Shown one piece after another: positions 1 through 64,000 of a stretch of DNA of 64,000 nt. How positions within the stretch are numbered: the stretch's first letter is position 1; every line of letters begins with the position of its first letter. The DNA lies in IMG/VR virus record IMGVR_UViG_2684622848_000004, positions 6,232-70,231 of that record. One strand, written 5' to 3'. Below the pieces are notes generated by a model. That model was not told the origin of the DNA. It searched no databases and worked only from the letters and a program-made list of their open reading frames with translations. The position numbers were made by a program, and so were the translations under genes. Origin of the DNA: a virus.

Positions 1-735
1 AGCTCCTGAGGCTTTAATCCCGTTATTGGCTAATACCATCGTCATGGCAGCCATTTCTTTTAGGCTCATACCTGTAGCAGCTGCCAGCGGAGCAACGTAC
101 TTAAAGGTCGTTGCCATTTGCTCAATATCAGTATTGGATTTCGTGGCAGCATAGGCAAGGACGTCTTCAACTTCCTTCATGCTGGAAGCTACCTGCTCAC
201 GAGTTGCCATCGGCAGACGCATTGCCTGAGCGATGTTCGTCATGATATCGGCAGTTTTGGGGATTTCGATATCACCAGCAAGAGAAACATTCAGCGTGGA
301 ACGCAAAGAACCCATCATCTGTTCAAAGTTCATCCCAGCACGGTTGAGCTCAAAGGCTGCTCCGAGAATGTCTTTGTTCAGAGCGGGGAAGTCTGAGTTG
401 AGCGCCATCACATAATTTTCAAGCGATACGCGTTGCTCGTCAGTGATCTGCCCTACTGCCTGTGCAGCATTGCCCATCTTTTTGTAATCGTAAACTGCAC
501 GGGCAGAAGCCGTCGCGGCCATTAAAATACCGGCAGACAAGGGCGCTGTATTTACAGCAGAACGACGTGCAGCGTTTCCAACGGCCCCCATAGCAGCCGG
601 TGCCGCAAGAGAGGCAGTCCTTAAAGATCTCGTTGCAGCAGTAACGGCTGCAAGTGAACCGGCAACAGCTTTGCCAGGTCCACTCACACCGTCAATCAGC
701 CGCATTATCAGCTTGGCTTCGCGACCAGAGGACAT
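1..735 (-). CDS. Tail tape measure protein, TP901-type core (N-terminal part, runs off window)
   Basis: Manual translation from ATG 735 is open to position 1: MSSGREAKLIMRLIDGVSGP...TFKYVAPLAAATGMSLKEMAAMTMVLANNGIKASGA; follows tail chaperone. Confidence 0.92.
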   Translation of the reverse strand, partial: MSSGREAKLIMRLIDGVSGPGKAVAGSLAAVTAATRSLRTASLAAPAAMGAVGNAARRSAVNTAPLSAGILMAATASARAVYDYKKMGNAAQAVGQITDEQRVSLENYVMALNSDFPALNKDILGAAFELNRAGMNFEQMMGSLRSTLNVSLAGDIEIPKTADIMTNIAQAMRLPMATREQVASSMKEVEDVLAYAATKSNTDIEQMATTFKYVAPLAAATGMSLKEMAAMTMVLANNGIKASGA

Positions 736-977
736 ACCATTCTCTCAGATTGTCTTTGAAAAATGCGCCGAGCGCGGGGGTGCCATTTCCCGATCAATTC
801 ATCAAATGGCGTGTCGAGTAAATCTTGTCGGGAAAAGCCGAGTTCTCTTGCAACTTCTGCAGCGTGATCAAACCACAGATCTGTGATCTCTTCCCAAAAG
901 GAGAAATGAGGGACCTCTAACTGTCGTTGTCCCGAATTTGCTCTTGCGCCTGCATTATCAAGCGCTTCGGCAAAAAA
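708..977 (-). other. Programmed -1 frameshift extension (E+E'/GT) of the tail assembly chaperone
   Basis: TTTTTTG at 977-971; -1 frame open for ~90 codons (..WFDHAAEVARELGFSRQDLLDTPFDELIGKWHPRARR..) to TGA 710-708, overlapping the tape measure start. Confidence 0.85.
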
Positions 978-1414
978 GGCACTGCCTTCTCCGTCAGAGT
1001 ATAAAAGTCTTCCCCGTCCAGACCGTCAAACTCTTCATTCGTCAAACCGCATACGACGGCAAGGACGTTGGTATCATTGGCCTGTGCCTGAACAATGGTC
1101 CGGCCAAAGGGCCTGTTCAAAGTTACGTGAGTGATTTCTTTCACAAGAACATCGCCCTCATAAATCTCAATCGGAAATGTCAAGCTCACTGTAACAGGCG
1201 CAGGTGCCCCTCTTCGCAACACTCTGCGCTCAGGTGCCCGCTGTACAGCTGTCTCCTTTATGGCGCGAGGTTCCTCCTGTGTTTCTTTGTTCTTTGGAAA
1301 AAACTCAGCAGACCCCATCGAGGGCTCCATCTGCATTGTCTTTTCAAGTTCCGATTCAGTGAGTTTATCAAGCTCTGACATAGAACCAACGTTGGGGGTA
1401 TCATGAGTAGTCAT
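917..1414 (-). CDS. Tail assembly chaperone (P2 gpE / Mu gp41-like)
   Basis: Between tube and tape measure; C-terminal ..LTNEEFDGLDGEDFYTL.. typical of the family. Confidence 0.85.
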   Translation of the reverse strand: MTTHDTPNVGSMSELDKLTESELEKTMQMEPSMGSAEFFPKNKETQEEPRAIKETAVQRAPERRVLRRGAPAPVTVSLTFPIEIYEGDVLVKEITHVTLNRPFGRTIVQAQANDTNVLAVVCGLTNEEFDGLDGEDFYTLTEKAVPFLPKRLIMQAQEQIRDNDS

Positions 1415-1468
1415 GCAACGCTCCTTGGAGGGTAAAGGATTTCAGTTTGCAAGAGGCAGTGCCTTGGA

Positions 1469-1978
1469 CTAGTAGCCCAAAGCGTTGTTGACTTGCTCAA
1501 GGTGATCCACACCATTAATAATGCGCTTTGGCGGATACGCCTGCAAATGGTGGATGATCTGAGTTCCAGCCATGCGCTTATAATAGCTCACACCTTGAAT
1601 GAGTGCATCAAATCCAGCCTTTTCACCGCGTTGAAGATCGTCTGTGGAGTCTCCGTTAAACTCGCCTTCAACCACAGCAACATGAGGAATGACGTTGCCA
1701 TTCGCCTTGTCCTTCACGGCCAGCCGGAAGGTTGTACGAATTTTCATGCCTGGTTGCTGCCCAATCATGGCTGCTATGTCTGTATTCAAACCAGAAAATT
1801 TGATACCAATCTCGATCGGTTCAAGGGCAGCCATAGGCTGATTTATCCCTAGATCCATACCACCGCCACGATACTCTTGGGTGACTGATTTGGGCATCAT
1901 GAGCTTTACTACTTCCGTGTCGATACCATGATCTTTTCCTGCAACGAACATGGTAAATCCCAGCATAACGTCACGCAT
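1469..1978 (-). CDS. Major tail tube protein (P2 FII-like)
   Basis: EYRGGGMD motif, C-terminal RIINGVDHL; AGGAG RBS; follows sheath. Confidence 0.93.
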   Translation of the reverse strand: MRDVMLGFTMFVAGKDHGIDTEVVKLMMPKSVTQEYRGGGMDLGINQPMAALEPIEIGIKFSGLNTDIAAMIGQQPGMKIRTTFRLAVKDKANGNVIPHVAVVEGEFNGDSTDDLQRGEKAGFDALIQGVSYYKRMAGTQIIHHLQAYPPKRIINGVDHLEQVNNALGY

Positions 1979-2035
1979 CAGGCTGTCTCCTAATTTTTAT
2001 ATAAGGGAAAAAAGGCGTCAAAAACGCCGTGAATA

Positions 2036-3499
2036 TCAGAGAGCTGCAGAGTTCATGCGACCAATTTCTCGGGTCACGCTTTCGGCCAGTTTAGCGTAGT
2101 ATCCGTTGTTACGGTTGAACTCGAAGACAATGGTTTCAATTGGCGCAGGTGTTTCTGCGTCGTAGGAAACGTAGAGTTTTCCGGATTGCCACGTCAGCGG
2201 TGTGTTCAACTGTGGATCAAACCAAACCTCGCCACCCAGCGTAGCACCTAGCCCCGCCCATCGGCGTAATGCACCGTTGACTGTCTCGGCAATATCCGTA
2301 AGCGTTTGCAGGTTAAATGGCTTATCAATGAAAGGTGCATGAGCGATCTCGATGCTCTCAATGATGATATCGTGACCACGACGAACAGACCAAAACTTGT
2401 TGAGTGGATCCGCACTTAGGTTTCGACCACCAAATAGCTTAAACCCACCGGTCTCTTCACGAACGACCGTTGTGATATTGTTGCGGTTTAAATGTTGAGA
2501 CTCAGCAGAAACGTCATACATGGAATGTTCAATTGGACGGCTGGTGCCCAAAACCCCTTCCAGGACCCGGTTTGATGGCGAGTGCCAGAACCCTTTTTCA
2601 TAATCAACACGAGCCTGCAACCCTGCAGCACGAGCGGAAGTAGGTTCAGAAATAATCTCACCATCACGCTCTACCTTAACGAAGGGATCAATCATCATGA
2701 ATGGCCGGTCGCTATCATACCCCAATCGGTAATCGAGAGCGTCTTCAAGAAGACCGTTTGGCCCATCAACAATCACACCAGCTCGTAAAGTTCGGCAAAG
2801 TGAATGAAGGCCAGCGGCAACCGGGTTATTCACTGTCCCAACCGTTGCAGTCGCAGCTGCACCTGTTCCTTCACCACCTGTAAAAGTAACGGAAGGAGCG
2901 GTCGTGTAACCCCACCCAGGGTTGCTCACGATAATTTCGGTGAGTTTACCAGTACTACTGTCAATGATTGCAAGGGCCTCTGCCCCTTGACCACCACCAC
3001 CGGTAAGTTGGAGGTTAGGCGCACTGGTATAACCACTGCCAGCATCTGTAAGTTCAATCGATGCCAATCCATCAGTCGGTTTTAATGACGTAAAGCTAGG
3101 TGCGATGAGGAGTTTCGGCTTTGCTCCCAGCAATGGATAGGCAAGGCGAAGTGCATGCATACCTGTACGAGCAGCAGAATTGCCAAGAACATTACTCATG
3201 GTATCAGCAATGTTGTCTTCTTCTTCAACACGGATAGCCACAACAGTCTGAGAAACTTTGCGACTACTGTGATCATGAATACCTTTAAGAAATTGCGGGA
3301 GTGTTCCGTTATCACCAAGGCCCTGCATATCGTCACCATCACCAAGGATCAACTTAGCTTTGTCCTTGCTCCATAACGTATCGTCCGCGTCTGGTGCAGT
3401 TCCAATGATGCCAATCACGCCTGTATCAATAGTTTGAACAGGACGCGGGCCGTTGTTATTCTCGACCGTTTCGATGCCGTGAAGTTGAATATCAGACAT
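2036..3499 (-). CDS. Tail sheath protein (P2 FI-like)
   Basis: LHGIETVE N-terminus, GFWHSPSNRVL, LFGGRNLS motifs. Confidence 0.95.
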   Translation of the reverse strand: MSDIQLHGIETVENNNGPRPVQTIDTGVIGIIGTAPDADDTLWSKDKAKLILGDGDDMQGLGDNGTLPQFLKGIHDHSSRKVSQTVVAIRVEEEDNIADTMSNVLGNSAARTGMHALRLAYPLLGAKPKLLIAPSFTSLKPTDGLASIELTDAGSGYTSAPNLQLTGGGGQGAEALAIIDSSTGKLTEIIVSNPGWGYTTAPSVTFTGGEGTGAAATATVGTVNNPVAAGLHSLCRTLRAGVIVDGPNGLLEDALDYRLGYDSDRPFMMIDPFVKVERDGEIISEPTSARAAGLQARVDYEKGFWHSPSNRVLEGVLGTSRPIEHSMYDVSAESQHLNRNNITTVVREETGGFKLFGGRNLSADPLNKFWSVRRGHDIIIESIEIAHAPFIDKPFNLQTLTDIAETVNGALRRWAGLGATLGGEVWFDPQLNTPLTWQSGKLYVSYDAETPAPIETIVFEFNRNNGYYAKLAESVTREIGRMNSAAL

Positions 3500-3542
3500 G
3501 ATTTCCTCATGGATTGTGTACCCGGCATCAAACTCCGGGCAT

Positions 3543-3576
3543 TAAAAAACCCGCTCCAGCGATCTGCTGTGCGGGT
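3543..3576 (-). terminator. Intrinsic terminator after tail fibre genes
   Basis: ACCCGC/GCGGGT stem followed by T6 on minus strand. Confidence 0.6.
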
Positions 3577-3604
3577 GGGTTAGACTGGGGTAAGTGATGT
3601 TGGT

Positions 3605-4243
3605 TTAGGAGGCTACAGCCTCTGAATTCAGAATATCAGGAAGGGTTTGTGACTGGTCCCACAGCTCGTCCTGGGAAGGGTCAGGGATCGGGTCAAGTTG
3701 CTGGATTTGTGCAGAACGCTCCAAAACAAATGATCGGTACAGGATTGCAGCGCTGTAGACCGCTTCGACCTGCTCGCGGGTGGTAAACGTGAGCGTATCG
3801 CCTGCCTCTGTTGAGTATGTGCGACCCTCTGCTTCTACCAAGCCCATGTCGAATACGTCCATGAGTTCGCGGAGCCTTTGGAGGGATTGCTCGTTGGTTT
3901 TAAATTGCGTGCCGTTGATTTGAGCGCCAATCTCAATAAGTGCCTCAGCCTGATAAGCGACTTGCAAGCGCTCAAAAGTCACCGGCACATCAACCCATGT
4001 TTCAGCCCCAGCGTCCCACTCACAATTTGCATTAGGTTTAAGAGGAACCTCTACCGTCCCCTCTGGGTAATCATCAGTAAAATGGTGAGGCCGATCAGGC
4101 GTTACCCAACCTCCCGGTACCGTGTTTCCGTCCTCATCAACGCTATCTGGTAACTGATAGTCCTCAGGCACAACAGGTGCATGGTAATCATTAACCTGCC
4201 AATAGCCGCGCTCTGAGTGGTAAAAGCCTTTATCCATAACCAT
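3605..4243 (-). CDS. Tail fibre assembly/chaperone protein (DUF4376-like)
   Basis: GFYHSERGYWQ, VPLKPNANCEW N-terminus and helical C-terminus; directly after fibre. Confidence 0.6.
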   Translation of the reverse strand: MVMDKGFYHSERGYWQVNDYHAPVVPEDYQLPDSVDEDGNTVPGGWVTPDRPHHFTDDYPEGTVEVPLKPNANCEWDAGAETWVDVPVTFERLQVAYQAEALIEIGAQINGTQFKTNEQSLQRLRELMDVFDMGLVEAEGRTYSTEAGDTLTFTTREQVEAVYSAAILYRSFVLERSAQIQQLDPIPDPSQDELWDQSQTLPDILNSEAVAS

Positions 4244-5550
4244 TAGCTACTGCACTCCATCCATTTCGTGAAGTTGCCCAATACCTGATAATAACTACCG
4301 GGCGGAATTGGGATAGGTGCGGAACCAGCATAGATTGATAGGTGTTGTGAATTGTCGCTTGAAACAGACATGGCTACATAGGTCGCATTGTAAGATATGA
4401 AAATTAAACCATCACTTGTATTTTGATAGACAGTATTAGGGCTGCGAGATGCGGTCACATCCTTCCACTCCATGCCCTGTAACCAGCCATCAACCTGCCC
4501 GATTCCTGCTGCTTCGGCCATTGCCGCCAAGTTGCCTTCATGGACACCTTCATGATCTCCAACAAGCACCTTGCCTATTTGAATAATAGAGTTTCCCTTG
4601 GCTTTGTATTCCTTATCAGACACGCAGTGCCAAGTATTAGTAACATCGTCATGCCAGAAGTGATCTACATTTTCACTGGTTTCATACGTGTCGATGCCCC
4701 CAGAGCAACTAGTAATAATTGCATTGTTGGGAATAAATAGGGGCTTTTCAAAGCTCTGGAAATCGCTAAATGTATTTTCCTGATCCAGTGAGGCCAATCC
4801 TGCCGCCTCTGCCATTTCAGCGAGGTTGCCCTCGTTTACATACATGACCCAATTTGAGCCCCACGTTTCGGCGTCAATGGATGCACGAGTGTATAATGCG
4901 CCAGTCTCTTTTCCTACAAACACTTGTAAACAACGTATATCGCTTTCTCTTACAGTTAGGCACGTGCCATGATTTACAGGTCCACCACCACTAGCACTCA
5001 CTTGTTGGTGAGACAGGCCAAACGGGTAATTTTTAGGTGGTAGATTTAGATCGTTTTCAGACGTTGACTGAAATGAAGGAGCGCTTTGGGTTCCGCTGAA
5101 CGCGTTTACAGCATCAAGTTTTGCCTTGCCAGCAAGCGCGTCCGATAGACCAGTAATTGTGCTCAAATCGTGCGTGTGGCTATTGTCTGCCTTACCTGCC
5201 AGCACTGCAGTTAGAGCTGTGGTAGTGACAAGATTTTGCCCCAGTCCCCACCCGTTATTGATGCGCATCAACACGGCACCAACAGCAGCCCCTTGGACGC
5301 TTACATCACTTAAGTCATCAAGAGCGTGATCATGGGTTACTGGTGCCAGGCCAGACAGGCTTTCGATTAACCCGTTGATGCCGGACACCTCGTGCCCGTG
5401 GCCCTCTGATGATTTGCCAGTTATATCAATCAGGACTTGCGCGAGGACAGTGTCCAGGTGAGAAATAAGTTGATTGACTTTACCATGATCGAGGGATACC
5501 TGCGCACTGCTGTCAAGCAACGGCAGGCCGAGATTGGGTGTGGTTGCCAT
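4243..5550 (-). CDS. Tail fibre protein
   Basis: TPNLGLPL start, repeated HxHxxxxITGL motifs, knob-like QVF...LYTR..W..W segment. Confidence 0.85.
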   Translation of the reverse strand: MATTPNLGLPLLDSSAQVSLDHGKVNQLISHLDTVLAQVLIDITGKSSEGHGHEVSGINGLIESLSGLAPVTHDHALDDLSDVSVQGAAVGAVLMRINNGWGLGQNLVTTTALTAVLAGKADNSHTHDLSTITGLSDALAGKAKLDAVNAFSGTQSAPSFQSTSENDLNLPPKNYPFGLSHQQVSASGGGPVNHGTCLTVRESDIRCLQVFVGKETGALYTRASIDAETWGSNWVMYVNEGNLAEMAEAAGLASLDQENTFSDFQSFEKPLFIPNNAIITSCSGGIDTYETSENVDHFWHDDVTNTWHCVSDKEYKAKGNSIIQIGKVLVGDHEGVHEGNLAAMAEAAGIGQVDGWLQGMEWKDVTASRSPNTVYQNTSDGLIFISYNATYVAMSVSSDNSQHLSIYAGSAPIPIPPGSYYQVLGNFTKWMECSS

Positions 5551-5561
5551 CGGTAGCCTCC

Positions 5562-8500
5562 TTAAATTGCAGTCGCACGCAGCTCAGCCAACATGGGACG
5601 CACTGCAGGTGCTCCAGTCAGCTCAATCTCAATCGCACTCGTGGAACCCACGGCCCGATCAAGCTCATAAGTCACGTCTTCCCAGCCACCAATTTGCAAA
5701 ATTTCCGCTGATTTCTTGGGAACATCAACAAAGCTTCCATCTGCCTGCCTCAGGCGTACGGAAACAGCAGACCCACTAGGCACATACTGTTTCAATCGTA
5801 CAGGAAACCGCAGAGCGCCATCCGTATCAAATGCACGGCTTACGTAATTGGCAGCTTCAGCCATCGAGCCTTCACGTACCTGTATGCCTGGGAACAGGCG
5901 CGGACTGGCGTAGGCCGTGCCTTTCAAAATCGCTGCAACTGAAATATCCTCTGTGATCCAATTATCAAATTGATAGTTTTCAAAGGGTTGCAAAAGAATT
6001 TTCTCGCTGTTCGCACGGGTGATCTCAAACAATACTGAACAGCCTGTATCTGGCAGGTCACAGGTGGCAGCCACTTGTAAGTCCGAGCAGCGATCCAACG
6101 AAACACTACCCAGCTCAACGCGTGCTGTATCCAGCGTGAAAAGCGCCGCCCCCACCTTGAAAGTTAAGTCAGAACTATGGATCGGGACCCAGGTTGAATT
6201 GTTCGAGCTCTCAAGTTCAACGCCATTTGTGTACGGTTGTGCAGTTAATTTCCGCTTATTGATCTCATCGTACCCACCCAGTTCCGCCGCCGATATTGAA
6301 TGCTCAGGGTCCGGTGTTTGTGCGATCAATGCCCATTGCCGGGTATTGCTCAAGTAGGGCAAACTTTCAAAAAAGCATTCATGCGGTGCGCCGATTGTCA
6401 CTGTGTTCATGTCAATCAGTGTGCGGGCAACGCTTACATGTGTTGGGTAGCCGGACTCGTCCAGCTCACGGATTTCAACAAGTACCGGCACATCGGGATC
6501 GCCAAGATGGCAGAACCACAAGGTTGCGCTGGCGCAGTGCCGCGAATGAAACGGCCAGCTAAATGTTTGCCCGCGAGGGTCAACATCGCCATCGCTGCCA
6601 TCGCGATCATTATTGTTGCTTGGTGTCGGCGGCGGTGCTGGGGTTGGGTCCGGTTCTGGCACAGGTACAGGCACCGGCACCTCTGTAATCACTTCCCGGA
6701 TAATCACTTCAGGCGGTGGCAGCTGCAGCACTGTGGTTGTAATCTGTTGCATGGTCCGTGTAGTGATCATGCCCTGTCCAACGTGCTGTCCATAAGCGCG
6801 AGAGCCACCCTCACCATAAGCCTCGATCAGCTTGGTCCCGGCTGCAAAGGTGTTGCTGGGAATATCAAGATTGAATGAGATCTTCCCCTCATTATCCCCG
6901 ATCAGATCATCCGAAGGGGTCATATCTACTTCATCAAAAAATACCTTCTCCAGCTTTTCACCATCGCCAAACCCCTCAAGATCAATCACGAGAGATTTTG
7001 CGCGGATAAACTCAGCAGGTTCTTCCGCTTCACCAACCACACTGTTTTCAACCACAGTGCCAGGTTCATCTCCATAAACCCGATGAGATACAGCTGACAG
7101 CCATGTCTCATCAATATCAGTCCAGTAATCAACAGCTGGTATTACCGTCATTTTTGCAGGAAACGGGGTGTGGTTGGCAAAGCGGTTGATCAACTTGCAG
7201 GTCGTCTGTGTGGTCTGCTCAACCACCTGTTCCACCTCATATGGCAGCATTTCAATAGCACCGTGAGCAAGCTCATGGACGGTCACCGTAAGGGGCGCTC
7301 GCAGTAACCCTTCACGGGTCGCTGCATTTTGAGAGATGCCTGCGTCACGCCAGCGGTCATCGACGAATGAGTCAACAAACATGCCCTTTTTTGCAACAGG
7401 TTCCTTGTCATGAATATCCAGTTGCAATCGATTGAGCGCGACCAAATCGAGCGCCTGCACCAAGCGATAATACATTGCTGCAATTGCATCGAACGTAAAG
7501 TTATGTGTGCCGTTGTTGATGACAGCCGGAACGCCATCAAATGAATTATGCACTTCCGCAAGCTTTAGCAGATGTTGCGGTGCAGCTGGGACCACAGGGC
7601 GGACATGCGGTAATCCGTGCACGTACTGGGGCACCCCATTTTGATCAAGGCAAACCAGATCAATCCGAGGTAAACGTTTTTTGTAGGTGATCTGCACATC
7701 ACCGCCGTCCTGACCGGCAGGCAGGCGCAACCGATAAAGCTCAGTATCAAGCGGCTGAACAGCTTCAAAATAACGATAGGAAACAGTCATACTCGAACCG
7801 GAAGAGGGTTCATCGCCACTCAAAGACCAGTCAATCTGATCGGCTGTCAGTTGCCAGCTCTGCCCTTCTTGATAGCTTGTAGATCCTACCTTGACAGAAA
7901 GAATTTCCCGCACACTGTCAAATGCAAGGGCATCGCGACCACCAGCCACGCCTTTGGTGACTGCCTCGGTGTGCTCACGCTCAATCAAGGTCTGTACAAC
8001 ACTGTCAATTGGACCTTGCCGGATATCGACCCAAAAGTCAGAGCTGCCCTCAACACTGTGAAATTCAGCATCAATCTGGGCAGTCGCCCATCCTTCTTCC
8101 GCCAAAAGACGCAGCGCCCCTTCGCGTTGGCGCTTAAAGCCGTTAATGTTGGCAATGCCGCCCGCAATTGAAAACGCCTGTGCTATGCCGTCTATCCCTA
8201 GCGCGGTTACCTGGCAGCCCTCAACAATATAGTGGCCTCTAGCCTGCACATCATAAAGGCTGATCGCCTGCATCGTGGTAGAAAGCTCAGTTGGTGATGA
8301 GGTATCCAACAACACGCCACCAATGACGCGGTGGACAGGGTAGAATATCCCCTCGCCGCCATCATCAGGCAGCGCCCAGACAAGGCTCTTTTCTTCGCGG
8401 CAAGCCCCACCCTCACCTTCAGCTTCAGTTCCCGGTGCCAGCCCTACCAGCGTTGGATCGTCTTCAGGGCCAGTGTTTTTTGACATCAACCGAACACCTA

Positions 8501-8822
8501 CATCCAGCGTGCCGGAAAACTCTACACCCTCAAAAAGTGCAGCCACTACAGGGCGCACGTCACCATCAATATAAATTTCACCTTCCTGCAGCTGCAGGGT
8601 CCCTGCGCCCACATTCACTTGCAGACCAGCCCCAGAAACCCGATCCCCATCACGGGAGGATAAAGAGCCAGCCCGAGCTGCCTGCCTTGCTGCAATAGCC
8701 TGCATTTCATTGAGCTCAGCACCTTGCAAAAACTGCCCTTCCCGGAAAATCAGCGAGGAGTCATTGGGACGAGCGGACGAGCGGTCATAGGCACCCGGTA
8801 CAAGCGGATGTTCAAAAGCCAT
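5562..8822 (-). CDS. Large baseplate/tail structural protein (DUF4815-like)
   Basis: FREGQFLQGAELNEMQ N-terminus, GMFVDSFVDD motif; between gpI and fibre. Confidence 0.8.
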   Translation of the reverse strand: MAFEHPLVPGAYDRSSARPNDSSLIFREGQFLQGAELNEMQAIAARQAARAGSLSSRDGDRVSGAGLQVNVGAGTLQLQEGEIYIDGDVRPVVAALFEGVEFSGTLDVGVRLMSKNTGPEDDPTLVGLAPGTEAEGEGGACREEKSLVWALPDDGGEGIFYPVHRVIGGVLLDTSSPTELSTTMQAISLYDVQARGHYIVEGCQVTALGIDGIAQAFSIAGGIANINGFKRQREGALRLLAEEGWATAQIDAEFHSVEGSSDFWVDIRQGPIDSVVQTLIEREHTEAVTKGVAGGRDALAFDSVREILSVKVGSTSYQEGQSWQLTADQIDWSLSGDEPSSGSSMTVSYRYFEAVQPLDTELYRLRLPAGQDGGDVQITYKKRLPRIDLVCLDQNGVPQYVHGLPHVRPVVPAAPQHLLKLAEVHNSFDGVPAVINNGTHNFTFDAIAAMYYRLVQALDLVALNRLQLDIHDKEPVAKKGMFVDSFVDDRWRDAGISQNAATREGLLRAPLTVTVHELAHGAIEMLPYEVEQVVEQTTQTTCKLINRFANHTPFPAKMTVIPAVDYWTDIDETWLSAVSHRVYGDEPGTVVENSVVGEAEEPAEFIRAKSLVIDLEGFGDGEKLEKVFFDEVDMTPSDDLIGDNEGKISFNLDIPSNTFAAGTKLIEAYGEGGSRAYGQHVGQGMITTRTMQQITTTVLQLPPPEVIIREVITEVPVPVPVPEPDPTPAPPPTPSNNNDRDGSDGDVDPRGQTFSWPFHSRHCASATLWFCHLGDPDVPVLVEIRELDESGYPTHVSVARTLIDMNTVTIGAPHECFFESLPYLSNTRQWALIAQTPDPEHSISAAELGGYDEINKRKLTAQPYTNGVELESSNNSTWVPIHSSDLTFKVGAALFTLDTARVELGSVSLDRCSDLQVAATCDLPDTGCSVLFEITRANSEKILLQPFENYQFDNWITEDISVAAILKGTAYASPRLFPGIQVREGSMAEAANYVSRAFDTDGALRFPVRLKQYVPSGSAVSVRLRQADGSFVDVPKKSAEILQIGGWEDVTYELDRAVGSTSAIEIELTGAPAVRPMLAELRATAI

Positions 8823-8837
8823 GGGGCAATCCTTATT

Positions 8838-9947
8838 TTATGAAAAGCTGAGCAAAAGCTTGATGCGCTCGCGGCGTGTATGTTGAAACTCAAAGGCCAA
8901 CGGCTGGTGAAGCACAGGAGCAATCGGCGTGACGATCTGGTCAGGGAGCAGCCAGCTTTGCGCCTGAGGCAAACCCACGACTGGCTTTGCTCCCATCAAA
9001 AGCGCTATTGAGTGGAGCTCCTCACCAGCTCCGTTTCCAAACCCGGTCAAGGCCTCAATGAAAACCCGTTGTCCAGCAGGGTCAGGCCCGACCTTTTCAC
9101 CATTAATTTGATATGTTGTGGTTTCCGATGAAACCTGCTGTGTGATTTTAAACCGCCGAGCACCAATCAGTGACCCGTCTTCCCGGTAAAAGCCCAGATA
9201 CCCACCAAGGCGGACAAACTCGCCCGCCATAAATCGTTGTGCCGTCCCTGCGCCTAAATCTTCCCAGGGAACATCAACGCCTTCCCATGGCACGGTTAGG
9301 TCATCCCAGCTCAACCCGTCTCCGCCATCAATGTGGATACCAAGAGCCTGCTGAGTTGCTTTATCAAGTGCCAACGCGATTTCGTGATACTGCCCAAAGC
9401 TCCACTTGGTTTGATCTTCGCCAACCCGAACGCCGGAATGCGCAGATAAAATTGTAGACCCGAGTTTTGAATAAGAGAGTTCCAGCGCTCTGATATCGTA
9501 ACCACGGAAAACGCGAGCAACTTTAGTCCTTCGGGAAACAGACAACCGGGCAACCCCGGCAACACGAGGCAGATCAGCCTCAGTTATTGGCAGCCTATCA
9601 AGAGCCAGTTGGTCCCAGTGCCACTTGCGCCGCCTGCTTGGAGCAACTTCAAGCGTTCCGCCGTACCCGATAAACCCAAGACCTTTGTAAACAGCCGCCT
9701 CAAACCCGCGAATACGCAGCCATTCCAACCCGTCATCATATAGCTCATAAACGTTGTCAACGTATGGGCTTAGCATCCCCAAGCCGGTTTCTTCTATCAG
9801 GTGCGGCATGATACGCGGTTGTGGGTTTGCCCACTTCATGCCCATGTTTTCAATATGTGGTCGTAATTGTTCAACTTCACTTTGTAAGTTTTTGCCAACT
9901 AAGCGGACCCATAGCTCTGCCGACTGCGGCGTCAATCCAGAACTCAT
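8838..9947 (-). CDS. Baseplate/tail protein (P2 gpI-like)
   Basis: Follows gpJ; MPHLIEETGL...GLEWLRIRG..AV..GL pattern. Confidence 0.8.
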   Translation of the reverse strand: MSSGLTPQSAELWVRLVGKNLQSEVEQLRPHIENMGMKWANPQPRIMPHLIEETGLGMLSPYVDNVYELYDDGLEWLRIRGFEAAVYKGLGFIGYGGTLEVAPSRRRKWHWDQLALDRLPITEADLPRVAGVARLSVSRRTKVARVFRGYDIRALELSYSKLGSTILSAHSGVRVGEDQTKWSFGQYHEIALALDKATQQALGIHIDGGDGLSWDDLTVPWEGVDVPWEDLGAGTAQRFMAGEFVRLGGYLGFYREDGSLIGARRFKITQQVSSETTTYQINGEKVGPDPAGQRVFIEALTGFGNGAGEELHSIALLMGAKPVVGLPQAQSWLLPDQIVTPIAPVLHQPLAFEFQHTRRERIKLLLSFS

Positions 9948-10804
9948 CGCCCACGGCCCATTGATGTTATGCTGATTGACCCGAGCGCAATTGCCTCATT
10001 TGGATCTGCAATCACATCAGCAAAAGGTGCCTCAACAATCACATTGTTAATCCCGTCACGCATCGCAGTGCTGACCAACCAGGCCCGTGTAAGGTCTAGC
10101 CCAAGACGATCTTCAACCTCCCATGCAGCTCTCAGTTTCTCTTCCAACTCGATAGGCGCAGTGTCTCTGGCGTACTCCTCAAGCTGCACAATGAGTGCAA
10201 CGTCAACAATCTTAGTCACAGCAGATACGACATTGAAGCGGTCAGAGGTCACTCTATTATCTGGTAAAATCAGGTGGGAATACACCGCCACCAAAAGCTC
10301 AGGCCCCGCAATGCCTCCAGGTACTGTTGACAGAACTCCGACGTTTAGCGTTGGATCAATACCATCATCCCAGATTGCAACATCCATCACATCAATATGC
10401 GCATCCATCGCAAGCGCTTTGTAGCGCTCCTCTGGCCCGCCACCAGAGCGTCCGGCAATATGAAGAAGGAGCCGTTCACGAAAGCGAGTATCTTCTTCGC
10501 CCGTCATGCGAGCAACACCGTAAAAGTCAGCTAACTTATCCAATGGGACGCCTTGTGAATACATCACAAAATGAGAAACCCATTCGTCATTTATATGGTG
10601 CCGGGTATTGATGAGTTCCGTTGCAAAAGTCTCAAGTACTCGCCTTAGCGGGTCGGCCTGAATATTCAACGTTGTGTAAGAGACGTCATGAGCGCTGAAA
10701 TCAGTCATAACATTTTGTATCAATCGATCCGCGATTGTCTCAAAGGAAGTGTCGGTTATCAGCTCTGGAGGAAGAAGAGTATTATCGCTCATGACAGGTT
10801 CCAT
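9944..10804 (-). CDS. Baseplate assembly protein J
   Basis: LDKLADFYGV.R..GE.D..FR.R and SGGGPEERY motifs. Confidence 0.92.
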   Translation of the reverse strand: MEPVMSDNTLLPPELITDTSFETIADRLIQNVMTDFSAHDVSYTTLNIQADPLRRVLETFATELINTRHHINDEWVSHFVMYSQGVPLDKLADFYGVARMTGEEDTRFRERLLLHIAGRSGGGPEERYKALAMDAHIDVMDVAIWDDGIDPTLNVGVLSTVPGGIAGPELLVAVYSHLILPDNRVTSDRFNVVSAVTKIVDVALIVQLEEYARDTAPIELEEKLRAAWEVEDRLGLDLTRAWLVSTAMRDGINNVIVEAPFADVIADPNEAIALGSISITSMGRGR

Positions 10805-10815
10805 GTCTTAGGCTC

Positions 10816-11217
10816 TTACGCAAGCAAGTCTGGCTTCGAATATGCGACGTCTTTCCGTTCAGCTCGTTCAAAAGAACCCAAGTGGCCCAAGGGAAAATAG
10901 ATACCTGATAATATCGTAGTTAACTTCGCAGGAACTGAAGCATCTATCGAAATATTCTCTAGATGAAATCGTGGCTCTCCATACCAAGTGCCACGAACCA
11001 AACGTGGCTGTAATGCAAGTGCGATAGAAAAGTAAAAGTCGACAATCAAATCTTGATGTTGAGGTTTATCGATAAGCTTAGAGATGTCACAACCCCAGTC
11101 TCGACGTTGAGCATATGAACCCAACTCGGCTTTAAGCGTGGTCAATATACAGTCTGTTGTATTTTCCCAGCCAGAATTCAATTCCGGCTGGGAAGTGCTA
11201 AAACCGAAGCTCGACAT
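10816..11217 (-). CDS. Baseplate wedge protein (gpW/gp25-like)
   Basis: ILTTLKAELGSYAQRRDWG..I..LID.P, EPRF motifs. Confidence 0.85.
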   Translation of the reverse strand: MSSFGFSTSQPELNSGWENTTDCILTTLKAELGSYAQRRDWGCDISKLIDKPQHQDLIVDFYFSIALALQPRLVRGTWYGEPRFHLENISIDASVPAKLTTILSGIYFPLGHLGSFERAERKDVAYSKPDLLA

Positions 11218-11417
11218 TATTTGTCCACGTCTGTTTTATCTTTAGACACACTCTGGCGCACCGAACTGTTTTTCTTTGCAGCAGGTTCTTTTTCTTCTAC
11301 CAAATTGCCAGCTCTGCGATCAGCATCAGTGGCGAAAGGTGTACTGGTGATAACTTCATCTTTCTTACGCAAAGTACCATCAAACCAGAATGGCTTAAGG
11401 CAACGATATTTTTTCAT
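11217..11417 (-). CDS. Small hypothetical protein
   Basis: Coupled ORF with GGAG RBS in baseplate operon. Confidence 0.65.
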   Translation of the reverse strand: MKKYRCLKPFWFDGTLRKKDEVITSTPFATDADRRAGNLVEEKEPAAKKNSSVRQSVSKDKTDVDK

Positions 11418-11431
11418 GTTTTTCTCCTAAA

Positions 11432-11953
11432 TTATGCTGGCGGGCCGGTGTTTTGGTTGCCCGGTTCAATGCCCTGATGCTGATGATCATGACCAACGTT
11501 CTTATCGTTATGCGTGAGACTTTCGCCATTAACTTTCACGTCCCCGACAAGCCTGATTGTCGATGCCGAGATGATCATTTCTTCATCGGACATTTTCATG
11601 CTTGTATCGCCTACTCCTTTAAACCACTGTCCGAGTTGGTCATGCGGTTGCAGAAACTCATCAGTGTATCCACCAGGCAAAACAAGGCCTCGCCCCGGTT
11701 CTCCTGTGGGATTAAGAACCAGAACCCTTTCTCCTTTTGAAAGAGGAGCCCACTCAGTAATGGCGCCTGCGCGGGTCAACTGAGGGAGGCGGTCACTATC
11801 AAGCCCCTGCATTTTGACTTCAACGGTGCCATCCTCATAAGAGGCTGTAACCTTTGCTTCGCGCATGAAATTGTTCTGCGCACGCAAGAGGTGGCGTGTC
11901 AGATTCTCAAGGCGCTCCAACCGAAGCAGGAGCTCATCGATAAAGTTGGGCAT
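11432..11953 (-). CDS. Baseplate spike protein (gpV-like)
   Basis: WAPLSKGERVLVLNPTGE motif, C-terminal HDHQH metal-binding tip; start reassigned to ATG 11953. Confidence 0.9.
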   Translation of the reverse strand: MPNFIDELLLRLERLENLTRHLLRAQNNFMREAKVTASYEDGTVEVKMQGLDSDRLPQLTRAGAITEWAPLSKGERVLVLNPTGEPGRGLVLPGGYTDEFLQPHDQLGQWFKGVGDTSMKMSDEEMIISASTIRLVGDVKVNGESLTHNDKNVGHDHQHQGIEPGNQNTGPPA

Positions 11954-11954
11954 G

Positions 11955-12713
11955 TCACGAGCTGCCGTTTGAAGCGTGGAACACAATTTCAGGGGTAATA
12001 GATACCGGGGCATCAGGCTTAGGAATGCCGAGGGCTTCTCGCACCTTATTGGGGTAGTTCAGGTGCACAGCATGTTGCGTTGACAGAGAGAGTTCTTTGT
12101 CAAAAGCGTAGGCTTCAAGAAGGTCCTCAACGTACTCGCCGTACTCGCCCTTACTGCGAAGTTCTTCCAGAAAAGCGGTAACTTCTTCGCTTGGCTGGCC
12201 CACAATTGGGTCACGATCACACAGCACTTCAACCGTGATCTGGCGAGCAGCAACCTTGGATCCTCCTTCAACAGTTGCCCCACGGCGACTGATAACATTG
12301 TCATAGCTATTGATCAGAGATCTATAGGCATCACAAGCAAGATTATCGCCATGCAGTGCTCGGAAAATCTGCGCCTCGAACATATCAAGCGAGTACTCAA
12401 GCTCAGCGTCTGTGTTGGGGAGGTTCAGGTTAAAGGTTTCGTCCTCATCAACATCAAAAGCACCTATGAACACCTCGAAGGTGATGGTGATCGTCCGCTT
12501 ATCTCTCTCGTACCCAAGAGCAGGAGGTCCATTGAAATCATAGTCTGTGTAGACTACGCACATTGGATACACGGTATCTTTCTTCTGCGTATGGACTGGC
12601 TCAATTTTACTATCAAAGATAAGCCTGCCCGCTATGGTTGGGAGTGGCTCATCCATATAGTTAGATAGTGCTGATACCACCGCCCACCGCAAGACTATCC
12701 GATTGAGGATCAT
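11955..12713 (-). CDS. Hypothetical virion protein (tail completion/terminator position)
   Basis: 252 aa coupled ORF between head-closure gene and gpV. Confidence 0.6.
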   Translation of the reverse strand: MILNRIVLRWAVVSALSNYMDEPLPTIAGRLIFDSKIEPVHTQKKDTVYPMCVVYTDYDFNGPPALGYERDKRTITITFEVFIGAFDVDEDETFNLNLPNTDAELEYSLDMFEAQIFRALHGDNLACDAYRSLINSYDNVISRRGATVEGGSKVAARQITVEVLCDRDPIVGQPSEEVTAFLEELRSKGEYGEYVEDLLEAYAFDKELSLSTQHAVHLNYPNKVREALGIPKPDAPVSITPEIVFHASNGSS

Positions 12714-13132
12714 CGTGTGACCTCCAACACGCGAAGCCGCATTTCAATGCGCTCCATACCGTCTGGTTGAACATCTAAAATCTTGAATTTTGGGAATTCA
12801 GGTTTGGAGGTGATTTCGAAAATATCACCCTGCTCTGGATGAGTTTCCAAGTTCTCAAAGTAGTGAGCTGCAACCGAGGCAAAGGGAGCGCTACCGATTG
12901 AGATCGCTCTGAAATCGTTAGCTTCCCTGTAGGTCTTACGTACGCCCAATTGCATGCCAAATTCTTTTGCTGCGTAAATAAAGGGGCAGCGCCCCACAAC
13001 GACCGCTCTGTTGGGGTCAGGCTTGGCGCGACTGTTAGTGGTTTCATCAGACATAGGAGTGATTTTGAACTCATAATCTCCCATGACATCATCAATGGTG
13101 TCAGAAGCCATATGCACCAAGTCCTGAAACAT
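12710..13132 (-). CDS. Head-tail joining (head closure) protein
   Basis: Position; C-terminal F.I.DVQPDG..RI.M.L pattern. Confidence 0.6.
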   Translation of the reverse strand: MFQDLVHMASDTIDDVMGDYEFKITPMSDETTNSRAKPDPNRAVVVGRCPFIYAAKEFGMQLGVRKTYREANDFRAISIGSAPFASVAAHYFENLETHPEQGDIFEITSKPEFPKFKILDVQPDGMERIEMRLRVLEVTR

Positions 13133-13137
13133 CCCTC

Positions 13138-13350
13138 TTATCCCTTGGAAGTGGTCTTGCGGGGAGTGCCTCGTTTCGCAGGTGCTTTTTGGGCGTCCTG
13201 TTCAAGCGGCTCACCATCTTCATCCACTTCAATCAATAGCCCTGCTTTCACGTAGCCCTTCGCACCTTCTTCAGTTAGGCGCAGAGCAGTGTCTACAGCA
13301 AAGGGTTTGCCCTCAATTATCGTTCTGCCAGTGGTCTTGTAGTTTTTCAT
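13138..13350 (-). CDS. Small hypothetical protein
   Basis: GGAG RBS, 70 aa, K-rich tail, after DUF2190. Confidence 0.65.
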   Translation of the reverse strand: MKNYKTTGRTIIEGKPFAVDTALRLTEEGAKGYVKAGLLIEVDEDGEPLEQDAQKAPAKRGTPRKTTSKG

Positions 13351-13409
13351 CGTGGGCTCCGCAATGTGGGTGCGCTATGATCAGCGCACCCAATTGATAA
13401 GGTCAGCAC

Positions 13410-13751
13410 TTAGAAGCTGCGCAGCAGCATGATCCGCCCGATTGTGGCATCAACTGAAGCAGGCTGTTCTGCAACGCCCGCATAAGTGTTGTCGGTCGCG
13501 GTCGTGGTCATGGTGTCAGTATCTTCGTCGTAGTAGAGCTTTACGCCCTGCTCCCAGACTTGAGCACCTGTTTTGCCGTACTCGTAGACACCTCCGGTGG
13601 TGTCCAGTTCGTACTCATCGCCTTCTTCAGCGCTGGTTTGAGAAATTCCAGACATTGCGCCGACCGCGTAGAATTTGCCCGATTGGGCGCCACCGGTTCC
13701 AGCAACCACCGTCACGCGTTCACCGGATTTGATATAGTTCTGAGCCATCAC
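13410..13751 (-). CDS. DUF2190-family capsid cement/decoration protein
   Basis: AQNYIKSG start, GGVYE..K..AQVW..G..LYYD pattern; follows major capsid. Confidence 0.85.
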   Translation of the reverse strand: MMAQNYIKSGERVTVVAGTGGAQSGKFYAVGAMSGISQTSAEEGDEYELDTTGGVYEYGKTGAQVWEQGVKLYYDEDTDTMTTTATDNTYAGVAEQPASVDATIGRIMLLRSF

Positions 13752-13772
13752 TCTTCCTCAGAGTTTGGACAT

Positions 13773-13794
13773 AAAAAAACCGGCTAGAGCCGGT
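13773..13794 (-). terminator. Intrinsic terminator after major capsid gene
   Basis: ACCGGC-TCTA-GCCGGT followed by T6 on minus strand. Confidence 0.7.
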
Positions 13795-13820
13795 CGTTCA
13801 TGTGCTGGTTTAAGTAAGGG

Positions 13821-15872
13821 TTATTCACCAGCGTTGCGCTGGATTGCTTTCCGATCAACAGGTGCTGCACCAAAGTCCAGACGAATCTTGAGCTGCATCC
13901 CATCAACTTTAAAGCCCATCTGAGTTTCAGTAGATGGGCCGTTCTCACCTTCCAGATAGGCAAACTCAACTGCAGGTGCCTGATTGGGATCAGCAACCAT
14001 ATGCCATGCTTTCCCGCTGATATCTGATAGACGATCTTCAACGATGCGTTCGTAGCCTGTCAGATACTCAGGAACAGTGTCTGTGGTCTTCGTTGGCGAG
14101 ATCGGCGCAAATAGATGAGCTGCAGGCAACTCCAGTTCTGTCGGCAGTAGGATAAAGCGAGGACGTAAGCGCAACTTTACCTTGCCAGAAACGTCCAGCT
14201 GCTGAGACATCCTGATCCGTCCGGCAGCGATTGCATTCAGCGAGAGCGCCGATGCTGCGCCAGTGAGCAGGTTCTTGTGGTCAGCATGGAACAGAGCCTT
14301 GCCGTCCGACATTTTCTTGTTGTCGACCAAGCAGTTGTAAACAACGTCGGATTCCAGAATTGAAACCTGATTACCAAACTTGCGTGGCAGGTCATTAAAG
14401 ACGTTCAGGTCATCATTGACAATGGCTTGGCGGGTAATGCCGATGATGCGGCCATAAGTGCCGATGCGGTAGCTTTCTTTACCTTCACCGATAGTAGTGC
14501 TCTCGTATTCACCATTCTCATTGACCTTGCGCAGCTCGCCAACTTCGCCAACACTGATGCGGTGCATGTCACGGAAATCCGTTGCCGTTGCCTGCTTGGC
14601 CCAACCGCGGAATGTTTGAGTTTCTCCCTGATAGGCCTGCATCACCTGACGGTTTACAACACCTTCCAGAATGATCGGGAAATCACTGGTACCTTGGAAT
14701 GCGCGTTCCGCCAGTTCCATGGCGCTCAAACCGCGAGTTCTTTCGCCAGCAAGCTCCAGACATTCGCGAGCCATTTCCTTCAAGGTCAGGCCACGATAAT
14801 CGCGAGCAGGGTCAGTGAGCTTATAGTGGCCGGGAGAACAACGATGCAATACCGCATTTGTCATTGCTTCGCGTCGCGTGTCTACTTCGTCCTGGCGGCC
14901 CCTAGGTTCAGCGGAGTTGGAGTGAGGGAAGGTCTCGCTTCGCTCCTCATCCTGTGCCTTTGCATCCAGAATTGCATCCTTGAAATCAGCAACAGACGTA
15001 CCATCGTCGATTGCTTTGCGTACCTTGGCATCCGCCATGTTGTGCTGTTGCCCCAGAACATGAATTGATCGGGCGCGCTCTCGCTCCTGCTCACGGGCTT
15101 CATCAGCAGCTGCTCCCCGTTCCGCATCAACATCCACAGGAGGTGTTGAAGAGGCGTCGTTAACAACGACAGGGGGTTGAGCATTGCGCTCGCCACCGGT
15201 TGCGGAAGGTTTGTTTGCATCAGGTGCCGGGTCCGCATTGCGCTTTGGCATGTCTTCATCCTCTTGAATTAATGCCGTATCTTCCACGGCAGCTTCGGAG
15301 CGTACTAGGACGCAGTCGAATTCGGTTTCATCATTAGGCTTGACTGAGCGTGAGTGCGCACCGGCATCAGCTGGCACAGGAACAACAGAGATCTCTGAAG
15401 GCTCCCAATCAATTGCCCGCCATTCCGGAGCTGGCTCATCGTCTTTTTCGATTTTCTCAAATTTGTAGACCCGATACCCAACACTCACTTGGAATGGATG
15501 GCCGTCACGCAAATCCTGAATGATCTGTTCTGATGTCTCTGAAGAGTTGAGTTTGACAAGGCAGTATCCCTTGCCGTCAGCCAGTCGCACGCTTCCAGGA
15601 ACAATCGTACCAAGGCGATCTTTCATGCTCCACTGCGAGTGCGAGTCGAGCAGTGACATGCCTTTTTCAAAACGCTCCATTCGCATGGCTTCAGAAGACA
15701 TGACCAGTACTTCATTGTAAGGGCCATGCTGCCAGGAGTTGCGCATGTAAGGCGTGTCGGTCGCGAAGATGACTTCAACCGTGCGCTCACCTTCGTTGAA
15801 GGTTGCTGAACGCACTTCTCCCGGGGCGTTCCCTTTAGGGATCCGGATATTCTCTTGCAGTCGCTTTGGCAT
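13821..15872 (-). CDS. Prohead protease - major capsid protein fusion
   Basis: N-terminal HK97-type protease (LLDSH, DWEPSEISVVPVPAD), linker, capsid domain (STSDF-like GTSDFP, TYGRIIGITRQAIVNDDL). Confidence 0.93.
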   Translation of the reverse strand: MPKRLQENIRIPKGNAPGEVRSATFNEGERTVEVIFATDTPYMRNSWQHGPYNEVLVMSSEAMRMERFEKGMSLLDSHSQWSMKDRLGTIVPGSVRLADGKGYCLVKLNSSETSEQIIQDLRDGHPFQVSVGYRVYKFEKIEKDDEPAPEWRAIDWEPSEISVVPVPADAGAHSRSVKPNDETEFDCVLVRSEAAVEDTALIQEDEDMPKRNADPAPDANKPSATGGERNAQPPVVVNDASSTPPVDVDAERGAAADEAREQERERARSIHVLGQQHNMADAKVRKAIDDGTSVADFKDAILDAKAQDEERSETFPHSNSAEPRGRQDEVDTRREAMTNAVLHRCSPGHYKLTDPARDYRGLTLKEMARECLELAGERTRGLSAMELAERAFQGTSDFPIILEGVVNRQVMQAYQGETQTFRGWAKQATATDFRDMHRISVGEVGELRKVNENGEYESTTIGEGKESYRIGTYGRIIGITRQAIVNDDLNVFNDLPRKFGNQVSILESDVVYNCLVDNKKMSDGKALFHADHKNLLTGAASALSLNAIAAGRIRMSQQLDVSGKVKLRLRPRFILLPTELELPAAHLFAPISPTKTTDTVPEYLTGYERIVEDRLSDISGKAWHMVADPNQAPAVEFAYLEGENGPSTETQMGFKVDGMQLKIRLDFGAAPVDRKAIQRNAGE

Positions 15873-15880
15873 GAGGTTTC

Positions 15881-17413
15881 CTAGCTTTCGTCGCTATCAT
15901 TGCCCTCGCCAGATGGATCACCTGCGAGGAAAGCTTGCATTTGCTGGTGAAGCTGACCTTGGCTGGTCAAATAGCGCGGGTCGGAGTCCAAAATGATGCC
16001 CATGTCGTCGAGTAAAACATTGGCCTCTTGGATCTCCTCCAGCACCTTACGTGGGTTGCCACCGCGTTCTGTTATCACTTGTTGCAGGGTCTTCATGCCC
16101 GATCTGATCGCGATTAAGTCTGCGCGAACATCATCAATCGGATTGATGTGCTCAAAAATCGGCAGCGTCCACATCACCGGGATGGGTTCTTCAGGGGCAA
16201 TGCCCACAAGGTGTGCCATTTCAAGAAACCAGCGCCAAACCGGACGGCAAACCTGATGGATCATCAGGTGTTTCTGGCAGCGGCGCACAAACGCACGATA
16301 GGCAACCAGAGCGGAGCGTCCTGAGGAATAGTTGACCTGCCCAAAGTCTTTGGCAACCAGCTCGTAAGGTGCCCGCATGCCCGCTGAAATACCCCTTAAT
16401 GATAATCGAGTAAACTGCTCGGTATTGCCGCCAACAGCAGGCGCGTTGAAATTGAGTTGACCTTTTCCTCTAGTAAGATAGATCAATCCTGGTTCGATCT
16501 GCTCTATCCTGTTGCCATCTGTATCAAAAACACCAACCCCAACAGTAGCGTCGGTTTCTGATATCTGCTCTTCCCCAATATCCAAAGACCCAACCAGGCA
16601 AGCTTCAGTTAGCTTACGAACCAGTTCAGCTCCCTCGTAATCCCTGTATTCTTTTGCGTCGATGATAATTGGTGTGGTCCACGGGAGTCCTCTCACCTGA
16701 GTTCGCTTGGGCTCATACAGGTGGAACACATCTGCGGACTTAATTAGTTTTGACGTTGCCTGCCCGCCGCCAAATCCGTTGGCATCATTGGGGTGACTGG
16801 AGTACATCCAATAGCCGGTGCGCGCACCAATCTTGTCAAATTCAATACCACTCACGATCTGCCGGTTCTTGGAACTGGCTTCACGCTTGCTCTCATCAAT
16901 GAACTCAGATTCAAAGACCTGTACCTGCATGGGCACCAAACGTTCATCCAGAAAGCGGCGGGTGCGACGGCGACCAAACATTTCTCCGGAACCAACAAGG
17001 CCCGCGCACAGCTGGCCTTGTTGGCCATAAAAGTCTAATTGCCCGTCAGGGGCAGACTTTTCAACCCACAAATCCCACGCGTCATTGATGCGTTGGTTGA
17101 GATCGGGGTTATTACTGGCAGCACGAGGGATAATACCCGTGCCCACAAAGTTATCGACGTGGGTGCTGACCGCACTCTCAACATACTTGTTGTTGTTGAT
17201 AAGATCACGAGATCGAGCGCGCAATGTCGCAGCATTCGCCTGAATGTCCGTATCAGGTGAGTTAGAGCTGGGCCGCCAGTTACTGACACGAGGACCGCTA
17301 CTAGCACCGTCATAACCTCTGGTGACTACATCAAGCACCGCCCGCGCTCGCGCTCTTTTCAAACCAGAGGACGGAGAAAAGAAGCTTATCGTTTTATCAA
17401 GAACGTTGGCCAT
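15881..17413 (-). CDS. Lambda-family portal protein
   Basis: RGYDGA, LRARSRDL..NN, VNYSSGR, INPIDD motifs. Confidence 0.95.
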   Translation of the reverse strand: MANVLDKTISFFSPSSGLKRARARAVLDVVTRGYDGASSGPRVSNWRPSSNSPDTDIQANAATLRARSRDLINNNKYVESAVSTHVDNFVGTGIIPRAASNNPDLNQRINDAWDLWVEKSAPDGQLDFYGQQGQLCAGLVGSGEMFGRRRTRRFLDERLVPMQVQVFESEFIDESKREASSKNRQIVSGIEFDKIGARTGYWMYSSHPNDANGFGGGQATSKLIKSADVFHLYEPKRTQVRGLPWTTPIIIDAKEYRDYEGAELVRKLTEACLVGSLDIGEEQISETDATVGVGVFDTDGNRIEQIEPGLIYLTRGKGQLNFNAPAVGGNTEQFTRLSLRGISAGMRAPYELVAKDFGQVNYSSGRSALVAYRAFVRRCQKHLMIHQVCRPVWRWFLEMAHLVGIAPEEPIPVMWTLPIFEHINPIDDVRADLIAIRSGMKTLQQVITERGGNPRKVLEEIQEANVLLDDMGIILDSDPRYLTSQGQLHQQMQAFLAGDPSGEGNDSDES

Positions 17414-17646
17414 TACAGTCCATTCGAGAAGTTGGTACGAATAACGGATCTAGAGCGCTTTCCGTCGGCTGCATCGATGGACTGCTTTAGGTCACGGATT
17501 GCCTGAACCATTTCGCTGTCAGACTTGTATTCCACGTCGTAGTCACGGAATTTCACTCGCGCAGCTCCAGAAAACCGCGCCTTTTCAAGCTTATTCAAAA
17601 GCTCTTTCTTTTCGCTGGTCGTCAGGCCGGATATATCGTCACTCAC
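17413..17646 (-). CDS. Head-tail adaptor (lambda gpW-like)
   Basis: G...VKFRDYDVEYKS..EM pattern between terminase and portal. Confidence 0.8.
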   Translation of the reverse strand: MSDDISGLTTSEKKELLNKLEKARFSGAARVKFRDYDVEYKSDSEMVQAIRDLKQSIDAADGKRSRSVIRTNFSNGL

Positions 17647-19664
17647 CAGATGCTCCCTCGCTCACCAAACCAGTTGCTCTTTTTCTTCTGCTGACGTCTT
17701 GTGGTCTTGGAAACGCGCCGGACCGGAGAGTTTGCACGCAATTGGAGAACGTTCTCCAACTTACCTGCTGCAGCCTGCATCGCTTCACAATCAAAATAGT
17801 GGTTGTCTTTTTGGCGCTGGACCCATTTGACCTGACCACTCGCCTTCTTCAAACGAGCCTCGGACACCATCTGCTTGCAGTAGTCCTCCGAAACATCTTC
17901 AGGGAGATGCCATGCACCCAGCTGGTCACTTTCCCAGTTGAGCCGTTCATGCACCCAGCGTTTGAAGTAGTCCGTATCAAGCCGGTAGTGCTCGATCTCG
18001 TTCTTGAGAAGTGTACCGTTCACATTCACGTCTACCTTCGTAGCCGCGATGGGGCGAAGCATCTGCGAAGAAGAGCCTTTTGTTGCCCGGGCAATTCGTT
18101 TGTTCCGCTGACAAAACTCATAGACGCGGTGAATTGGGACTTCGTCTTTCTTACCTGGCCTAAATCCCGCATCGATGAGAGCGAGACGGATCGGGATACC
18201 GTCAAAGTCTTTCTGCAAAAGCTCTTCCAGGTCTTCCCAGACAAAGTGCTCTTTGGTCTCGCCATACAGCTGTCCGTATTCAAGGAGCCACGAAGTTGCG
18301 CGTTCACCCCATCCACGAATGGTGTAATACAGGCAGTTTTTCTGCACATCGATGCATGTCGTGATCTTCTTCACGCCGCTGGGGGCCTGCCCGATCACAT
18401 AGCTTGGTGAGGCGAGTTCCTTCACCTTGGACCAGCTGGGAACCTCTCCGCCACCAGGAGCATACAGCTCACCAAAGGAAGCGTTGATGCAGACCTGAAT
18501 TTCATCAGGATCACCGGTCTTTACCGCTTCCACATATTCTGCAGCTCTATCACCCCAGGTAACAAAAGGTGATGCTAGTCCACTGACCCAAAGGCTTTTG
18601 GTCCAGCTTTCAGGCTCTGCGCCTAAAACCGTTCCATCCGGCTGAATACTTTGGCCCGGGGCAACCGGGACGCCGCGAGCATTCATCTTCTCTTTATGAG
18701 AATGATCAATATCCAGACCACATACAGCGCACTGCAGTCTTGCCGTATTGCGTGCAATAATCGGATCTGAAGCCAGTTCCCGCCCTGTATGATCTACTGG
18801 CTTGTCCCACTTTAGATTTCGAAATCGCGGGATGAAATACTCACCACAATGTGGGCAAGGCCATGCCCAGTGATGCCGTGTTCCGGATTGCCACATCCTC
18901 CAGATAGTAGATTCAATCTGGTCAGGTTCCTGTTCAGCCCAGAATTCAAGCCCAGTTTCCTCATCACGCTCTATCTCCGAAACACCGATTGATGGCGTCG
19001 AGGATGCAGCATGAACAAAATCTGCGTAGGTCTCACCGCGCTTATCAATGAGTCGGAGAGGATTACCCTGCCCTTTGACGTTGGCGATGAGTTCATCAAC
19101 TTCATCACTGAGTGCAAGTCCGAAGGGGTCTGACTTCAGCGCAGTTGAGGACCCCCCATGTGCCAGCCGAAGCGGAACGCCTGCGCATACCTTCTTCGTC
19201 TTGGTCTGGCGTTTAGTTGCACTAACTTTGTCGGCAAGAGCTGCGGTGTCCGTAAGGAAATCCTCAACCCGAGGTTCAAGCTGTTCTTTAATAAACTGCT
19301 TGGTGGGACCAACAAGGATCATTGGAACTGGAGAGGTGTCTAGCCTCTCGCCAATAATATCAAAATAGCTATCCGTTTTTCCGCCTTGCGCATGCATCAC
19401 AAGCACAACACGCTTATGCGTTCTGGCCTGTACCCAGCGAACAAAGGGGATGTTGTAGGGTGTCAGCTCTGGCTTGCGTGGTCCGGGGTGGCCACTGTGT
19501 TTTGGATACACACGATTGTGCCTACCCCACTCATCCGGCGTCATCCTCGGACTTGGCTTCAGAAGCTCCGCTACCCTGCTGTAAAGCTTTGGTAGTTTTG
19601 AGGAAACTTCCAACCAGTCTGCTTCGCTCACCATCACAGATTTTTTCAATGCGGCGCCGTTCAT
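17643..19664 (-). CDS. terL: Terminase large subunit (lambda GpA family); start uncertain (19664 to 19544)
   Basis: HAQGGKT Walker A, LSDEVD Walker B, STP, CPHCGE, CIDVQ, DNHYFDC motifs. Confidence 0.96.
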   Translation of the reverse strand: MNGAALKKSVMVSEADWLEVSSKLPKLYSRVAELLKPSPRMTPDEWGRHNRVYPKHSGHPGPRKPELTPYNIPFVRWVQARTHKRVVLVMHAQGGKTDSYFDIIGERLDTSPVPMILVGPTKQFIKEQLEPRVEDFLTDTAALADKVSATKRQTKTKKVCAGVPLRLAHGGSSTALKSDPFGLALSDEVDELIANVKGQGNPLRLIDKRGETYADFVHAASSTPSIGVSEIERDEETGLEFWAEQEPDQIESTIWRMWQSGTRHHWAWPCPHCGEYFIPRFRNLKWDKPVDHTGRELASDPIIARNTARLQCAVCGLDIDHSHKEKMNARGVPVAPGQSIQPDGTVLGAEPESWTKSLWVSGLASPFVTWGDRAAEYVEAVKTGDPDEIQVCINASFGELYAPGGGEVPSWSKVKELASPSYVIGQAPSGVKKITTCIDVQKNCLYYTIRGWGERATSWLLEYGQLYGETKEHFVWEDLEELLQKDFDGIPIRLALIDAGFRPGKKDEVPIHRVYEFCQRNKRIARATKGSSSQMLRPIAATKVDVNVNGTLLKNEIEHYRLDTDYFKRWVHERLNWESDQLGAWHLPEDVSEDYCKQMVSEARLKKASGQVKWVQRQKDNHYFDCEAMQAAAGKLENVLQLRANSPVRRVSKTTRRQQKKKSNWFGERGSIW

Positions 19665-20097
19665 CCAGATCCCTTGTGATCTGCGCTGGAAGTGTGGACA
19701 TGGAGGTCAAGAACTCACCAGTCACATCTTCCAGAGCTTCCATGGCCTCATCAATTGTGATCAACTCACGATCTTCACGGGCCATCTTGCGAACCAGAGC
19801 TTGCTCACGGCGCTGCGCCAGCTTGTCGGCACTGTTTGGCGCCAACTTTGAAACTTCGCCCTGCACTTTGAAATCGATGAAGGCCTTCACGTTGAATGTG
19901 AGAGGGAACTTCCCTCGGCCTTCCTTGCGCAGCACACCTTCAGAAACGAGCTGGCCGAGCCTGCGCGGCGTGATATCCAGGAACTTGGCCATCTCACCCG
20001 AGCCGACCATCTCCGGGAGCTTGCTATTTGCAGGCGCTGCGCGCTTGGCGCATGCAATCTTCTTTGCCTTCGCATCCTTAGGTGTCTTAGTTGCCAT
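19531..20097 (-). CDS. terS: Terminase small subunit (Nu1-like)
   Basis: Winged-HTH EMAKFLDITPRRLGQLVSEG..GKFPL followed by coiled coil; upstream of terL. Confidence 0.88.
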   Translation of the reverse strand: MATKTPKDAKAKKIACAKRAAPANSKLPEMVGSGEMAKFLDITPRRLGQLVSEGVLRKEGRGKFPLTFNVKAFIDFKVQGEVSKLAPNSADKLAQRREQALVRKMAREDRELITIDEAMEALEDVTGEFLTSMSTLPAQITRDLDERRRIEKICDGERSRLVGSFLKTTKALQQGSGASEAKSEDDAG

Positions 20098-20330
20098 GCA
20101 TTTGAACTCTTTTTAAAAAACGGCAGGTCCGTGAGATTGGCTCGTCACCACTTCCAAACGTGGATCCAAACATCCCGCGTTTCGCTGGGAAAAAGGTTCC
20201 CCGGCTATCGATGCCTGCCCACCGACTCCTCCCTGCCCCTTGGGAGGAATAAGGGCCTCCGCACACGCCTACAAATACTCCTGGTGGAACCAGAACCTTC
20301 AACGTGTGCAGAGAGGACTATGCGTCAGTG

Positions 20331-20477
20331 CTAACTGATATTCACGTCAGAACCACGTAGAGCTGCGATAACACCAACAACGAGCAGGACCGACCATTTG
20401 AAGGCGATCCCAAGGCCGCACGTCAATCCTAGCCAAGTCCAGAAACCGGAAACATAAAGCTGTAATATCTCTATCAT
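20331..20477 (-). CDS. 48-aa membrane protein (not in ORF track)
   Basis: MIEILQLYVSGFWTWLGLTCGLGIAFKWSVLLVVGVIAALRGSDVNIS; ATGA-coupled to an upstream 33-aa ORF. Confidence 0.5.
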   Translation of the reverse strand: MIEILQLYVSGFWTWLGLTCGLGIAFKWSVLLVVGVIAALRGSDVNIS

Positions 20478-20699
20478 TGCTTACCTTCTGGCATCGGCAA
20501 GCACCCAAATGCCCACAGCATATTGACCTGAAAACAGTAGAGCCCCCAATAGGCTTCAAGAACGGAGGGATGCATCAGATTTCTCTCGCTTTACGTTCAA
20601 TAAGGTCAAACACAGTGCCCCCTGCAACAGCTTCTGGACTGTTTCAAAGCAGCAAACGGATCATGCCTGCTCCATCCACAGTCCCTCTCTCTGGGGGTG

Positions 20700-20933
20700 T
20701 TAATCGGCTGGTGTGAGGTCGATGTAGAACGTATCCCCCAACCCCAGCTGCTCAAGAGCGGCTGGATTGGTGATGGTCATCTTCAACTCACCACTTGGGG
20801 TCCACTTGCTCCAACCCTCGTTGTCATTACCATTGTGCACTGCGTTCAGCGTGACTTCAGCGCTAACTTCTCCAGGTGACGGGTTGTGGTGGTTTGTGAT
20901 CTTTGTGACGAAAAACTTTGCTCGAATTCCCAT
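20700..20933 (-). CDS. Conserved phage hypothetical protein
   Basis: RAKF.V...N..WSKWTPSGEL.MTITNPAA..FYIDLTP pattern seen in phage proteins. Confidence 0.8.
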   Translation of the reverse strand: MGIRAKFFVTKITNHHNPSPGEVSAEVTLNAVHNGNDNEGWSKWTPSGELKMTITNPAALEQLGLGDTFYIDLTPAD

Positions 20934-20947
20934 TTTTCTTTTCCTTA

Positions 20948-21208
20948 TTATTGAGGTGAGGAAGGACGCGATTTCGCTTCCATCGGATCCAGCAGAAGGT
21001 CCTCTCGGGCTCGCTCCATCAGCTTTAGCGCAACAGCAGTGCCTACATTAAAACACGCAATGCCGAGCCAGTTTCTCAGCACCAGCTCTGCATCTGAAAC
21101 TTCTTCGGCTAGATCTCCGAATGTGCGTTGCTCAACAAAAGTGCCAACGTCTTTTGGCATTTCTTTGCGAATAATCTCACCGACGCCGACATAGCTCTTC
21201 TGATGCAT
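20948..21208 (-). CDS. Hypothetical protein
   Basis: 86 aa ORF in operon orientation after tRNA-like element. Confidence 0.55.
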   Translation of the reverse strand: MHQKSYVGVGEIIRKEMPKDVGTFVEQRTFGDLAEEVSDAELVLRNWLGIACFNVGTAVALKLMERAREDLLLDPMEAKSRPSSPQ

Positions 21209-21232
21209 AATTTGACCTTTGTTTTAGAGGGA

Positions 21233-21307
21233 TGATTGCAGGGAGTGGATTTGAACCACTGACCTCAAGGTTATGAGCCTAGCGCGCCCGGACTTCTCTA
21301 CCCTGCT
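21233..21307 (-). tRNA. Degenerate initiator-type tRNA-Met(CAT)-like element
   Basis: AGCAGGG/CCCTGCA acceptor (1:72 mismatch), CTCATAA anticodon loop, perfect AGTGG-TTCAAAT-CCACT T-arm; D-stem broken, ends TCA not CCA. Confidence 0.75.
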
Positions 21308-21999
21308 TAAAATTTCACGAGTTTTGCGATGCGTTTCTCAACCTGCACCCTGAGTTCCTTGGGAGCTTCCTGCTTGAAGGTTATCAAGGCTTGGTCTTTC
21401 TGCATCTCTTTGCCCAATGCAGGGCCAAACAAACGACGCACACGGTAGCCAGCTCTCTGCGATGACTTGAACCGGCCTTTTGTGTCTCTTGGCTGGCTGG
21501 ATTTTTTGCCAAAAGTCCAAAATTCTTTAGGCAGCGCACTGGATGTGCTTCCACCTGGGATCAATGCAAAGAAGCCGCCATTGGAGGAGAACGAGCGCTT
21601 GAATGTTCGTGGAGCATTCCAGACACCGGACTTAACGAAGCCCTGATCATCAACGGAACGACCCGAGTTATACCGCTTTGCTGTGCGCCCCTTAGAGGAA
21701 AGAGCCTTCAGCCCCTTGTAAATCTCGATCTTGCCGCCCTTGTTGTTGGCAACGATCACCCCGGCAAGCTCAGCAGGCTTCGAAAACGCCCGCGTGTTCT
21801 TCACAACGTAGCTTTGATAGTTCCCAGGCTTCAGCGCCATCTGCTTGGCGGCAGCTTTCTGAACCTTGGTTTTTACTTTTTTGGTTGCAGCCATCACCCC
21901 GCGCTGGGCTTCCTGCTTCCATTTCCCATTTGCAAGCAGTTCAGAATGCTTCTTAAAGCTCACTAAGTGCTTGGTTTTCAGCGTAACTTGAACTTTCAT
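21307..21999 (-). CDS. Basic virion-associated protein (lambda gpZ / HK97 gp10-like)
   Basis: K-rich, V..LFGP motif near C-terminus; first late gene; start reassigned to ATG 21999. Confidence 0.65.
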   Translation of the reverse strand: MKVQVTLKTKHLVSFKKHSELLANGKWKQEAQRGVMAATKKVKTKVQKAAAKQMALKPGNYQSYVVKNTRAFSKPAELAGVIVANNKGGKIEIYKGLKALSSKGRTAKRYNSGRSVDDQGFVKSGVWNAPRTFKRSFSSNGGFFALIPGGSTSSALPKEFWTFGKKSSQPRDTKGRFKSSQRAGYRVRRLFGPALGKEMQKDQALITFKQEAPKELRVQVEKRIAKLVKF

Positions 22000-22072
22000 G
22001 GCCAGTTTCCATTCCATACCGTTTTCGGAATCGGAAATCCGAAAAAAAAAATCCAAAAAACGTTCAAATACT

Positions 22073-22115
22073 GCGCTGCGGCTGCCCCGCGGTGGTCCCC
22101 CCTCTGGAAGGAACC
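22073..22115 (-). other. Candidate cos site (cosQ/cosN-like)
   Basis: Minus strand GGTTCCT-N21-GGGCAGCCGCAG parallels lambda GGGTCCT-N23-GGGCGGCGACCT; A/T-tract repeats follow at 22070-22020. Confidence 0.5.
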
Positions 22116-22362
22116 TATGGGGGTGGGGTGAACAAAGGGGGATCAGGTGGCCTATAGGTCACAGAGTGCAGAAATGCCACGTGGCGCGACGGTGACAGTG
22201 TGGTGATCCTGCACTTGGCACGCGGATTGCTACGCGATGCACGCGGGGTTCCTTCTCTGCTTTCCGTGAGGCTAGGTTGATCAATGGGAAACGTTGAGGG
22301 GGCAGTTGCTACCGGGTGCCGGTCCATACCGGGCACCCTGCCCCTCTCAGAGAGCACGCAAC

Positions 22363-22386
22363 AAAAAACCCGCCAACTAGGGCGGG
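22363..22386 (-). terminator. Intrinsic terminator upstream of late operon (tR'-like position)
   Basis: CCCGCC-CTAGTT-GGCGGG-T6. Confidence 0.7.
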
Positions 22387-23021
22387 TAGTCTTTGGGGAG
22401 GCTTACGCAATCTCTCAACGTGGGAATACTTGTGACTCGTTTTTAGCGTTTCGGCAAGTGATTCGCCTACCAAATCCAAATATTTTTGGCCTTTCTTTTG
22501 TTGTTTCTCAATGAGTTATCATTTTAACGGATCAAATTGGTGCTTTTAATGTTGACTATAAGCTCAAAATGATCTTTTATTTAGCCATCGGAACAAACAA
22601 GCCGATTGGCCCAGAAGCCAGCTCATTGACAATAAGCCGATAGGAAATTCCAATTTTTGGAATGTTTGCCAAAACTGAGTTTAACCGCTCCCCTTGGCAG
22701 ATTGCACAAAACACGGATCACAATTTCAAATCGTCGCAATAGGGGAACCTTCGACAACGCACGACAAAGCGTTGCAGGGAACGGGGTTAGCGTGTGACCT
22801 GACTTACAAGCAACACGACGGAATTTTGCAGAAGGACTGCAACACACTCGCAAAGCATGAGTGTGCCAGCCGATTACCTAGGGGCTTTGCTTCTTAGGTT
22901 TTCGTCTAAGGCACTGGATAGGGCGACGGATCAACAATGGGTTCGTTTAAGTGAACGAGTTGGAATTCCTAGACGCCATGCGGAAAACGTGTGGCGTTCG
23001 GTGTTCTAACAGGGGGGTTAC

Positions 23022-23264
23022 ATGTTCTCGATTTCTGAAGTTCAAACCAGCATCAAACAATTTGCATCATCCAACGGGACAATCACACTTAGAGGTGCAA
23101 CGCTAGCGCTTAAGCCTTTTGGATTGTCAGTGCATGCTCGCATCACTGATGGCGCAATGTGCAAAGACTTCTCTGGCTCTCTCATAGCGCAACGTATCAG
23201 CGAAACGCACAACATTTACCGCGCAAGCGATGTCCTTACATTCGCTTCTAAGCAACTCACCTAA
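23022..23264 (+). CDS. Hypothetical protein
   Basis: 80 aa, G-rich RBS, first ORF of plus-strand operon. Confidence 0.5.
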   Translation: MFSISEVQTSIKQFASSNGTITLRGATLALKPFGLSVHARITDGAMCKDFSGSLIAQRISETHNIYRASDVLTFASKQLT

Positions 23265-23342
23265 GCCAATGCCTCTTCACTAGCCGCCAGTCTTGGCGGC
23301 ATTTGTGGAAGTATTGTTTATTCTAACCAAAGGAACCCAATC

Positions 23343-23858
23343 ATGTCTTTCAAAGTTCTTTCCGGTAAAGCTCTCTCACGCGCTATCTCTGGCTACGGCA
23401 AAACAGCTGCGAGCTTTGCGCAGCGCACGCACCAACTCGCATACTGTGCACTCCTGCACGTGGAGGAGCACAATTGTGCCTCTCTCCTTACAAAACTCTA
23501 CGAGTCCTCTCCTACCAATTATCGCACACAAATTCGCGAATATGCATGTGCACTTGGCAAGGTTGCATTCGACACTGACAAGCAGGAGTTTGCCTATTCC
23601 AAGGGCAAGAAGTCCGACATGGAAACCGCGTTGCGTGTATCGCCAGCTGAGTTCCAGCGCGAGATAAAGCAAAGTGCAAGTGCGTCTAAGTCCTTCGCTG
23701 ACCGTCTGTCAGCACTGGTTGAGAAAGAAATGAAGGCGGAAAGTGGTGACCATGCGCTTGCAAAGAAGCTCGCCAACTTCCTCAAAGCGAACGAACCAAA
23801 GTCTGTAATCGCTCCTGCAAATGATCAGGGAGAGGTGCAGCTGGAACTGGCATCCTGA
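23343..23858 (+). CDS. Hypothetical protein resembling podovirus early-region proteins
   Basis: AAGGA RBS; HQLAYCALLHVEEHN..LL..L pattern recalled from T7-like phage early proteins (not verified). Confidence 0.7.
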   Translation: MSFKVLSGKALSRAISGYGKTAASFAQRTHQLAYCALLHVEEHNCASLLTKLYESSPTNYRTQIREYACALGKVAFDTDKQEFAYSKGKKSDMETALRVSPAEFQREIKQSASASKSFADRLSALVEKEMKAESGDHALAKKLANFLKANEPKSVIAPANDQGEVQLELAS

Positions 23859-24036
23859 TAGTCCCCCACACTCCCCCCTTGTATGGGGGTGGTGTGGCTC
23901 CCTGAAAGCACGTGCCAACGCATGCTTTCAAGGTGCCATACCTGCACCTGTATCCCACCCACCAGCCAATTTTCAAAACACCAGAGATTTAGACGGGAGG
24001 AATCTGTCTGCACTCTGGCGTATGGAGGACACGGAC

Positions 24037-24177
24037 ATGCCACGTTATCACAAGCATTTTGAGACTTACGCGCAAGTACAGCGCCGTGAATTCCGTGATG
24101 AAATTGCTGAGTTTGTCGCCAACGCCGCGCTCCAACGCAAGCGCTACCAGTCTCGACGTATCCTGACTGCACGCTGA
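24037..24177 (+). CDS. 46-aa basic hypothetical protein
   Basis: GGAGGA RBS before ATG 24037. Confidence 0.55.
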   Translation: MPRYHKHFETYAQVQRREFRDEIAEFVANAALQRKRYQSRRILTAR

Positions 24178-24178
24178 T

Positions 24179-24265
24179 ATGTCGCGCCACTTCTATTTCT
24201 CAGTAGCCATGCTGGCGCTCTGCATCATGGTGGCTGTCCACTCCCTTTTCATCATTCCAGCCTGA
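24179..24265 (+). CDS. 28-aa single-pass membrane peptide (not in ORF track)
   Basis: MSRHFYFSVAMLALCIMVAVHSLFIIPA; fills the gap between two genes exactly. Confidence 0.45.
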   Translation: MSRHFYFSVAMLALCIMVAVHSLFIIPA

Positions 24266-24275
24266 CGGAGAACGC

Positions 24276-24704
24276 ATGGAACACTCCATTCCAACAATCT
24301 ACTCGCGGCTTGAGCAACACGCCGAGCCAGTTTTGCAGAACTACAAGACTGATCTCACAGAACACGACCGTCTTGAGTGTCGCAGTCTGAAGGCAGGACA
24401 AGGGGGGATCTGGGGTGTTCGCGAAAATGGCACACACTTTGTCGTCTTCCCTCTCCTCTATGGGCTGTCACCAGTGGTACTCGCCGAGCTCCTCAAGAAA
24501 AGCCGCATTACCCTTGAGCACATCAAAGAGATTATGCGTCTTCACCCTAAGGCGCGTTGGTACAACTTCACCTGTGAGACGAACCAACGTGGAAAAGTGC
24601 GCCTAACTACAGCTGAGCACGCACTGTCACGGCTGAATGCGTCACTTGCCTCAATCCAAGCAAGACTTGCAGAGGTAACCAACGCTCAACCCCATTCACA
24701 GTGA
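24276..24704 (+). CDS. Hypothetical protein (mobile-element type)
   Basis: GGAG RBS; DL..HDR......W..R..GTH motif. Confidence 0.75.
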   Translation: MEHSIPTIYSRLEQHAEPVLQNYKTDLTEHDRLECRSLKAGQGGIWGVRENGTHFVVFPLLYGLSPVVLAELLKKSRITLEHIKEIMRLHPKARWYNFTCETNQRGKVRLTTAEHALSRLNASLASIQARLAEVTNAQPHSQ

Positions 24705-24714
24705 GACACTGACA

Positions 24715-24954
24715 ATGGCCCTAGTTTTTGATAGCCTGTCCTACGCAAAAGATTTGGAAGATAAAGGTGTGCCACGCAAGCAAGCAGAGGCACACGCCAA
24801 CGCAGCGCGGGACTACATCATGAAAGATCTTGTCACGAAAGAAGACTTGCGACTGGCGCTGGAGAACCACGCCAATGTTATGACCATTCGCCTTACTGGC
24901 ATTATGGCCGCAATTCTTGGTTCGTTTGCGCTGTTCGATAAGTTCTTTATCTAG
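24715..24954 (+). CDS. DUF1640/CCDC90-like coiled-coil membrane-anchored protein
   Basis: FDSL.YAK.L...G....QAEA, LVTKEDL, C-terminal TM helix. Confidence 0.8.
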   Translation: MALVFDSLSYAKDLEDKGVPRKQAEAHANAARDYIMKDLVTKEDLRLALENHANVMTIRLTGIMAAILGSFALFDKFFI

Positions 24955-24985
24955 CCCTCCCACTCATTCAACAATCCACTTGAAG

Positions 24986-25011
24986 CGCTCCCATCTGGGG
25001 GCGTTTTTTTT
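24986..25011 (+). terminator. Internal intrinsic terminator
   Basis: CGCTCCC-ATCT-GGGGGCG then T8. Confidence 0.7.
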
Positions 25012-25031
25012 ATGCCTGAAAGGATGCATCA

Positions 25032-25697
25032 ATGCCTGTACTCCTCCAGACTACTGCGTATTGCCTCACCGAGCTTCCGAAGAATGTCCAGAGCCGTGTG
25101 CTTGAGCGTTACCGTGCGTTCTATGTGCACGATGACTGGTATCAATCCATCTATGAACACGCGGATCAGGCTGCCCAGCTCTTGGGTATCACGATCAACC
25201 GCAAGCACATCAACACCCAACGCCTTTGCACGACACCCGCAATCTATTTCCAAGGGTTTTGTTCGCAAGGCGACGGGGCTTGCTTTGAGGGGCATTTCTC
25301 CAGCCCAGGCAACAGTTCGCAGATCGTTGCCAACATTGCAGCATTCAGTCCTGAGGATGTGGACTTACTGAACATCGCCAAGCGGATCCAGCACCTTCTA
25401 GTGCACACAGATGACCAGTTGACTGCCACCCTCACCCACAATGGGTCTCGTTACTCTCATCCTTCCACTATCTGCGTAGATGCAGAGCTGGTTTCTGAGA
25501 GTGATGAGACCATTGAAGCAATCACTCCCCCTCAAGGCATTGAAACAGAGCTCACTGAAGCTCTGCGCCATTTCATGGGCTGGATCTATCGCAAGCTTGA
25601 GCGGGAGTTTGAGTACCTGACCAGTGATGCTCAGATCGCTGAGGCGCTCAATAGCAATAGCTTCCTCTTCACAGAATTTGGCGAACCAGCTGCCTAA
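25032..25697 (+). CDS. Conserved mobile-element protein (family commonly labelled antitoxin-like)
   Basis: IYFQGFCSQGDGACFEG motif; IYRKLEREFEYLTSD C-terminus. Confidence 0.75.
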   Translation: MPVLLQTTAYCLTELPKNVQSRVLERYRAFYVHDDWYQSIYEHADQAAQLLGITINRKHINTQRLCTTPAIYFQGFCSQGDGACFEGHFSSPGNSSQIVANIAAFSPEDVDLLNIAKRIQHLLVHTDDQLTATLTHNGSRYSHPSTICVDAELVSESDETIEAITPPQGIETELTEALRHFMGWIYRKLEREFEYLTSDAQIAEALNSNSFLFTEFGEPAA

Positions 25698-25741
25698 TTC
25701 TCTCCCTTTCCCGAACCACACTTTCACAAGGACGAGTAGCC

Positions 25742-26644
25742 ATGAACGCTATTACCGATATTCCATCCGTATCCAACACCCTCGCCAGCCGCGCTATGCT
25801 GATTTCATTGTCAATCAGCAACTGGTCCGGTCGCAAACTGGACCGCAAGGTAACAGAAGAGGTCAATACCTCTCGCGGTGCTGCATCCGATGCCGGTCGC
25901 TACAACAAGCAGTTGCTTCCCAAAGAAGCGCTTGATGCAATCCATAAGAAAGCAGGTGCAATCCGCAACGAGTTCTATGCTCGTACCCTCCCATGGATGG
26001 ACGACGGTCAGCGCATTATGGCGGCCAATGCGTTTCTTGCACACTCCCAGTGGTTCGCAAACCAGCGCACAGGTTATGACAAGCTGGTTGAGGACTTCCT
26101 GAAGGAATATCCAGATTTCGTTGAGCAGGCCAAGTTGAACCTGAAGGACATGTTCAACGCTACAGACTACCCACCTGTTGATGTTCTGCGCCAGAAATTT
26201 GGGATTGAGATCACCGTCCTCAATGTACCCAACTCCGAGGACTTCCGTGTCTCCATCAGTGAAGCACAGGCAGACCAGATCCGCACCCAGATTGAGGCTA
26301 AAGTCACAGAGGCCTCACAGAATGCGGTGAAGGATGTTTACCGGCGTATCACCGAATCCCTGACCCGTATGGTGGAGCGGCTGAACAACTACAAGCCAGG
26401 TAACCGCGTTGAGCGAGCGCAAGGTGTGTTCAGGAACAGTCTTGTCGAAAACATTCGTGACCTGATTGAGGTCATGCCTGCTCTCAACATCACCGGAGAT
26501 CCAGAGTTAGACCGGCTGGCAGAGCGTTTGAAAGACGTGACCATCTATGACGCAAATGTCCTGAAAACCAATGCAAATAAGCGGAAAGACACAGCTCAGG
26601 AAGCCCAGGCGATCCTCGATAGCATGTCTGCATTCGTGGCGTAA
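25742..26644 (+). CDS. DUF3150-like protein
   Basis: LISLSISNWSGRK, RTLPW, YPP..L..KF, LNITGDP motifs; neighbour of AAA/vWA pair. Confidence 0.7.
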   Translation: MNAITDIPSVSNTLASRAMLISLSISNWSGRKLDRKVTEEVNTSRGAASDAGRYNKQLLPKEALDAIHKKAGAIRNEFYARTLPWMDDGQRIMAANAFLAHSQWFANQRTGYDKLVEDFLKEYPDFVEQAKLNLKDMFNATDYPPVDVLRQKFGIEITVLNVPNSEDFRVSISEAQADQIRTQIEAKVTEASQNAVKDVYRRITESLTRMVERLNNYKPGNRVERAQGVFRNSLVENIRDLIEVMPALNITGDPELDRLAERLKDVTIYDANVLKTNANKRKDTAQEAQAILDSMSAFVA

Positions 26645-26692
26645 GACCCAACAGGCGGCCTACCGCCACCTCTCTCTTTCTTGGTAAATTCA

Positions 26693-27190
26693 ATGTCTGA
26701 CAATGTTCGAAATTTTCTCGACCTTTCAACGGGTCATCTCCTTCCGTCAACACGAGATCTTCTCGACGGAGAATTGCTCTCCATCAGAATGTTTCAGCAT
26801 GAGTATGGATGGCTCCTACCAACCCTAAGCGAAGACCATCCAGATCTTGGCGCTATTCCATCCGACTTATTGGCATGCATTGCGCTGGCTCGGAAACGCT
26901 CTTGTGACTACATCTTGTTTGATAGAGATGCTTCTCCTGATGACGACCTGATCTATTACGACGACAATCATATTGGCACCGTGCAGGTTCAGGTCTCAGA
27001 GATCGTGGAATACCACTTCGATATGCCGGTCACTCAAGAGCAATTGGACCTCATCCAAAATGATCCCAATGCACTGGATGAACCCGCAGAGAGCTTCTTT
27101 ACCGAGGTTGGAGCCAAGCCAGAGTGGGTGACATCTGTCCATAATCGCACAGTCGATATGATCGACGCGGACGACGCCACCCAGTCCTGA
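26693..27190 (+). CDS. DUF5983-like protein with acidic C-terminal extension
   Basis: FLDLSTGHL, YGWL, P.DL...AR...CDYILFDRDA motifs. Confidence 0.7.
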   Translation: MSDNVRNFLDLSTGHLLPSTRDLLDGELLSIRMFQHEYGWLLPTLSEDHPDLGAIPSDLLACIALARKRSCDYILFDRDASPDDDLIYYDDNHIGTVQVQVSEIVEYHFDMPVTQEQLDLIQNDPNALDEPAESFFTEVGAKPEWVTSVHNRTVDMIDADDATQS

Positions 27191-27230
27191 ACTTCCTTTT
27201 CACGATTACCAATTTCCTGGAGAACACAGC

Positions 27231-28217
27231 ATGACCGCCGTAACCATTTCACGCGCATCCACATTGCTCGAACACTACATTGCCAAGGATATTCCTGCCT
27301 TTCTTTGGGGCGACGTTGGGATTGGCAAGTCAGACAGTGTTGCTGCTGTCGCCAAGAAACAAGGCGCCGAGCTGCTGGACATTCGCCTTTCCATGTTTGA
27401 TCCGGTGGACTTGCGCGGCCTACCCACAATCCAGAACGGTGAAACCGTTTGGCTAAAGCCAGCAATCTGGCCAAAGGACGACAACACTCCCAAGTTTCTC
27501 TTCTTTGATGAGTTCGACCGTGCTTTGCCGTCCGTACAGAACGCTGCCCTTCAGATCGTTCTGAACCGGCGCATTGGTGAACATAAGCTGCCTGATAACG
27601 TGCGTATCATTGCCGCTGGCAATGGCAACACTGACCGTGTTGGAACGCAGCGCACGTCAGCCGCTGGTGATAACCGTTTCGCTCACATCTATGCGGAAGC
27701 AGATCTACCATCATGGCAACGTTGGGCGGCTTCAGCTGGCGTGCACCCACTCATCATCGCCTTCGTGTCATTCCGGCCTGAACTTCTTCACAAGCGCGGA
27801 GGAAAGAACGAGAAGACCTTCCCCACTCCCCGCACATGGGAAGCCGTCAATGACTTCGCGGATGCACCTGATGATATCCGGATGGATTTGGTAACGGGTT
27901 TGATTGGAGAAGGAGCAGCAGCTGAGTTTGAAGGCTTTGTGGGGGTGTTCAAGAACCTGCCTTCGCTTGATGCGGTCATTACAGACCCAACTGGATCACC
28001 AGTTCCCTCAAAACCAAACACCCGCTACGCAATCAGCGCTGGTCTTGCAGTGAAAGCAGACATGAACAACATCCAGAACATCATCACGTACCTGGCACGC
28101 CTGCCTCAAGAATTCTCAGTCCTTGGCGTGATGAATGCGTCTCGCCGTGATCCATCAATCACCCACACTCCAGCCTTTATCCAATGGTCGTGTGAAAATC
28201 AGGATGTGACCTTATGA
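27231..28217 (+). CDS. MoxR-like AAA+ ATPase
   Basis: GDVGIGKS Walker A, LFFDEFDRA Walker B, AAGN sensor, NRF, FPTPRTWE. Confidence 0.93.
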   Translation: MTAVTISRASTLLEHYIAKDIPAFLWGDVGIGKSDSVAAVAKKQGAELLDIRLSMFDPVDLRGLPTIQNGETVWLKPAIWPKDDNTPKFLFFDEFDRALPSVQNAALQIVLNRRIGEHKLPDNVRIIAAGNGNTDRVGTQRTSAAGDNRFAHIYAEADLPSWQRWAASAGVHPLIIAFVSFRPELLHKRGGKNEKTFPTPRTWEAVNDFADAPDDIRMDLVTGLIGEGAAAEFEGFVGVFKNLPSLDAVITDPTGSPVPSKPNTRYAISAGLAVKADMNNIQNIITYLARLPQEFSVLGVMNASRRDPSITHTPAFIQWSCENQDVTL

Positions 28218-29389
28218 GTGCATTTGATGCCATCACCAAGGCTCGATCGAAACTTGTTTTGCAACAGCCGTTCTTCGGCTGCATGGCCTTGTTCCTCACT
28301 CCTGAAGAGGAAGAAGGTCTAGAAACCATGGCGACAGACGGGAGCAAGCTGTTCTACGATCCTGTCTGGCCAACAACCTTGAGTGAGCAAGAGCTAATGG
28401 GCGCCCTCGCTCATGAAGTCATGCATGTAGCTCTTGAGCACACCATCCGCCGCGGTCAACGAGATCCACAACATTGGAATGAAGCTTGTGACTATGCGAT
28501 CAACGCCGAGCTCATTGAAGCAGGGTTTCAGCTCCCAAAAGATGGCTTCTATCGCAAAGAGTTCGCAGGCCTCACGGCTGAAAGTATTTACAGCCAGCTC
28601 GCAGATGAACGGGAGCAAAACAAGGACCAGCACAACAATGATCAGGGTCAGGGGGATAGCCCTGCAAAAGACCCCGGGGGCTGTGGTGCGGTCCGTGATG
28701 CCACTCAGGCACACGACAAGGCCGGGATGGAAGCCACTCGTGCAGACATCCAAGCCAAGGTGAGACAAGCTGCAATGCTGGCGCGTAAGGCTGCCGGTGG
28801 TGATCTGGGAGAAGGTGTTGAGCGTCTGATCAAGGAGATCACTCAGTCACGGATCAATTGGCGCGATGTGTTGCACCAGTTTATCAACGACCGAGTTGAG
28901 CAAGATTACTCTTGGCAGCGCCCCAACCGGCGCTACCTGCAGCATGGGCTGATCATTCCCGATCTGGTGGCTGATGGGATATCGCACGTGGTCATTGCAA
29001 TCGATACCTCCGGCTCGATTAACCAGCGTGCACTTGAGGCCTTCACCTCGGAAGTTTCCGAGGCGTGCGAAAATGGCGCGCTTTCACGGCTCACCATTGT
29101 TCATGCAGATACCTGTGTCCGCAAAGTGGATGTGTTTGAAGGTGGTGATACTGTCAGCATCAAGCCCAAGGGAGGTGGTGGTACAGCGTTTGCCAAGACC
29201 TTCGAGTGGATCGAGGACAATGCAACAGATGCAGCTGCTGTAATCTACTTCACCGACCTGGAGGTGAGGAGCTTTGGCGAAGAGCCCCACTGCCCCGCTC
29301 TCTGGGCTGTCTGGGGTGATGAGCGCAGGTTCGAACAACTCTCGCAAGCCACTCCGTTCGGAGAAGCAATCTATCTAGCCGCTCATTAG
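28214..29389 (+). CDS. vWA-like domain / putative metallopeptidase (DUF2201)
   Basis: TMATDG, AHEVMHVALEH (HExxH), WN.ACDYAIN, DTSGS MIDAS, GGGGT.F, YFTDL. Confidence 0.92.
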   Translation: MSAFDAITKARSKLVLQQPFFGCMALFLTPEEEEGLETMATDGSKLFYDPVWPTTLSEQELMGALAHEVMHVALEHTIRRGQRDPQHWNEACDYAINAELIEAGFQLPKDGFYRKEFAGLTAESIYSQLADEREQNKDQHNNDQGQGDSPAKDPGGCGAVRDATQAHDKAGMEATRADIQAKVRQAAMLARKAAGGDLGEGVERLIKEITQSRINWRDVLHQFINDRVEQDYSWQRPNRRYLQHGLIIPDLVADGISHVVIAIDTSGSINQRALEAFTSEVSEACENGALSRLTIVHADTCVRKVDVFEGGDTVSIKPKGGGGTAFAKTFEWIEDNATDAAAVIYFTDLEVRSFGEEPHCPALWAVWGDERRFEQLSQATPFGEAIYLAAH

Positions 29390-29468
29390 CGGCCAGTCCA
29401 ACTAACCTTCATTCATTGCGTAAATCAATTTTGAGCTGACCGGTCGCAGATCGGGAAGGAGTACAATC

Positions 29469-30911
29469 ATGACCAAACACACTGCAATCGTACCGGCAGC
29501 CTCCTTGGAGAAGATGTGTGAGGAGCGGGATCTCGCTTTGGAGGTACAGCGACAGGCGGAGGTGCATTCAGCACAAGCAAACACATTATTCAGAAACGCC
29601 AGAATTCGTGCAAACGGTATGACACGAGGTTTCTTCACGCAAGAGTTTGGAGCACCAGTCAATGAAGAACAGTGCATCAATGACGGTGTTGAAAGCTTCC
29701 GACAGGAGATTGACCGAGCTGCGTGGCGTTACCTTCGGCACCTGATCAGGTTTGATGAGATACTCGACAAGACCGCAAAAGAAGAGTTCGAAGATGGCCT
29801 GAAGGAGGATGTTCCAGAGTTTACAGCAGGCAATGTTCAGGCAACGGTTGCAGACTTTCTGATGAACTCCAAACTGATCTTTCAACGCGGTTTGGCGCGC
29901 TGCTTCAGTGAGTTAGACCGCCGCTTCAAATCACATGATGGCTTCAAGGTTGGCTCCCGTATAATCTTAGACAAAGTATTTGATGATTGGGGGCATTGGA
30001 ACCACTACAGAAATCACAAAGATACCTTCCACGACATTGAGCGTGTCTTCAATAAGTTGGATGAAGGTAACACGACGTACATCCCAGAGGGTGAAGAACC
30101 TCCAAAACATCGTTCTCTTGTCGATGTAATCGATGATGATCGAAAAGTGAACCGCACTGCACTTTCTGCCTATCGCTCTACGGTCGAGTCCGAGTACTTC
30201 AAGATTCAAGTGTTTCTGAATGGCAACGCCCATGTGTGGTTCAAGCGGAAAGATCTGGTTGAGAAAGCCAACAAGCATCTTGCCGAATTCTACGGTGAGG
30301 TGATTGGAGACGCTGCAACCAAAGACACCAATCCAGATGATCTGAGAAGCAAGTCAGGACTACCAGCCAAGAACTTATCATTCTATGCAACACCAGAACC
30401 GGTCGTGCGTAAGCTGATCGATATGGATGTTAGGGATTGTATCAAGGGCAAGCTTGTACTGGAGCCAAGTGCGGGGAACGGAGCAATCGTCGCCAAGTGT
30501 CTGGAACTGGGCGCCACAGTTAAGGCAATTGAAATCCATCCAGATCGAGCCCATATGCTCCGCCGGTTTCAGACCTGCAGGCTGGAGGTCGGGGAAACGA
30601 ACTTCCTCAATGCAAAGCCTCGTCCGGTCTACGACTACGTGTTGATGAACCCACCGTTCTCCGGAGCACATTGGATGGAACACGTCATACACGCCTATGA
30701 CTTTCTAAAGCCGGGGGGCGTCCTGCGTGCTGTTTTACCAGCAAGTGCTGAACTGAACGACACCAAAAAGCATCGCACATTCAGAAAATGGGCAGAGCAA
30801 CGTAAGCCACGGTACGGCAGGCTCTGGGAAAGCCTCCCTCCTGAGAGCTTTGCATCGACCGGCACGCGGATCAACACTGTCATCATCGAACTTTACAAAC
30901 CTCACTCCTAA
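29469..30911 (+). CDS. DUF4942-fused class I SAM-dependent amino-DNA methyltransferase
   Basis: RRFKSHDGFK.G.RII N-domain, LEPSAGNG motif I, MNPPF motif IV. Confidence 0.88.
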   Translation: MTKHTAIVPAASLEKMCEERDLALEVQRQAEVHSAQANTLFRNARIRANGMTRGFFTQEFGAPVNEEQCINDGVESFRQEIDRAAWRYLRHLIRFDEILDKTAKEEFEDGLKEDVPEFTAGNVQATVADFLMNSKLIFQRGLARCFSELDRRFKSHDGFKVGSRIILDKVFDDWGHWNHYRNHKDTFHDIERVFNKLDEGNTTYIPEGEEPPKHRSLVDVIDDDRKVNRTALSAYRSTVESEYFKIQVFLNGNAHVWFKRKDLVEKANKHLAEFYGEVIGDAATKDTNPDDLRSKSGLPAKNLSFYATPEPVVRKLIDMDVRDCIKGKLVLEPSAGNGAIVAKCLELGATVKAIEIHPDRAHMLRRFQTCRLEVGETNFLNAKPRPVYDYVLMNPPFSGAHWMEHVIHAYDFLKPGGVLRAVLPASAELNDTKKHRTFRKWAEQRKPRYGRLWESLPPESFASTGTRINTVIIELYKPHS

Positions 30912-30921
30912 GGACACCTCC

Positions 30922-31455
30922 ATGAATTTCTCAGAGTGCTCCATTGCCGGAGCGGTCAAGGATCTCGTGCGCCTCGGTTTCGTCATTGCGGATCAGAAAT
31001 GCTCCGAAGATGGTGACGCCAGCTGCACGGTCTCCGGCCTCCTGCCCTTCGTCCACGTCCGCTGCTCTGGCAAGGTAGTATCAACTGAGACTGCACTGAA
31101 CGAGGGTTCTCATGGGCCTCTTTACCTGGCACCTGCAAGCAACTTCAAGGCAGAGATACTCGCGATTTTGGAAATGCAGGCCTTGGAATTGTCGCGGCCC
31201 TTTCGAAAAGAAATGGCAGCTTCTCTTCCCTCTGAAACGCTTCTTGAGATCGATCGCCTGAACAGCACACCCGAATACGAAGGGTGCTGTGCTTCTCACG
31301 ACTTTATCGACGCCAACATGGTCATGGACGCTGCGCTACGCAAACGCGGTGAAAGATTCCAAACCAATCACGACAACTACGAGACAACTGCCCTTCGGAA
31401 CCGTGCGTGGTCAGTTACTCGCGAACAAGGATTTGCCAATGAAACTTCCTCCTGA
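30922..31455 (+). CDS. Hypothetical protein
   Basis: AAGGA RBS; CASHDF.DANM.M..A..N.AW motif of a mobile-element family. Confidence 0.7.
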   Translation: MNFSECSIAGAVKDLVRLGFVIADQKCSEDGDASCTVSGLLPFVHVRCSGKVVSTETALNEGSHGPLYLAPASNFKAEILAILEMQALELSRPFRKEMAASLPSETLLEIDRLNSTPEYEGCCASHDFIDANMVMDAALRKRGERFQTNHDNYETTALRNRAWSVTREQGFANETSS

Positions 31456-32026
31456 GTTTGATATCCGCCCGGTCATTGAAGTTGGCAAGGACTGCCAGTC
31501 TTTTTCCTCTGAAGAAAGCTACAAGTCTGCTCTGAAGGATTTGCTGGAAGATGAGAAGTCCCCCTCATTCAGCACCTTCTGGACGGTATATCTACTGGAT
31601 GACGTTGGATGCAGTAGCGCCGTTGCCGACCGTTCCTCCAAGCAGTCTGCATTGTTGCTGGTGGCCTCCCTTGCGAGCCTCAAGACAGAACCAAATCGCA
31701 GTCTCGCAATCAATGCCGCATGTGTTTGGGAAGCCATTGTTGACGGCTCCTGTGAGAACAATGCTCTCTGGGAAGGTTGGCGCAGTGACCTTGGTTCATG
31801 CGAAATGCGTGATCAGGTTTACGACCTCGCGGTTTGGGTGCAACAGGTCTACGACGAGTGCATCAAGCAGGATGCGGAAACCACACAAGGACATCCTTTC
31901 GATTGGGATTTTGTCCCTGCAGCACTCGGCTTCATCAAATGCCCCAGTGAAGACAAATACCCCGGTCCGGATGACTATCCTAAGCCGGATGAGATAGCCC
32001 CTCAGGTACTCGCCAAACTCTCGTAA
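31439..32026 (+). CDS. Hypothetical protein
   Basis: ATG 31439 overlapping upstream gene; followed by terminator. Confidence 0.65.
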   Translation: MKLPPEFDIRPVIEVGKDCQSFSSEESYKSALKDLLEDEKSPSFSTFWTVYLLDDVGCSSAVADRSSKQSALLLVASLASLKTEPNRSLAINAACVWEAIVDGSCENNALWEGWRSDLGSCEMRDQVYDLAVWVQQVYDECIKQDAETTQGHPFDWDFVPAALGFIKCPSEDKYPGPDDYPKPDEIAPQVLAKLS

Positions 32027-32048
32027 CCGCCACACGGCGGTTTTTTGT
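32026..32048 (+). terminator. Intrinsic terminator
   Basis: ACCGCC-ACAC-GGCGGT then T-run. Confidence 0.75.
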
Positions 32049-32089
32049 GTCTCAATTTCATTTAACGTCATTGTTTAGAGGACTAACCC

Positions 32090-33229
32090 ATGTCTGCATT
32101 GCCACAAGCCACCATCGCTGCAACCGATTTCTCCGCCGCTATCAAGAACTGCTATAACGTCGCTGCACGTCGCTCAACAATCTCTGTATTAACCGGAGTG
32201 GTGATCTCAGGAAATGATAACGGCGAGCTCTCATTCACGACCACTGATCTAGATCAACTGAACACCTCCACAGTGAGAACAACCGGCGATACCATTCCCG
32301 TTGATTTCACCGCACTGGTGAGTGTTGAGAAGATCAAAAAAGTGCTCGACAAGTCAAAGACTGGCACACAGGTCGAGCTCACATCAAACAATGATAACCT
32401 TGAGCTGAAATGTGGTTCACTCAGTCTCACCTTTCCGATGATTGCAGACATCTCTGAGTTCCCGGACACATACCTGACAGAGGATGCACAAGTGAAGGCA
32501 TTTGAGCTTTCTCGCTCGGAACTCAAAGACATCTTCACCAAGACGCTCATGTCAGTCTCAACCGAGGCCACGCGCTACTACCTGGGAGGTGTCTACATGC
32601 ACACTGTTGAAGGGAACACGCTGATCTTCACGTCCACCGATGGCCACCGAATGACAAAATACGAAACACGCCATCAGATAGAAGGCCTGCCAGATGTCAT
32701 CATCCCAGCACTGGCTGTTAAAGAGATGCTACGTCGCCTGAAAGACAAGAGCTGTCCTGAGACCGTTACAATTGAAGTAAGCGACAGACAGGTCAACCTG
32801 GTTTCAGGTCACGATAAGCTCAGAACAAAGGTGGTTGATGGTACCTTTCCCGACTACCAGCGCATCATTCCAGAGCTATCTCGGGACAGTCATGTCACCT
32901 TGAAGATGGACGCAAAGAAAGCCATTGAAGCGATTGGAAGCGTAACATGCGTAGCAGACAAAAAAGGTCATGCAATCAAGATCTATCAGGAAGACGATAG
33001 CTACTGGATCTCATGCAGTGCACAAGGCGGCACAGCAAAACACAAACTCGAAGCAACCGGTGAGCAACTTGATTTTGCGATTGGATTTAACAATTCCTAC
33101 GTCACGGACATTCTCAAAGATGTTGGCTCTGAAGCACAGATCCATCTCTCAAACTCTGACAATCCAGCAGTGATCCAGCCGGTCGATACCTACGGCCTGA
33201 CCTACGTTCTCATGCCGATGAGACCCTGA
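32090..33229 (+). CDS. dnaN: DNA polymerase III beta sliding clamp homolog (phage-borne)
   Basis: 379 aa; TTTDLD, STEATRYYLGGVY, STDGHRM, VDGTFPDYQRII, IGFN..YV.D.L, YVLMPMR. Confidence 0.95.
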   Translation: MSALPQATIAATDFSAAIKNCYNVAARRSTISVLTGVVISGNDNGELSFTTTDLDQLNTSTVRTTGDTIPVDFTALVSVEKIKKVLDKSKTGTQVELTSNNDNLELKCGSLSLTFPMIADISEFPDTYLTEDAQVKAFELSRSELKDIFTKTLMSVSTEATRYYLGGVYMHTVEGNTLIFTSTDGHRMTKYETRHQIEGLPDVIIPALAVKEMLRRLKDKSCPETVTIEVSDRQVNLVSGHDKLRTKVVDGTFPDYQRIIPELSRDSHVTLKMDAKKAIEAIGSVTCVADKKGHAIKIYQEDDSYWISCSAQGGTAKHKLEATGEQLDFAIGFNNSYVTDILKDVGSEAQIHLSNSDNPAVIQPVDTYGLTYVLMPMRP

Positions 33230-33238
33230 TATTCTAAC

Positions 33239-33266
33239 AAAAGAGCTCCTTAATGGAGCTCTCTTT
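33239..33266. terminator. Bidirectional terminator between convergent genes
   Basis: AGAGCTCC-TTAAT-GGAGCTCT with A/T flanks. Confidence 0.7.
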
Positions 33267-33631
33267 CAGAAGTCAAACCTGACATCCTTCAGCTCTGGTC
33301 GCTGCCCGACCTCCACGACCTCTGCCTCTATATCAAACTGGCAGCGCGGGTTTTCTTTCACGCAATTGTCCAACATCAAGCGAACGAGAGGCATTTGGTC
33401 GTTTGAAAAGTTTGCTATTAGCGTCGTCAGAAACTGGCCGTTGTAAAACACCCTACAACTCATGCCGTACACGCCATTGGCGACCCACATACAGCTGGTC
33501 AACTGGACCCGCTGCCCTACCAAGGATTGCTCACCAAATACCAAGTCTTGGGCGGTGATCCGAGGGGCTGCCTGAGCCGACTGCACAGCGCTCAAAAACA
33601 AAGAGCAAACAATAAAGAATACACGCATCAA
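33266..33631 (-). CDS. Secreted small protein (signal peptide, 4 Cys)
   Basis: MMRVFFIVCSLFLSAVQSAQA signal peptide; GGGAG RBS. Confidence 0.75.
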   Translation of the reverse strand: MMRVFFIVCSLFLSAVQSAQAAPRITAQDLVFGEQSLVGQRVQLTSCMWVANGVYGMSCRVFYNGQFLTTLIANFSNDQMPLVRLMLDNCVKENPRCQFDIEAEVVEVGQRPELKDVRFDF

Positions 33632-33762
33632 TCAATCTCCCACCAACAACAGATAGTCAACATCGCTTGCCCCTTGGCTGTCAACATCATCATATGAGGA
33701 AATTTATGGTTGCAATCACGACGCCTAAAAGCTTTAAAGTCGCCACAGGCAAAGGTGGTGAC

Positions 33763-34038
33763 ATGGTTAAAGAACAGACTGACTTTGAGATCTGGATGCA
33801 AGCCCATGGCTTTCACGGAAAACAGGTTTCAGCAGCCGGGGAAGCAATTGGGTTTGCCAGCGCGACATCCAAGCGAGCAAAAGCCGGTACGAAAACCCTT
33901 TCCAAGACCGACCGTCTTGCAATGGCTGCTGTGAGAGCCGGAATACCTGAGTGGACACCGGAAACAGATGAAGAGATACACGCCCTTGGTGTGTTGCGTC
34001 AGGCTCTTGCCGCGTCTTCACAGTCCTCCGGCGACTGA
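33763..34038 (+). CDS. Small HTH-like protein
   Basis: GGTGG RBS; WMQAHGFHGKQV..AG..IG..LSKTDRLAMAAVRAG. Confidence 0.65.
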   Translation: MVKEQTDFEIWMQAHGFHGKQVSAAGEAIGFASATSKRAKAGTKTLSKTDRLAMAAVRAGIPEWTPETDEEIHALGVLRQALAASSQSSGD

Positions 34039-34308
34039 TGTGGGGGAGTGATAAAGTCTCATACTCAGTATTCTAAGAAGTAGGACTCTACGAGCGGTAT
34101 TTTTGGTCGGTGCGGGTTCTGGGTAGACCGGATGGCGACCGTCTCCCCTTGGTTCTTGATGCCAGCGGAGTGTCTGCTCATTACCCAGCTTGCAAAACGG
34201 ATCAGGGACACTGCTGTGGGTGAGAATCTGATTGTTATTCAAAAGCCAATCTTGTCCAATTTAACTCGACTACGAACAATCAATCTCAACCTATTCGATA
34301 AGCATAGT

Positions 34309-35421
34309 TTAGTACTCGCCATTGGTCTTGCAGAAGATTTCTTGCCGGTGGAAAGCAAGGAACTTTCTTTGCGCAGAAGACGGCCTTTTTCTCAAGGCGC
34401 TTCCTAACTGTAAGAGATTCCGCTCGGACTCCGTGAGTGAAGCGGATATGAGCATCTCCCCAGTATCAGAAAAAGAGATTAGGCCGCGATCAAATAGGGC
34501 GTCAAAATTTGCTGTTAGCAGAAGGCCGTTTTCTACGTCCAATCGTTCCTCGTTGGTCGATGATCGCCAGGGCTTGATATGTGAAGCTCTTAAAACTTCG
34601 CGCCTTTGACAGTCGGTTACGGCACAGCCATTTTGCCAATAACCATCTAATTTGCTGCGAAAGTTTCCCTGCCCAACACGTGCCAGTTGAAGTTGTTGTC
34701 TATCCGTATTGGAGATCAATTTGTCATTAGCAATTGCGTAAACGTCTTGTTCTAGTGAACTCGTTAATCCACCAACAAGCTCGTCAATTTTTTTCCACGC
34801 AGGTTTTCTTTGATCAAATGGAATTTGATGAAGAATTGATTTTGCGACCTCTTCAGGAATTACTGTATGACTTGTAAATCGCGGAATAAGACGACTCTTA
34901 CCGGTGATGTTTGGAGCTGACAAAGTAACGGGTTCAGAAAGCCACAAAAAGTGATCTTCAGGACAGTGCCAGTTTGGAATCCAAGTTTCGCCCTTTTTAA
35001 AAGATTTATTGAACTCGGTTTCGTTGTTTTTGTATTTCTCTCTTACAAGAGGCTCCGCCCATGCTTGCTGCCGCATTGCTCTGAAATCGAAGTTTCCCGT
35101 AATCTTACGTCGTTCTCGCTCTTCTAACCTATGTGTTGCAGACCCCGCGACCCCAACCAAGTCTTGTCTTCCATCGTGACATGCATACATGAAGACCACT
35201 GTGTTCCCCAAATTCTCTAAGGATGTTGCCGCTTCAATACCTTCTGTGTGAAATGCTCTTTGAGGAATGTTGTCGAGAGAAAACCGCATGAGATCGGAGT
35301 TATTCCATTCTTCATGCCCATACCCTTCTTCAAACGGAAAGCCCGAACCAGCCTTGTGCCCGCTTGGTTCCTTATAGTCTTTTGAGTTCCAAAATATTGG
35401 TTTTAAAATATAGAGAGACAT
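34309..35421 (-). CDS. HNH endonuclease with unknown N-terminal domain (putative restriction/defence)
   Basis: CAVT..LRASHIKPW..D..NGLLL..FDALFDRGLISF; AT-richer than neighbours. Confidence 0.88.
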   Translation of the reverse strand: MSLYILKPIFWNSKDYKEPSGHKAGSGFPFEEGYGHEEWNNSDLMRFSLDNIPQRAFHTEGIEAATSLENLGNTVVFMYACHDGRQDLVGVAGSATHRLEERERRKITGNFDFRAMRQQAWAEPLVREKYKNNETEFNKSFKKGETWIPNWHCPEDHFLWLSEPVTLSAPNITGKSRLIPRFTSHTVIPEEVAKSILHQIPFDQRKPAWKKIDELVGGLTSSLEQDVYAIANDKLISNTDRQQLQLARVGQGNFRSKLDGYWQNGCAVTDCQRREVLRASHIKPWRSSTNEERLDVENGLLLTANFDALFDRGLISFSDTGEMLISASLTESERNLLQLGSALRKRPSSAQRKFLAFHRQEIFCKTNGEY

Positions 35422-35779
35422 TTTTTGTTCTGCCTAAATGAGATTCATAATTGTTAAAATGAAATCAACTGCTAGCACTCGCTATGCCAATATGCGGACG
35501 AAGTGGACCTTCGTTGCACTGCGTGAACTGAGGTAAGAGAGAGGCCGTTGCCTGCACGCAGGGCACACTGCGGACATTCGGGTGGTCCGATCAAAGGTTG
35601 AGCCAGTCGTTGCGGATGAGACGACGCTCTCGTTCTGGAGAACTCGTCTCGGCATATGATCGTGTGACTGCCGGATATGAAATGGGGTCATTGTGCGGAC
35701 AGTCAATATGACAAACTAGGCCTCCGCTCAACGCACATAATGGTAGATTGAAGATGGCTTTACGTTCGCGATAGTTACA

Positions 35780-37168
35780 TCATCCCTGATAGGGCCATCC
35801 CGTCAATTCAAGTCTATTGAGGAATTCACCATACAGATGCGATACTGCAAGGTCTGTATGATCGTGCGGAGCCCAATCTACAAAGTTTTCGTTATTGTAG
35901 AGCTCAGTTTCTAACAAACGGGCTTCGTCAATTTCCCCTTTTCTTTTCAATACGCGAATCTTACGCAATGGATTGGCATGCAGTTTTCTCTTAAACTCCA
36001 AGTTCGGATGTAGTTGCGTGTCCTTTGTCCCAAATGTCCGGTTTGTATCAGTAGGTCCACCAAGATAATCAACAGCACGTATGTCTGCAGCTACAAGTGA
36101 AATTCCGTATATATTCGCAAGGTTCAATGTTGCTGCATCTGCAAATGCCGGAACCACAGATCCAGTAGGCGGGATTGGTCGGTTCAGAATTGCATGATCG
36201 AAGCTCGTGCCTCGCAGTTCAGCACGAAAGAAGTCTGCATAATTTAGTAGAGAGCCACTTAGCAGAGAACCTTTAAGCTGGCTCTCTCGAAAGTTAGCCG
36301 CTTCCAGTCGACTGCGAATAAAAATTGCGGCTGAAAATTCGCCCTTGTTAAAGTTAACACCGGACAAATCTGTTTTTCTCAAATCCAATCTAAATTCCTG
36401 GCCCCACTCAAGTTGTATTTGCTGTTCGGAACGCCGCCCAATGACACTGATGGCAGCCTGAATATCAGTTCGGGGAATAGCAAATTTAAACGGTGGCTCG
36501 CTTGGTTCTAGAGAAGTAACTGGTGCATTTTCTCTAACGTAGGCACAAAGTATTTCCATGATCTGTATGTGATCACGAAGGCTATCTTGTGCAATACGCT
36601 CCAAAGCATAAATTGCCCCAATTCGAACTTCCAAATTGGGGACACTTTGTTCGTACGTTTCGCGGTCTACAATCGATGTTCCGTCAGGATGCACAGCTGG
36701 CATTGGATTTCCGTCTTCACCCACCTGCCATTTGTCATCCACACTCTTATATCGAGGTGTTTCTATTATTTCTCTTACGGTCTTTTCAGTACCGAGTCCC
36801 TCAACAGCCTTATTAATTCGGTCTGTAATCTGACTTTGCAGTGCAACATCTGCATTCTGCTGGGCTACTATAGACCGCCAAACCAGGAATGGGGCAGCAA
36901 ATGTGGCAGCTAAAACAAGACCAATGTTTCTAATAGCTCCCCCAGTAGGGTCACCTGCATACGGGCCAAGACCAATGAATGCGAGGCAAAGCAGTACTAG
37001 CCCAACAAGGCTAATTAAAAAAACCATAATCATTGCAGCGAACAGAACTGCTCCAATAGAGCTACCCAACCAACGGACGCTTGAAAAGTCAGGGTTCTTC
37101 TTGAGATGAATCCAGTCCCAGAAAGTCAGCTTTTCGCTTTTCATGGAATATTCTTTCCAGCAATACAA
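35780..37168 (-). CDS. Membrane-anchored pentapeptide-repeat protein
   Basis: Two N-terminal TM helices, ITDRINKAVEGLG, EVRIGAIYALERIAQDS, A(D/N)Lxx repeats. Confidence 0.88.
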   Translation of the reverse strand: MYCWKEYSMKSEKLTFWDWIHLKKNPDFSSVRWLGSSIGAVLFAAMIMVFLISLVGLVLLCLAFIGLGPYAGDPTGGAIRNIGLVLAATFAAPFLVWRSIVAQQNADVALQSQITDRINKAVEGLGTEKTVREIIETPRYKSVDDKWQVGEDGNPMPAVHPDGTSIVDRETYEQSVPNLEVRIGAIYALERIAQDSLRDHIQIMEILCAYVRENAPVTSLEPSEPPFKFAIPRTDIQAAISVIGRRSEQQIQLEWGQEFRLDLRKTDLSGVNFNKGEFSAAIFIRSRLEAANFRESQLKGSLLSGSLLNYADFFRAELRGTSFDHAILNRPIPPTGSVVPAFADAATLNLANIYGISLVAADIRAVDYLGGPTDTNRTFGTKDTQLHPNLEFKRKLHANPLRKIRVLKRKGEIDEARLLETELYNNENFVDWAPHDHTDLAVSHLYGEFLNRLELTGWPYQG

Positions 37169-37563
37169 ATGTGTTAAATCAAGATTACGCCAAGTAACTA
37201 AGTATTCTAGGCTACTTATGGCAGACCAATTTTCTTAGCTCAAGCAATTAAATTATTAACAAAAGGCGTAACAGCCACCTAGAAAATTTAATTACCACTG
37301 GGTAGCTAGGAAGTTCTTATTCTCTATTGAATATTCGTAGAGGTAGCCCTGAGAGGGCTAATACTGGATCGATAAACTCGGCCAGTCAGAGATTTGTCTT
37401 TTAGATGAAACGATGAGGGAACGGGATGATCTTTAAGTTTTATGGCGAAGATATCTTAAGTCACGAAAGTACATCTAAACGACAGCTTTGGTCACCAAGC
37501 GCTATGTTGCATCCGCGAGAGCCTGCGCTCCGATGAAGGTCAGCTATGTTTTCGTGTGGAAAT

Positions 37564-38298
37564 TTACTCAACGTAGTATGATACTTTATTTCTCTCCTCC
37601 GACTGAAGCCACTTCTCCCAGAACTCACCCTTTGGGAGCAGGTTGTAGTGGAGTGCGGCATAGTCCAAGGCCCGTTGAACTGCGACTATGATCGAGCGCT
37701 TGCCCTTTCCGCTCTTCCGCTCCCAGACCCATTCATCACACCACACCACACGCTCAAGCAGATCAAAATACTCCTTGGGCATTGCTTTGGTGAGTTTGCT
37801 GATCGACTCCATTGCCTCAAGCTTAGTTCCTGCCAGAAATTTCGGGCCTTGTGATCCGGTAGGCTCACTCATCCAGTCTGGAGAGCGCAGGCCGGAGATC
37901 TCTGCCTTGCTCATATCCTGCCGGAAGCGAAACCCAGCATCGGCCCTGTCATTGGCGATATTCTCGTGCATTGTCGGATCATGTAGCTTGTCGTTGAAGA
38001 CCAGCCATTCAAAGGGTGCAGAATTAGCATCCAGAACAAGTATGTTATTCCTGCTGATGCGTAAATCGCGCTTCTTACCGTTCCGGCCCACATCCTTGTT
38101 TGTGAGGCTTCGTGCAGCGGGCTTGGTGTGCCAGTTCTCAAAATCAAACTCTCGGGCCATAGCTGCATAAAACCGGTAGCGCTTGCCTTCCAATTTGTCA
38201 GACCGGCGATAGAAGCCAGCAAGCGGGATAACAACAGGAGCACCGGGACGACGTGATATCGGTTGAGCTGCTGCCAGAGCTTTCAAAATCGCATTCAT
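37564..38298 (-). CDS. Putative late-gene regulator (DUF6456-like)
   Basis: Last gene of early-right operon (Q position); AG.RFR.D..A...GL...W..G pattern. Confidence 0.55.
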   Translation of the reverse strand: MNAILKALAAAQPISRRPGAPVVIPLAGFYRRSDKLEGKRYRFYAAMAREFDFENWHTKPAARSLTNKDVGRNGKKRDLRISRNNILVLDANSAPFEWLVFNDKLHDPTMHENIANDRADAGFRFRQDMSKAEISGLRSPDWMSEPTGSQGPKFLAGTKLEAMESISKLTKAMPKEYFDLLERVVWCDEWVWERKSGKGKRSIIVAVQRALDYAALHYNLLPKGEFWEKWLQSEERNKVSYYVE

Positions 38299-38567
38299 CC
38301 ATGTCTCTCCTTGCTCATAAATCCAAAGTATGCTTCTTCCGCTTTCTCAATCGCCTCAAGAGCCGTCGGTGCGTAACCTTGCTCTATAAATCTCCGTTCA
38401 TTTGCAACCCAATGCCAGGTCTCTTCACCACCTCCACCTGAAACAAACTCACGGTAAACTCTGAGCTGGCACTTTGGGTTGTGCGGGTCATTCCCTGTGC
38501 CCTTTTGCCGCTCATCTGGCCAACTGCGTTTCCACACCAGTGCAGGTCTAAATGGGTTGTTTGGCAT
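38295..38567 (-). CDS. Hypothetical protein
   Basis: ATGA-coupled to downstream gene. Confidence 0.65.
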   Translation of the reverse strand: MPNNPFRPALVWKRSWPDERQKGTGNDPHNPKCQLRVYREFVSGGGGEETWHWVANERRFIEQGYAPTALEAIEKAEEAYFGFMSKERHG

Positions 38568-38692
38568 GGTAGAGCTGCTTGTTCCCTAGTTGAAGGTGTG
38601 AATGCCCACAGCCGACATCAAAATGTGTCAAAGTGGTGTAGTGATTGCACCAGATAAGGGAGAGACGTGCGCCCAGAGCATGTTGTCAGAAA

Positions 38693-38884
38693 TTACTGTG
38701 TTGCCTTACAAGTTTCTGTAAGTATTTTATATAATGATTTACTCATAGCTGGATTTGAAAGTCCTATCAAAGCTGCTTTATTAGTTTCCCAACATGATTC
38801 ATAATTTGTCGGCTTAAAGTAATAGGCCGATGCAAGCAAAGCTGTACCAGTTATGAAGGAAACTGAGACTGTTAGATTTTCCAT
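38693..38884 (-). CDS. Small single-TM protein, AT-rich
   Basis: AAGGTG RBS; one hydrophobic helix and two Cys. Confidence 0.5.
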   Translation of the reverse strand: MENLTVSVSFITGTALLASAYYFKPTNYESCWETNKAALIGLSNPAMSKSLYKILTETCKATQ

Positions 38885-38958
38885 GTTTTCACCTTAGCTG
38901 GGTTTCTGTTCAAAATTCCACTCACATGTCTAGCAAGACAGCCTTATGCCGCGGCAAT

Positions 38959-39273
38959 TTATCGGCTGCGTTTCCTCTGATCACTACACAACGGCTCAAT
39001 CGACCATTCGAAATTCCGCAGCCTGCCGCCACATCGGAACTGTTTTGCATCTGCATCATAGTGGATCTGTCTCAGTTTTGTGAGCTCGTCCTGACGGGCT
39101 ACATCCCCCAATCCTGCACGATCCTTCCATGGAGATCTGGCAATGATCCCGGCAACCTGTTTCTTTGTTTTCAAGCCTGCTACACGAGCGGTGATCGCCT
39201 CCGTATGGCCCTTCAGCCACATGGCGTAAACGATAAACAAGGTTGCATCTGAGTGTTTGCTTTTCCGCGGCAT
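38959..39273 (-). CDS. HTH protein (GcrA-like N-terminus)
   Basis: MWLKGHT..I.A..GL.T..V.GII.R pattern. Confidence 0.55.
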   Translation of the reverse strand: MPRKSKHSDATLFIVYAMWLKGHTEAITARVAGLKTKKQVAGIIARSPWKDRAGLGDVARQDELTKLRQIHYDADAKQFRCGGRLRNFEWSIEPLCSDQRKRSR

Positions 39274-39275
39274 TG

Positions 39276-40658
39276 CTATACCTCATAGATGCGGCCAGCG
39301 CGGCCATCAAAGATACCATCACGCACAATCAGATCACCTTTCCGTCGTTTAAGACCATGAAATTCGATCTTACCTTTGTGATCTTTCATCTCTTTCAGCC
39401 ATTTACTGAACTCGTGGTGTTCTTCAGGGTCCACTCCCGCTGGAATATGAGGCTTGTTCTTTTTGAGCCAAGTTTCTGGCCTCGCCAAACCTAATACCCA
39501 GTCTGCGTCCTGTTCAATTGAGGAGCCGCCATCAAAGTCATCGAGCCTCGGTGCCCACCCATCTCTGCGTTGGGATGTTCTCGTTCTTTGAGAAAGTGCG
39601 ACAACAGCAATACCAAGTGTTTTTGCCAATACTTTCATTTCCCCGGTAATCCACTCAACGCGGTCGAATTTGTTTGAGAAGCGCTTTGTTGCCCGAAGGA
39701 GACGAAGGTGATCGACGACAACAAGGCCCAAGTTTTGAGACCTTTTAAGTTGGATACACCTATCCCTAAACTGTTCGAAGGTTAAACCTGGCCTGTCATC
39801 GATGTAGACACGTTCTTCAGATAATAGCTCTTGCTCTCTTTGAAGGGCCTGAATTGAGAACATATCATAAGTGCCCTCTTCAATTTGGGAGACGGACAGG
39901 TCTGTTCCCCCAGCAAGTTCTCTTCGGGCCATATCTTCCGCTTCCATTTCCAACTGGAAGAATGCAACTGGCCTAGTTATTTGCGCTGCCCTACATAATT
40001 GAAGGCCAACGACAGTCTTACCATCACCTTGAGCTGCACCGATAAACCCAAGGTCTCCGGGCAAAATACGTCCCATAACTTCATTCAGGGTTGGTAACCC
40101 CCATTCCATACCAACCACTTCACCTGTTTCGTGTGCTCTCATAGAATTTGCTAGTGCCCGTTTAGCACTATCACCCAGTGTTTTTACAGGTTGGCCCTGC
40201 GATTGAAGGCCAATCTCTTGGAAGCGCTCATTAATTTCTGAGAGGAAAAGTTGTGGAGGCTTATCCTTCTTACCCAGCTCTTTGACAATCCATTTCTGTG
40301 CATTTGCAATTTGGCGACGAGCCCAATCATCGACAAGGTCTTCTAAAAAATCAAAGGGGCTTAAAATCTCATCTCTTTCCGCATCTCTAATAATCGCTGT
40401 AAGCAGGTGAACTGTACTTTTCCCGTCTTCATACTCTTCTCCAATTCTCGCAACTAACTGTTGAAGAGAGGGTTTTCGACCGGTTGAGCATATCTCTAGG
40501 AGAGCCCTGAATATTTTGGAGTGTATCTCTCTAAAGAAATGTTCAGGTTTAAGGACTTCAGCCACATCAAATAAAACAGAGCTGTCTTTTAGCAAGGAGC
40601 CAATCACAATACGCTCTGCTGTTGGGTTATGCGGCGGGGTGTCTTTGTTCGAATGCAC
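39276..40658 (-). CDS. dnaB: Replicative DNA helicase
   Basis: AE..VIGSLL N-domain, GDGKT Walker A, FQLEM, YIDDRP, VVDHL, ALSQ, GSSIEQDAD. Confidence 0.95.
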   Translation of the reverse strand: MHSNKDTPPHNPTAERIVIGSLLKDSSVLFDVAEVLKPEHFFREIHSKIFRALLEICSTGRKPSLQQLVARIGEEYEDGKSTVHLLTAIIRDAERDEILSPFDFLEDLVDDWARRQIANAQKWIVKELGKKDKPPQLFLSEINERFQEIGLQSQGQPVKTLGDSAKRALANSMRAHETGEVVGMEWGLPTLNEVMGRILPGDLGFIGAAQGDGKTVVGLQLCRAAQITRPVAFFQLEMEAEDMARRELAGGTDLSVSQIEEGTYDMFSIQALQREQELLSEERVYIDDRPGLTFEQFRDRCIQLKRSQNLGLVVVDHLRLLRATKRFSNKFDRVEWITGEMKVLAKTLGIAVVALSQRTRTSQRRDGWAPRLDDFDGGSSIEQDADWVLGLARPETWLKKNKPHIPAGVDPEEHHEFSKWLKEMKDHKGKIEFHGLKRRKGDLIVRDGIFDGRAGRIYEV

Positions 40659-41814
40659 TATATGTTTCCCAAAGGTCTAAGTTGTCACATTTGTAGATGC
40701 AGGGCTCATTGATCACGACATGGACGCCGACTTGCCGCAGATTGGCAGCGCATTGTTCGGCAGCTTTCGTTCCAGGCGGCTCCCCAACCTTCTCACCCTC
40801 TGAGATTGCGTTATCGCTATCAGGGAAAATATCGGAGCGCTCAACAAACCCGGGCGCTTCGAACGTCACCATGCCGCTGGTGCTCATAGTGGCCCACATG
40901 GGATAACGGAAGTCATGAAGCGCCCAATTTCCAAGCGCAGTTTCGCCACCCTCCAACAGACCTATGCGCGAGGCATCGCCCCCTATTCTGCAGGCCGCGC
41001 CGGAGGACGCAGCGAACATAACCTTGGCATTCGGAATGGTGTCATTCGTCTGCGTGATCTTCACACCCATGGCAGCATCCAAAAAAATGCGTTGCAGAGA
41101 AACGATGTCTCCAAATGGGTCCTGAAGGAAAAACACCAGAGCCGGAAAAGACGGCCCCTTCTTGATCAGTTTTTCGTCGCGGTACTGACGCAGGTTTTCC
41201 ATCTCAAGGCCTGGATGAAACCCAATGTGTTCGCGCAGGTCAGTCGGCCATGCGGATACGGGAGGTAGTCTGCGTTGCCCCTGTCCTGCGCCACACAGAT
41301 ACTGTTCAGCAGCAGTGTCCAAGATTGGCCGGCACTGCTTTGCTATCTCCGCAGCTGTAACGGCCTTGCGCTGTGCGCGCTCCAAAACCGCCTGCTCTCG
41401 TTCCTGTCTCGTGCGCTCCCTGGCTTCCCGGTCTTTGGCTTGGCGGGCCTCTCGCTCTTTACGATCTTCTTCAGTTTCTTGCCTGTCGTCGATCCCAAGC
41501 CAACCACGCGCCCATTTAAAAGCTTCTCGGTATCCTTCAGCCGATTTGGGCTCATATCCCAACGCATAGGCCACAAGCTCAACAGAGCCACCTCCAATCT
41601 GCTGAGAAAAGCGATACCATTGGCCTTGCCTGTCTCCATCCAGATTGACTGTAAAGGAAGAGCTGATGCGCTTCCCCTTCTTAGCTGGTGTCATCAGGCC
41701 TTTGTGTTTATTGGAGGGGTCGGTGATCCAGCCCCCGTAAAAGTAGTCGCAAATCTGAGCGATACGGCTATTAAGAAGCTCGCGGATCTCGGTCGCAACA
41801 TCGTTTTGTCTCAA
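40627..41814 (-). CDS. P4-like primase (Zn-finger remnant + DUF7146/TOPRIM)
   Basis: G.W.RFS...GG..V.L; FPALV; LQRIFL; EGGETAL; IFPDSD TOPRIM. Confidence 0.85.
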   Translation of the reverse strand: MRQNDVATEIRELLNSRIAQICDYFYGGWITDPSNKHKGLMTPAKKGKRISSSFTVNLDGDRQGQWYRFSQQIGGGSVELVAYALGYEPKSAEGYREAFKWARGWLGIDDRQETEEDRKEREARQAKDREARERTRQEREQAVLERAQRKAVTAAEIAKQCRPILDTAAEQYLCGAGQGQRRLPPVSAWPTDLREHIGFHPGLEMENLRQYRDEKLIKKGPSFPALVFFLQDPFGDIVSLQRIFLDAAMGVKITQTNDTIPNAKVMFAASSGAACRIGGDASRIGLLEGGETALGNWALHDFRYPMWATMSTSGMVTFEAPGFVERSDIFPDSDNAISEGEKVGEPPGTKAAEQCAANLRQVGVHVVINEPCIYKCDNLDLWETYSAFEQRHPAA

Positions 41815-42047
41815 TGTTTCCGCCTCCCCTTATCTTCGTCCACGCGCCGGATCTCGTAGTTCCTTAGATGGTACTCAGCTGCGTAGAGCATTCGAAGAAA
41901 CTGGGCGACCCCCTCTCCTTCAAAGTGCATTTGGAATTCACGAACCGGTGCACCGTTCCGGTCTTTTGCCCTGCACTGCAATTCACCCAAAAAGATCTGG
42001 ATGTCATGCAACGGAATCTGAGAGGCACGCTGTTTAGGTTGAGCCAA
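41811..42047 (-). CDS. Hypothetical protein
   Basis: Coupled ORF between methylase and primase. Confidence 0.6.
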   Translation of the reverse strand: MAQPKQRASQIPLHDIQIFLGELQCRAKDRNGAPVREFQMHFEGEGVAQFLRMLYAAEYHLRNYEIRRVDEDKGRRKH

Positions 42048-43622
42048 TCACGCTGCCTCCGCTCTAACAATCATCTCCGGGCAGTTGGCCTGCGACAGAG
42101 CTTTGGCCCATGGAGGGGGAACACCGTTCCCGCACTTGGCAACCTGCTCCTCTTTCGAAAAAGGTTTGCCGTTATGCTCAAAGTCGATGATATGGCCCTC
42201 TGGGTAGCCGTTGGCCCTGTAAAGCTCCCGGCTCGTGAGCATTCGCATTCCAATATCGGTGATGACATATGGCTCACCGCTGATCTCGACACTCACTAAA
42301 CCAAAGCGGTCTTTGGTTGTTGTCGTTCCAATAGGCCTTGAAAGCTTCTGCCCTACGCTAGTGCCATAATAGGCCGTCAGGAAAGAGCGCACCTCCGCAA
42401 TATGGTTGCCGCCTGCTGTGTTGGTAGGCATGGGCTGGTCAACAGATCTTCCGTGCTTGCAGCTTCCTCGCATCATCGTGAGGTGACTGGTAACAAGCCC
42501 GTACCGGCGAGCAGTGGTCAGAGTATGGAGTGGACTGTCTGGGAGATGACCGCGTATCTCCCCATCACGCTTCTGGCCATAATATTTGTGCAAAAAAGCA
42601 GCCACCAAAGCAGAACCACCACCGCCACCAGCAGTTACAGTCCCAAGAGGGTCTGTGATATCAGCACATTTGGAGTTACCGTACTGCCGGTCAACACAAG
42701 GAATCACAAGTGCCCTGCACCCACCTTTTTCTGTTTTGATGGTCGTCATGGGTCTTCTCAAAGGTTCCAATCTGCCACCATGACTCATGTTGAGAATGAA
42801 AGGTTCCTGAGCATCGATGACAAACTTCTGTATGCCCGCCGCAATGCGCTTCATTGTCTTTGGAACCAGAGGCTTCTTCCGGTTGAAGATCGATTTACAG
42901 GGAATGGACCAGTCAATACATTCTGCTGCTGTGCGCCAAGGTCTCAGGCCAGATCCAACAAACTCTGCTTTGTTTGGGTCTCCATGTGTTGGCGCAGGCC
43001 AAACAATCGGCTTTCCATCCCTTCTTGCAATGATAAACAAGCGTTTTCGGATAGTCGGCGCCCCATAGTCACTCGCTCTTAGAACTCTGACTTCGAGCTT
43101 GTATCCGAGCTTACGCAGAGCTTCACACCACTGTTCAAACGTCTCACCTGCCCGAGACTTTATTTGATTTCCTTCATCATCCAGCGGCCCCCAGCCTTTG
43201 AACTCAACCACATTTTCAACCATGATGACCCGAGGGCGTTTAGCCTTGAGTTTCTGGCAGAAGTGTACAATTGACCAGGCCAGCATACGCACTTCCGGCG
43301 AGAGAATACGCTTGCCCCCAGCACGCGAAAAGTGCCTGCAATCAGGTGAGGCCCATAGCAAACCAACTGGGCGACCGTTGGTATGGGTCTTAAGGTCGAC
43401 GTCCCAGACGCTTTCTGTCAGATGGATCGTGTCTGGATGGTTCTGCGCATGCATCGCCAGCGCTTTGTCACAATGATTGATCGCAATATCGGGAGAGCGG
43501 CCAAGTGCTTGCTCGATGCCTGTAGAGGCACCACCACCACCCGCAAAAGCGTCAATGATCAGCTCTTCGTGCGGATATACTGGCGACTGAAAACTTTCAA
43601 ACTGAAACAGATCTTGCATCAC
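42048..43622 (-). CDS. C5-cytosine DNA methyltransferase
   Basis: FAGGGG motif I, SPDCRHFS motif IV, ENV motif VI, RKRLF, GNGV. Confidence 0.95.
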   Translation of the reverse strand: MMQDLFQFESFQSPVYPHEELIIDAFAGGGGASTGIEQALGRSPDIAINHCDKALAMHAQNHPDTIHLTESVWDVDLKTHTNGRPVGLLWASPDCRHFSRAGGKRILSPEVRMLAWSIVHFCQKLKAKRPRVIMVENVVEFKGWGPLDDEGNQIKSRAGETFEQWCEALRKLGYKLEVRVLRASDYGAPTIRKRLFIIARRDGKPIVWPAPTHGDPNKAEFVGSGLRPWRTAAECIDWSIPCKSIFNRKKPLVPKTMKRIAAGIQKFVIDAQEPFILNMSHGGRLEPLRRPMTTIKTEKGGCRALVIPCVDRQYGNSKCADITDPLGTVTAGGGGGSALVAAFLHKYYGQKRDGEIRGHLPDSPLHTLTTARRYGLVTSHLTMMRGSCKHGRSVDQPMPTNTAGGNHIAEVRSFLTAYYGTSVGQKLSRPIGTTTTKDRFGLVSVEISGEPYVITDIGMRMLTSRELYRANGYPEGHIIDFEHNGKPFSKEEQVAKCGNGVPPPWAKALSQANCPEMIVRAEAA

Positions 43623-44263
43623 ACCGCCTTTTTCTGCGCGAACAGATCTTGAGGTGAATTTTCCAAGTGAAGGTGAAAGGCGATCAGGAGACCTTCAGCT
43701 GCATCGCCACTCTTTTGTGGGTAGCCCAGCTCGGAGCACAGCTCCTTAGCGCGATTTTTGTACCAAGTGGTCGGTGTGGTTTTTGAACTCTTTGGTGGTT
43801 TGCCGACCCCTGTTGTACTGCGCCAACTTTGAGATGGAACGTAGACTACTGGAACATTGCGCTGCACCGCCAGCTTGACTGACAGCATCACTAAACCATT
43901 CAAAAAGTGAACTACGTCGAAAGACGTTCCACCAACCGTGATTTCCTTGACCTTCTGAAACTCCATGCGATTGTCGCCAAGCGAATTCTGATCGTCTTCT
44001 TTGACTTTCTTCGTACGCGTAGGGTTGCCAGGTAAGGGTTGTTCAACACCAATTGAGTCAGGCTTGAGCTTGACCAGAAGCGCGTCTAAATTTTGACAAT
44101 ACCAATGCCCAACACGGCCAGAGTAAGCAGCATCAATCTTGCCGCGAACCAGCCCAAAGGGTGGCTTGATGGGACACCTGAGGGTGCCCGCATCAACTTC
44201 ATCGGGTGAGTACAATCCCCACCCAGTACAGGATTTGGAAACATCTAACCCAAGGAAGCGCAT
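43619..44263 (-). CDS. RuvC-like Holliday junction resolvase
   Basis: FLGLDVS..TGW, IGVEQP, D.AEG..IA. Confidence 0.75.
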   Translation of the reverse strand: MRFLGLDVSKSCTGWGLYSPDEVDAGTLRCPIKPPFGLVRGKIDAAYSGRVGHWYCQNLDALLVKLKPDSIGVEQPLPGNPTRTKKVKEDDQNSLGDNRMEFQKVKEITVGGTSFDVVHFLNGLVMLSVKLAVQRNVPVVYVPSQSWRSTTGVGKPPKSSKTTPTTWYKNRAKELCSELGYPQKSGDAAEGLLIAFHLHLENSPQDLFAQKKAV

Positions 44264-44844
44264 CAGTCCTCCTCGGTCTGAGCAGCAAGAGCAGCATCCA
44301 TTGGATCTGGATCACCACTATCTGGATCGCCTTTCACGAGTTCCGGGGCCGCATCCGGGCCTTTCTTCGGCTCCATGGAAAGAACAACACGTCGCTCTTC
44401 CGCGCCTTTATTCCAGCCTTCCATCCATTTCTGACCGGCATCTGAGCCCAAATCATGAGGGTTTTCATTTTGATTTTCACCAAGACGGCCTGCGGAAAGA
44501 CCACTTACATAAGCGCGTTCATCAACTGGCGCTAAAGTGGTGTCGGTAAAATTGAACAGCTCAAGCTGGTCTTTGGTAAGCTCAATACCGCACAGCCGCA
44601 GATACCGGACAGTTTCGCAGACCTCTTCAACCCAGTCCTTCGTTTTATCATCGCCCTTCTTCAGTAAGGAGAGTGCTTTTTTTGCAGCCTGCAGGTTCAG
44701 TCCGGCAGCCTCCGCTTTCGAGTATTCAGCGCGCATCTCTCCTTGCGAGCTGGCTGCTGTGTCCGCGACCTTGCGCAGCTTGGAGAGCGTTGTAGTAACA
44801 ACCGCATCTTGTGGGGGTTCATTCACTAAGGTGGTGTCAGACAT
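44263..44844 (-). CDS. GapR-like protein with RMF-like C-terminal motif
   Basis: EMRAEYSKAEAAGLN..A.K..L.L.K helical core; AY..G..AG..G....NPH......W..GW..G tail. Confidence 0.6.
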   Translation of the reverse strand: MSDTTLVNEPPQDAVVTTTLSKLRKVADTAASSQGEMRAEYSKAEAAGLNLQAAKKALSLLKKGDDKTKDWVEEVCETVRYLRLCGIELTKDQLELFNFTDTTLAPVDERAYVSGLSAGRLGENQNENPHDLGSDAGQKWMEGWNKGAEERRVVLSMEPKKGPDAAPELVKGDPDSGDPDPMDAALAAQTEED

Positions 44845-44906
44845 GCTTGTCCTCTTTGGGTTCGGGGGCAAAATTCCAAATCAGGTATTCTTGAGCAGGC
44901 AGCAGA

Positions 44907-45482
44907 TCAGGCAGCGAACTTGTGAACTTCGTCGCCCCAGGCAGTCCAGCCGGGTCGCACCTGTCTGGAGAACAGATCCAGACGGTTAAAGGCATCTGGG
45001 CATAGGCGTTCAGCTGTTGCGTAAGCTTCTTCAGGTTTCCGCGAATGGTCTCTGCGCAGGCCCTCAACGACAGAGCGGACATTGTTTGCAAACCTGGGCT
45101 TACCAATCTTTCCTATGAGAAAAGGCTCCCCTGCAGAGCGCAGGCAGTATCCGGTACCAAACCCCAAAGTGCGCCGTTCCAACCTCTTGTTGTAAGTGTA
45201 CTTCACCCAATGACCGGCAGTTACGAACTTGAATCCCCAGGCATCCATCAGTTGGAACGCCTGCGGCAGCATCGGGTTTGTCGCCCATAACCACAGGCAA
45301 CAATCCTTTTGAGAAAAGTTGCTGAGCGGCAAGGTCATGATGTCCTCAACCTTCAAGCACGTGTACTTGCTGGAGGCATTCTTGTGCTCGCCCTTCTTTG
45401 ACCAATTCTCATACTTCCACGGGGGATCAGCCATGATCAGGTCATAGGAAAGCGGAACCAGTCCGCTCACATCCCAGATCAA
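44907..45482 (-). CDS. MT-A70-family N6-adenine methyltransferase
   Basis: ADPPW, LWLWAT.PML, WGF, HSRKPEE, LFSR..R.GW..WGDE. Confidence 0.93.
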   Translation of the reverse strand: MIWDVSGLVPLSYDLIMADPPWKYENWSKKGEHKNASSKYTCLKVEDIMTLPLSNFSQKDCCLWLWATNPMLPQAFQLMDAWGFKFVTAGHWVKYTYNKRLERRTLGFGTGYCLRSAGEPFLIGKIGKPRFANNVRSVVEGLRRDHSRKPEEAYATAERLCPDAFNRLDLFSRQVRPGWTAWGDEVHKFAA

Positions 45483-45739
45483 TTCGCACCCCGGCTCGCG
45501 CCACGGCTATTTGGATGAAACGAGAGGTAGACCTGTTCCAGTGTGTACTCAGACATTTCAGCGATAAGCCAGTAAAAATCTGGATTTGGTTTGGTTTTTT
45601 GTGACCGCCAGTTTGCAATCGTAGATCCACTCACTTGAGTACCAAAGCGCTCTTTTATTTTCCCGATAATCTTCCGTGGAGGGCCTGCCCTCTCCCAAAT
45701 CCGCTCTACCGATGGGAGCTCACAAGGAGTATCATTCAT
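45479..45739 (-). CDS. Cro-like HTH regulator
   Basis: 86 aa from ATG 45739; VSGSTIANWRSQKTKPNP recognition helix; divergent from cI. Confidence 0.8.
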   Translation of the reverse strand: MNDTPCELPSVERIWERAGPPRKIIGKIKERFGTQVSGSTIANWRSQKTKPNPDFYWLIAEMSEYTLEQVYLSFHPNSRGASRGAN

Positions 45740-45791
45740 GCGAAATACCTCTATTGGTTCAGAAACACCCTCTACAACGGGCCAACCTAAA

Positions 45792-45896
45792 TTGGCGTTT
45801 AAGCCAATATATTTTGACAAAAAGCAAAATGCAAGAGTGAAAAATTCAGCATTTGGCGCCAAAAGCCAAAATATTCCAAATAAATTAATGTATAAT
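45792..45896. promoter_or_regulatory. OR-like switch: PR (minus, TTGCAT-N17-TATATT, 45834-45806), PRM -10 (TATAAT 45891-45896) and three operator-like sites
   Basis: TTGGC-N6-GCCAA 45792-45807, TTGAC-N5-GCAAA 45814-45828, TTGGC-N7-GCCAA 45853-45869. Confidence 0.7.
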
Positions 45897-45902
45897 GCCA
45901 GC

Positions 45903-46316
45903 ATGACTAGAGGTGAAAGAATTATTCAAAAGCGTAAGGAGCTTTCCTGGAGCCGCGTCAAGCTGGCAGACGTGTCTTGCGTTGGCTATGACCGACTGAA
46001 CAAGCTTGAACGCGATATGACAAAGGAACCCCGTGGCGACACTCTCAACAAAATTGCGAGAAGCCTCGGTGTTTCAGTGCACTATTTGGAAACTGGCGAA
46101 GAACGAGATCCAAACTTGGACAGTGAAGAACTTCACTACGCCATTCAGGGCAACTTAGATGGCGGAAACGGAGTACTCGCTAAAAAAGCCTGGGAAGCAG
46201 CCGAGGCTATTGAGGAACGCGTATACGGTAAACAACGCGGAGGTATGGACTTCCTGCTGGAAACCTATGAACGAATACTCAAGCGACTGATAAATGATAA
46301 AGATGAAACAAAGTAA
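45903..46316 (+). CDS. CI-like XRE repressor without S24 peptidase domain
   Basis: HTH RIIQKRKELSWS..KLA..LNKLE..PRGDTL.KIA..LGVS..YL..G; 137 aa. Confidence 0.88.
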   Translation: MTRGERIIQKRKELSWSRVKLADVSCVGYDRLNKLERDMTKEPRGDTLNKIARSLGVSVHYLETGEERDPNLDSEELHYAIQGNLDGGNGVLAKKAWEAAEAIEERVYGKQRGGMDFLLETYERILKRLINDKDETK

Positions 46317-46320
46317 ATCA

Positions 46321-46344
46321 GCCGCCAACTAGGGCGGCTTTTTT
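46321..46344 (+). terminator. Intrinsic terminator after cI
   Basis: GCCGCC-AACTAG-GGCGGC-T6. Confidence 0.8.
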
Positions 46345-46478
46345 CTTGACTACCGTAGAGGTTACCCAACCTCAAGCGCATGCTCTCTGAGCATGAATTA
46401 AGAAAATCTTCACTCAAAACCTCAAAAACCTAATGACACTTTAATAAAGTGGCTTTTGGAATTTCCTTGCGAGGAACA

Positions 46479-46733
46479 ATGTATTTGAAATTAGTATCGG
46501 AAGACCTCGATCTTCAAAAGAAAGACCCTTTACCTATCGAAGATCGTTTTATGCAGCTCGTTGAATGGGCAGAGGATGAGGGTATTGAAGTCCTGCTGTT
46601 CTCATTCATTAAGTCACGCTTTGACAAGATAGACCTGGAAGACCTGTCAGCTCGCGAAAAAGAGATTACCTACGAGCATAATAGAAGAGCCGTTGTCATG
46701 ACACGATATAACCGTTGTCATGGCACGATATAA
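46479..46733 (+). CDS. 84-aa acidic hypothetical protein
   Basis: GAGGA RBS before ATG 46479. Confidence 0.65.
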   Translation: MYLKLVSEDLDLQKKDPLPIEDRFMQLVEWAEDEGIEVLLFSFIKSRFDKIDLEDLSAREKEITYEHNRRAVVMTRYNRCHGTI

Positions 46734-54877: not shown

Positions 54878-55402
54878 ATGAATGCATTTACTCCAAGCAA
54901 AGACCTTAAAAAGCAAGCACGCCCCTTCGGATTGACAGAGCGCGAGATGGAATGTGCAGACGCGCTGATCTCAGGCAAAACATCGGCTGAGACTGCAAAG
55001 GATCTGGGGCTCTCACAATCGACTGTGGTCGGCTACATCACAACAGCAAAGCAGAAGACCGGCGACACGACAATTTACCACCTGTGCGCTCGCATGGCTG
55101 CCTACAAAGAACGTCAGAAGGTGGTGGACTATCTGCGTGTTGCTGCCGATGCCGAAAATAACGCCTATCGCTGTTCCCCGTGCACGCACTGCGGCTCGAT
55201 CTCTCTAAGCCGCTATAGGCTGCTTTCTACGGTCGCTGGAGTGGTTGATAGCGGTTTAGCTGGCCCCGCCTTTATCAACCCAACTGGCCTGAGCAGTCGT
55301 GATGGCAACACTATCGCGTATTTGACGCCTGAACAGTTGGTGGAGGAGCACGCTGCACTGGATGTGCTGCAGAACAGCCCCAGTGTGGAAGGAGAAGGCT
55401 GA
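54878..55402 (+). CDS. LuxR-type HTH protein
   Basis: LTERE.EC...L..GKTS.E.A..LGLS..TV..Y....K.K. Confidence 0.85.
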   Translation: MNAFTPSKDLKKQARPFGLTEREMECADALISGKTSAETAKDLGLSQSTVVGYITTAKQKTGDTTIYHLCARMAAYKERQKVVDYLRVAADAENNAYRCSPCTHCGSISLSRYRLLSTVAGVVDSGLAGPAFINPTGLSSRDGNTIAYLTPEQLVEEHAALDVLQNSPSVEGEG

Positions 55403-56346
55403 TGGCTGAGAACACCAACATTGAATGGTGCGACCACACCTTTAATCCTTGGATGGGCTGCACCAAGATAAGTCCTGCGTGCGACAACTGCTACGCGGAA
55501 GCAATGATGCAAGAGCGCCTTAAAAAGGTGAAATGGGGAGCAAAAGAGCCTCGTCAACGTACCAGCTCCATGAACTGGAAAATGCCGCTCAAGTGGGACC
55601 GTGATGCGCGGATCACAAGCACCCGTCCTCGTGTTTTCTGCGCTTCTCTTGCAGACGTGTTTGATAAAGAAGCCCCGCAGGAGTGGCGTGAAGATCTATG
55701 GAGCCTAATTGAGGCGACCCCTCACCTTGATTGGCTTATTCTGACAAAGCGCCCACAGAACATCCAGAAGCTTTGCCACTGGAGCTACGGTACCTTTCCG
55801 GACAATGTTTGGATGGGTGCCACAGTTGAGGATAAAGCGTCAGCAGCGCAGCGCATCAAGCATCTGGGACAAACACCATGTAAGGTTCGCTTCCTCTCCT
55901 GTGAGCCCTTGATGGAGCCTGTAGACCTAACTGATATAGTGGGTTTCTGCGGCGAGAGGTTGAATGCACTGACGGGCTACATCCATGAGCATGACTCTTG
56001 GGTGCATTCCATTGATTGGGTAATTGCAGGCGGAGAAAGTGGATCTCGCGCGCGTCCTACTCACCCTGATTGCTTCCGCTCCCTTCGCGACCAATGCGCC
56101 GCTGCCGGGGTTCCATTTCTCTTCAAACAATGGGGGGAATGGTTGCCAATTGAACGCACACCCGAGATTGAGAATAAGATCACGATGCCTGGTCAAAATA
56201 GCGGACTTTGGGCATGGCCTGACGGCACAAGAGACGGCTGGAAGAACGGGATTGTGAGCGCCCGTTTAGGCAAAAAAACCGCAGGTCGCTTGCTCGATGG
56301 CATCGAGCACCACCAATTCCCTTCACCCTTGAAGGAAGCAGCGTGA
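55402..56346 (+). CDS. DUF5131 (phage Gp37/Gp68) protein
   Basis: TNIEWCDHTFNPW.GCTKISP.C.NCYA, VFC.S.AD.F, LTKRP, FLS.EPL, GGESG, FLFKQWG. Confidence 0.93.
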   Translation: MAENTNIEWCDHTFNPWMGCTKISPACDNCYAEAMMQERLKKVKWGAKEPRQRTSSMNWKMPLKWDRDARITSTRPRVFCASLADVFDKEAPQEWREDLWSLIEATPHLDWLILTKRPQNIQKLCHWSYGTFPDNVWMGATVEDKASAAQRIKHLGQTPCKVRFLSCEPLMEPVDLTDIVGFCGERLNALTGYIHEHDSWVHSIDWVIAGGESGSRARPTHPDCFRSLRDQCAAAGVPFLFKQWGEWLPIERTPEIENKITMPGQNSGLWAWPDGTRDGWKNGIVSARLGKKTAGRLLDGIEHHQFPSPLKEAA

Positions 56347-56741
56347 TGAGTTCCCGAATCCTACGCCCGAGCACCGCCTTCACCCTTGACCCCTCAGGGA
56401 AAGAGAAGAAGCGCAAAAAGGATGAAGGCCACCTGGCCTTTGTCCGTAAGCTCCCTTGCCTGATCACTGGCCGGTATGGCGTTGACCCTTGCCACATCCG
56501 CTATGGCGACCCGCTTTACAACAAGTCGCGGACTGGCAAAGCCACCAAGCCTGATGATTGCTGGGTCGTTCCGATGATCAGGGAAAAGCATGACGAGCAG
56601 CACAGCCAGAATGAGCACCTGTTCTGGAAAACCCAAGGCATCGACCCGCTCGCAGTCGCACGAGATCTTTACGCTATCTCTGGCGATGAGGAAGCCGCAC
56701 AGCGGATCATTGCAGCAGCAAGAGTGAGGAAGAGGATATGA
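56343..56741 (+). CDS. DUF968-like protein
   Basis: HLAFVR.LPCL, CHIR, KPDD.W.VP...H.EQH. Confidence 0.75.
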   Translation: MMSSRILRPSTAFTLDPSGKEKKRKKDEGHLAFVRKLPCLITGRYGVDPCHIRYGDPLYNKSRTGKATKPDDCWVVPMIREKHDEQHSQNEHLFWKTQGIDPLAVARDLYAISGDEEAAQRIIAAARVRKRI

Positions 56742-57337
56742 GTTGCGCAATAAGAATAGAGAGGATTGTTTCGAACTTCTCCAATCTTGGTGGAGGATGG
56801 AGAGAGCAACGGAACTACGTCCTCAACCGAATGCCAACCGCAGAGTATGAATGGCTTGATAGCAAACTGCTGCAAGCTAAAGACGGCCCATTCTATAGGT
56901 TTTTGGGATGGGATGGCAGGTCGCACAACAAGCCAGAAATTGCACGCCACAGTATTGATCTAGCGTTTGCGGGCGCAAGGTTTGACGTTCCCATGAAGGA
57001 TGGCAGCAAAATTGCAGCTTGGGGGCAGCTTTGGCAAGTTGCCGGACCTCAAGAGCCTGAACGGATCGCGGTCGGACTTAGCACCGAAGAAGACTTGCGG
57101 GGCTGCTTTTGCTTTGTCGGCGGCTATGAAGTGCATGCAGTGGAGTTTCAGAAGCTCATTGACGAGTACAAAGAGCGGACTGGCGGTGTTGTTTATGACT
57201 ATCGCACCTTGCAAGACGCCTGGCACTTCAGGAAGTGCTGGAATAACGATCGCAAGAAAGTCAGCTACTTAAATCGCAAATGTGAAGCGCTTAAGCGACA
57301 GATGGTGCTTCAGGCTGTCAAGAAGGAGGCTGTTTGA
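56738..57337 (+). CDS. Hypothetical protein
   Basis: ATGA-coupled ORF. Confidence 0.65.
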   Translation: MSCAIRIERIVSNFSNLGGGWREQRNYVLNRMPTAEYEWLDSKLLQAKDGPFYRFLGWDGRSHNKPEIARHSIDLAFAGARFDVPMKDGSKIAAWGQLWQVAGPQEPERIAVGLSTEEDLRGCFCFVGGYEVHAVEFQKLIDEYKERTGGVVYDYRTLQDAWHFRKCWNNDRKKVSYLNRKCEALKRQMVLQAVKKEAV

Positions 57338-57489
57338 TGGCTGCACTTGCTGCTGGTTTCATAGGCGCATCTGCTGTTGCTGGAGCCGTTTACTTAATCG
57401 CGCAAGGCGGTAAGGACGGTTGGGGTTGGCTACTCTTCATAGCCTTCTTGTGCCTCTTTGCCCTTGAGGAAATTGGGGGTGCTAAATAA
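57337..57489 (+). CDS. 50-aa two-helix membrane protein (not in ORF track)
   Basis: AGGAGG RBS, TGATG and TAATG coupling at both ends; MAALAAGFIG..GKDGWGWLLFIAFL. Confidence 0.7.
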   Translation: MAALAAGFIGASAVAGAVYLIAQGGKDGWGWLLFIAFLCLFALEEIGGAK

Positions 57490-58208
57490 TGTCTACCAGA
57501 CCAATCTTATTCTCCGGCCCGATGGTCAATGCCTTACTTGAAGGGCGTAAGACACAGACGCGGCGCATACTGAACAGGCTCAAAGGCTATCCCGCGCTTA
57601 GCGATTTCATGCTCAGCGAAACGAAAGGTTTCGACTGGGAGTTCCGGCGCAAAGACAAAGTATGGTGCTCATTCAGACACGAGGATTTACTTAAGATAAT
57701 GCCGCACCTTGTTGGCGATCTGCTCTATGTTCGTGAGAGATTTTCGGCGCCAGCAATCAATGACTTCATCAAGTACAACATACCACCACAGCATTGGGAG
57801 AATGTGGCCCTCAATGAGTACGGAATGCACTTCTGGGCAGATGGTGAGCCAGAATTTGGCGACTGGGAAAAGCCTAAACCTTCAATTCACATGCCGCGCA
57901 AGCTTTCCCGCATCACGCTGGAAGTGACTGGTGTGCGCGTAGAGCGGTTGCAGGACATCAGCACACCTGATGCGATTGCAGAAGGTATCGAAGAGGCATT
58001 ACGTCCCTCCTGGCACCATGACCGCCGATGGAAAGATTACAGCAGCAAAGCTGAGTATCTACCCCACCCAAATGAAAGCTTCCGTTCGCTCTGGGACTCC
58101 CTCAACAAAGCCCGTGGCTTTGGCTGGGATGCAAATCCATGGGTAAGCGTCACTGAGTTCAAGGTTCACGAGTGCAACGTTGATGAGTTTGAACGGGAGG
58201 CCGCGTAA
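57489..58208 (+). CDS. Conserved phage protein (ASCH/PUA-like)
   Basis: RPILFSGPMV.A.LEGRKTQTRR, LYVRE, W.PSIHMPR..SRITLEVT.VR.ERLQDI, W..NPWV. Confidence 0.85.
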   Translation: MSTRPILFSGPMVNALLEGRKTQTRRILNRLKGYPALSDFMLSETKGFDWEFRRKDKVWCSFRHEDLLKIMPHLVGDLLYVRERFSAPAINDFIKYNIPPQHWENVALNEYGMHFWADGEPEFGDWEKPKPSIHMPRKLSRITLEVTGVRVERLQDISTPDAIAEGIEEALRPSWHHDRRWKDYSSKAEYLPHPNESFRSLWDSLNKARGFGWDANPWVSVTEFKVHECNVDEFEREAA

Positions 58209-58525
58209 TGTCCAGCTTGTCACAAGCAGTAAAAGAAATCGAGAGTCTTGCTAAAGACCTAGAGGCCGCAAAAACCGCTCTTAAGTGCATTGAGACCCCT
58301 GCCTCAGTTGAGTCCATCCAACTTAGCTTTGAGCGATGCCATTTAGATCTAGGCTATCGCAACACCATGCTTATTGGAGATGCTACCAAAAGGGCCATCG
58401 AACAGGCGATAAGGGCGGACTTTTCGAGCTACCTCAAGCGCGCTATCGAAGCCATGGAAGCCGATCTTAAAGAACGCAACGAAAAGATGCTCATTCAGGC
58501 AGCACAGTTCGTAGCAGGTAGGTAG
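58208..58525 (+). CDS. Hypothetical protein
   Basis: GGAGG RBS, TAATG coupling. Confidence 0.65.
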   Translation: MSSLSQAVKEIESLAKDLEAAKTALKCIETPASVESIQLSFERCHLDLGYRNTMLIGDATKRAIEQAIRADFSSYLKRAIEAMEADLKERNEKMLIQAAQFVAGR

Positions 58526-58530
58526 ACAGC

Positions 58531-59304
58531 ATGACAGACATGTCACTACTCCTTGACCGGTTAAACAAAGTTCAAGGGATCGGCTCAATGCTGGATTACC
58601 AGGTATCTCTCTTGGAGCTTCGGGCCGTACTTGGTCATATTCGGGACCAGAAAGACCTCATTAAGATCCTATTAGAAGCCCTTGAAAATCTTGAAAATGA
58701 TGACCGGCAGCAGATGCCGCCATCTGCATGGCAACTGGTGCAAGAAGCAATCAAAGCTGCTGGAGGAGCTTCCAAGCCCTTCACAACCCCTTCAGCCGAT
58801 TGGCGCGAGAACGGAGAAGAAGATCCGCATGGCAAGCGATACGACTGCAAACGCCATGAAACCACAGGCGGGCATTTGTCCGATGATCAGGTTGCGAACA
58901 TGCAGTTCATGTGCAGCAACGACCTTGAGAGTGCGACAATTGCAAAGGATCGTATCCGCTGGTTGTCGCGCAAAGTTGTAGCGCACGAAGCAGAGCTTGA
59001 GCAGCTCAAATCTGACTTGCAAGACAAACACAAAGTCCTCTCCAACATCCATATGGGCGACATTGCACCGGGACTGACAGAGGAAGACGTTGCAAGTCTG
59101 TTTCCTGAATTGATTGAGAAAGCTTGCTCTGAACTATGTGAGAAGATTTGCCACTTGATAGAGGGCAAGGCACGCACAAAGGAAAGAGTTGGGGACTCAA
59201 TGCACAGCAACGGCCGTGGAATTGCAGGAACTTGGCTGCTTGCAGCAGCCGACGAGTTTCGAGCTCTTAAGAAGGAAGTTCAATCACTGAAAGGGGAAGC
59301 TTGA
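58531..59304 (+). CDS. Hypothetical coiled-coil protein
   Basis: 257 aa, W...GE.DPHG.RY.C.R motif. Confidence 0.65.
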   Translation: MTDMSLLLDRLNKVQGIGSMLDYQVSLLELRAVLGHIRDQKDLIKILLEALENLENDDRQQMPPSAWQLVQEAIKAAGGASKPFTTPSADWRENGEEDPHGKRYDCKRHETTGGHLSDDQVANMQFMCSNDLESATIAKDRIRWLSRKVVAHEAELEQLKSDLQDKHKVLSNIHMGDIAPGLTEEDVASLFPELIEKACSELCEKICHLIEGKARTKERVGDSMHSNGRGIAGTWLLAAADEFRALKKEVQSLKGEA

Positions 59305-59666
59305 TGCCGCGAAGAAAGATACTTGGGAGATCAATGAAGAACCGTCCCAGCTTCTACTTTCACCGACTAAGGCGCCGAGATTACACCCTGAATGAGCTGT
59401 CGCGATACCCAGAACTTAGGCGGGTAATGCGAGCAGGCTTGGATAGCGCGAAGTCCAGAGGGTTAGTGATTTGTGACCCTAATACCGGCCGCTGGTCACT
59501 TACAGAGAAGGGTAAAGATCGAGAGGCGTGGGGTAAGTTACCAAAGGAACTGGGGGCAGAGTTTGAGAACCCTATGCCTAATCCCCCACTGCTCCAGAAC
59601 AAGGCGCAAGCCCCTACCCCAAGGCCACACAGAGTGGATCTGCGCCAAGCACTACAAGCTCGTTGA
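59301..59666 (+). CDS. Hypothetical basic protein
   Basis: Coupled start; C-terminal ~33 aa overlap next gene. Confidence 0.45.
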   Translation: MMPRRKILGRSMKNRPSFYFHRLRRRDYTLNELSRYPELRRVMRAGLDSAKSRGLVICDPNTGRWSLTEKGKDREAWGKLPKELGAEFENPMPNPPLLQNKAQAPTPRPHRVDLRQALQAR

Positions 59667-59781
59667 TAAAGACCTAAAGAACCTTCGCCAGCGCGCAACC
59701 AGAAACAAGCGCTGGAACCTCGTCGGGCTCTGCTGGGAGAGGATGAAGCGTCAGGCAACAGAGAGAGGAATGGGGATTTGA
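59563..59781 (+). CDS. Small Cys/His zinc-binding phage protein
   Basis: C..P.C.RT...EWIC.KH...W...KR.A.E..GI; TTG start after GGGGG. Confidence 0.6.
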   Translation: MRTLCLIPHCSRTRRKPLPQGHTEWICAKHYKLVDKDLKNLRQRATRNKRWNLVGLCWERMKRQATERGMGI

Positions 59782-59976
59782 GTGAAGCTGAAAAAGATAC
59801 ACAGCGAGCCCTTGCAGCTGCAGAAGGTATCTATGCAACGGGCAGTTCAGGTTTCCCATCAGCGTATTCTCTTTCCTGTTTGGGGTGTCGTCACATCTGG
59901 AGACCACGCCAAGCGACCGTCGATAAGGTTTTGAAAGCTCATCTTGAGCAGTAGTCCAACAACCCTGGAGGTGAGA

Positions 59977-60243
59977 GTGGCTGAATACCCGCAAAATTTG
60001 ACCGAGGAACTGCGTGACGTGCTGGGCCTAATGATTATGCAAACCTGCCCAATCGCACACGCATTACGCAGAGGCGGCGAAGACATTCCACACAAGACTG
60101 AAGCTGAACAAGCTTATGTCCTGCACTGGCTGATTGGCCTCACCCTAGAGCATGGCGAGGGCTGGCGCGAAAAAGTAGGTGAGCGCCTCCAGCATATCGC
60201 CGCTGATGCAAGAGCGGAACAGTCCAACAAAGTCGGTAGGTGA
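59977..60243 (+). CDS. Conserved phage hypothetical protein
   Basis: GGAGG RBS + GTG; C.PIAH.LR.GG.DIP.K.EAEQA.VLHW motif. Confidence 0.7.
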   Translation: MAEYPQNLTEELRDVLGLMIMQTCPIAHALRRGGEDIPHKTEAEQAYVLHWLIGLTLEHGEGWREKVGERLQHIAADARAEQSNKVGR

Positions 60244-60247
60244 AACA

Positions 60248-60631
60248 ATGAGTAGACCAATCTCACCAGAAATATTTAGGATGGCCTCCGAAGCCACGTT
60301 GGAAGATCTTCGCAAGGCTATGGGGGGGGCTCTTCTGGTCGGCCATACCAAGGCTGCTGAGATACTTGGTACTGATACAGAGATACTTTTCACAGCTGGC
60401 GACAAAGGAGAGATCAAGTTTAAGGTAAAGGGTAAGCGCCGTTACTACTCTTTACCGTTCTTATTTGAATATTTACTAACGCCCAGAAAGGAGGCAGCAT
60501 GTCCGTCTTTAGGTTTAAAGACAACAAGGGGAACTACAAAAGTAAAGAATTCTACTACGACTTCCAGTGGCACGGTCGTCGCTATTACGGGAGCACGGGG
60601 AAAACCAAAAAGCGGGAAGCGGAGAACGTAG
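60248..60631 (+). CDS. Putative excisionase (HTH)
   Basis: AAEILG...L......G.I.F...GKRR.Y pattern directly upstream of and overlapping int. Confidence 0.65.
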   Translation: MSRPISPEIFRMASEATLEDLRKAMGGALLVGHTKAAEILGTDTEILFTAGDKGEIKFKVKGKRRYYSLPFLFEYLLTPRKEAACPSLGLKTTRGTTKVKNSTTTSSGTVVAITGARGKPKSGKRRT

Positions 60632-61668
60632 AAAAACTGGTTCGTGACAAGCTCAAAACGCCAGTTGACATCACTAGAATTGACGATGCCTTCGATCAGT
60701 TTTGGGAAGAGAAGGCGAAACACCAATCCGACCCAAGCACCCTTTCCTGGCGGATGCAACTACTGCAAGACAATCTTATTGACATCTTGGATGAAGACAG
60801 ACTGCCTTTTAATCTTGCGGAGATCCGCACCAAGCACCTATCCAAATATGTTGCAAAACGTAGGGATCAGCCAAATAAACGCAATAGGCTCCCTGCCCCA
60901 GCCACGATAAACCGTGAGATTCAGCTGCTTCGGACCATCATGAACTATGCTTATGATATCTGGGAAACGGACTTGAAACTTCCAAGCTTTGGAAAGGTGC
61001 TACTGTCAGAGCCGCAAGCCCGTGTCGTTGAAGTGACCAAGGATGAGCAGAGCAGAATAAAAGAGCACTTGCGGGAAGACTTCCATGACCTCCTTGATTT
61101 TCTGATTTATGCAGGCCCAAGAGCATCCAATGTCATGGTGCGTAGTGGTGTTGTCTTAAGAGACGAGCACATAGACTTTGTAGCGATGGTAATGAAGTTC
61201 TATGTGAAGTCGAAATTGCCCGGAGGTCGTGAGATTGCGATCCCAATCACATCACCTATGGCAGCAATCCTTTCCAATAACATTGGAAACCATCCTGACG
61301 CTGTATTTACATATATCGCACAAAGTACGCGAAATGGCCGGGAACGAGGGAAACGGTATCCCATCACTCACGGTGCTTTTTATAGCTACTTCAAAGCCGC
61401 TGCGAAGAAAATTGGCAATCCCAAACTGCGTGTACATGACCTTCGTCACACTGCTGCGACCAGGACACTTCGAGCAACCAGGAACCTTTTGGTAGCGCGT
61501 GACCTTCTTGGGCATACTCGATCCAGCACTACAGAAAAATATGCTCACCTCATGACAGATGATCTGCGAGTTCAGTTGGAGCAGGCTCACTCCGAGACTG
61601 ATCAAGCTGTTGAATCACTCCCAAAAAAACCGTCGAAGAAAACTCTGAAAGGCAAACGTAGAAAGTAG
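60499..61668 (+). CDS. int: Tyrosine integrase
   Basis: AGGAGG RBS; YYDF..GRR..GSTG arm domain; catalytic R (GPRAS), HDLRH, LGH, TEKY. Confidence 0.97.
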   Translation: MSVFRFKDNKGNYKSKEFYYDFQWHGRRYYGSTGKTKKREAENVEKLVRDKLKTPVDITRIDDAFDQFWEEKAKHQSDPSTLSWRMQLLQDNLIDILDEDRLPFNLAEIRTKHLSKYVAKRRDQPNKRNRLPAPATINREIQLLRTIMNYAYDIWETDLKLPSFGKVLLSEPQARVVEVTKDEQSRIKEHLREDFHDLLDFLIYAGPRASNVMVRSGVVLRDEHIDFVAMVMKFYVKSKLPGGREIAIPITSPMAAILSNNIGNHPDAVFTYIAQSTRNGRERGKRYPITHGAFYSYFKAAAKKIGNPKLRVHDLRHTAATRTLRATRNLLVARDLLGHTRSSTTEKYAHLMTDDLRVQLEQAHSETDQAVESLPKKPSKKTLKGKRRK

Positions 61669-61842
61669 TGCTCCACTTTTACGAGGGGTCTGCTACAGCT
61701 CCAAGTATGAACATCAGGCGTCTAGGGAATTCAAGAAAAAGCTCGGGATCCGCCATAAACTCCCAGAAAAGTCCCAGACCTAACCCGTATCATGACGCTA
61801 ACCCTCTAAGAAAAAAGCGATATTTCTATTGCACTTACATTC

Positions 61843-61900
61843 CTTGAAAACCGGCGAGCGTGTAAGCGTTCCGTGGGTTCGAATCCCACCCCCTCCGCCA
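61843..61900 (+). other. att core: 3' half of tRNA-Ser(TGA), anticodon loop to CCA
   Basis: CTTGAAAACCGG-long variable arm-GTGGGTTCGAATCCCACCCCCTCCGCCA; 5' half absent. Confidence 0.92.
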
Positions 61901-61933
61901 TCACTATTTGTTCTAAGTAGTTGATGATTAAAG

Positions 61934-61961
61934 AAAAACCCGCGAAAGCGGGCTTTTTTTT
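61934..61961 (+). terminator. Intrinsic terminator downstream of att
   Basis: CCCGC-GAAA-GCGGG followed by T8. Confidence 0.75.
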
Positions 61962-62575
61962 GCCGTTTCGTTACCCGTAGAGGGTAACATATAAGGTTTT
62001 TAGAACCCAAAAAGTTCTCTCTAAGAACCCCAAATCCCCCTCTGAATTCTGATGGTATTTCTTTTTTTTGGAGTTTCCTTTTACCATTACGGGCAAGCTT
62101 TAAGCGCAGACTTATGTGCAATCTTCAAATGTAGGGCAATTTGTAGGACATGTACCGCATCTAACTTTCACAGCATCTATTTGCATTCCTGTGAGGTGAA
62201 AATAAAGCATCGCTCCAAATGGGAGTAAATTCGGAGAGTTTTTACCCTGAGGGTCATGAGCTGCCATTCAGGTGTTTCTATCATGGGTTGAGACACGTCC
62301 AACTGAAGGCTTCTACAGTAACTCTTATGGACGATCTGGAAACTACCCGACTGACCACTTGCGGACATACAGGTGTTTCTATCGAAAGTTGGGCTGGCTT
62401 CTAAGGAGGTTGATGCAAACGTTTTTGTGAGTACTCCTTTATTACCTGCTTCGGCGCAATCCCCTCACTGGAAAGTAGCTTGATACCGCAGTGCAACTTC
62501 AACAGATTAGCCTTTCATGCACCGTGCAATATTTTCGAAACGCGGTTCAAGTGAGCTGGATTCTTGCCCTCCAAG

Positions 62576-63578
62576 GGCCGTGTTGCGCAAAGCAAGTTCA
62601 GCTTACGGCCACGCCCTTAGCCTCCATCTTCTAATCTTCCAACTTACGGGACTTGAGTGTGGTCGCGATGACTTGTTTGTAGCGCGCCACTAAGGTCTCC
62701 CCTTGTAAGCGCGCCCGTATCCTTTCTACTTTTGCCAGCCCACTCTGCCATGTCCCTCTATGAGCAGAAGATCCCGGTCAGGTGCAGTCGGAGCTGTCGC
62801 AACCTTAAGGCTGGCGATTGCTGTTTTGTGCGGTGGTATGATGACTTCAACGCTTTCATAACGGTCCACTACTTCCTGTCGTGTTGGGAAGTCATCACCA
62901 AGGAACGTGGCAACCAGACCCCCAACATAATCCAGCATATCCGATGCAACGGTTGGATCACCAACATTGTCTACGGTCAGTTCACTGCGCAGAGTTTCGC
63001 CGCTCTCAAGGTCGATCCCGAGGTAAAGTTTTCGCCATATTCGGTGCTTTTTCTTTGTTCCGTGTTTGATTTCCTGCTATTTGCCAGCGCCAAAGACCTT
63101 CAGGCGGTACTATCGATCACGACGGTTGATGGTGCTGATACACATTCTGGTTTGGGCTTGGAAAACACCAGTCCGCCAGAGCGGCGTGACAGAGTAGAGA
63201 AATCACGAACAGGCAAATCAAGACCAATCAGGGCTATGACGGAACGCACAAATTCTTCACTCTGTCGCAAAGCAAGGCTGAAGGCAGACTGGGCGCGAAG
63301 ACAGGTTTTAATTGCAAAATCAAAGAACATGGCAGGTCGACCACGTCGCTTGGGTGTCTGAGCAAACCAGAAATGGGCCACGCTCTCATCTAGCCAGTTA
63401 GTGATATCGCTACGCTGACGTAGGCTCTCTTTATAGTCTGACCAGTTCGTTACCTTGTAGTCGGCTTTAGCGAACTTATGACGACGATCGGCATTGTGTG
63501 TAAACGGCATAAAGAGAACCTTCTAAAAAGAAAAGCTCAGAGAGCCTACACATCATCAGCGAGTTCTGTAACAACGCC
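62576..63578 (-). pseudogene. Decayed IS5-family (IS903-group) element
   Basis: YKVTNWSDY..SLRQR..IT.W, GLDLPV.DFSTLSRR, VIDST then frameshift and stops; imperfect ends GGCGTTGTTACAGAA / GGCCGTGTTGCGCAA. Confidence 0.88.
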
Positions 63579-63703
63579 CACTTAAGTAAGCTCAAGCAAC
63601 AACTATATTTTTACTAGTAATTTTTTGGGGTATGTCAGGATAACGAAGATAGTTAAAGTATGCGACTAAGAAGTTATCAACCCTTTTTGCTTGTGAGTTA
63701 AGC

Positions 63704-64000
63704 ATGCCTAAGCTGTGTTTACTACCTACCATTCTCGGATCCGCTCTCCTTATTCTTTCAAACCCGGCTCTGGCTGATCTGGATCAAACATGTACGGACG
63801 AGCTTGTTTTGGGACGGGATGCGGGCAGTAATCAGCGCTGGTTCGTCTACGGGGACTCAGCTGCAGACTTTATTATTCAGAGCGAAGGCGGCGATGGTTG
63901 GGGCATAGCCCGCGAAACGCTTTCTGTTGCAGTTGGCGACATTGACGGAGATGGACGTGATGAGTTTGCCATTGGGCGTGACGGTGCAGTATCTCAGTCT
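63704..64000 (+). CDS. Secreted FG-GAP/VCBS-repeat protein (partial)
   Basis: Signal peptide MPKLCLLPTILGSALLILSNPALA; AVGDIDGDGRDEFAIG; open to window end. Confidence 0.75.
   Translation, partial: MPKLCLLPTILGSALLILSNPALADLDQTCTDELVLGRDAGSNQRWFVYGDSAADFIIQSEGGDGWGIARETLSVAVGDIDGDGRDEFAIGRDGAVSQS

Follow-up and report, generated by a model that had tools for sequence, protein, structure and literature searches.

What is the role of an operon of about 11 kb that lies beside a candidate cos site and is read against the genes on both of its sides? The window, i.e., the whole 64,000-nucleotide stretch of the IMG/VR record analysed here, belongs to a temperate Pseudovibrio prophage of about 67 kb, in which the block lies between the late operon (minus strand, running from 22056 to 1 and past the edge of the window) and the replication operon (minus strand, running from 45904 to 33266). 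The gene order in the phage is integrase, recombination, immunity, and replication, followed by cos, head, and tail. The open reading frame (ORF) listing contained 15 supported co-oriented plus-strand genes (22857-33229), as had been anticipated in the original prediction of an inward-transcribed operon opposing its neighbors. The genes are tightly spaced, and most of them are preceded by ribosome binding site-like sequences.

Candidate cos site and start of the late operon

The elements on the terminase side of the block were as follows.

22063-22117, minus strand: candidate cosN region, a 55-nt noncoding motif kept across the clade
22020-22062, minus strand: A/T-rich and cosB-like stretch, containing repeats of CGGAAT/CGGAAA and bordered by cosN and the first late gene
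21307-22056, minus strand: first late gene (ORF call) for a basic protein of about 232 to 249 aa, the clade marker

On the late strand, the cosN candidate consists of TAGGTTCCTTC, a variable G/C-rich stretch, CCGCGGGG, GCAGCGCAG, and TATTTGAA, in this order. Identity to the corresponding region of the related locus G061 was 73% over 93 nt, while the proteins share just 35 to 56%. The motif was present in 11 of 14 clade loci (regular expression) and in 10 IMG/VR loci (pattern scan). It resembles the left end of lambda (GGGCGGCGACCT/CGCGGG) and the end of VP882 (GGGCGGCAAA/CCCGCGGG), and the public contig behind L012/L134, a relative, terminates within it. We assigned the motif to cos because of its conservation, its likeness to these two ends, and the contig end inside it. 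The stretch at 22020-22062, which is nearly invariant in three Pseudovibrio prophages, may be cosB-like, lying on the terminase side of cosN as in lambda. Next after the clade-marker gene come tRNA-Met (21236-21307) and small genes, then TerS (19531-20097; phrog_57 match) and TerL (17643-19664; GpA_ATPase and GpA_nuclease matches).

The GpA-type TerL (37 to 39% identity to TerL of VP882 and phiHAP-1), the small terminase, the CGCGGG flank of cos, and the genome order are shared with lambda and the Hapunaviruses. The earlier label "lambdoid" suits the terminase and head genes, which are lambda/Hapunavirus-like, but not the tail genes (gpU and gpD), which are P2-like. In lambda, VP882, and phiHAP-1, Q and the lysis genes occupy the slot before cos in the same orientation as the late genes, and the canonical order in the latter two phages is Q, lysis, cos, TerS. 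In the Pseudovibrio phage, in contrast, this slot is taken by the 11-kb opposite-strand operon, and the extra gene for the basic protein lies between cos and TerS. The block had been predicted to occupy the lysis slot of lambda, which it does. The lysis genes, however, have not simply been shifted out of that slot; they close the late operon at its far end, beyond the window (L033:14382-15449).

The distance from the cos-like motif to the ORF at 23022 is 0.9 kb, as predicted for the start of the operon; the distances to the TTGACT at 22552 and to the first small ORF are 0.44 kb and 0.74 kb, respectively. In lambda, the last-packaged end is the one on the terminase-distal side of cos. By this rule the block, which lies on that side, would form the last-packaged end of the virion DNA and be read inward, and, because it adjoins cos and is read away from it, it is probably part of the genome end that is first to enter a new host. 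The geometry expected of a leading region (adjacent to cos, on the terminase-distal side, and read inward) is therefore supported.

Conservation of the block in related prophages

Each of the 13 related prophages whose flank extends 5 kb or more carries a divergent block upstream of the clade-marker gene, in the same slot and orientation. The sources of these prophages are Pseudovibrio, Roseibium, Devosia, Hoeflea, Pseudochrobactrum, Brucella, Ancylobacter, and IMG/VR. Homologues of the clade marker strictly co-occurred with the block, and two IMG/VR proviruses had it in common by genome-wide synteny. Among about 43 more distant TerL relatives, no upstream divergent block was found except for a lone divergent clamp gene in L097; their upstream genes were mostly co-oriented (median opposite-strand fraction, 0.23 versus 0.71). 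Between Pseudovibrio prophages, block proteins and TerL were equally conserved. As the comparison proposed originally also revealed, the contents are mosaic: the trio of genes for an AAA+ ATPase, a DUF3150 protein, and a von Willebrand factor A (vWA) domain protein is absent from L034, and the methyltransferase and clamp genes are absent from L035. The position is therefore tied to no single function.

Could the block be a mobile element in its own right (satellite, integrative island, or transposon) that is inserted within the prophage? DUF5983 and DUF4942 recall enterobacterial islands, and the trio is found on conjugative plasmids. However, domain searches of the ORFs revealed no integrase, relaxase, or transposase in the block; direct or inverted repeats flanking it were not above chance; slot and orientation are identical in the 13 relatives, which span several genera; and its GC content (0.49 to 0.535) is like that of the remaining phage. 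This alternative is close to refuted, and the lack of att-like repeats, the phage-like GC content, and the TerL-level protein conservation argue that the block has long resided in the phage. The prophages that share it form a clade of temperate alphaproteobacterial phages with terminase and head genes of lambda/Hapunavirus type and a P2-type tail; that the block is an integral and conserved operon of these phages, on the last-packaged side of cos, is in our judgment probable.

Genes and control elements of the block

The genes, all on the plus strand, and the adjoining gene that belongs to the block in relatives are as follows.

22857-23009, plus strand: small ORF inside the 5' leader
23022-23264, plus strand: 80-aa protein, kept in L034 (70%) and L035 (63%), with no match in family searches
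23343-23858, plus strand: 171-aa protein of phrog_1448 (PHROG E value, 1.3e-12), the first clade-wide conserved gene of the block, with homologues in 11 clade loci
23821-24177, plus strand: small gene, true start probably 24022 or 24037; C-terminal ~70 aa kept in L034 and L035
24276-24704, plus strand: 142-aa protein, weak phrog_18883 match, 90% identity in L034
24715-24954, plus strand: 79-aa protein with coiled coil and C-terminal hydrophobic helix (phrog_17872), kept in L034-L036, L041, L042, and G062
25032-25697, plus strand: 221-aa protein of the "antitoxin of TA stability system" family (phrog_5162; family name automatic)
25742-26644, plus strand: DUF3150-like protein
26681-27190, plus strand: DUF5983 (YeeW C-terminal domain) protein (Pfam E value, 8.9e-21)
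27231-28217, plus strand: MoxR/CobS-like AAA+ ATPase (AAA_5/AAA; phrog_1297, N4 gp24 type), Walker A GDVGIGKS, Walker B FLFFDE
28214-29389, plus strand: zincin-like and vWA domain protein (DUF2201_N and DUF2201; phrog_1314, N4 gp25 type), HEVMH and MIDAS motif DTSGS intact
29469-30911, plus strand: DUF4942 and S-adenosylmethionine-dependent methyltransferase (Pfam) without nuclease partner, motif I EPSAGNG, motif IV NPPF
30922-31455, plus strand: ~177-aa protein (phrog_21393)
31439-32026, plus strand: ~195-aa protein, kept in L034 (72%) and L035 (46%)
32090-33229, plus strand: phage beta sliding clamp, DnaN family (Pfam and NCBIfam), 31% identity to host DnaN, also in the blocks of G061, G062, and L034
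33667-34038, plus strand: 123-aa protein whose homologue ends the block in G061 and G062

All domains named in the original prediction were found; for DUF3150, the Pfam score was 16.8 bits, below the cutoff of 24.9 bits, and clear homologues are annotated DUF3150. The control elements are the following.

22368-22387, minus strand: late-strand intrinsic terminator, flanked by cos and the A/T-rich putative promoter region
22440-22580: A/T-rich divergent control region with promoter-like minus-strand matches and a three-way footprint
22581-23021, plus strand: 5' leader, long and conserved, containing TTGACA (22626) and the palindrome ATTCCAATTTTTGGAAT (22647-22663)
24982-25007, plus strand: internal intrinsic terminator T1 (11-bp stem and T-run), kept in L034 and L035
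32025-32042, plus strand: internal intrinsic terminator T2, with matching hairpins in L034 and L035

The control region contains a conserved TAAAAT on the late strand (within 22516-22527) and, on the plus strand, a putative promoter (TTGACT at 22552-22557, N17, TTTTAT at 22575-22580); the frequency of promoter-like matches in this region was not above that in shuffles. In an alignment of the window, L034, and L035, nucleotide conservation of the leader exceeded that of the adjoining ORFs. Its palindrome occurs once in the window, and an Rfam search with the leader gave no family match. The late-strand terminator is kept in L034 (7581-7602) and L035 (7484-7504), where its loop differs, and may be a tR'-like element.

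Possible roles of the block

Among lytic phages, first-entering regions include the class I genes of T7 with Ocr and the first-step-transfer region of T5 in its terminal repeat. Like these and the early region of the T7-like Pseudomonas phage Andromeda, the block lies at the expected first-entering end, is read inward from promoters a few hundred bases in (putative here), and encodes many small uncharacterized proteins. The likeness extends to families: the phrog_1448 protein aligned with Andromeda gp02 (hhalign, 97.9%; E value, 4e-13), whose gene lies second from the entering end of that phage and is preceded by three annotated sigma70 promoters at the left genome end, and phrog_5162 homologues occur in the terminal repeats of Caulobacter jumbo phages and Klebsiella phage Muenster, as well as on 96 plasmids. 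The trio, also present in N4 and in an early-looking region of Pra-JY27, and the antitoxin-like gene occur on conjugative plasmids, in support of the predicted resemblance to plasmids and lytic-phage early regions. The Pseudovibrio phage differs from T7, T5, and Andromeda in being temperate and in combining cohesive ends with a contractile tail, and its block lacks Ocr, ArdA, or another proven counter-defense gene. For temperate phages with cohesive ends and contractile tails, we know of no case of slow, stepwise, or transcription-driven entry.

The block also resembles the leading regions of conjugative plasmids (PMC11541004) in carrying co-oriented, putative establishment genes on what would be first-entering DNA. 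Partnerless methyltransferases and antitoxin-type genes are reported to be enriched in those regions (Samuel et al. 2024, PMC11541004). For the inspected plasmid copies of the trio and the antitoxin-like family, no location in a leading region was evident, and the phage differs in having no oriT, relaxase, single-strand entry, or Frpo-type single-strand promoters. The gene set of the trio, with clear phrog_1297/phrog_1314 matches to the N4 gp24/gp25 pair and intact motifs, matches that of Burkholderia and Rhodovastum plasmids and phage Pra-JY27; the order differs here, with DUF3150 first and the DUF5983 gene inserted.

From the observed gene content, intact motifs, position, orientation, conservation, and cos motif, we tentatively favor, at slightly less than even chances, an early establishment or host-takeover operon at the last-packaged cos end. 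The control region, which lies some 0.45 kb inside that end, would drive the block inward, with host RNA polymerase initiating at the cos-proximal promoter shortly after the DNA enters and once more upon induction. Transcription would cross the long structured leader and then three tiers split by T1 and T2: the small proteins and the phrog_1448 protein; the antitoxin-like protein, the DUF3150/AAA+/zincin-vWA trio, DUF5983, and the partnerless methyltransferase; and the beta clamp. This tiered structure is proposed because T1, T2, and the late-strand terminator are conserved. Against an early takeover, the beta clamp points to replication over counter-defense, and quick ejection via a contractile tail would leave little head start. 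Moreover, the rule that the last-packaged lambda end leaves first, previously called established, has been challenged by a report that either end is ejected in vitro, each in about 50% (PMC10287942).

The block might instead serve DNA metabolism and modification as a delayed-early or middle operon, with the clamp, the methyltransferase, and the AAA+/vWA machine; its adjacency to cos would then reflect only a control region shared with the late operon, an early product might control the adjoining late promoter, and entry order would be irrelevant. Besides the clamp and methyltransferase genes, the conserved divergent A/T-rich control region with the adjoining late-strand terminator fits this explanation, as do the internal terminators, which suggest staged read-through. 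The N4 homologues gp24/gp25 are encoded toward the left of the N4 genome, where the trio presumably sits among replication-time genes and not the first early genes. However, homologues of two block families are located specifically in the DNA that enters first in lytic phages; a complete replication operon and two further methyltransferases are already encoded elsewhere in the phage; and fold searches with the first conserved protein (phrog_1448) yielded no assignable fold, DNA-binding folds included. We consider this role rather unlikely.

A still less probable explanation is a lysogenic-conversion or defense island expressed from the prophage, which would protect or alter the lysogen and not aid the infecting phage. 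AAA+/vWA pairs are found in conflict systems, and P2-like phages carry variable cargo adjoining cos. One published account describes gene content near cosL as variable (PMC5694545). The mosaic content of the block and its moron-like low-GC neighbors also speak for this explanation. In contrast to hotspot cargo, the core genes of the block persist across genera at a GC content like that of the phage, and its families are characteristic of lytic phages, in which there is no lysogen to guard. PADLOC models matched nothing in the block besides methyltransferase similarity and one weak AAA match. As for the anti-defense function in the original prediction, Pfam, PADLOC, and NCBIfam gave no characterized anti-defense or defense match except the methyltransferase similarity, and no characterized anti-defense family was recognized in the blocks of G061 and G062 either.

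Toward the replication operon, the ORF at 31551-31997 was rejected as spurious, the conserved gene there being 31439-32026; the gene preceding it probably starts at 30922. The gene at 33667-34038, a block member in relatives, is here cut off by a minus-strand gene (33266-33631). Low-GC HNH and pentapeptide genes that neighbor the block (34309-37168) are moron-like in appearance.

A conserved operon beside the candidate cos site

The block is an integral, conserved operon that starts ~0.45 kb from the candidate cos site and reads away from it. The original prediction of a run of co-oriented plus-strand genes was borne out by the ORF listing, which supported 15 genes between 22857 and 33229. The window covers part of a prophage of ~67 kb. 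A TerL search identified Pseudovibrio prophages as the closest terminase relatives of the window prophage, the main features of which are listed below.

Main features of the prophage (window coordinates unless another record is named)
22056 down to 1 and beyond, minus strand: late operon (ORF listing)
21307-22056, minus strand: first late gene, encoding a basic protein of 232-249 aa
~22552-33229, plus strand: the block (ORF listing)
24982-25007: T1, strong intrinsic terminator dividing the block
32025-32042: T2, strong intrinsic terminator dividing the block
45904-33266, minus strand: replication operon (MT-A70 and C5 methyltransferases, primase, DnaB, pentapeptide protein, HNH protein)
~46-48 kb: immunity region
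60499-61668, plus strand: tyrosine integrase, last gene of the recombination operon
L033:14382-15449 (flanking record, 20 kb left of the window): lysis cassette (phage lysozyme and two small genes), after gpU/gpD and beside the prophage-host junction

In the late operon, the first gene is followed by tRNA-Met, small genes, TerS, a GpA-type TerL, and the portal/head and tail genes. The operon ends left of the window with P2-type gpU and gpD, phage lysozyme and two small genes, beyond which host genes (rlpA-like, PBP5, and tmk) begin. Since the late operon closes with the lysozyme and the two small genes, the lysis cassette is distal and does not occupy the lambda slot, whereas in VP882 and phiHAP-1, both annotated relatives, the arrangement is the canonical one (Q, lysis, cos, TerS). 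The tRNA-Met gene (CAT anticodon, 21236-21307) lies directly after the first late gene; the IMG/VR proviruses G061 and G062 have no tRNA-Met here, and their first late gene is separated from TerS by 117 bp. The HNH and pentapeptide-repeat genes that sit at the end of the replication operon (34309-37168) are without counterparts in these two proviruses and, at ~0.46, lower in GC than the prophage elsewhere; both were probably acquired recently as cargo.

The cos-like site named in the original prediction is backed by three independent lines, namely, a conserved motif, likeness to lambda and VP882, and a contig end within the motif, and the candidate site (22063-22117) is on sequence grounds well supported. 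The motif, 55 nt long, is non-coding and has been kept between phages whose proteins are only 35 to 56% identical. It takes the form AGGTTCTTC, a variable G/C-rich stretch of ~16-18 nt, CCGCGGG, ~6 nt, GCAGCGCAG, NN, and TTTGA; a simple regular expression located it in 11 of the 14 clade loci and a pattern scan in 10 IMG/VR loci. Except in L116, it is directly followed by a homologue of the first late gene wherever the downstream flank is long enough. Its CCGCGGG flank is reminiscent of the left end of lambda (GGGCGGCGACCT|CGCGGG) and also of the end that is duplicated in the VP882 record (GGGCGGCAAA|CCCGCGGG). An 8066-bp public contig (L012, the same as L134, IMGVR_UViG_2510917026_000001) ends exactly inside the motif, as if assembly had stopped at a physical DNA end; in late-gene orientation it starts with GGGTCGGCGGCAGCGCAG, at a point where the intact provirus G062 reads ...GACCGC|GGGTCGGCGG.... 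The assembled contig of the probable source genome runs through the motif unbroken and is uninformative on ends or expression, and a search of metagenomes with a cos sub-motif gave three internal matches, a number insufficient to judge whether contig ends accumulate there.

In several relatives (L042 and L043, for example), no gap separates the first late gene from TerS, which leaves no room for a cos site between these two genes. The terminase of the window prophage is of the GpA type (Pfam GpA_ATPase, 6.8e-44; GpA_nuclease, 3.9e-50), with TerS just upstream of TerL (phrog_57, 1.4e-12); together with the conserved non-coding site and its cosN-like flank, these features correspond to lambda-type cos packaging. 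Three MAG contigs holding more distant TerL relatives (L054, L088, and L113) start 8-40 nt ahead of TerS, which fits cos ends right before TerS in lineages without the extra first late gene.

Conservation of the block among relatives

For the survey of relatives, one genome per species was scanned with the TerL alignment, yielding 80 loci, and tblastn was then applied. Comparison of gene content, as the original prediction had proposed, revealed an opposite-strand block in all 13 loci with the first late gene and enough upstream flank: from this survey, L034 and L035 (Pseudovibrio), L036 and L041 (Roseibium), L037 (Devosia), L038 (Hoeflea), L042 (Pseudochrobactrum), L043 and L096 (Brucella), and L044 (Ancylobacter), and, in addition, G061, G062, and L123. 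Neither the marker gene nor the block was present in ~43 TerL relatives that are more distant and have full flank, and their genes upstream of TerS were mostly co-oriented by a crude strand-bias measure, a rough contrast only, as the true clade member L038 also scored as co-oriented. The clade of alphaproteobacterial prophages defined in this way, which includes those of Brucella, Roseibium, and Pseudovibrio, has a recognisable cos motif and an unusual genome plan. The cos-adjacent divergent operon is a character of this clade. In a different TerL lineage (44% identity), L097 carries an opposite-strand clamp gene (L097:4460-5704) ~4.3 kb upstream of TerS, and such modules, divergent and on the cos side, may have had more than one origin.

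G061 and G062 (60% GC; TerL 56% identical) are syntenic with the window prophage over the whole genome, and each has a block of 15-17 kb in the orientation opposite to that of both the replication and the late operon. The usual order in relatives is the phrog_1448 gene first, followed by DUF3150, AAA, and vWA genes. Block content is mosaic across relatives, and position and orientation are constant: the L034 block has no DUF3150/AAA+/vWA trio, that of L035 has no methyltransferase or clamp, and that of G061 adds a glycosyltransferase, the only Pfam match among the additional genes in the G061 and G062 blocks. A nested mobile element, which would make the block a passenger with att sites of its own, is very improbable. 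Repeats around the block were short and at chance level, none of them att-like, no integrase or transposase gene was found within 22.3-34.4 kb, and slot and orientation are the same in 13 of 13 loci. Moreover, the GC content of the block matches that of the rest of the phage, and block proteins in the Pseudovibrio prophages are as conserved as TerL. The absence of att-like repeats, the matching GC, and the TerL-level conservation therefore bring the reading as a separate element, which would have overturned the original prediction, close to exclusion.

Gene content and likeness to early and leading regions

Searches of Pfam, PHROG, and other family collections recovered in the block all of the domains named in the original prediction. 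The DUF3150-like protein is weak in Pfam, and its clear homologues carry the DUF3150 annotation. The further domains are as follows.

Further domains of the block
DUF5983
AAA_5-type ATPase
DUF2201_N plus DUF2201 (N4 gp25 type)
DUF4942 plus methyltransferase
DnaN-type clamp
221-aa protein whose family bears the automatic name 'antitoxin of toxin-antitoxin stability system'

The motifs for catalysis and binding are preserved (Walker A and B, HEVMH, MIDAS DTSGS, and I and IV of the methyltransferase), and the AAA_5-type ATPase, the DUF2201_N/DUF2201 protein, and the DUF3150-like protein are encoded together as a complete trio. With 31% identity to the host DnaN, the phage clamp is not a recent host capture. 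The clamp speaks for replication, and it is possible, if doubtful, that the block is a middle-phase DNA-metabolism operon whose cos adjacency merely reflects a divergent control region shared with the late promoter.

A conversion or defence island expressed from the prophage is unlikely. The block holds one methyltransferase, partnerless, and one 'antitoxin'-named family; PADLOC returned only the methyltransferase similarity and one weak AAA match (DolB, E 3.9e-4), short of a defence system. Nor was any characterised anti-defence or defence family recognised in this block (Pfam, PADLOC, and NCBIfam) or in those of G061 and G062 (additional genes, Pfam), and no ArdA, KlcA, PsiB, SSB, or Acr family match was found among the block proteins (Pfam and PHROG). 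No near-identical DNA was found for the block among phage records and Escherichia coli genomes (megablast). As a family-level probe of genomes the DUF4942 protein produced only weak methyltransferase-domain matches, no relatives were found with it in genome contigs, and a viral scan gave one match (34% identity).

Homologues of the phrog_1448 gene (23343-23858), the first conserved gene of the block, are few in cultured phages (seven records), and the two inspected are T7-like. In one of these, Andromeda, the phrog_1448 profile of the block matched gp02 with 97.9% probability (hhalign; E 4e-13, 130 columns), and the gp02 gene stands second from the left end, preceded by three annotated sigma70 promoters. 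In T7-like phages this is the host-transcribed region that enters first, as is established for T7 itself. The AlphaFold model of the phrog_1448 protein was of middling confidence (pLDDT 72.7); Foldseek retrieved nothing from the PDB at an E value of ≤0.001 and only unnamed proteins from AFDB, and a VIA-wide structure search reached a Z score of 5.5 at most. Winged-helix regulators were scattered among the weak Foldseek rows, which is insufficient to call a fold.

Homologues of the antitoxin-like family (phrog_5162; 25032-25697 in the window) lie inside annotated terminal repeats in Caulobacter jumbo phages and in Klebsiella phage Muenster. The trio, widespread and uncharacterised, lies among many small ORFs in phage Pra-JY27, in the left part of the genome in N4, and on 60 plasmids, 29 of them conjugative. 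In the one plasmid inspected for the antitoxin-like gene, its neighbours are toxin-antitoxin genes, and a leading-region location was not demonstrable. Three records filed under three cyanobacterial hosts, Synechococcus, Planktothrix, and Planktothricoides (OQ594354.1, OL906435.1, and PP438419.1), have the same length (65014 bp) and identical protein matches.

The block thus shares gene families with first-entering early regions (T7 class I and T5 FST), and its content points in part to first-entry functions. Leading regions of conjugative plasmids adjoin oriT and the relaxase on the first-transferred side, whereas no relaxase or transfer gene was found among the scanned ORFs of the window, which belongs to a tailed prophage. 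The block is nearest to early regions of the T7, T5, and N4 types and to plasmid leading regions (PMC11541004). So far the leading-region principle is exemplified by the T7, T5, and N4 early regions and, more recently, by those plasmid regions, and the block would be its temperate, cos-phage variant.

Control sequences and the proposed order of entry

Of the original leading-region idea, the geometric half is supported, as the operon is cos-adjacent, inward-reading, integral, and clade-wide; the functional half is hypothetical. The block lies on the side of cos away from the terminase genes. By analogy with lambda, with terminase running from cosN toward the terminase genes, the block end would be packaged last, and on the same analogy it would be ejected first, a point that is contested, since lambda in vitro is reported to eject either end at about 50% (PMC10287942).

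At the cos end of the block, TTGACT-N17-TTTTAT (22552-22580) and TTGACA (22626) are partly conserved in L034 and L035; both fell below the threshold of the promoter scan, and promoter-like matches were not enriched in the region. The leader (22581-23021) is more conserved at the nucleotide level than the adjoining protein genes in three Pseudovibrio prophages and holds a unique perfect palindrome, ATTCCAATTTTTGGAAT (22647-22663). An Rfam search of 21900-23500 returned no family. The candidate repressor operator TTGRC-N5-GYCAA was not enriched, with only a one-mismatch, chance-level site near the block; because, in addition, the immunity region lacks another copy of the leader palindrome, a link of the block to the CI switch is unsupported. 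T1 and T2 are conserved in relatives, as is the late-strand terminator that lies between cos and the A/T-rich control region.

We tentatively propose that a dedicated 'leading-end' operon is maintained throughout this clade of temperate cos phages, with a promoter in the first ~0.5 kb to enter and host polymerase reading inward during or just after ejection, such that uncharacterised establishment or counter-defence proteins (the phrog_1448 protein, the antitoxin-like protein, the AAA+/vWA/DUF3150 machine, the methyltransferase, and the clamp) would be delivered before the lysis-lysogeny decision; it would be the double-stranded equivalent, in temperate phages, of what T7 has in its early region and plasmids in their leading regions. 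Host polymerase would start at the TTGACT and TTGACA elements (22552 and 22626), and transcription would cross the conserved leader and then three tiers set apart by T1 and T2. Self-methylation against restriction is the role proposed for the methyltransferase; the products may also neutralise toxin-type defences, the AAA+/zincin-vWA/DUF3150 set may remodel or proteolyse a host factor, and the clamp may recruit the host replicase. Were the operon truly expressed first from the entering end, the leading-region principle would extend to temperate cos phages and would give a positional handle on the function of widespread uncharacterised phage and plasmid gene families (the N4 gp24/gp25 + DUF3150 trio, phrog_1448, phrog_5162, DUF5983, and DUF4942-methyltransferases). 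Even without early expression, the cos motif and genome plan of the clade help in prophage annotation and end prediction.

An identical 16-nt core, CCGCCAACTAGGGCGG, is common to two intrinsic terminators, that of the late strand directly upstream of cos (22368-22387, minus strand) and that behind the CI-like repressor gene (46322-46345, plus strand).
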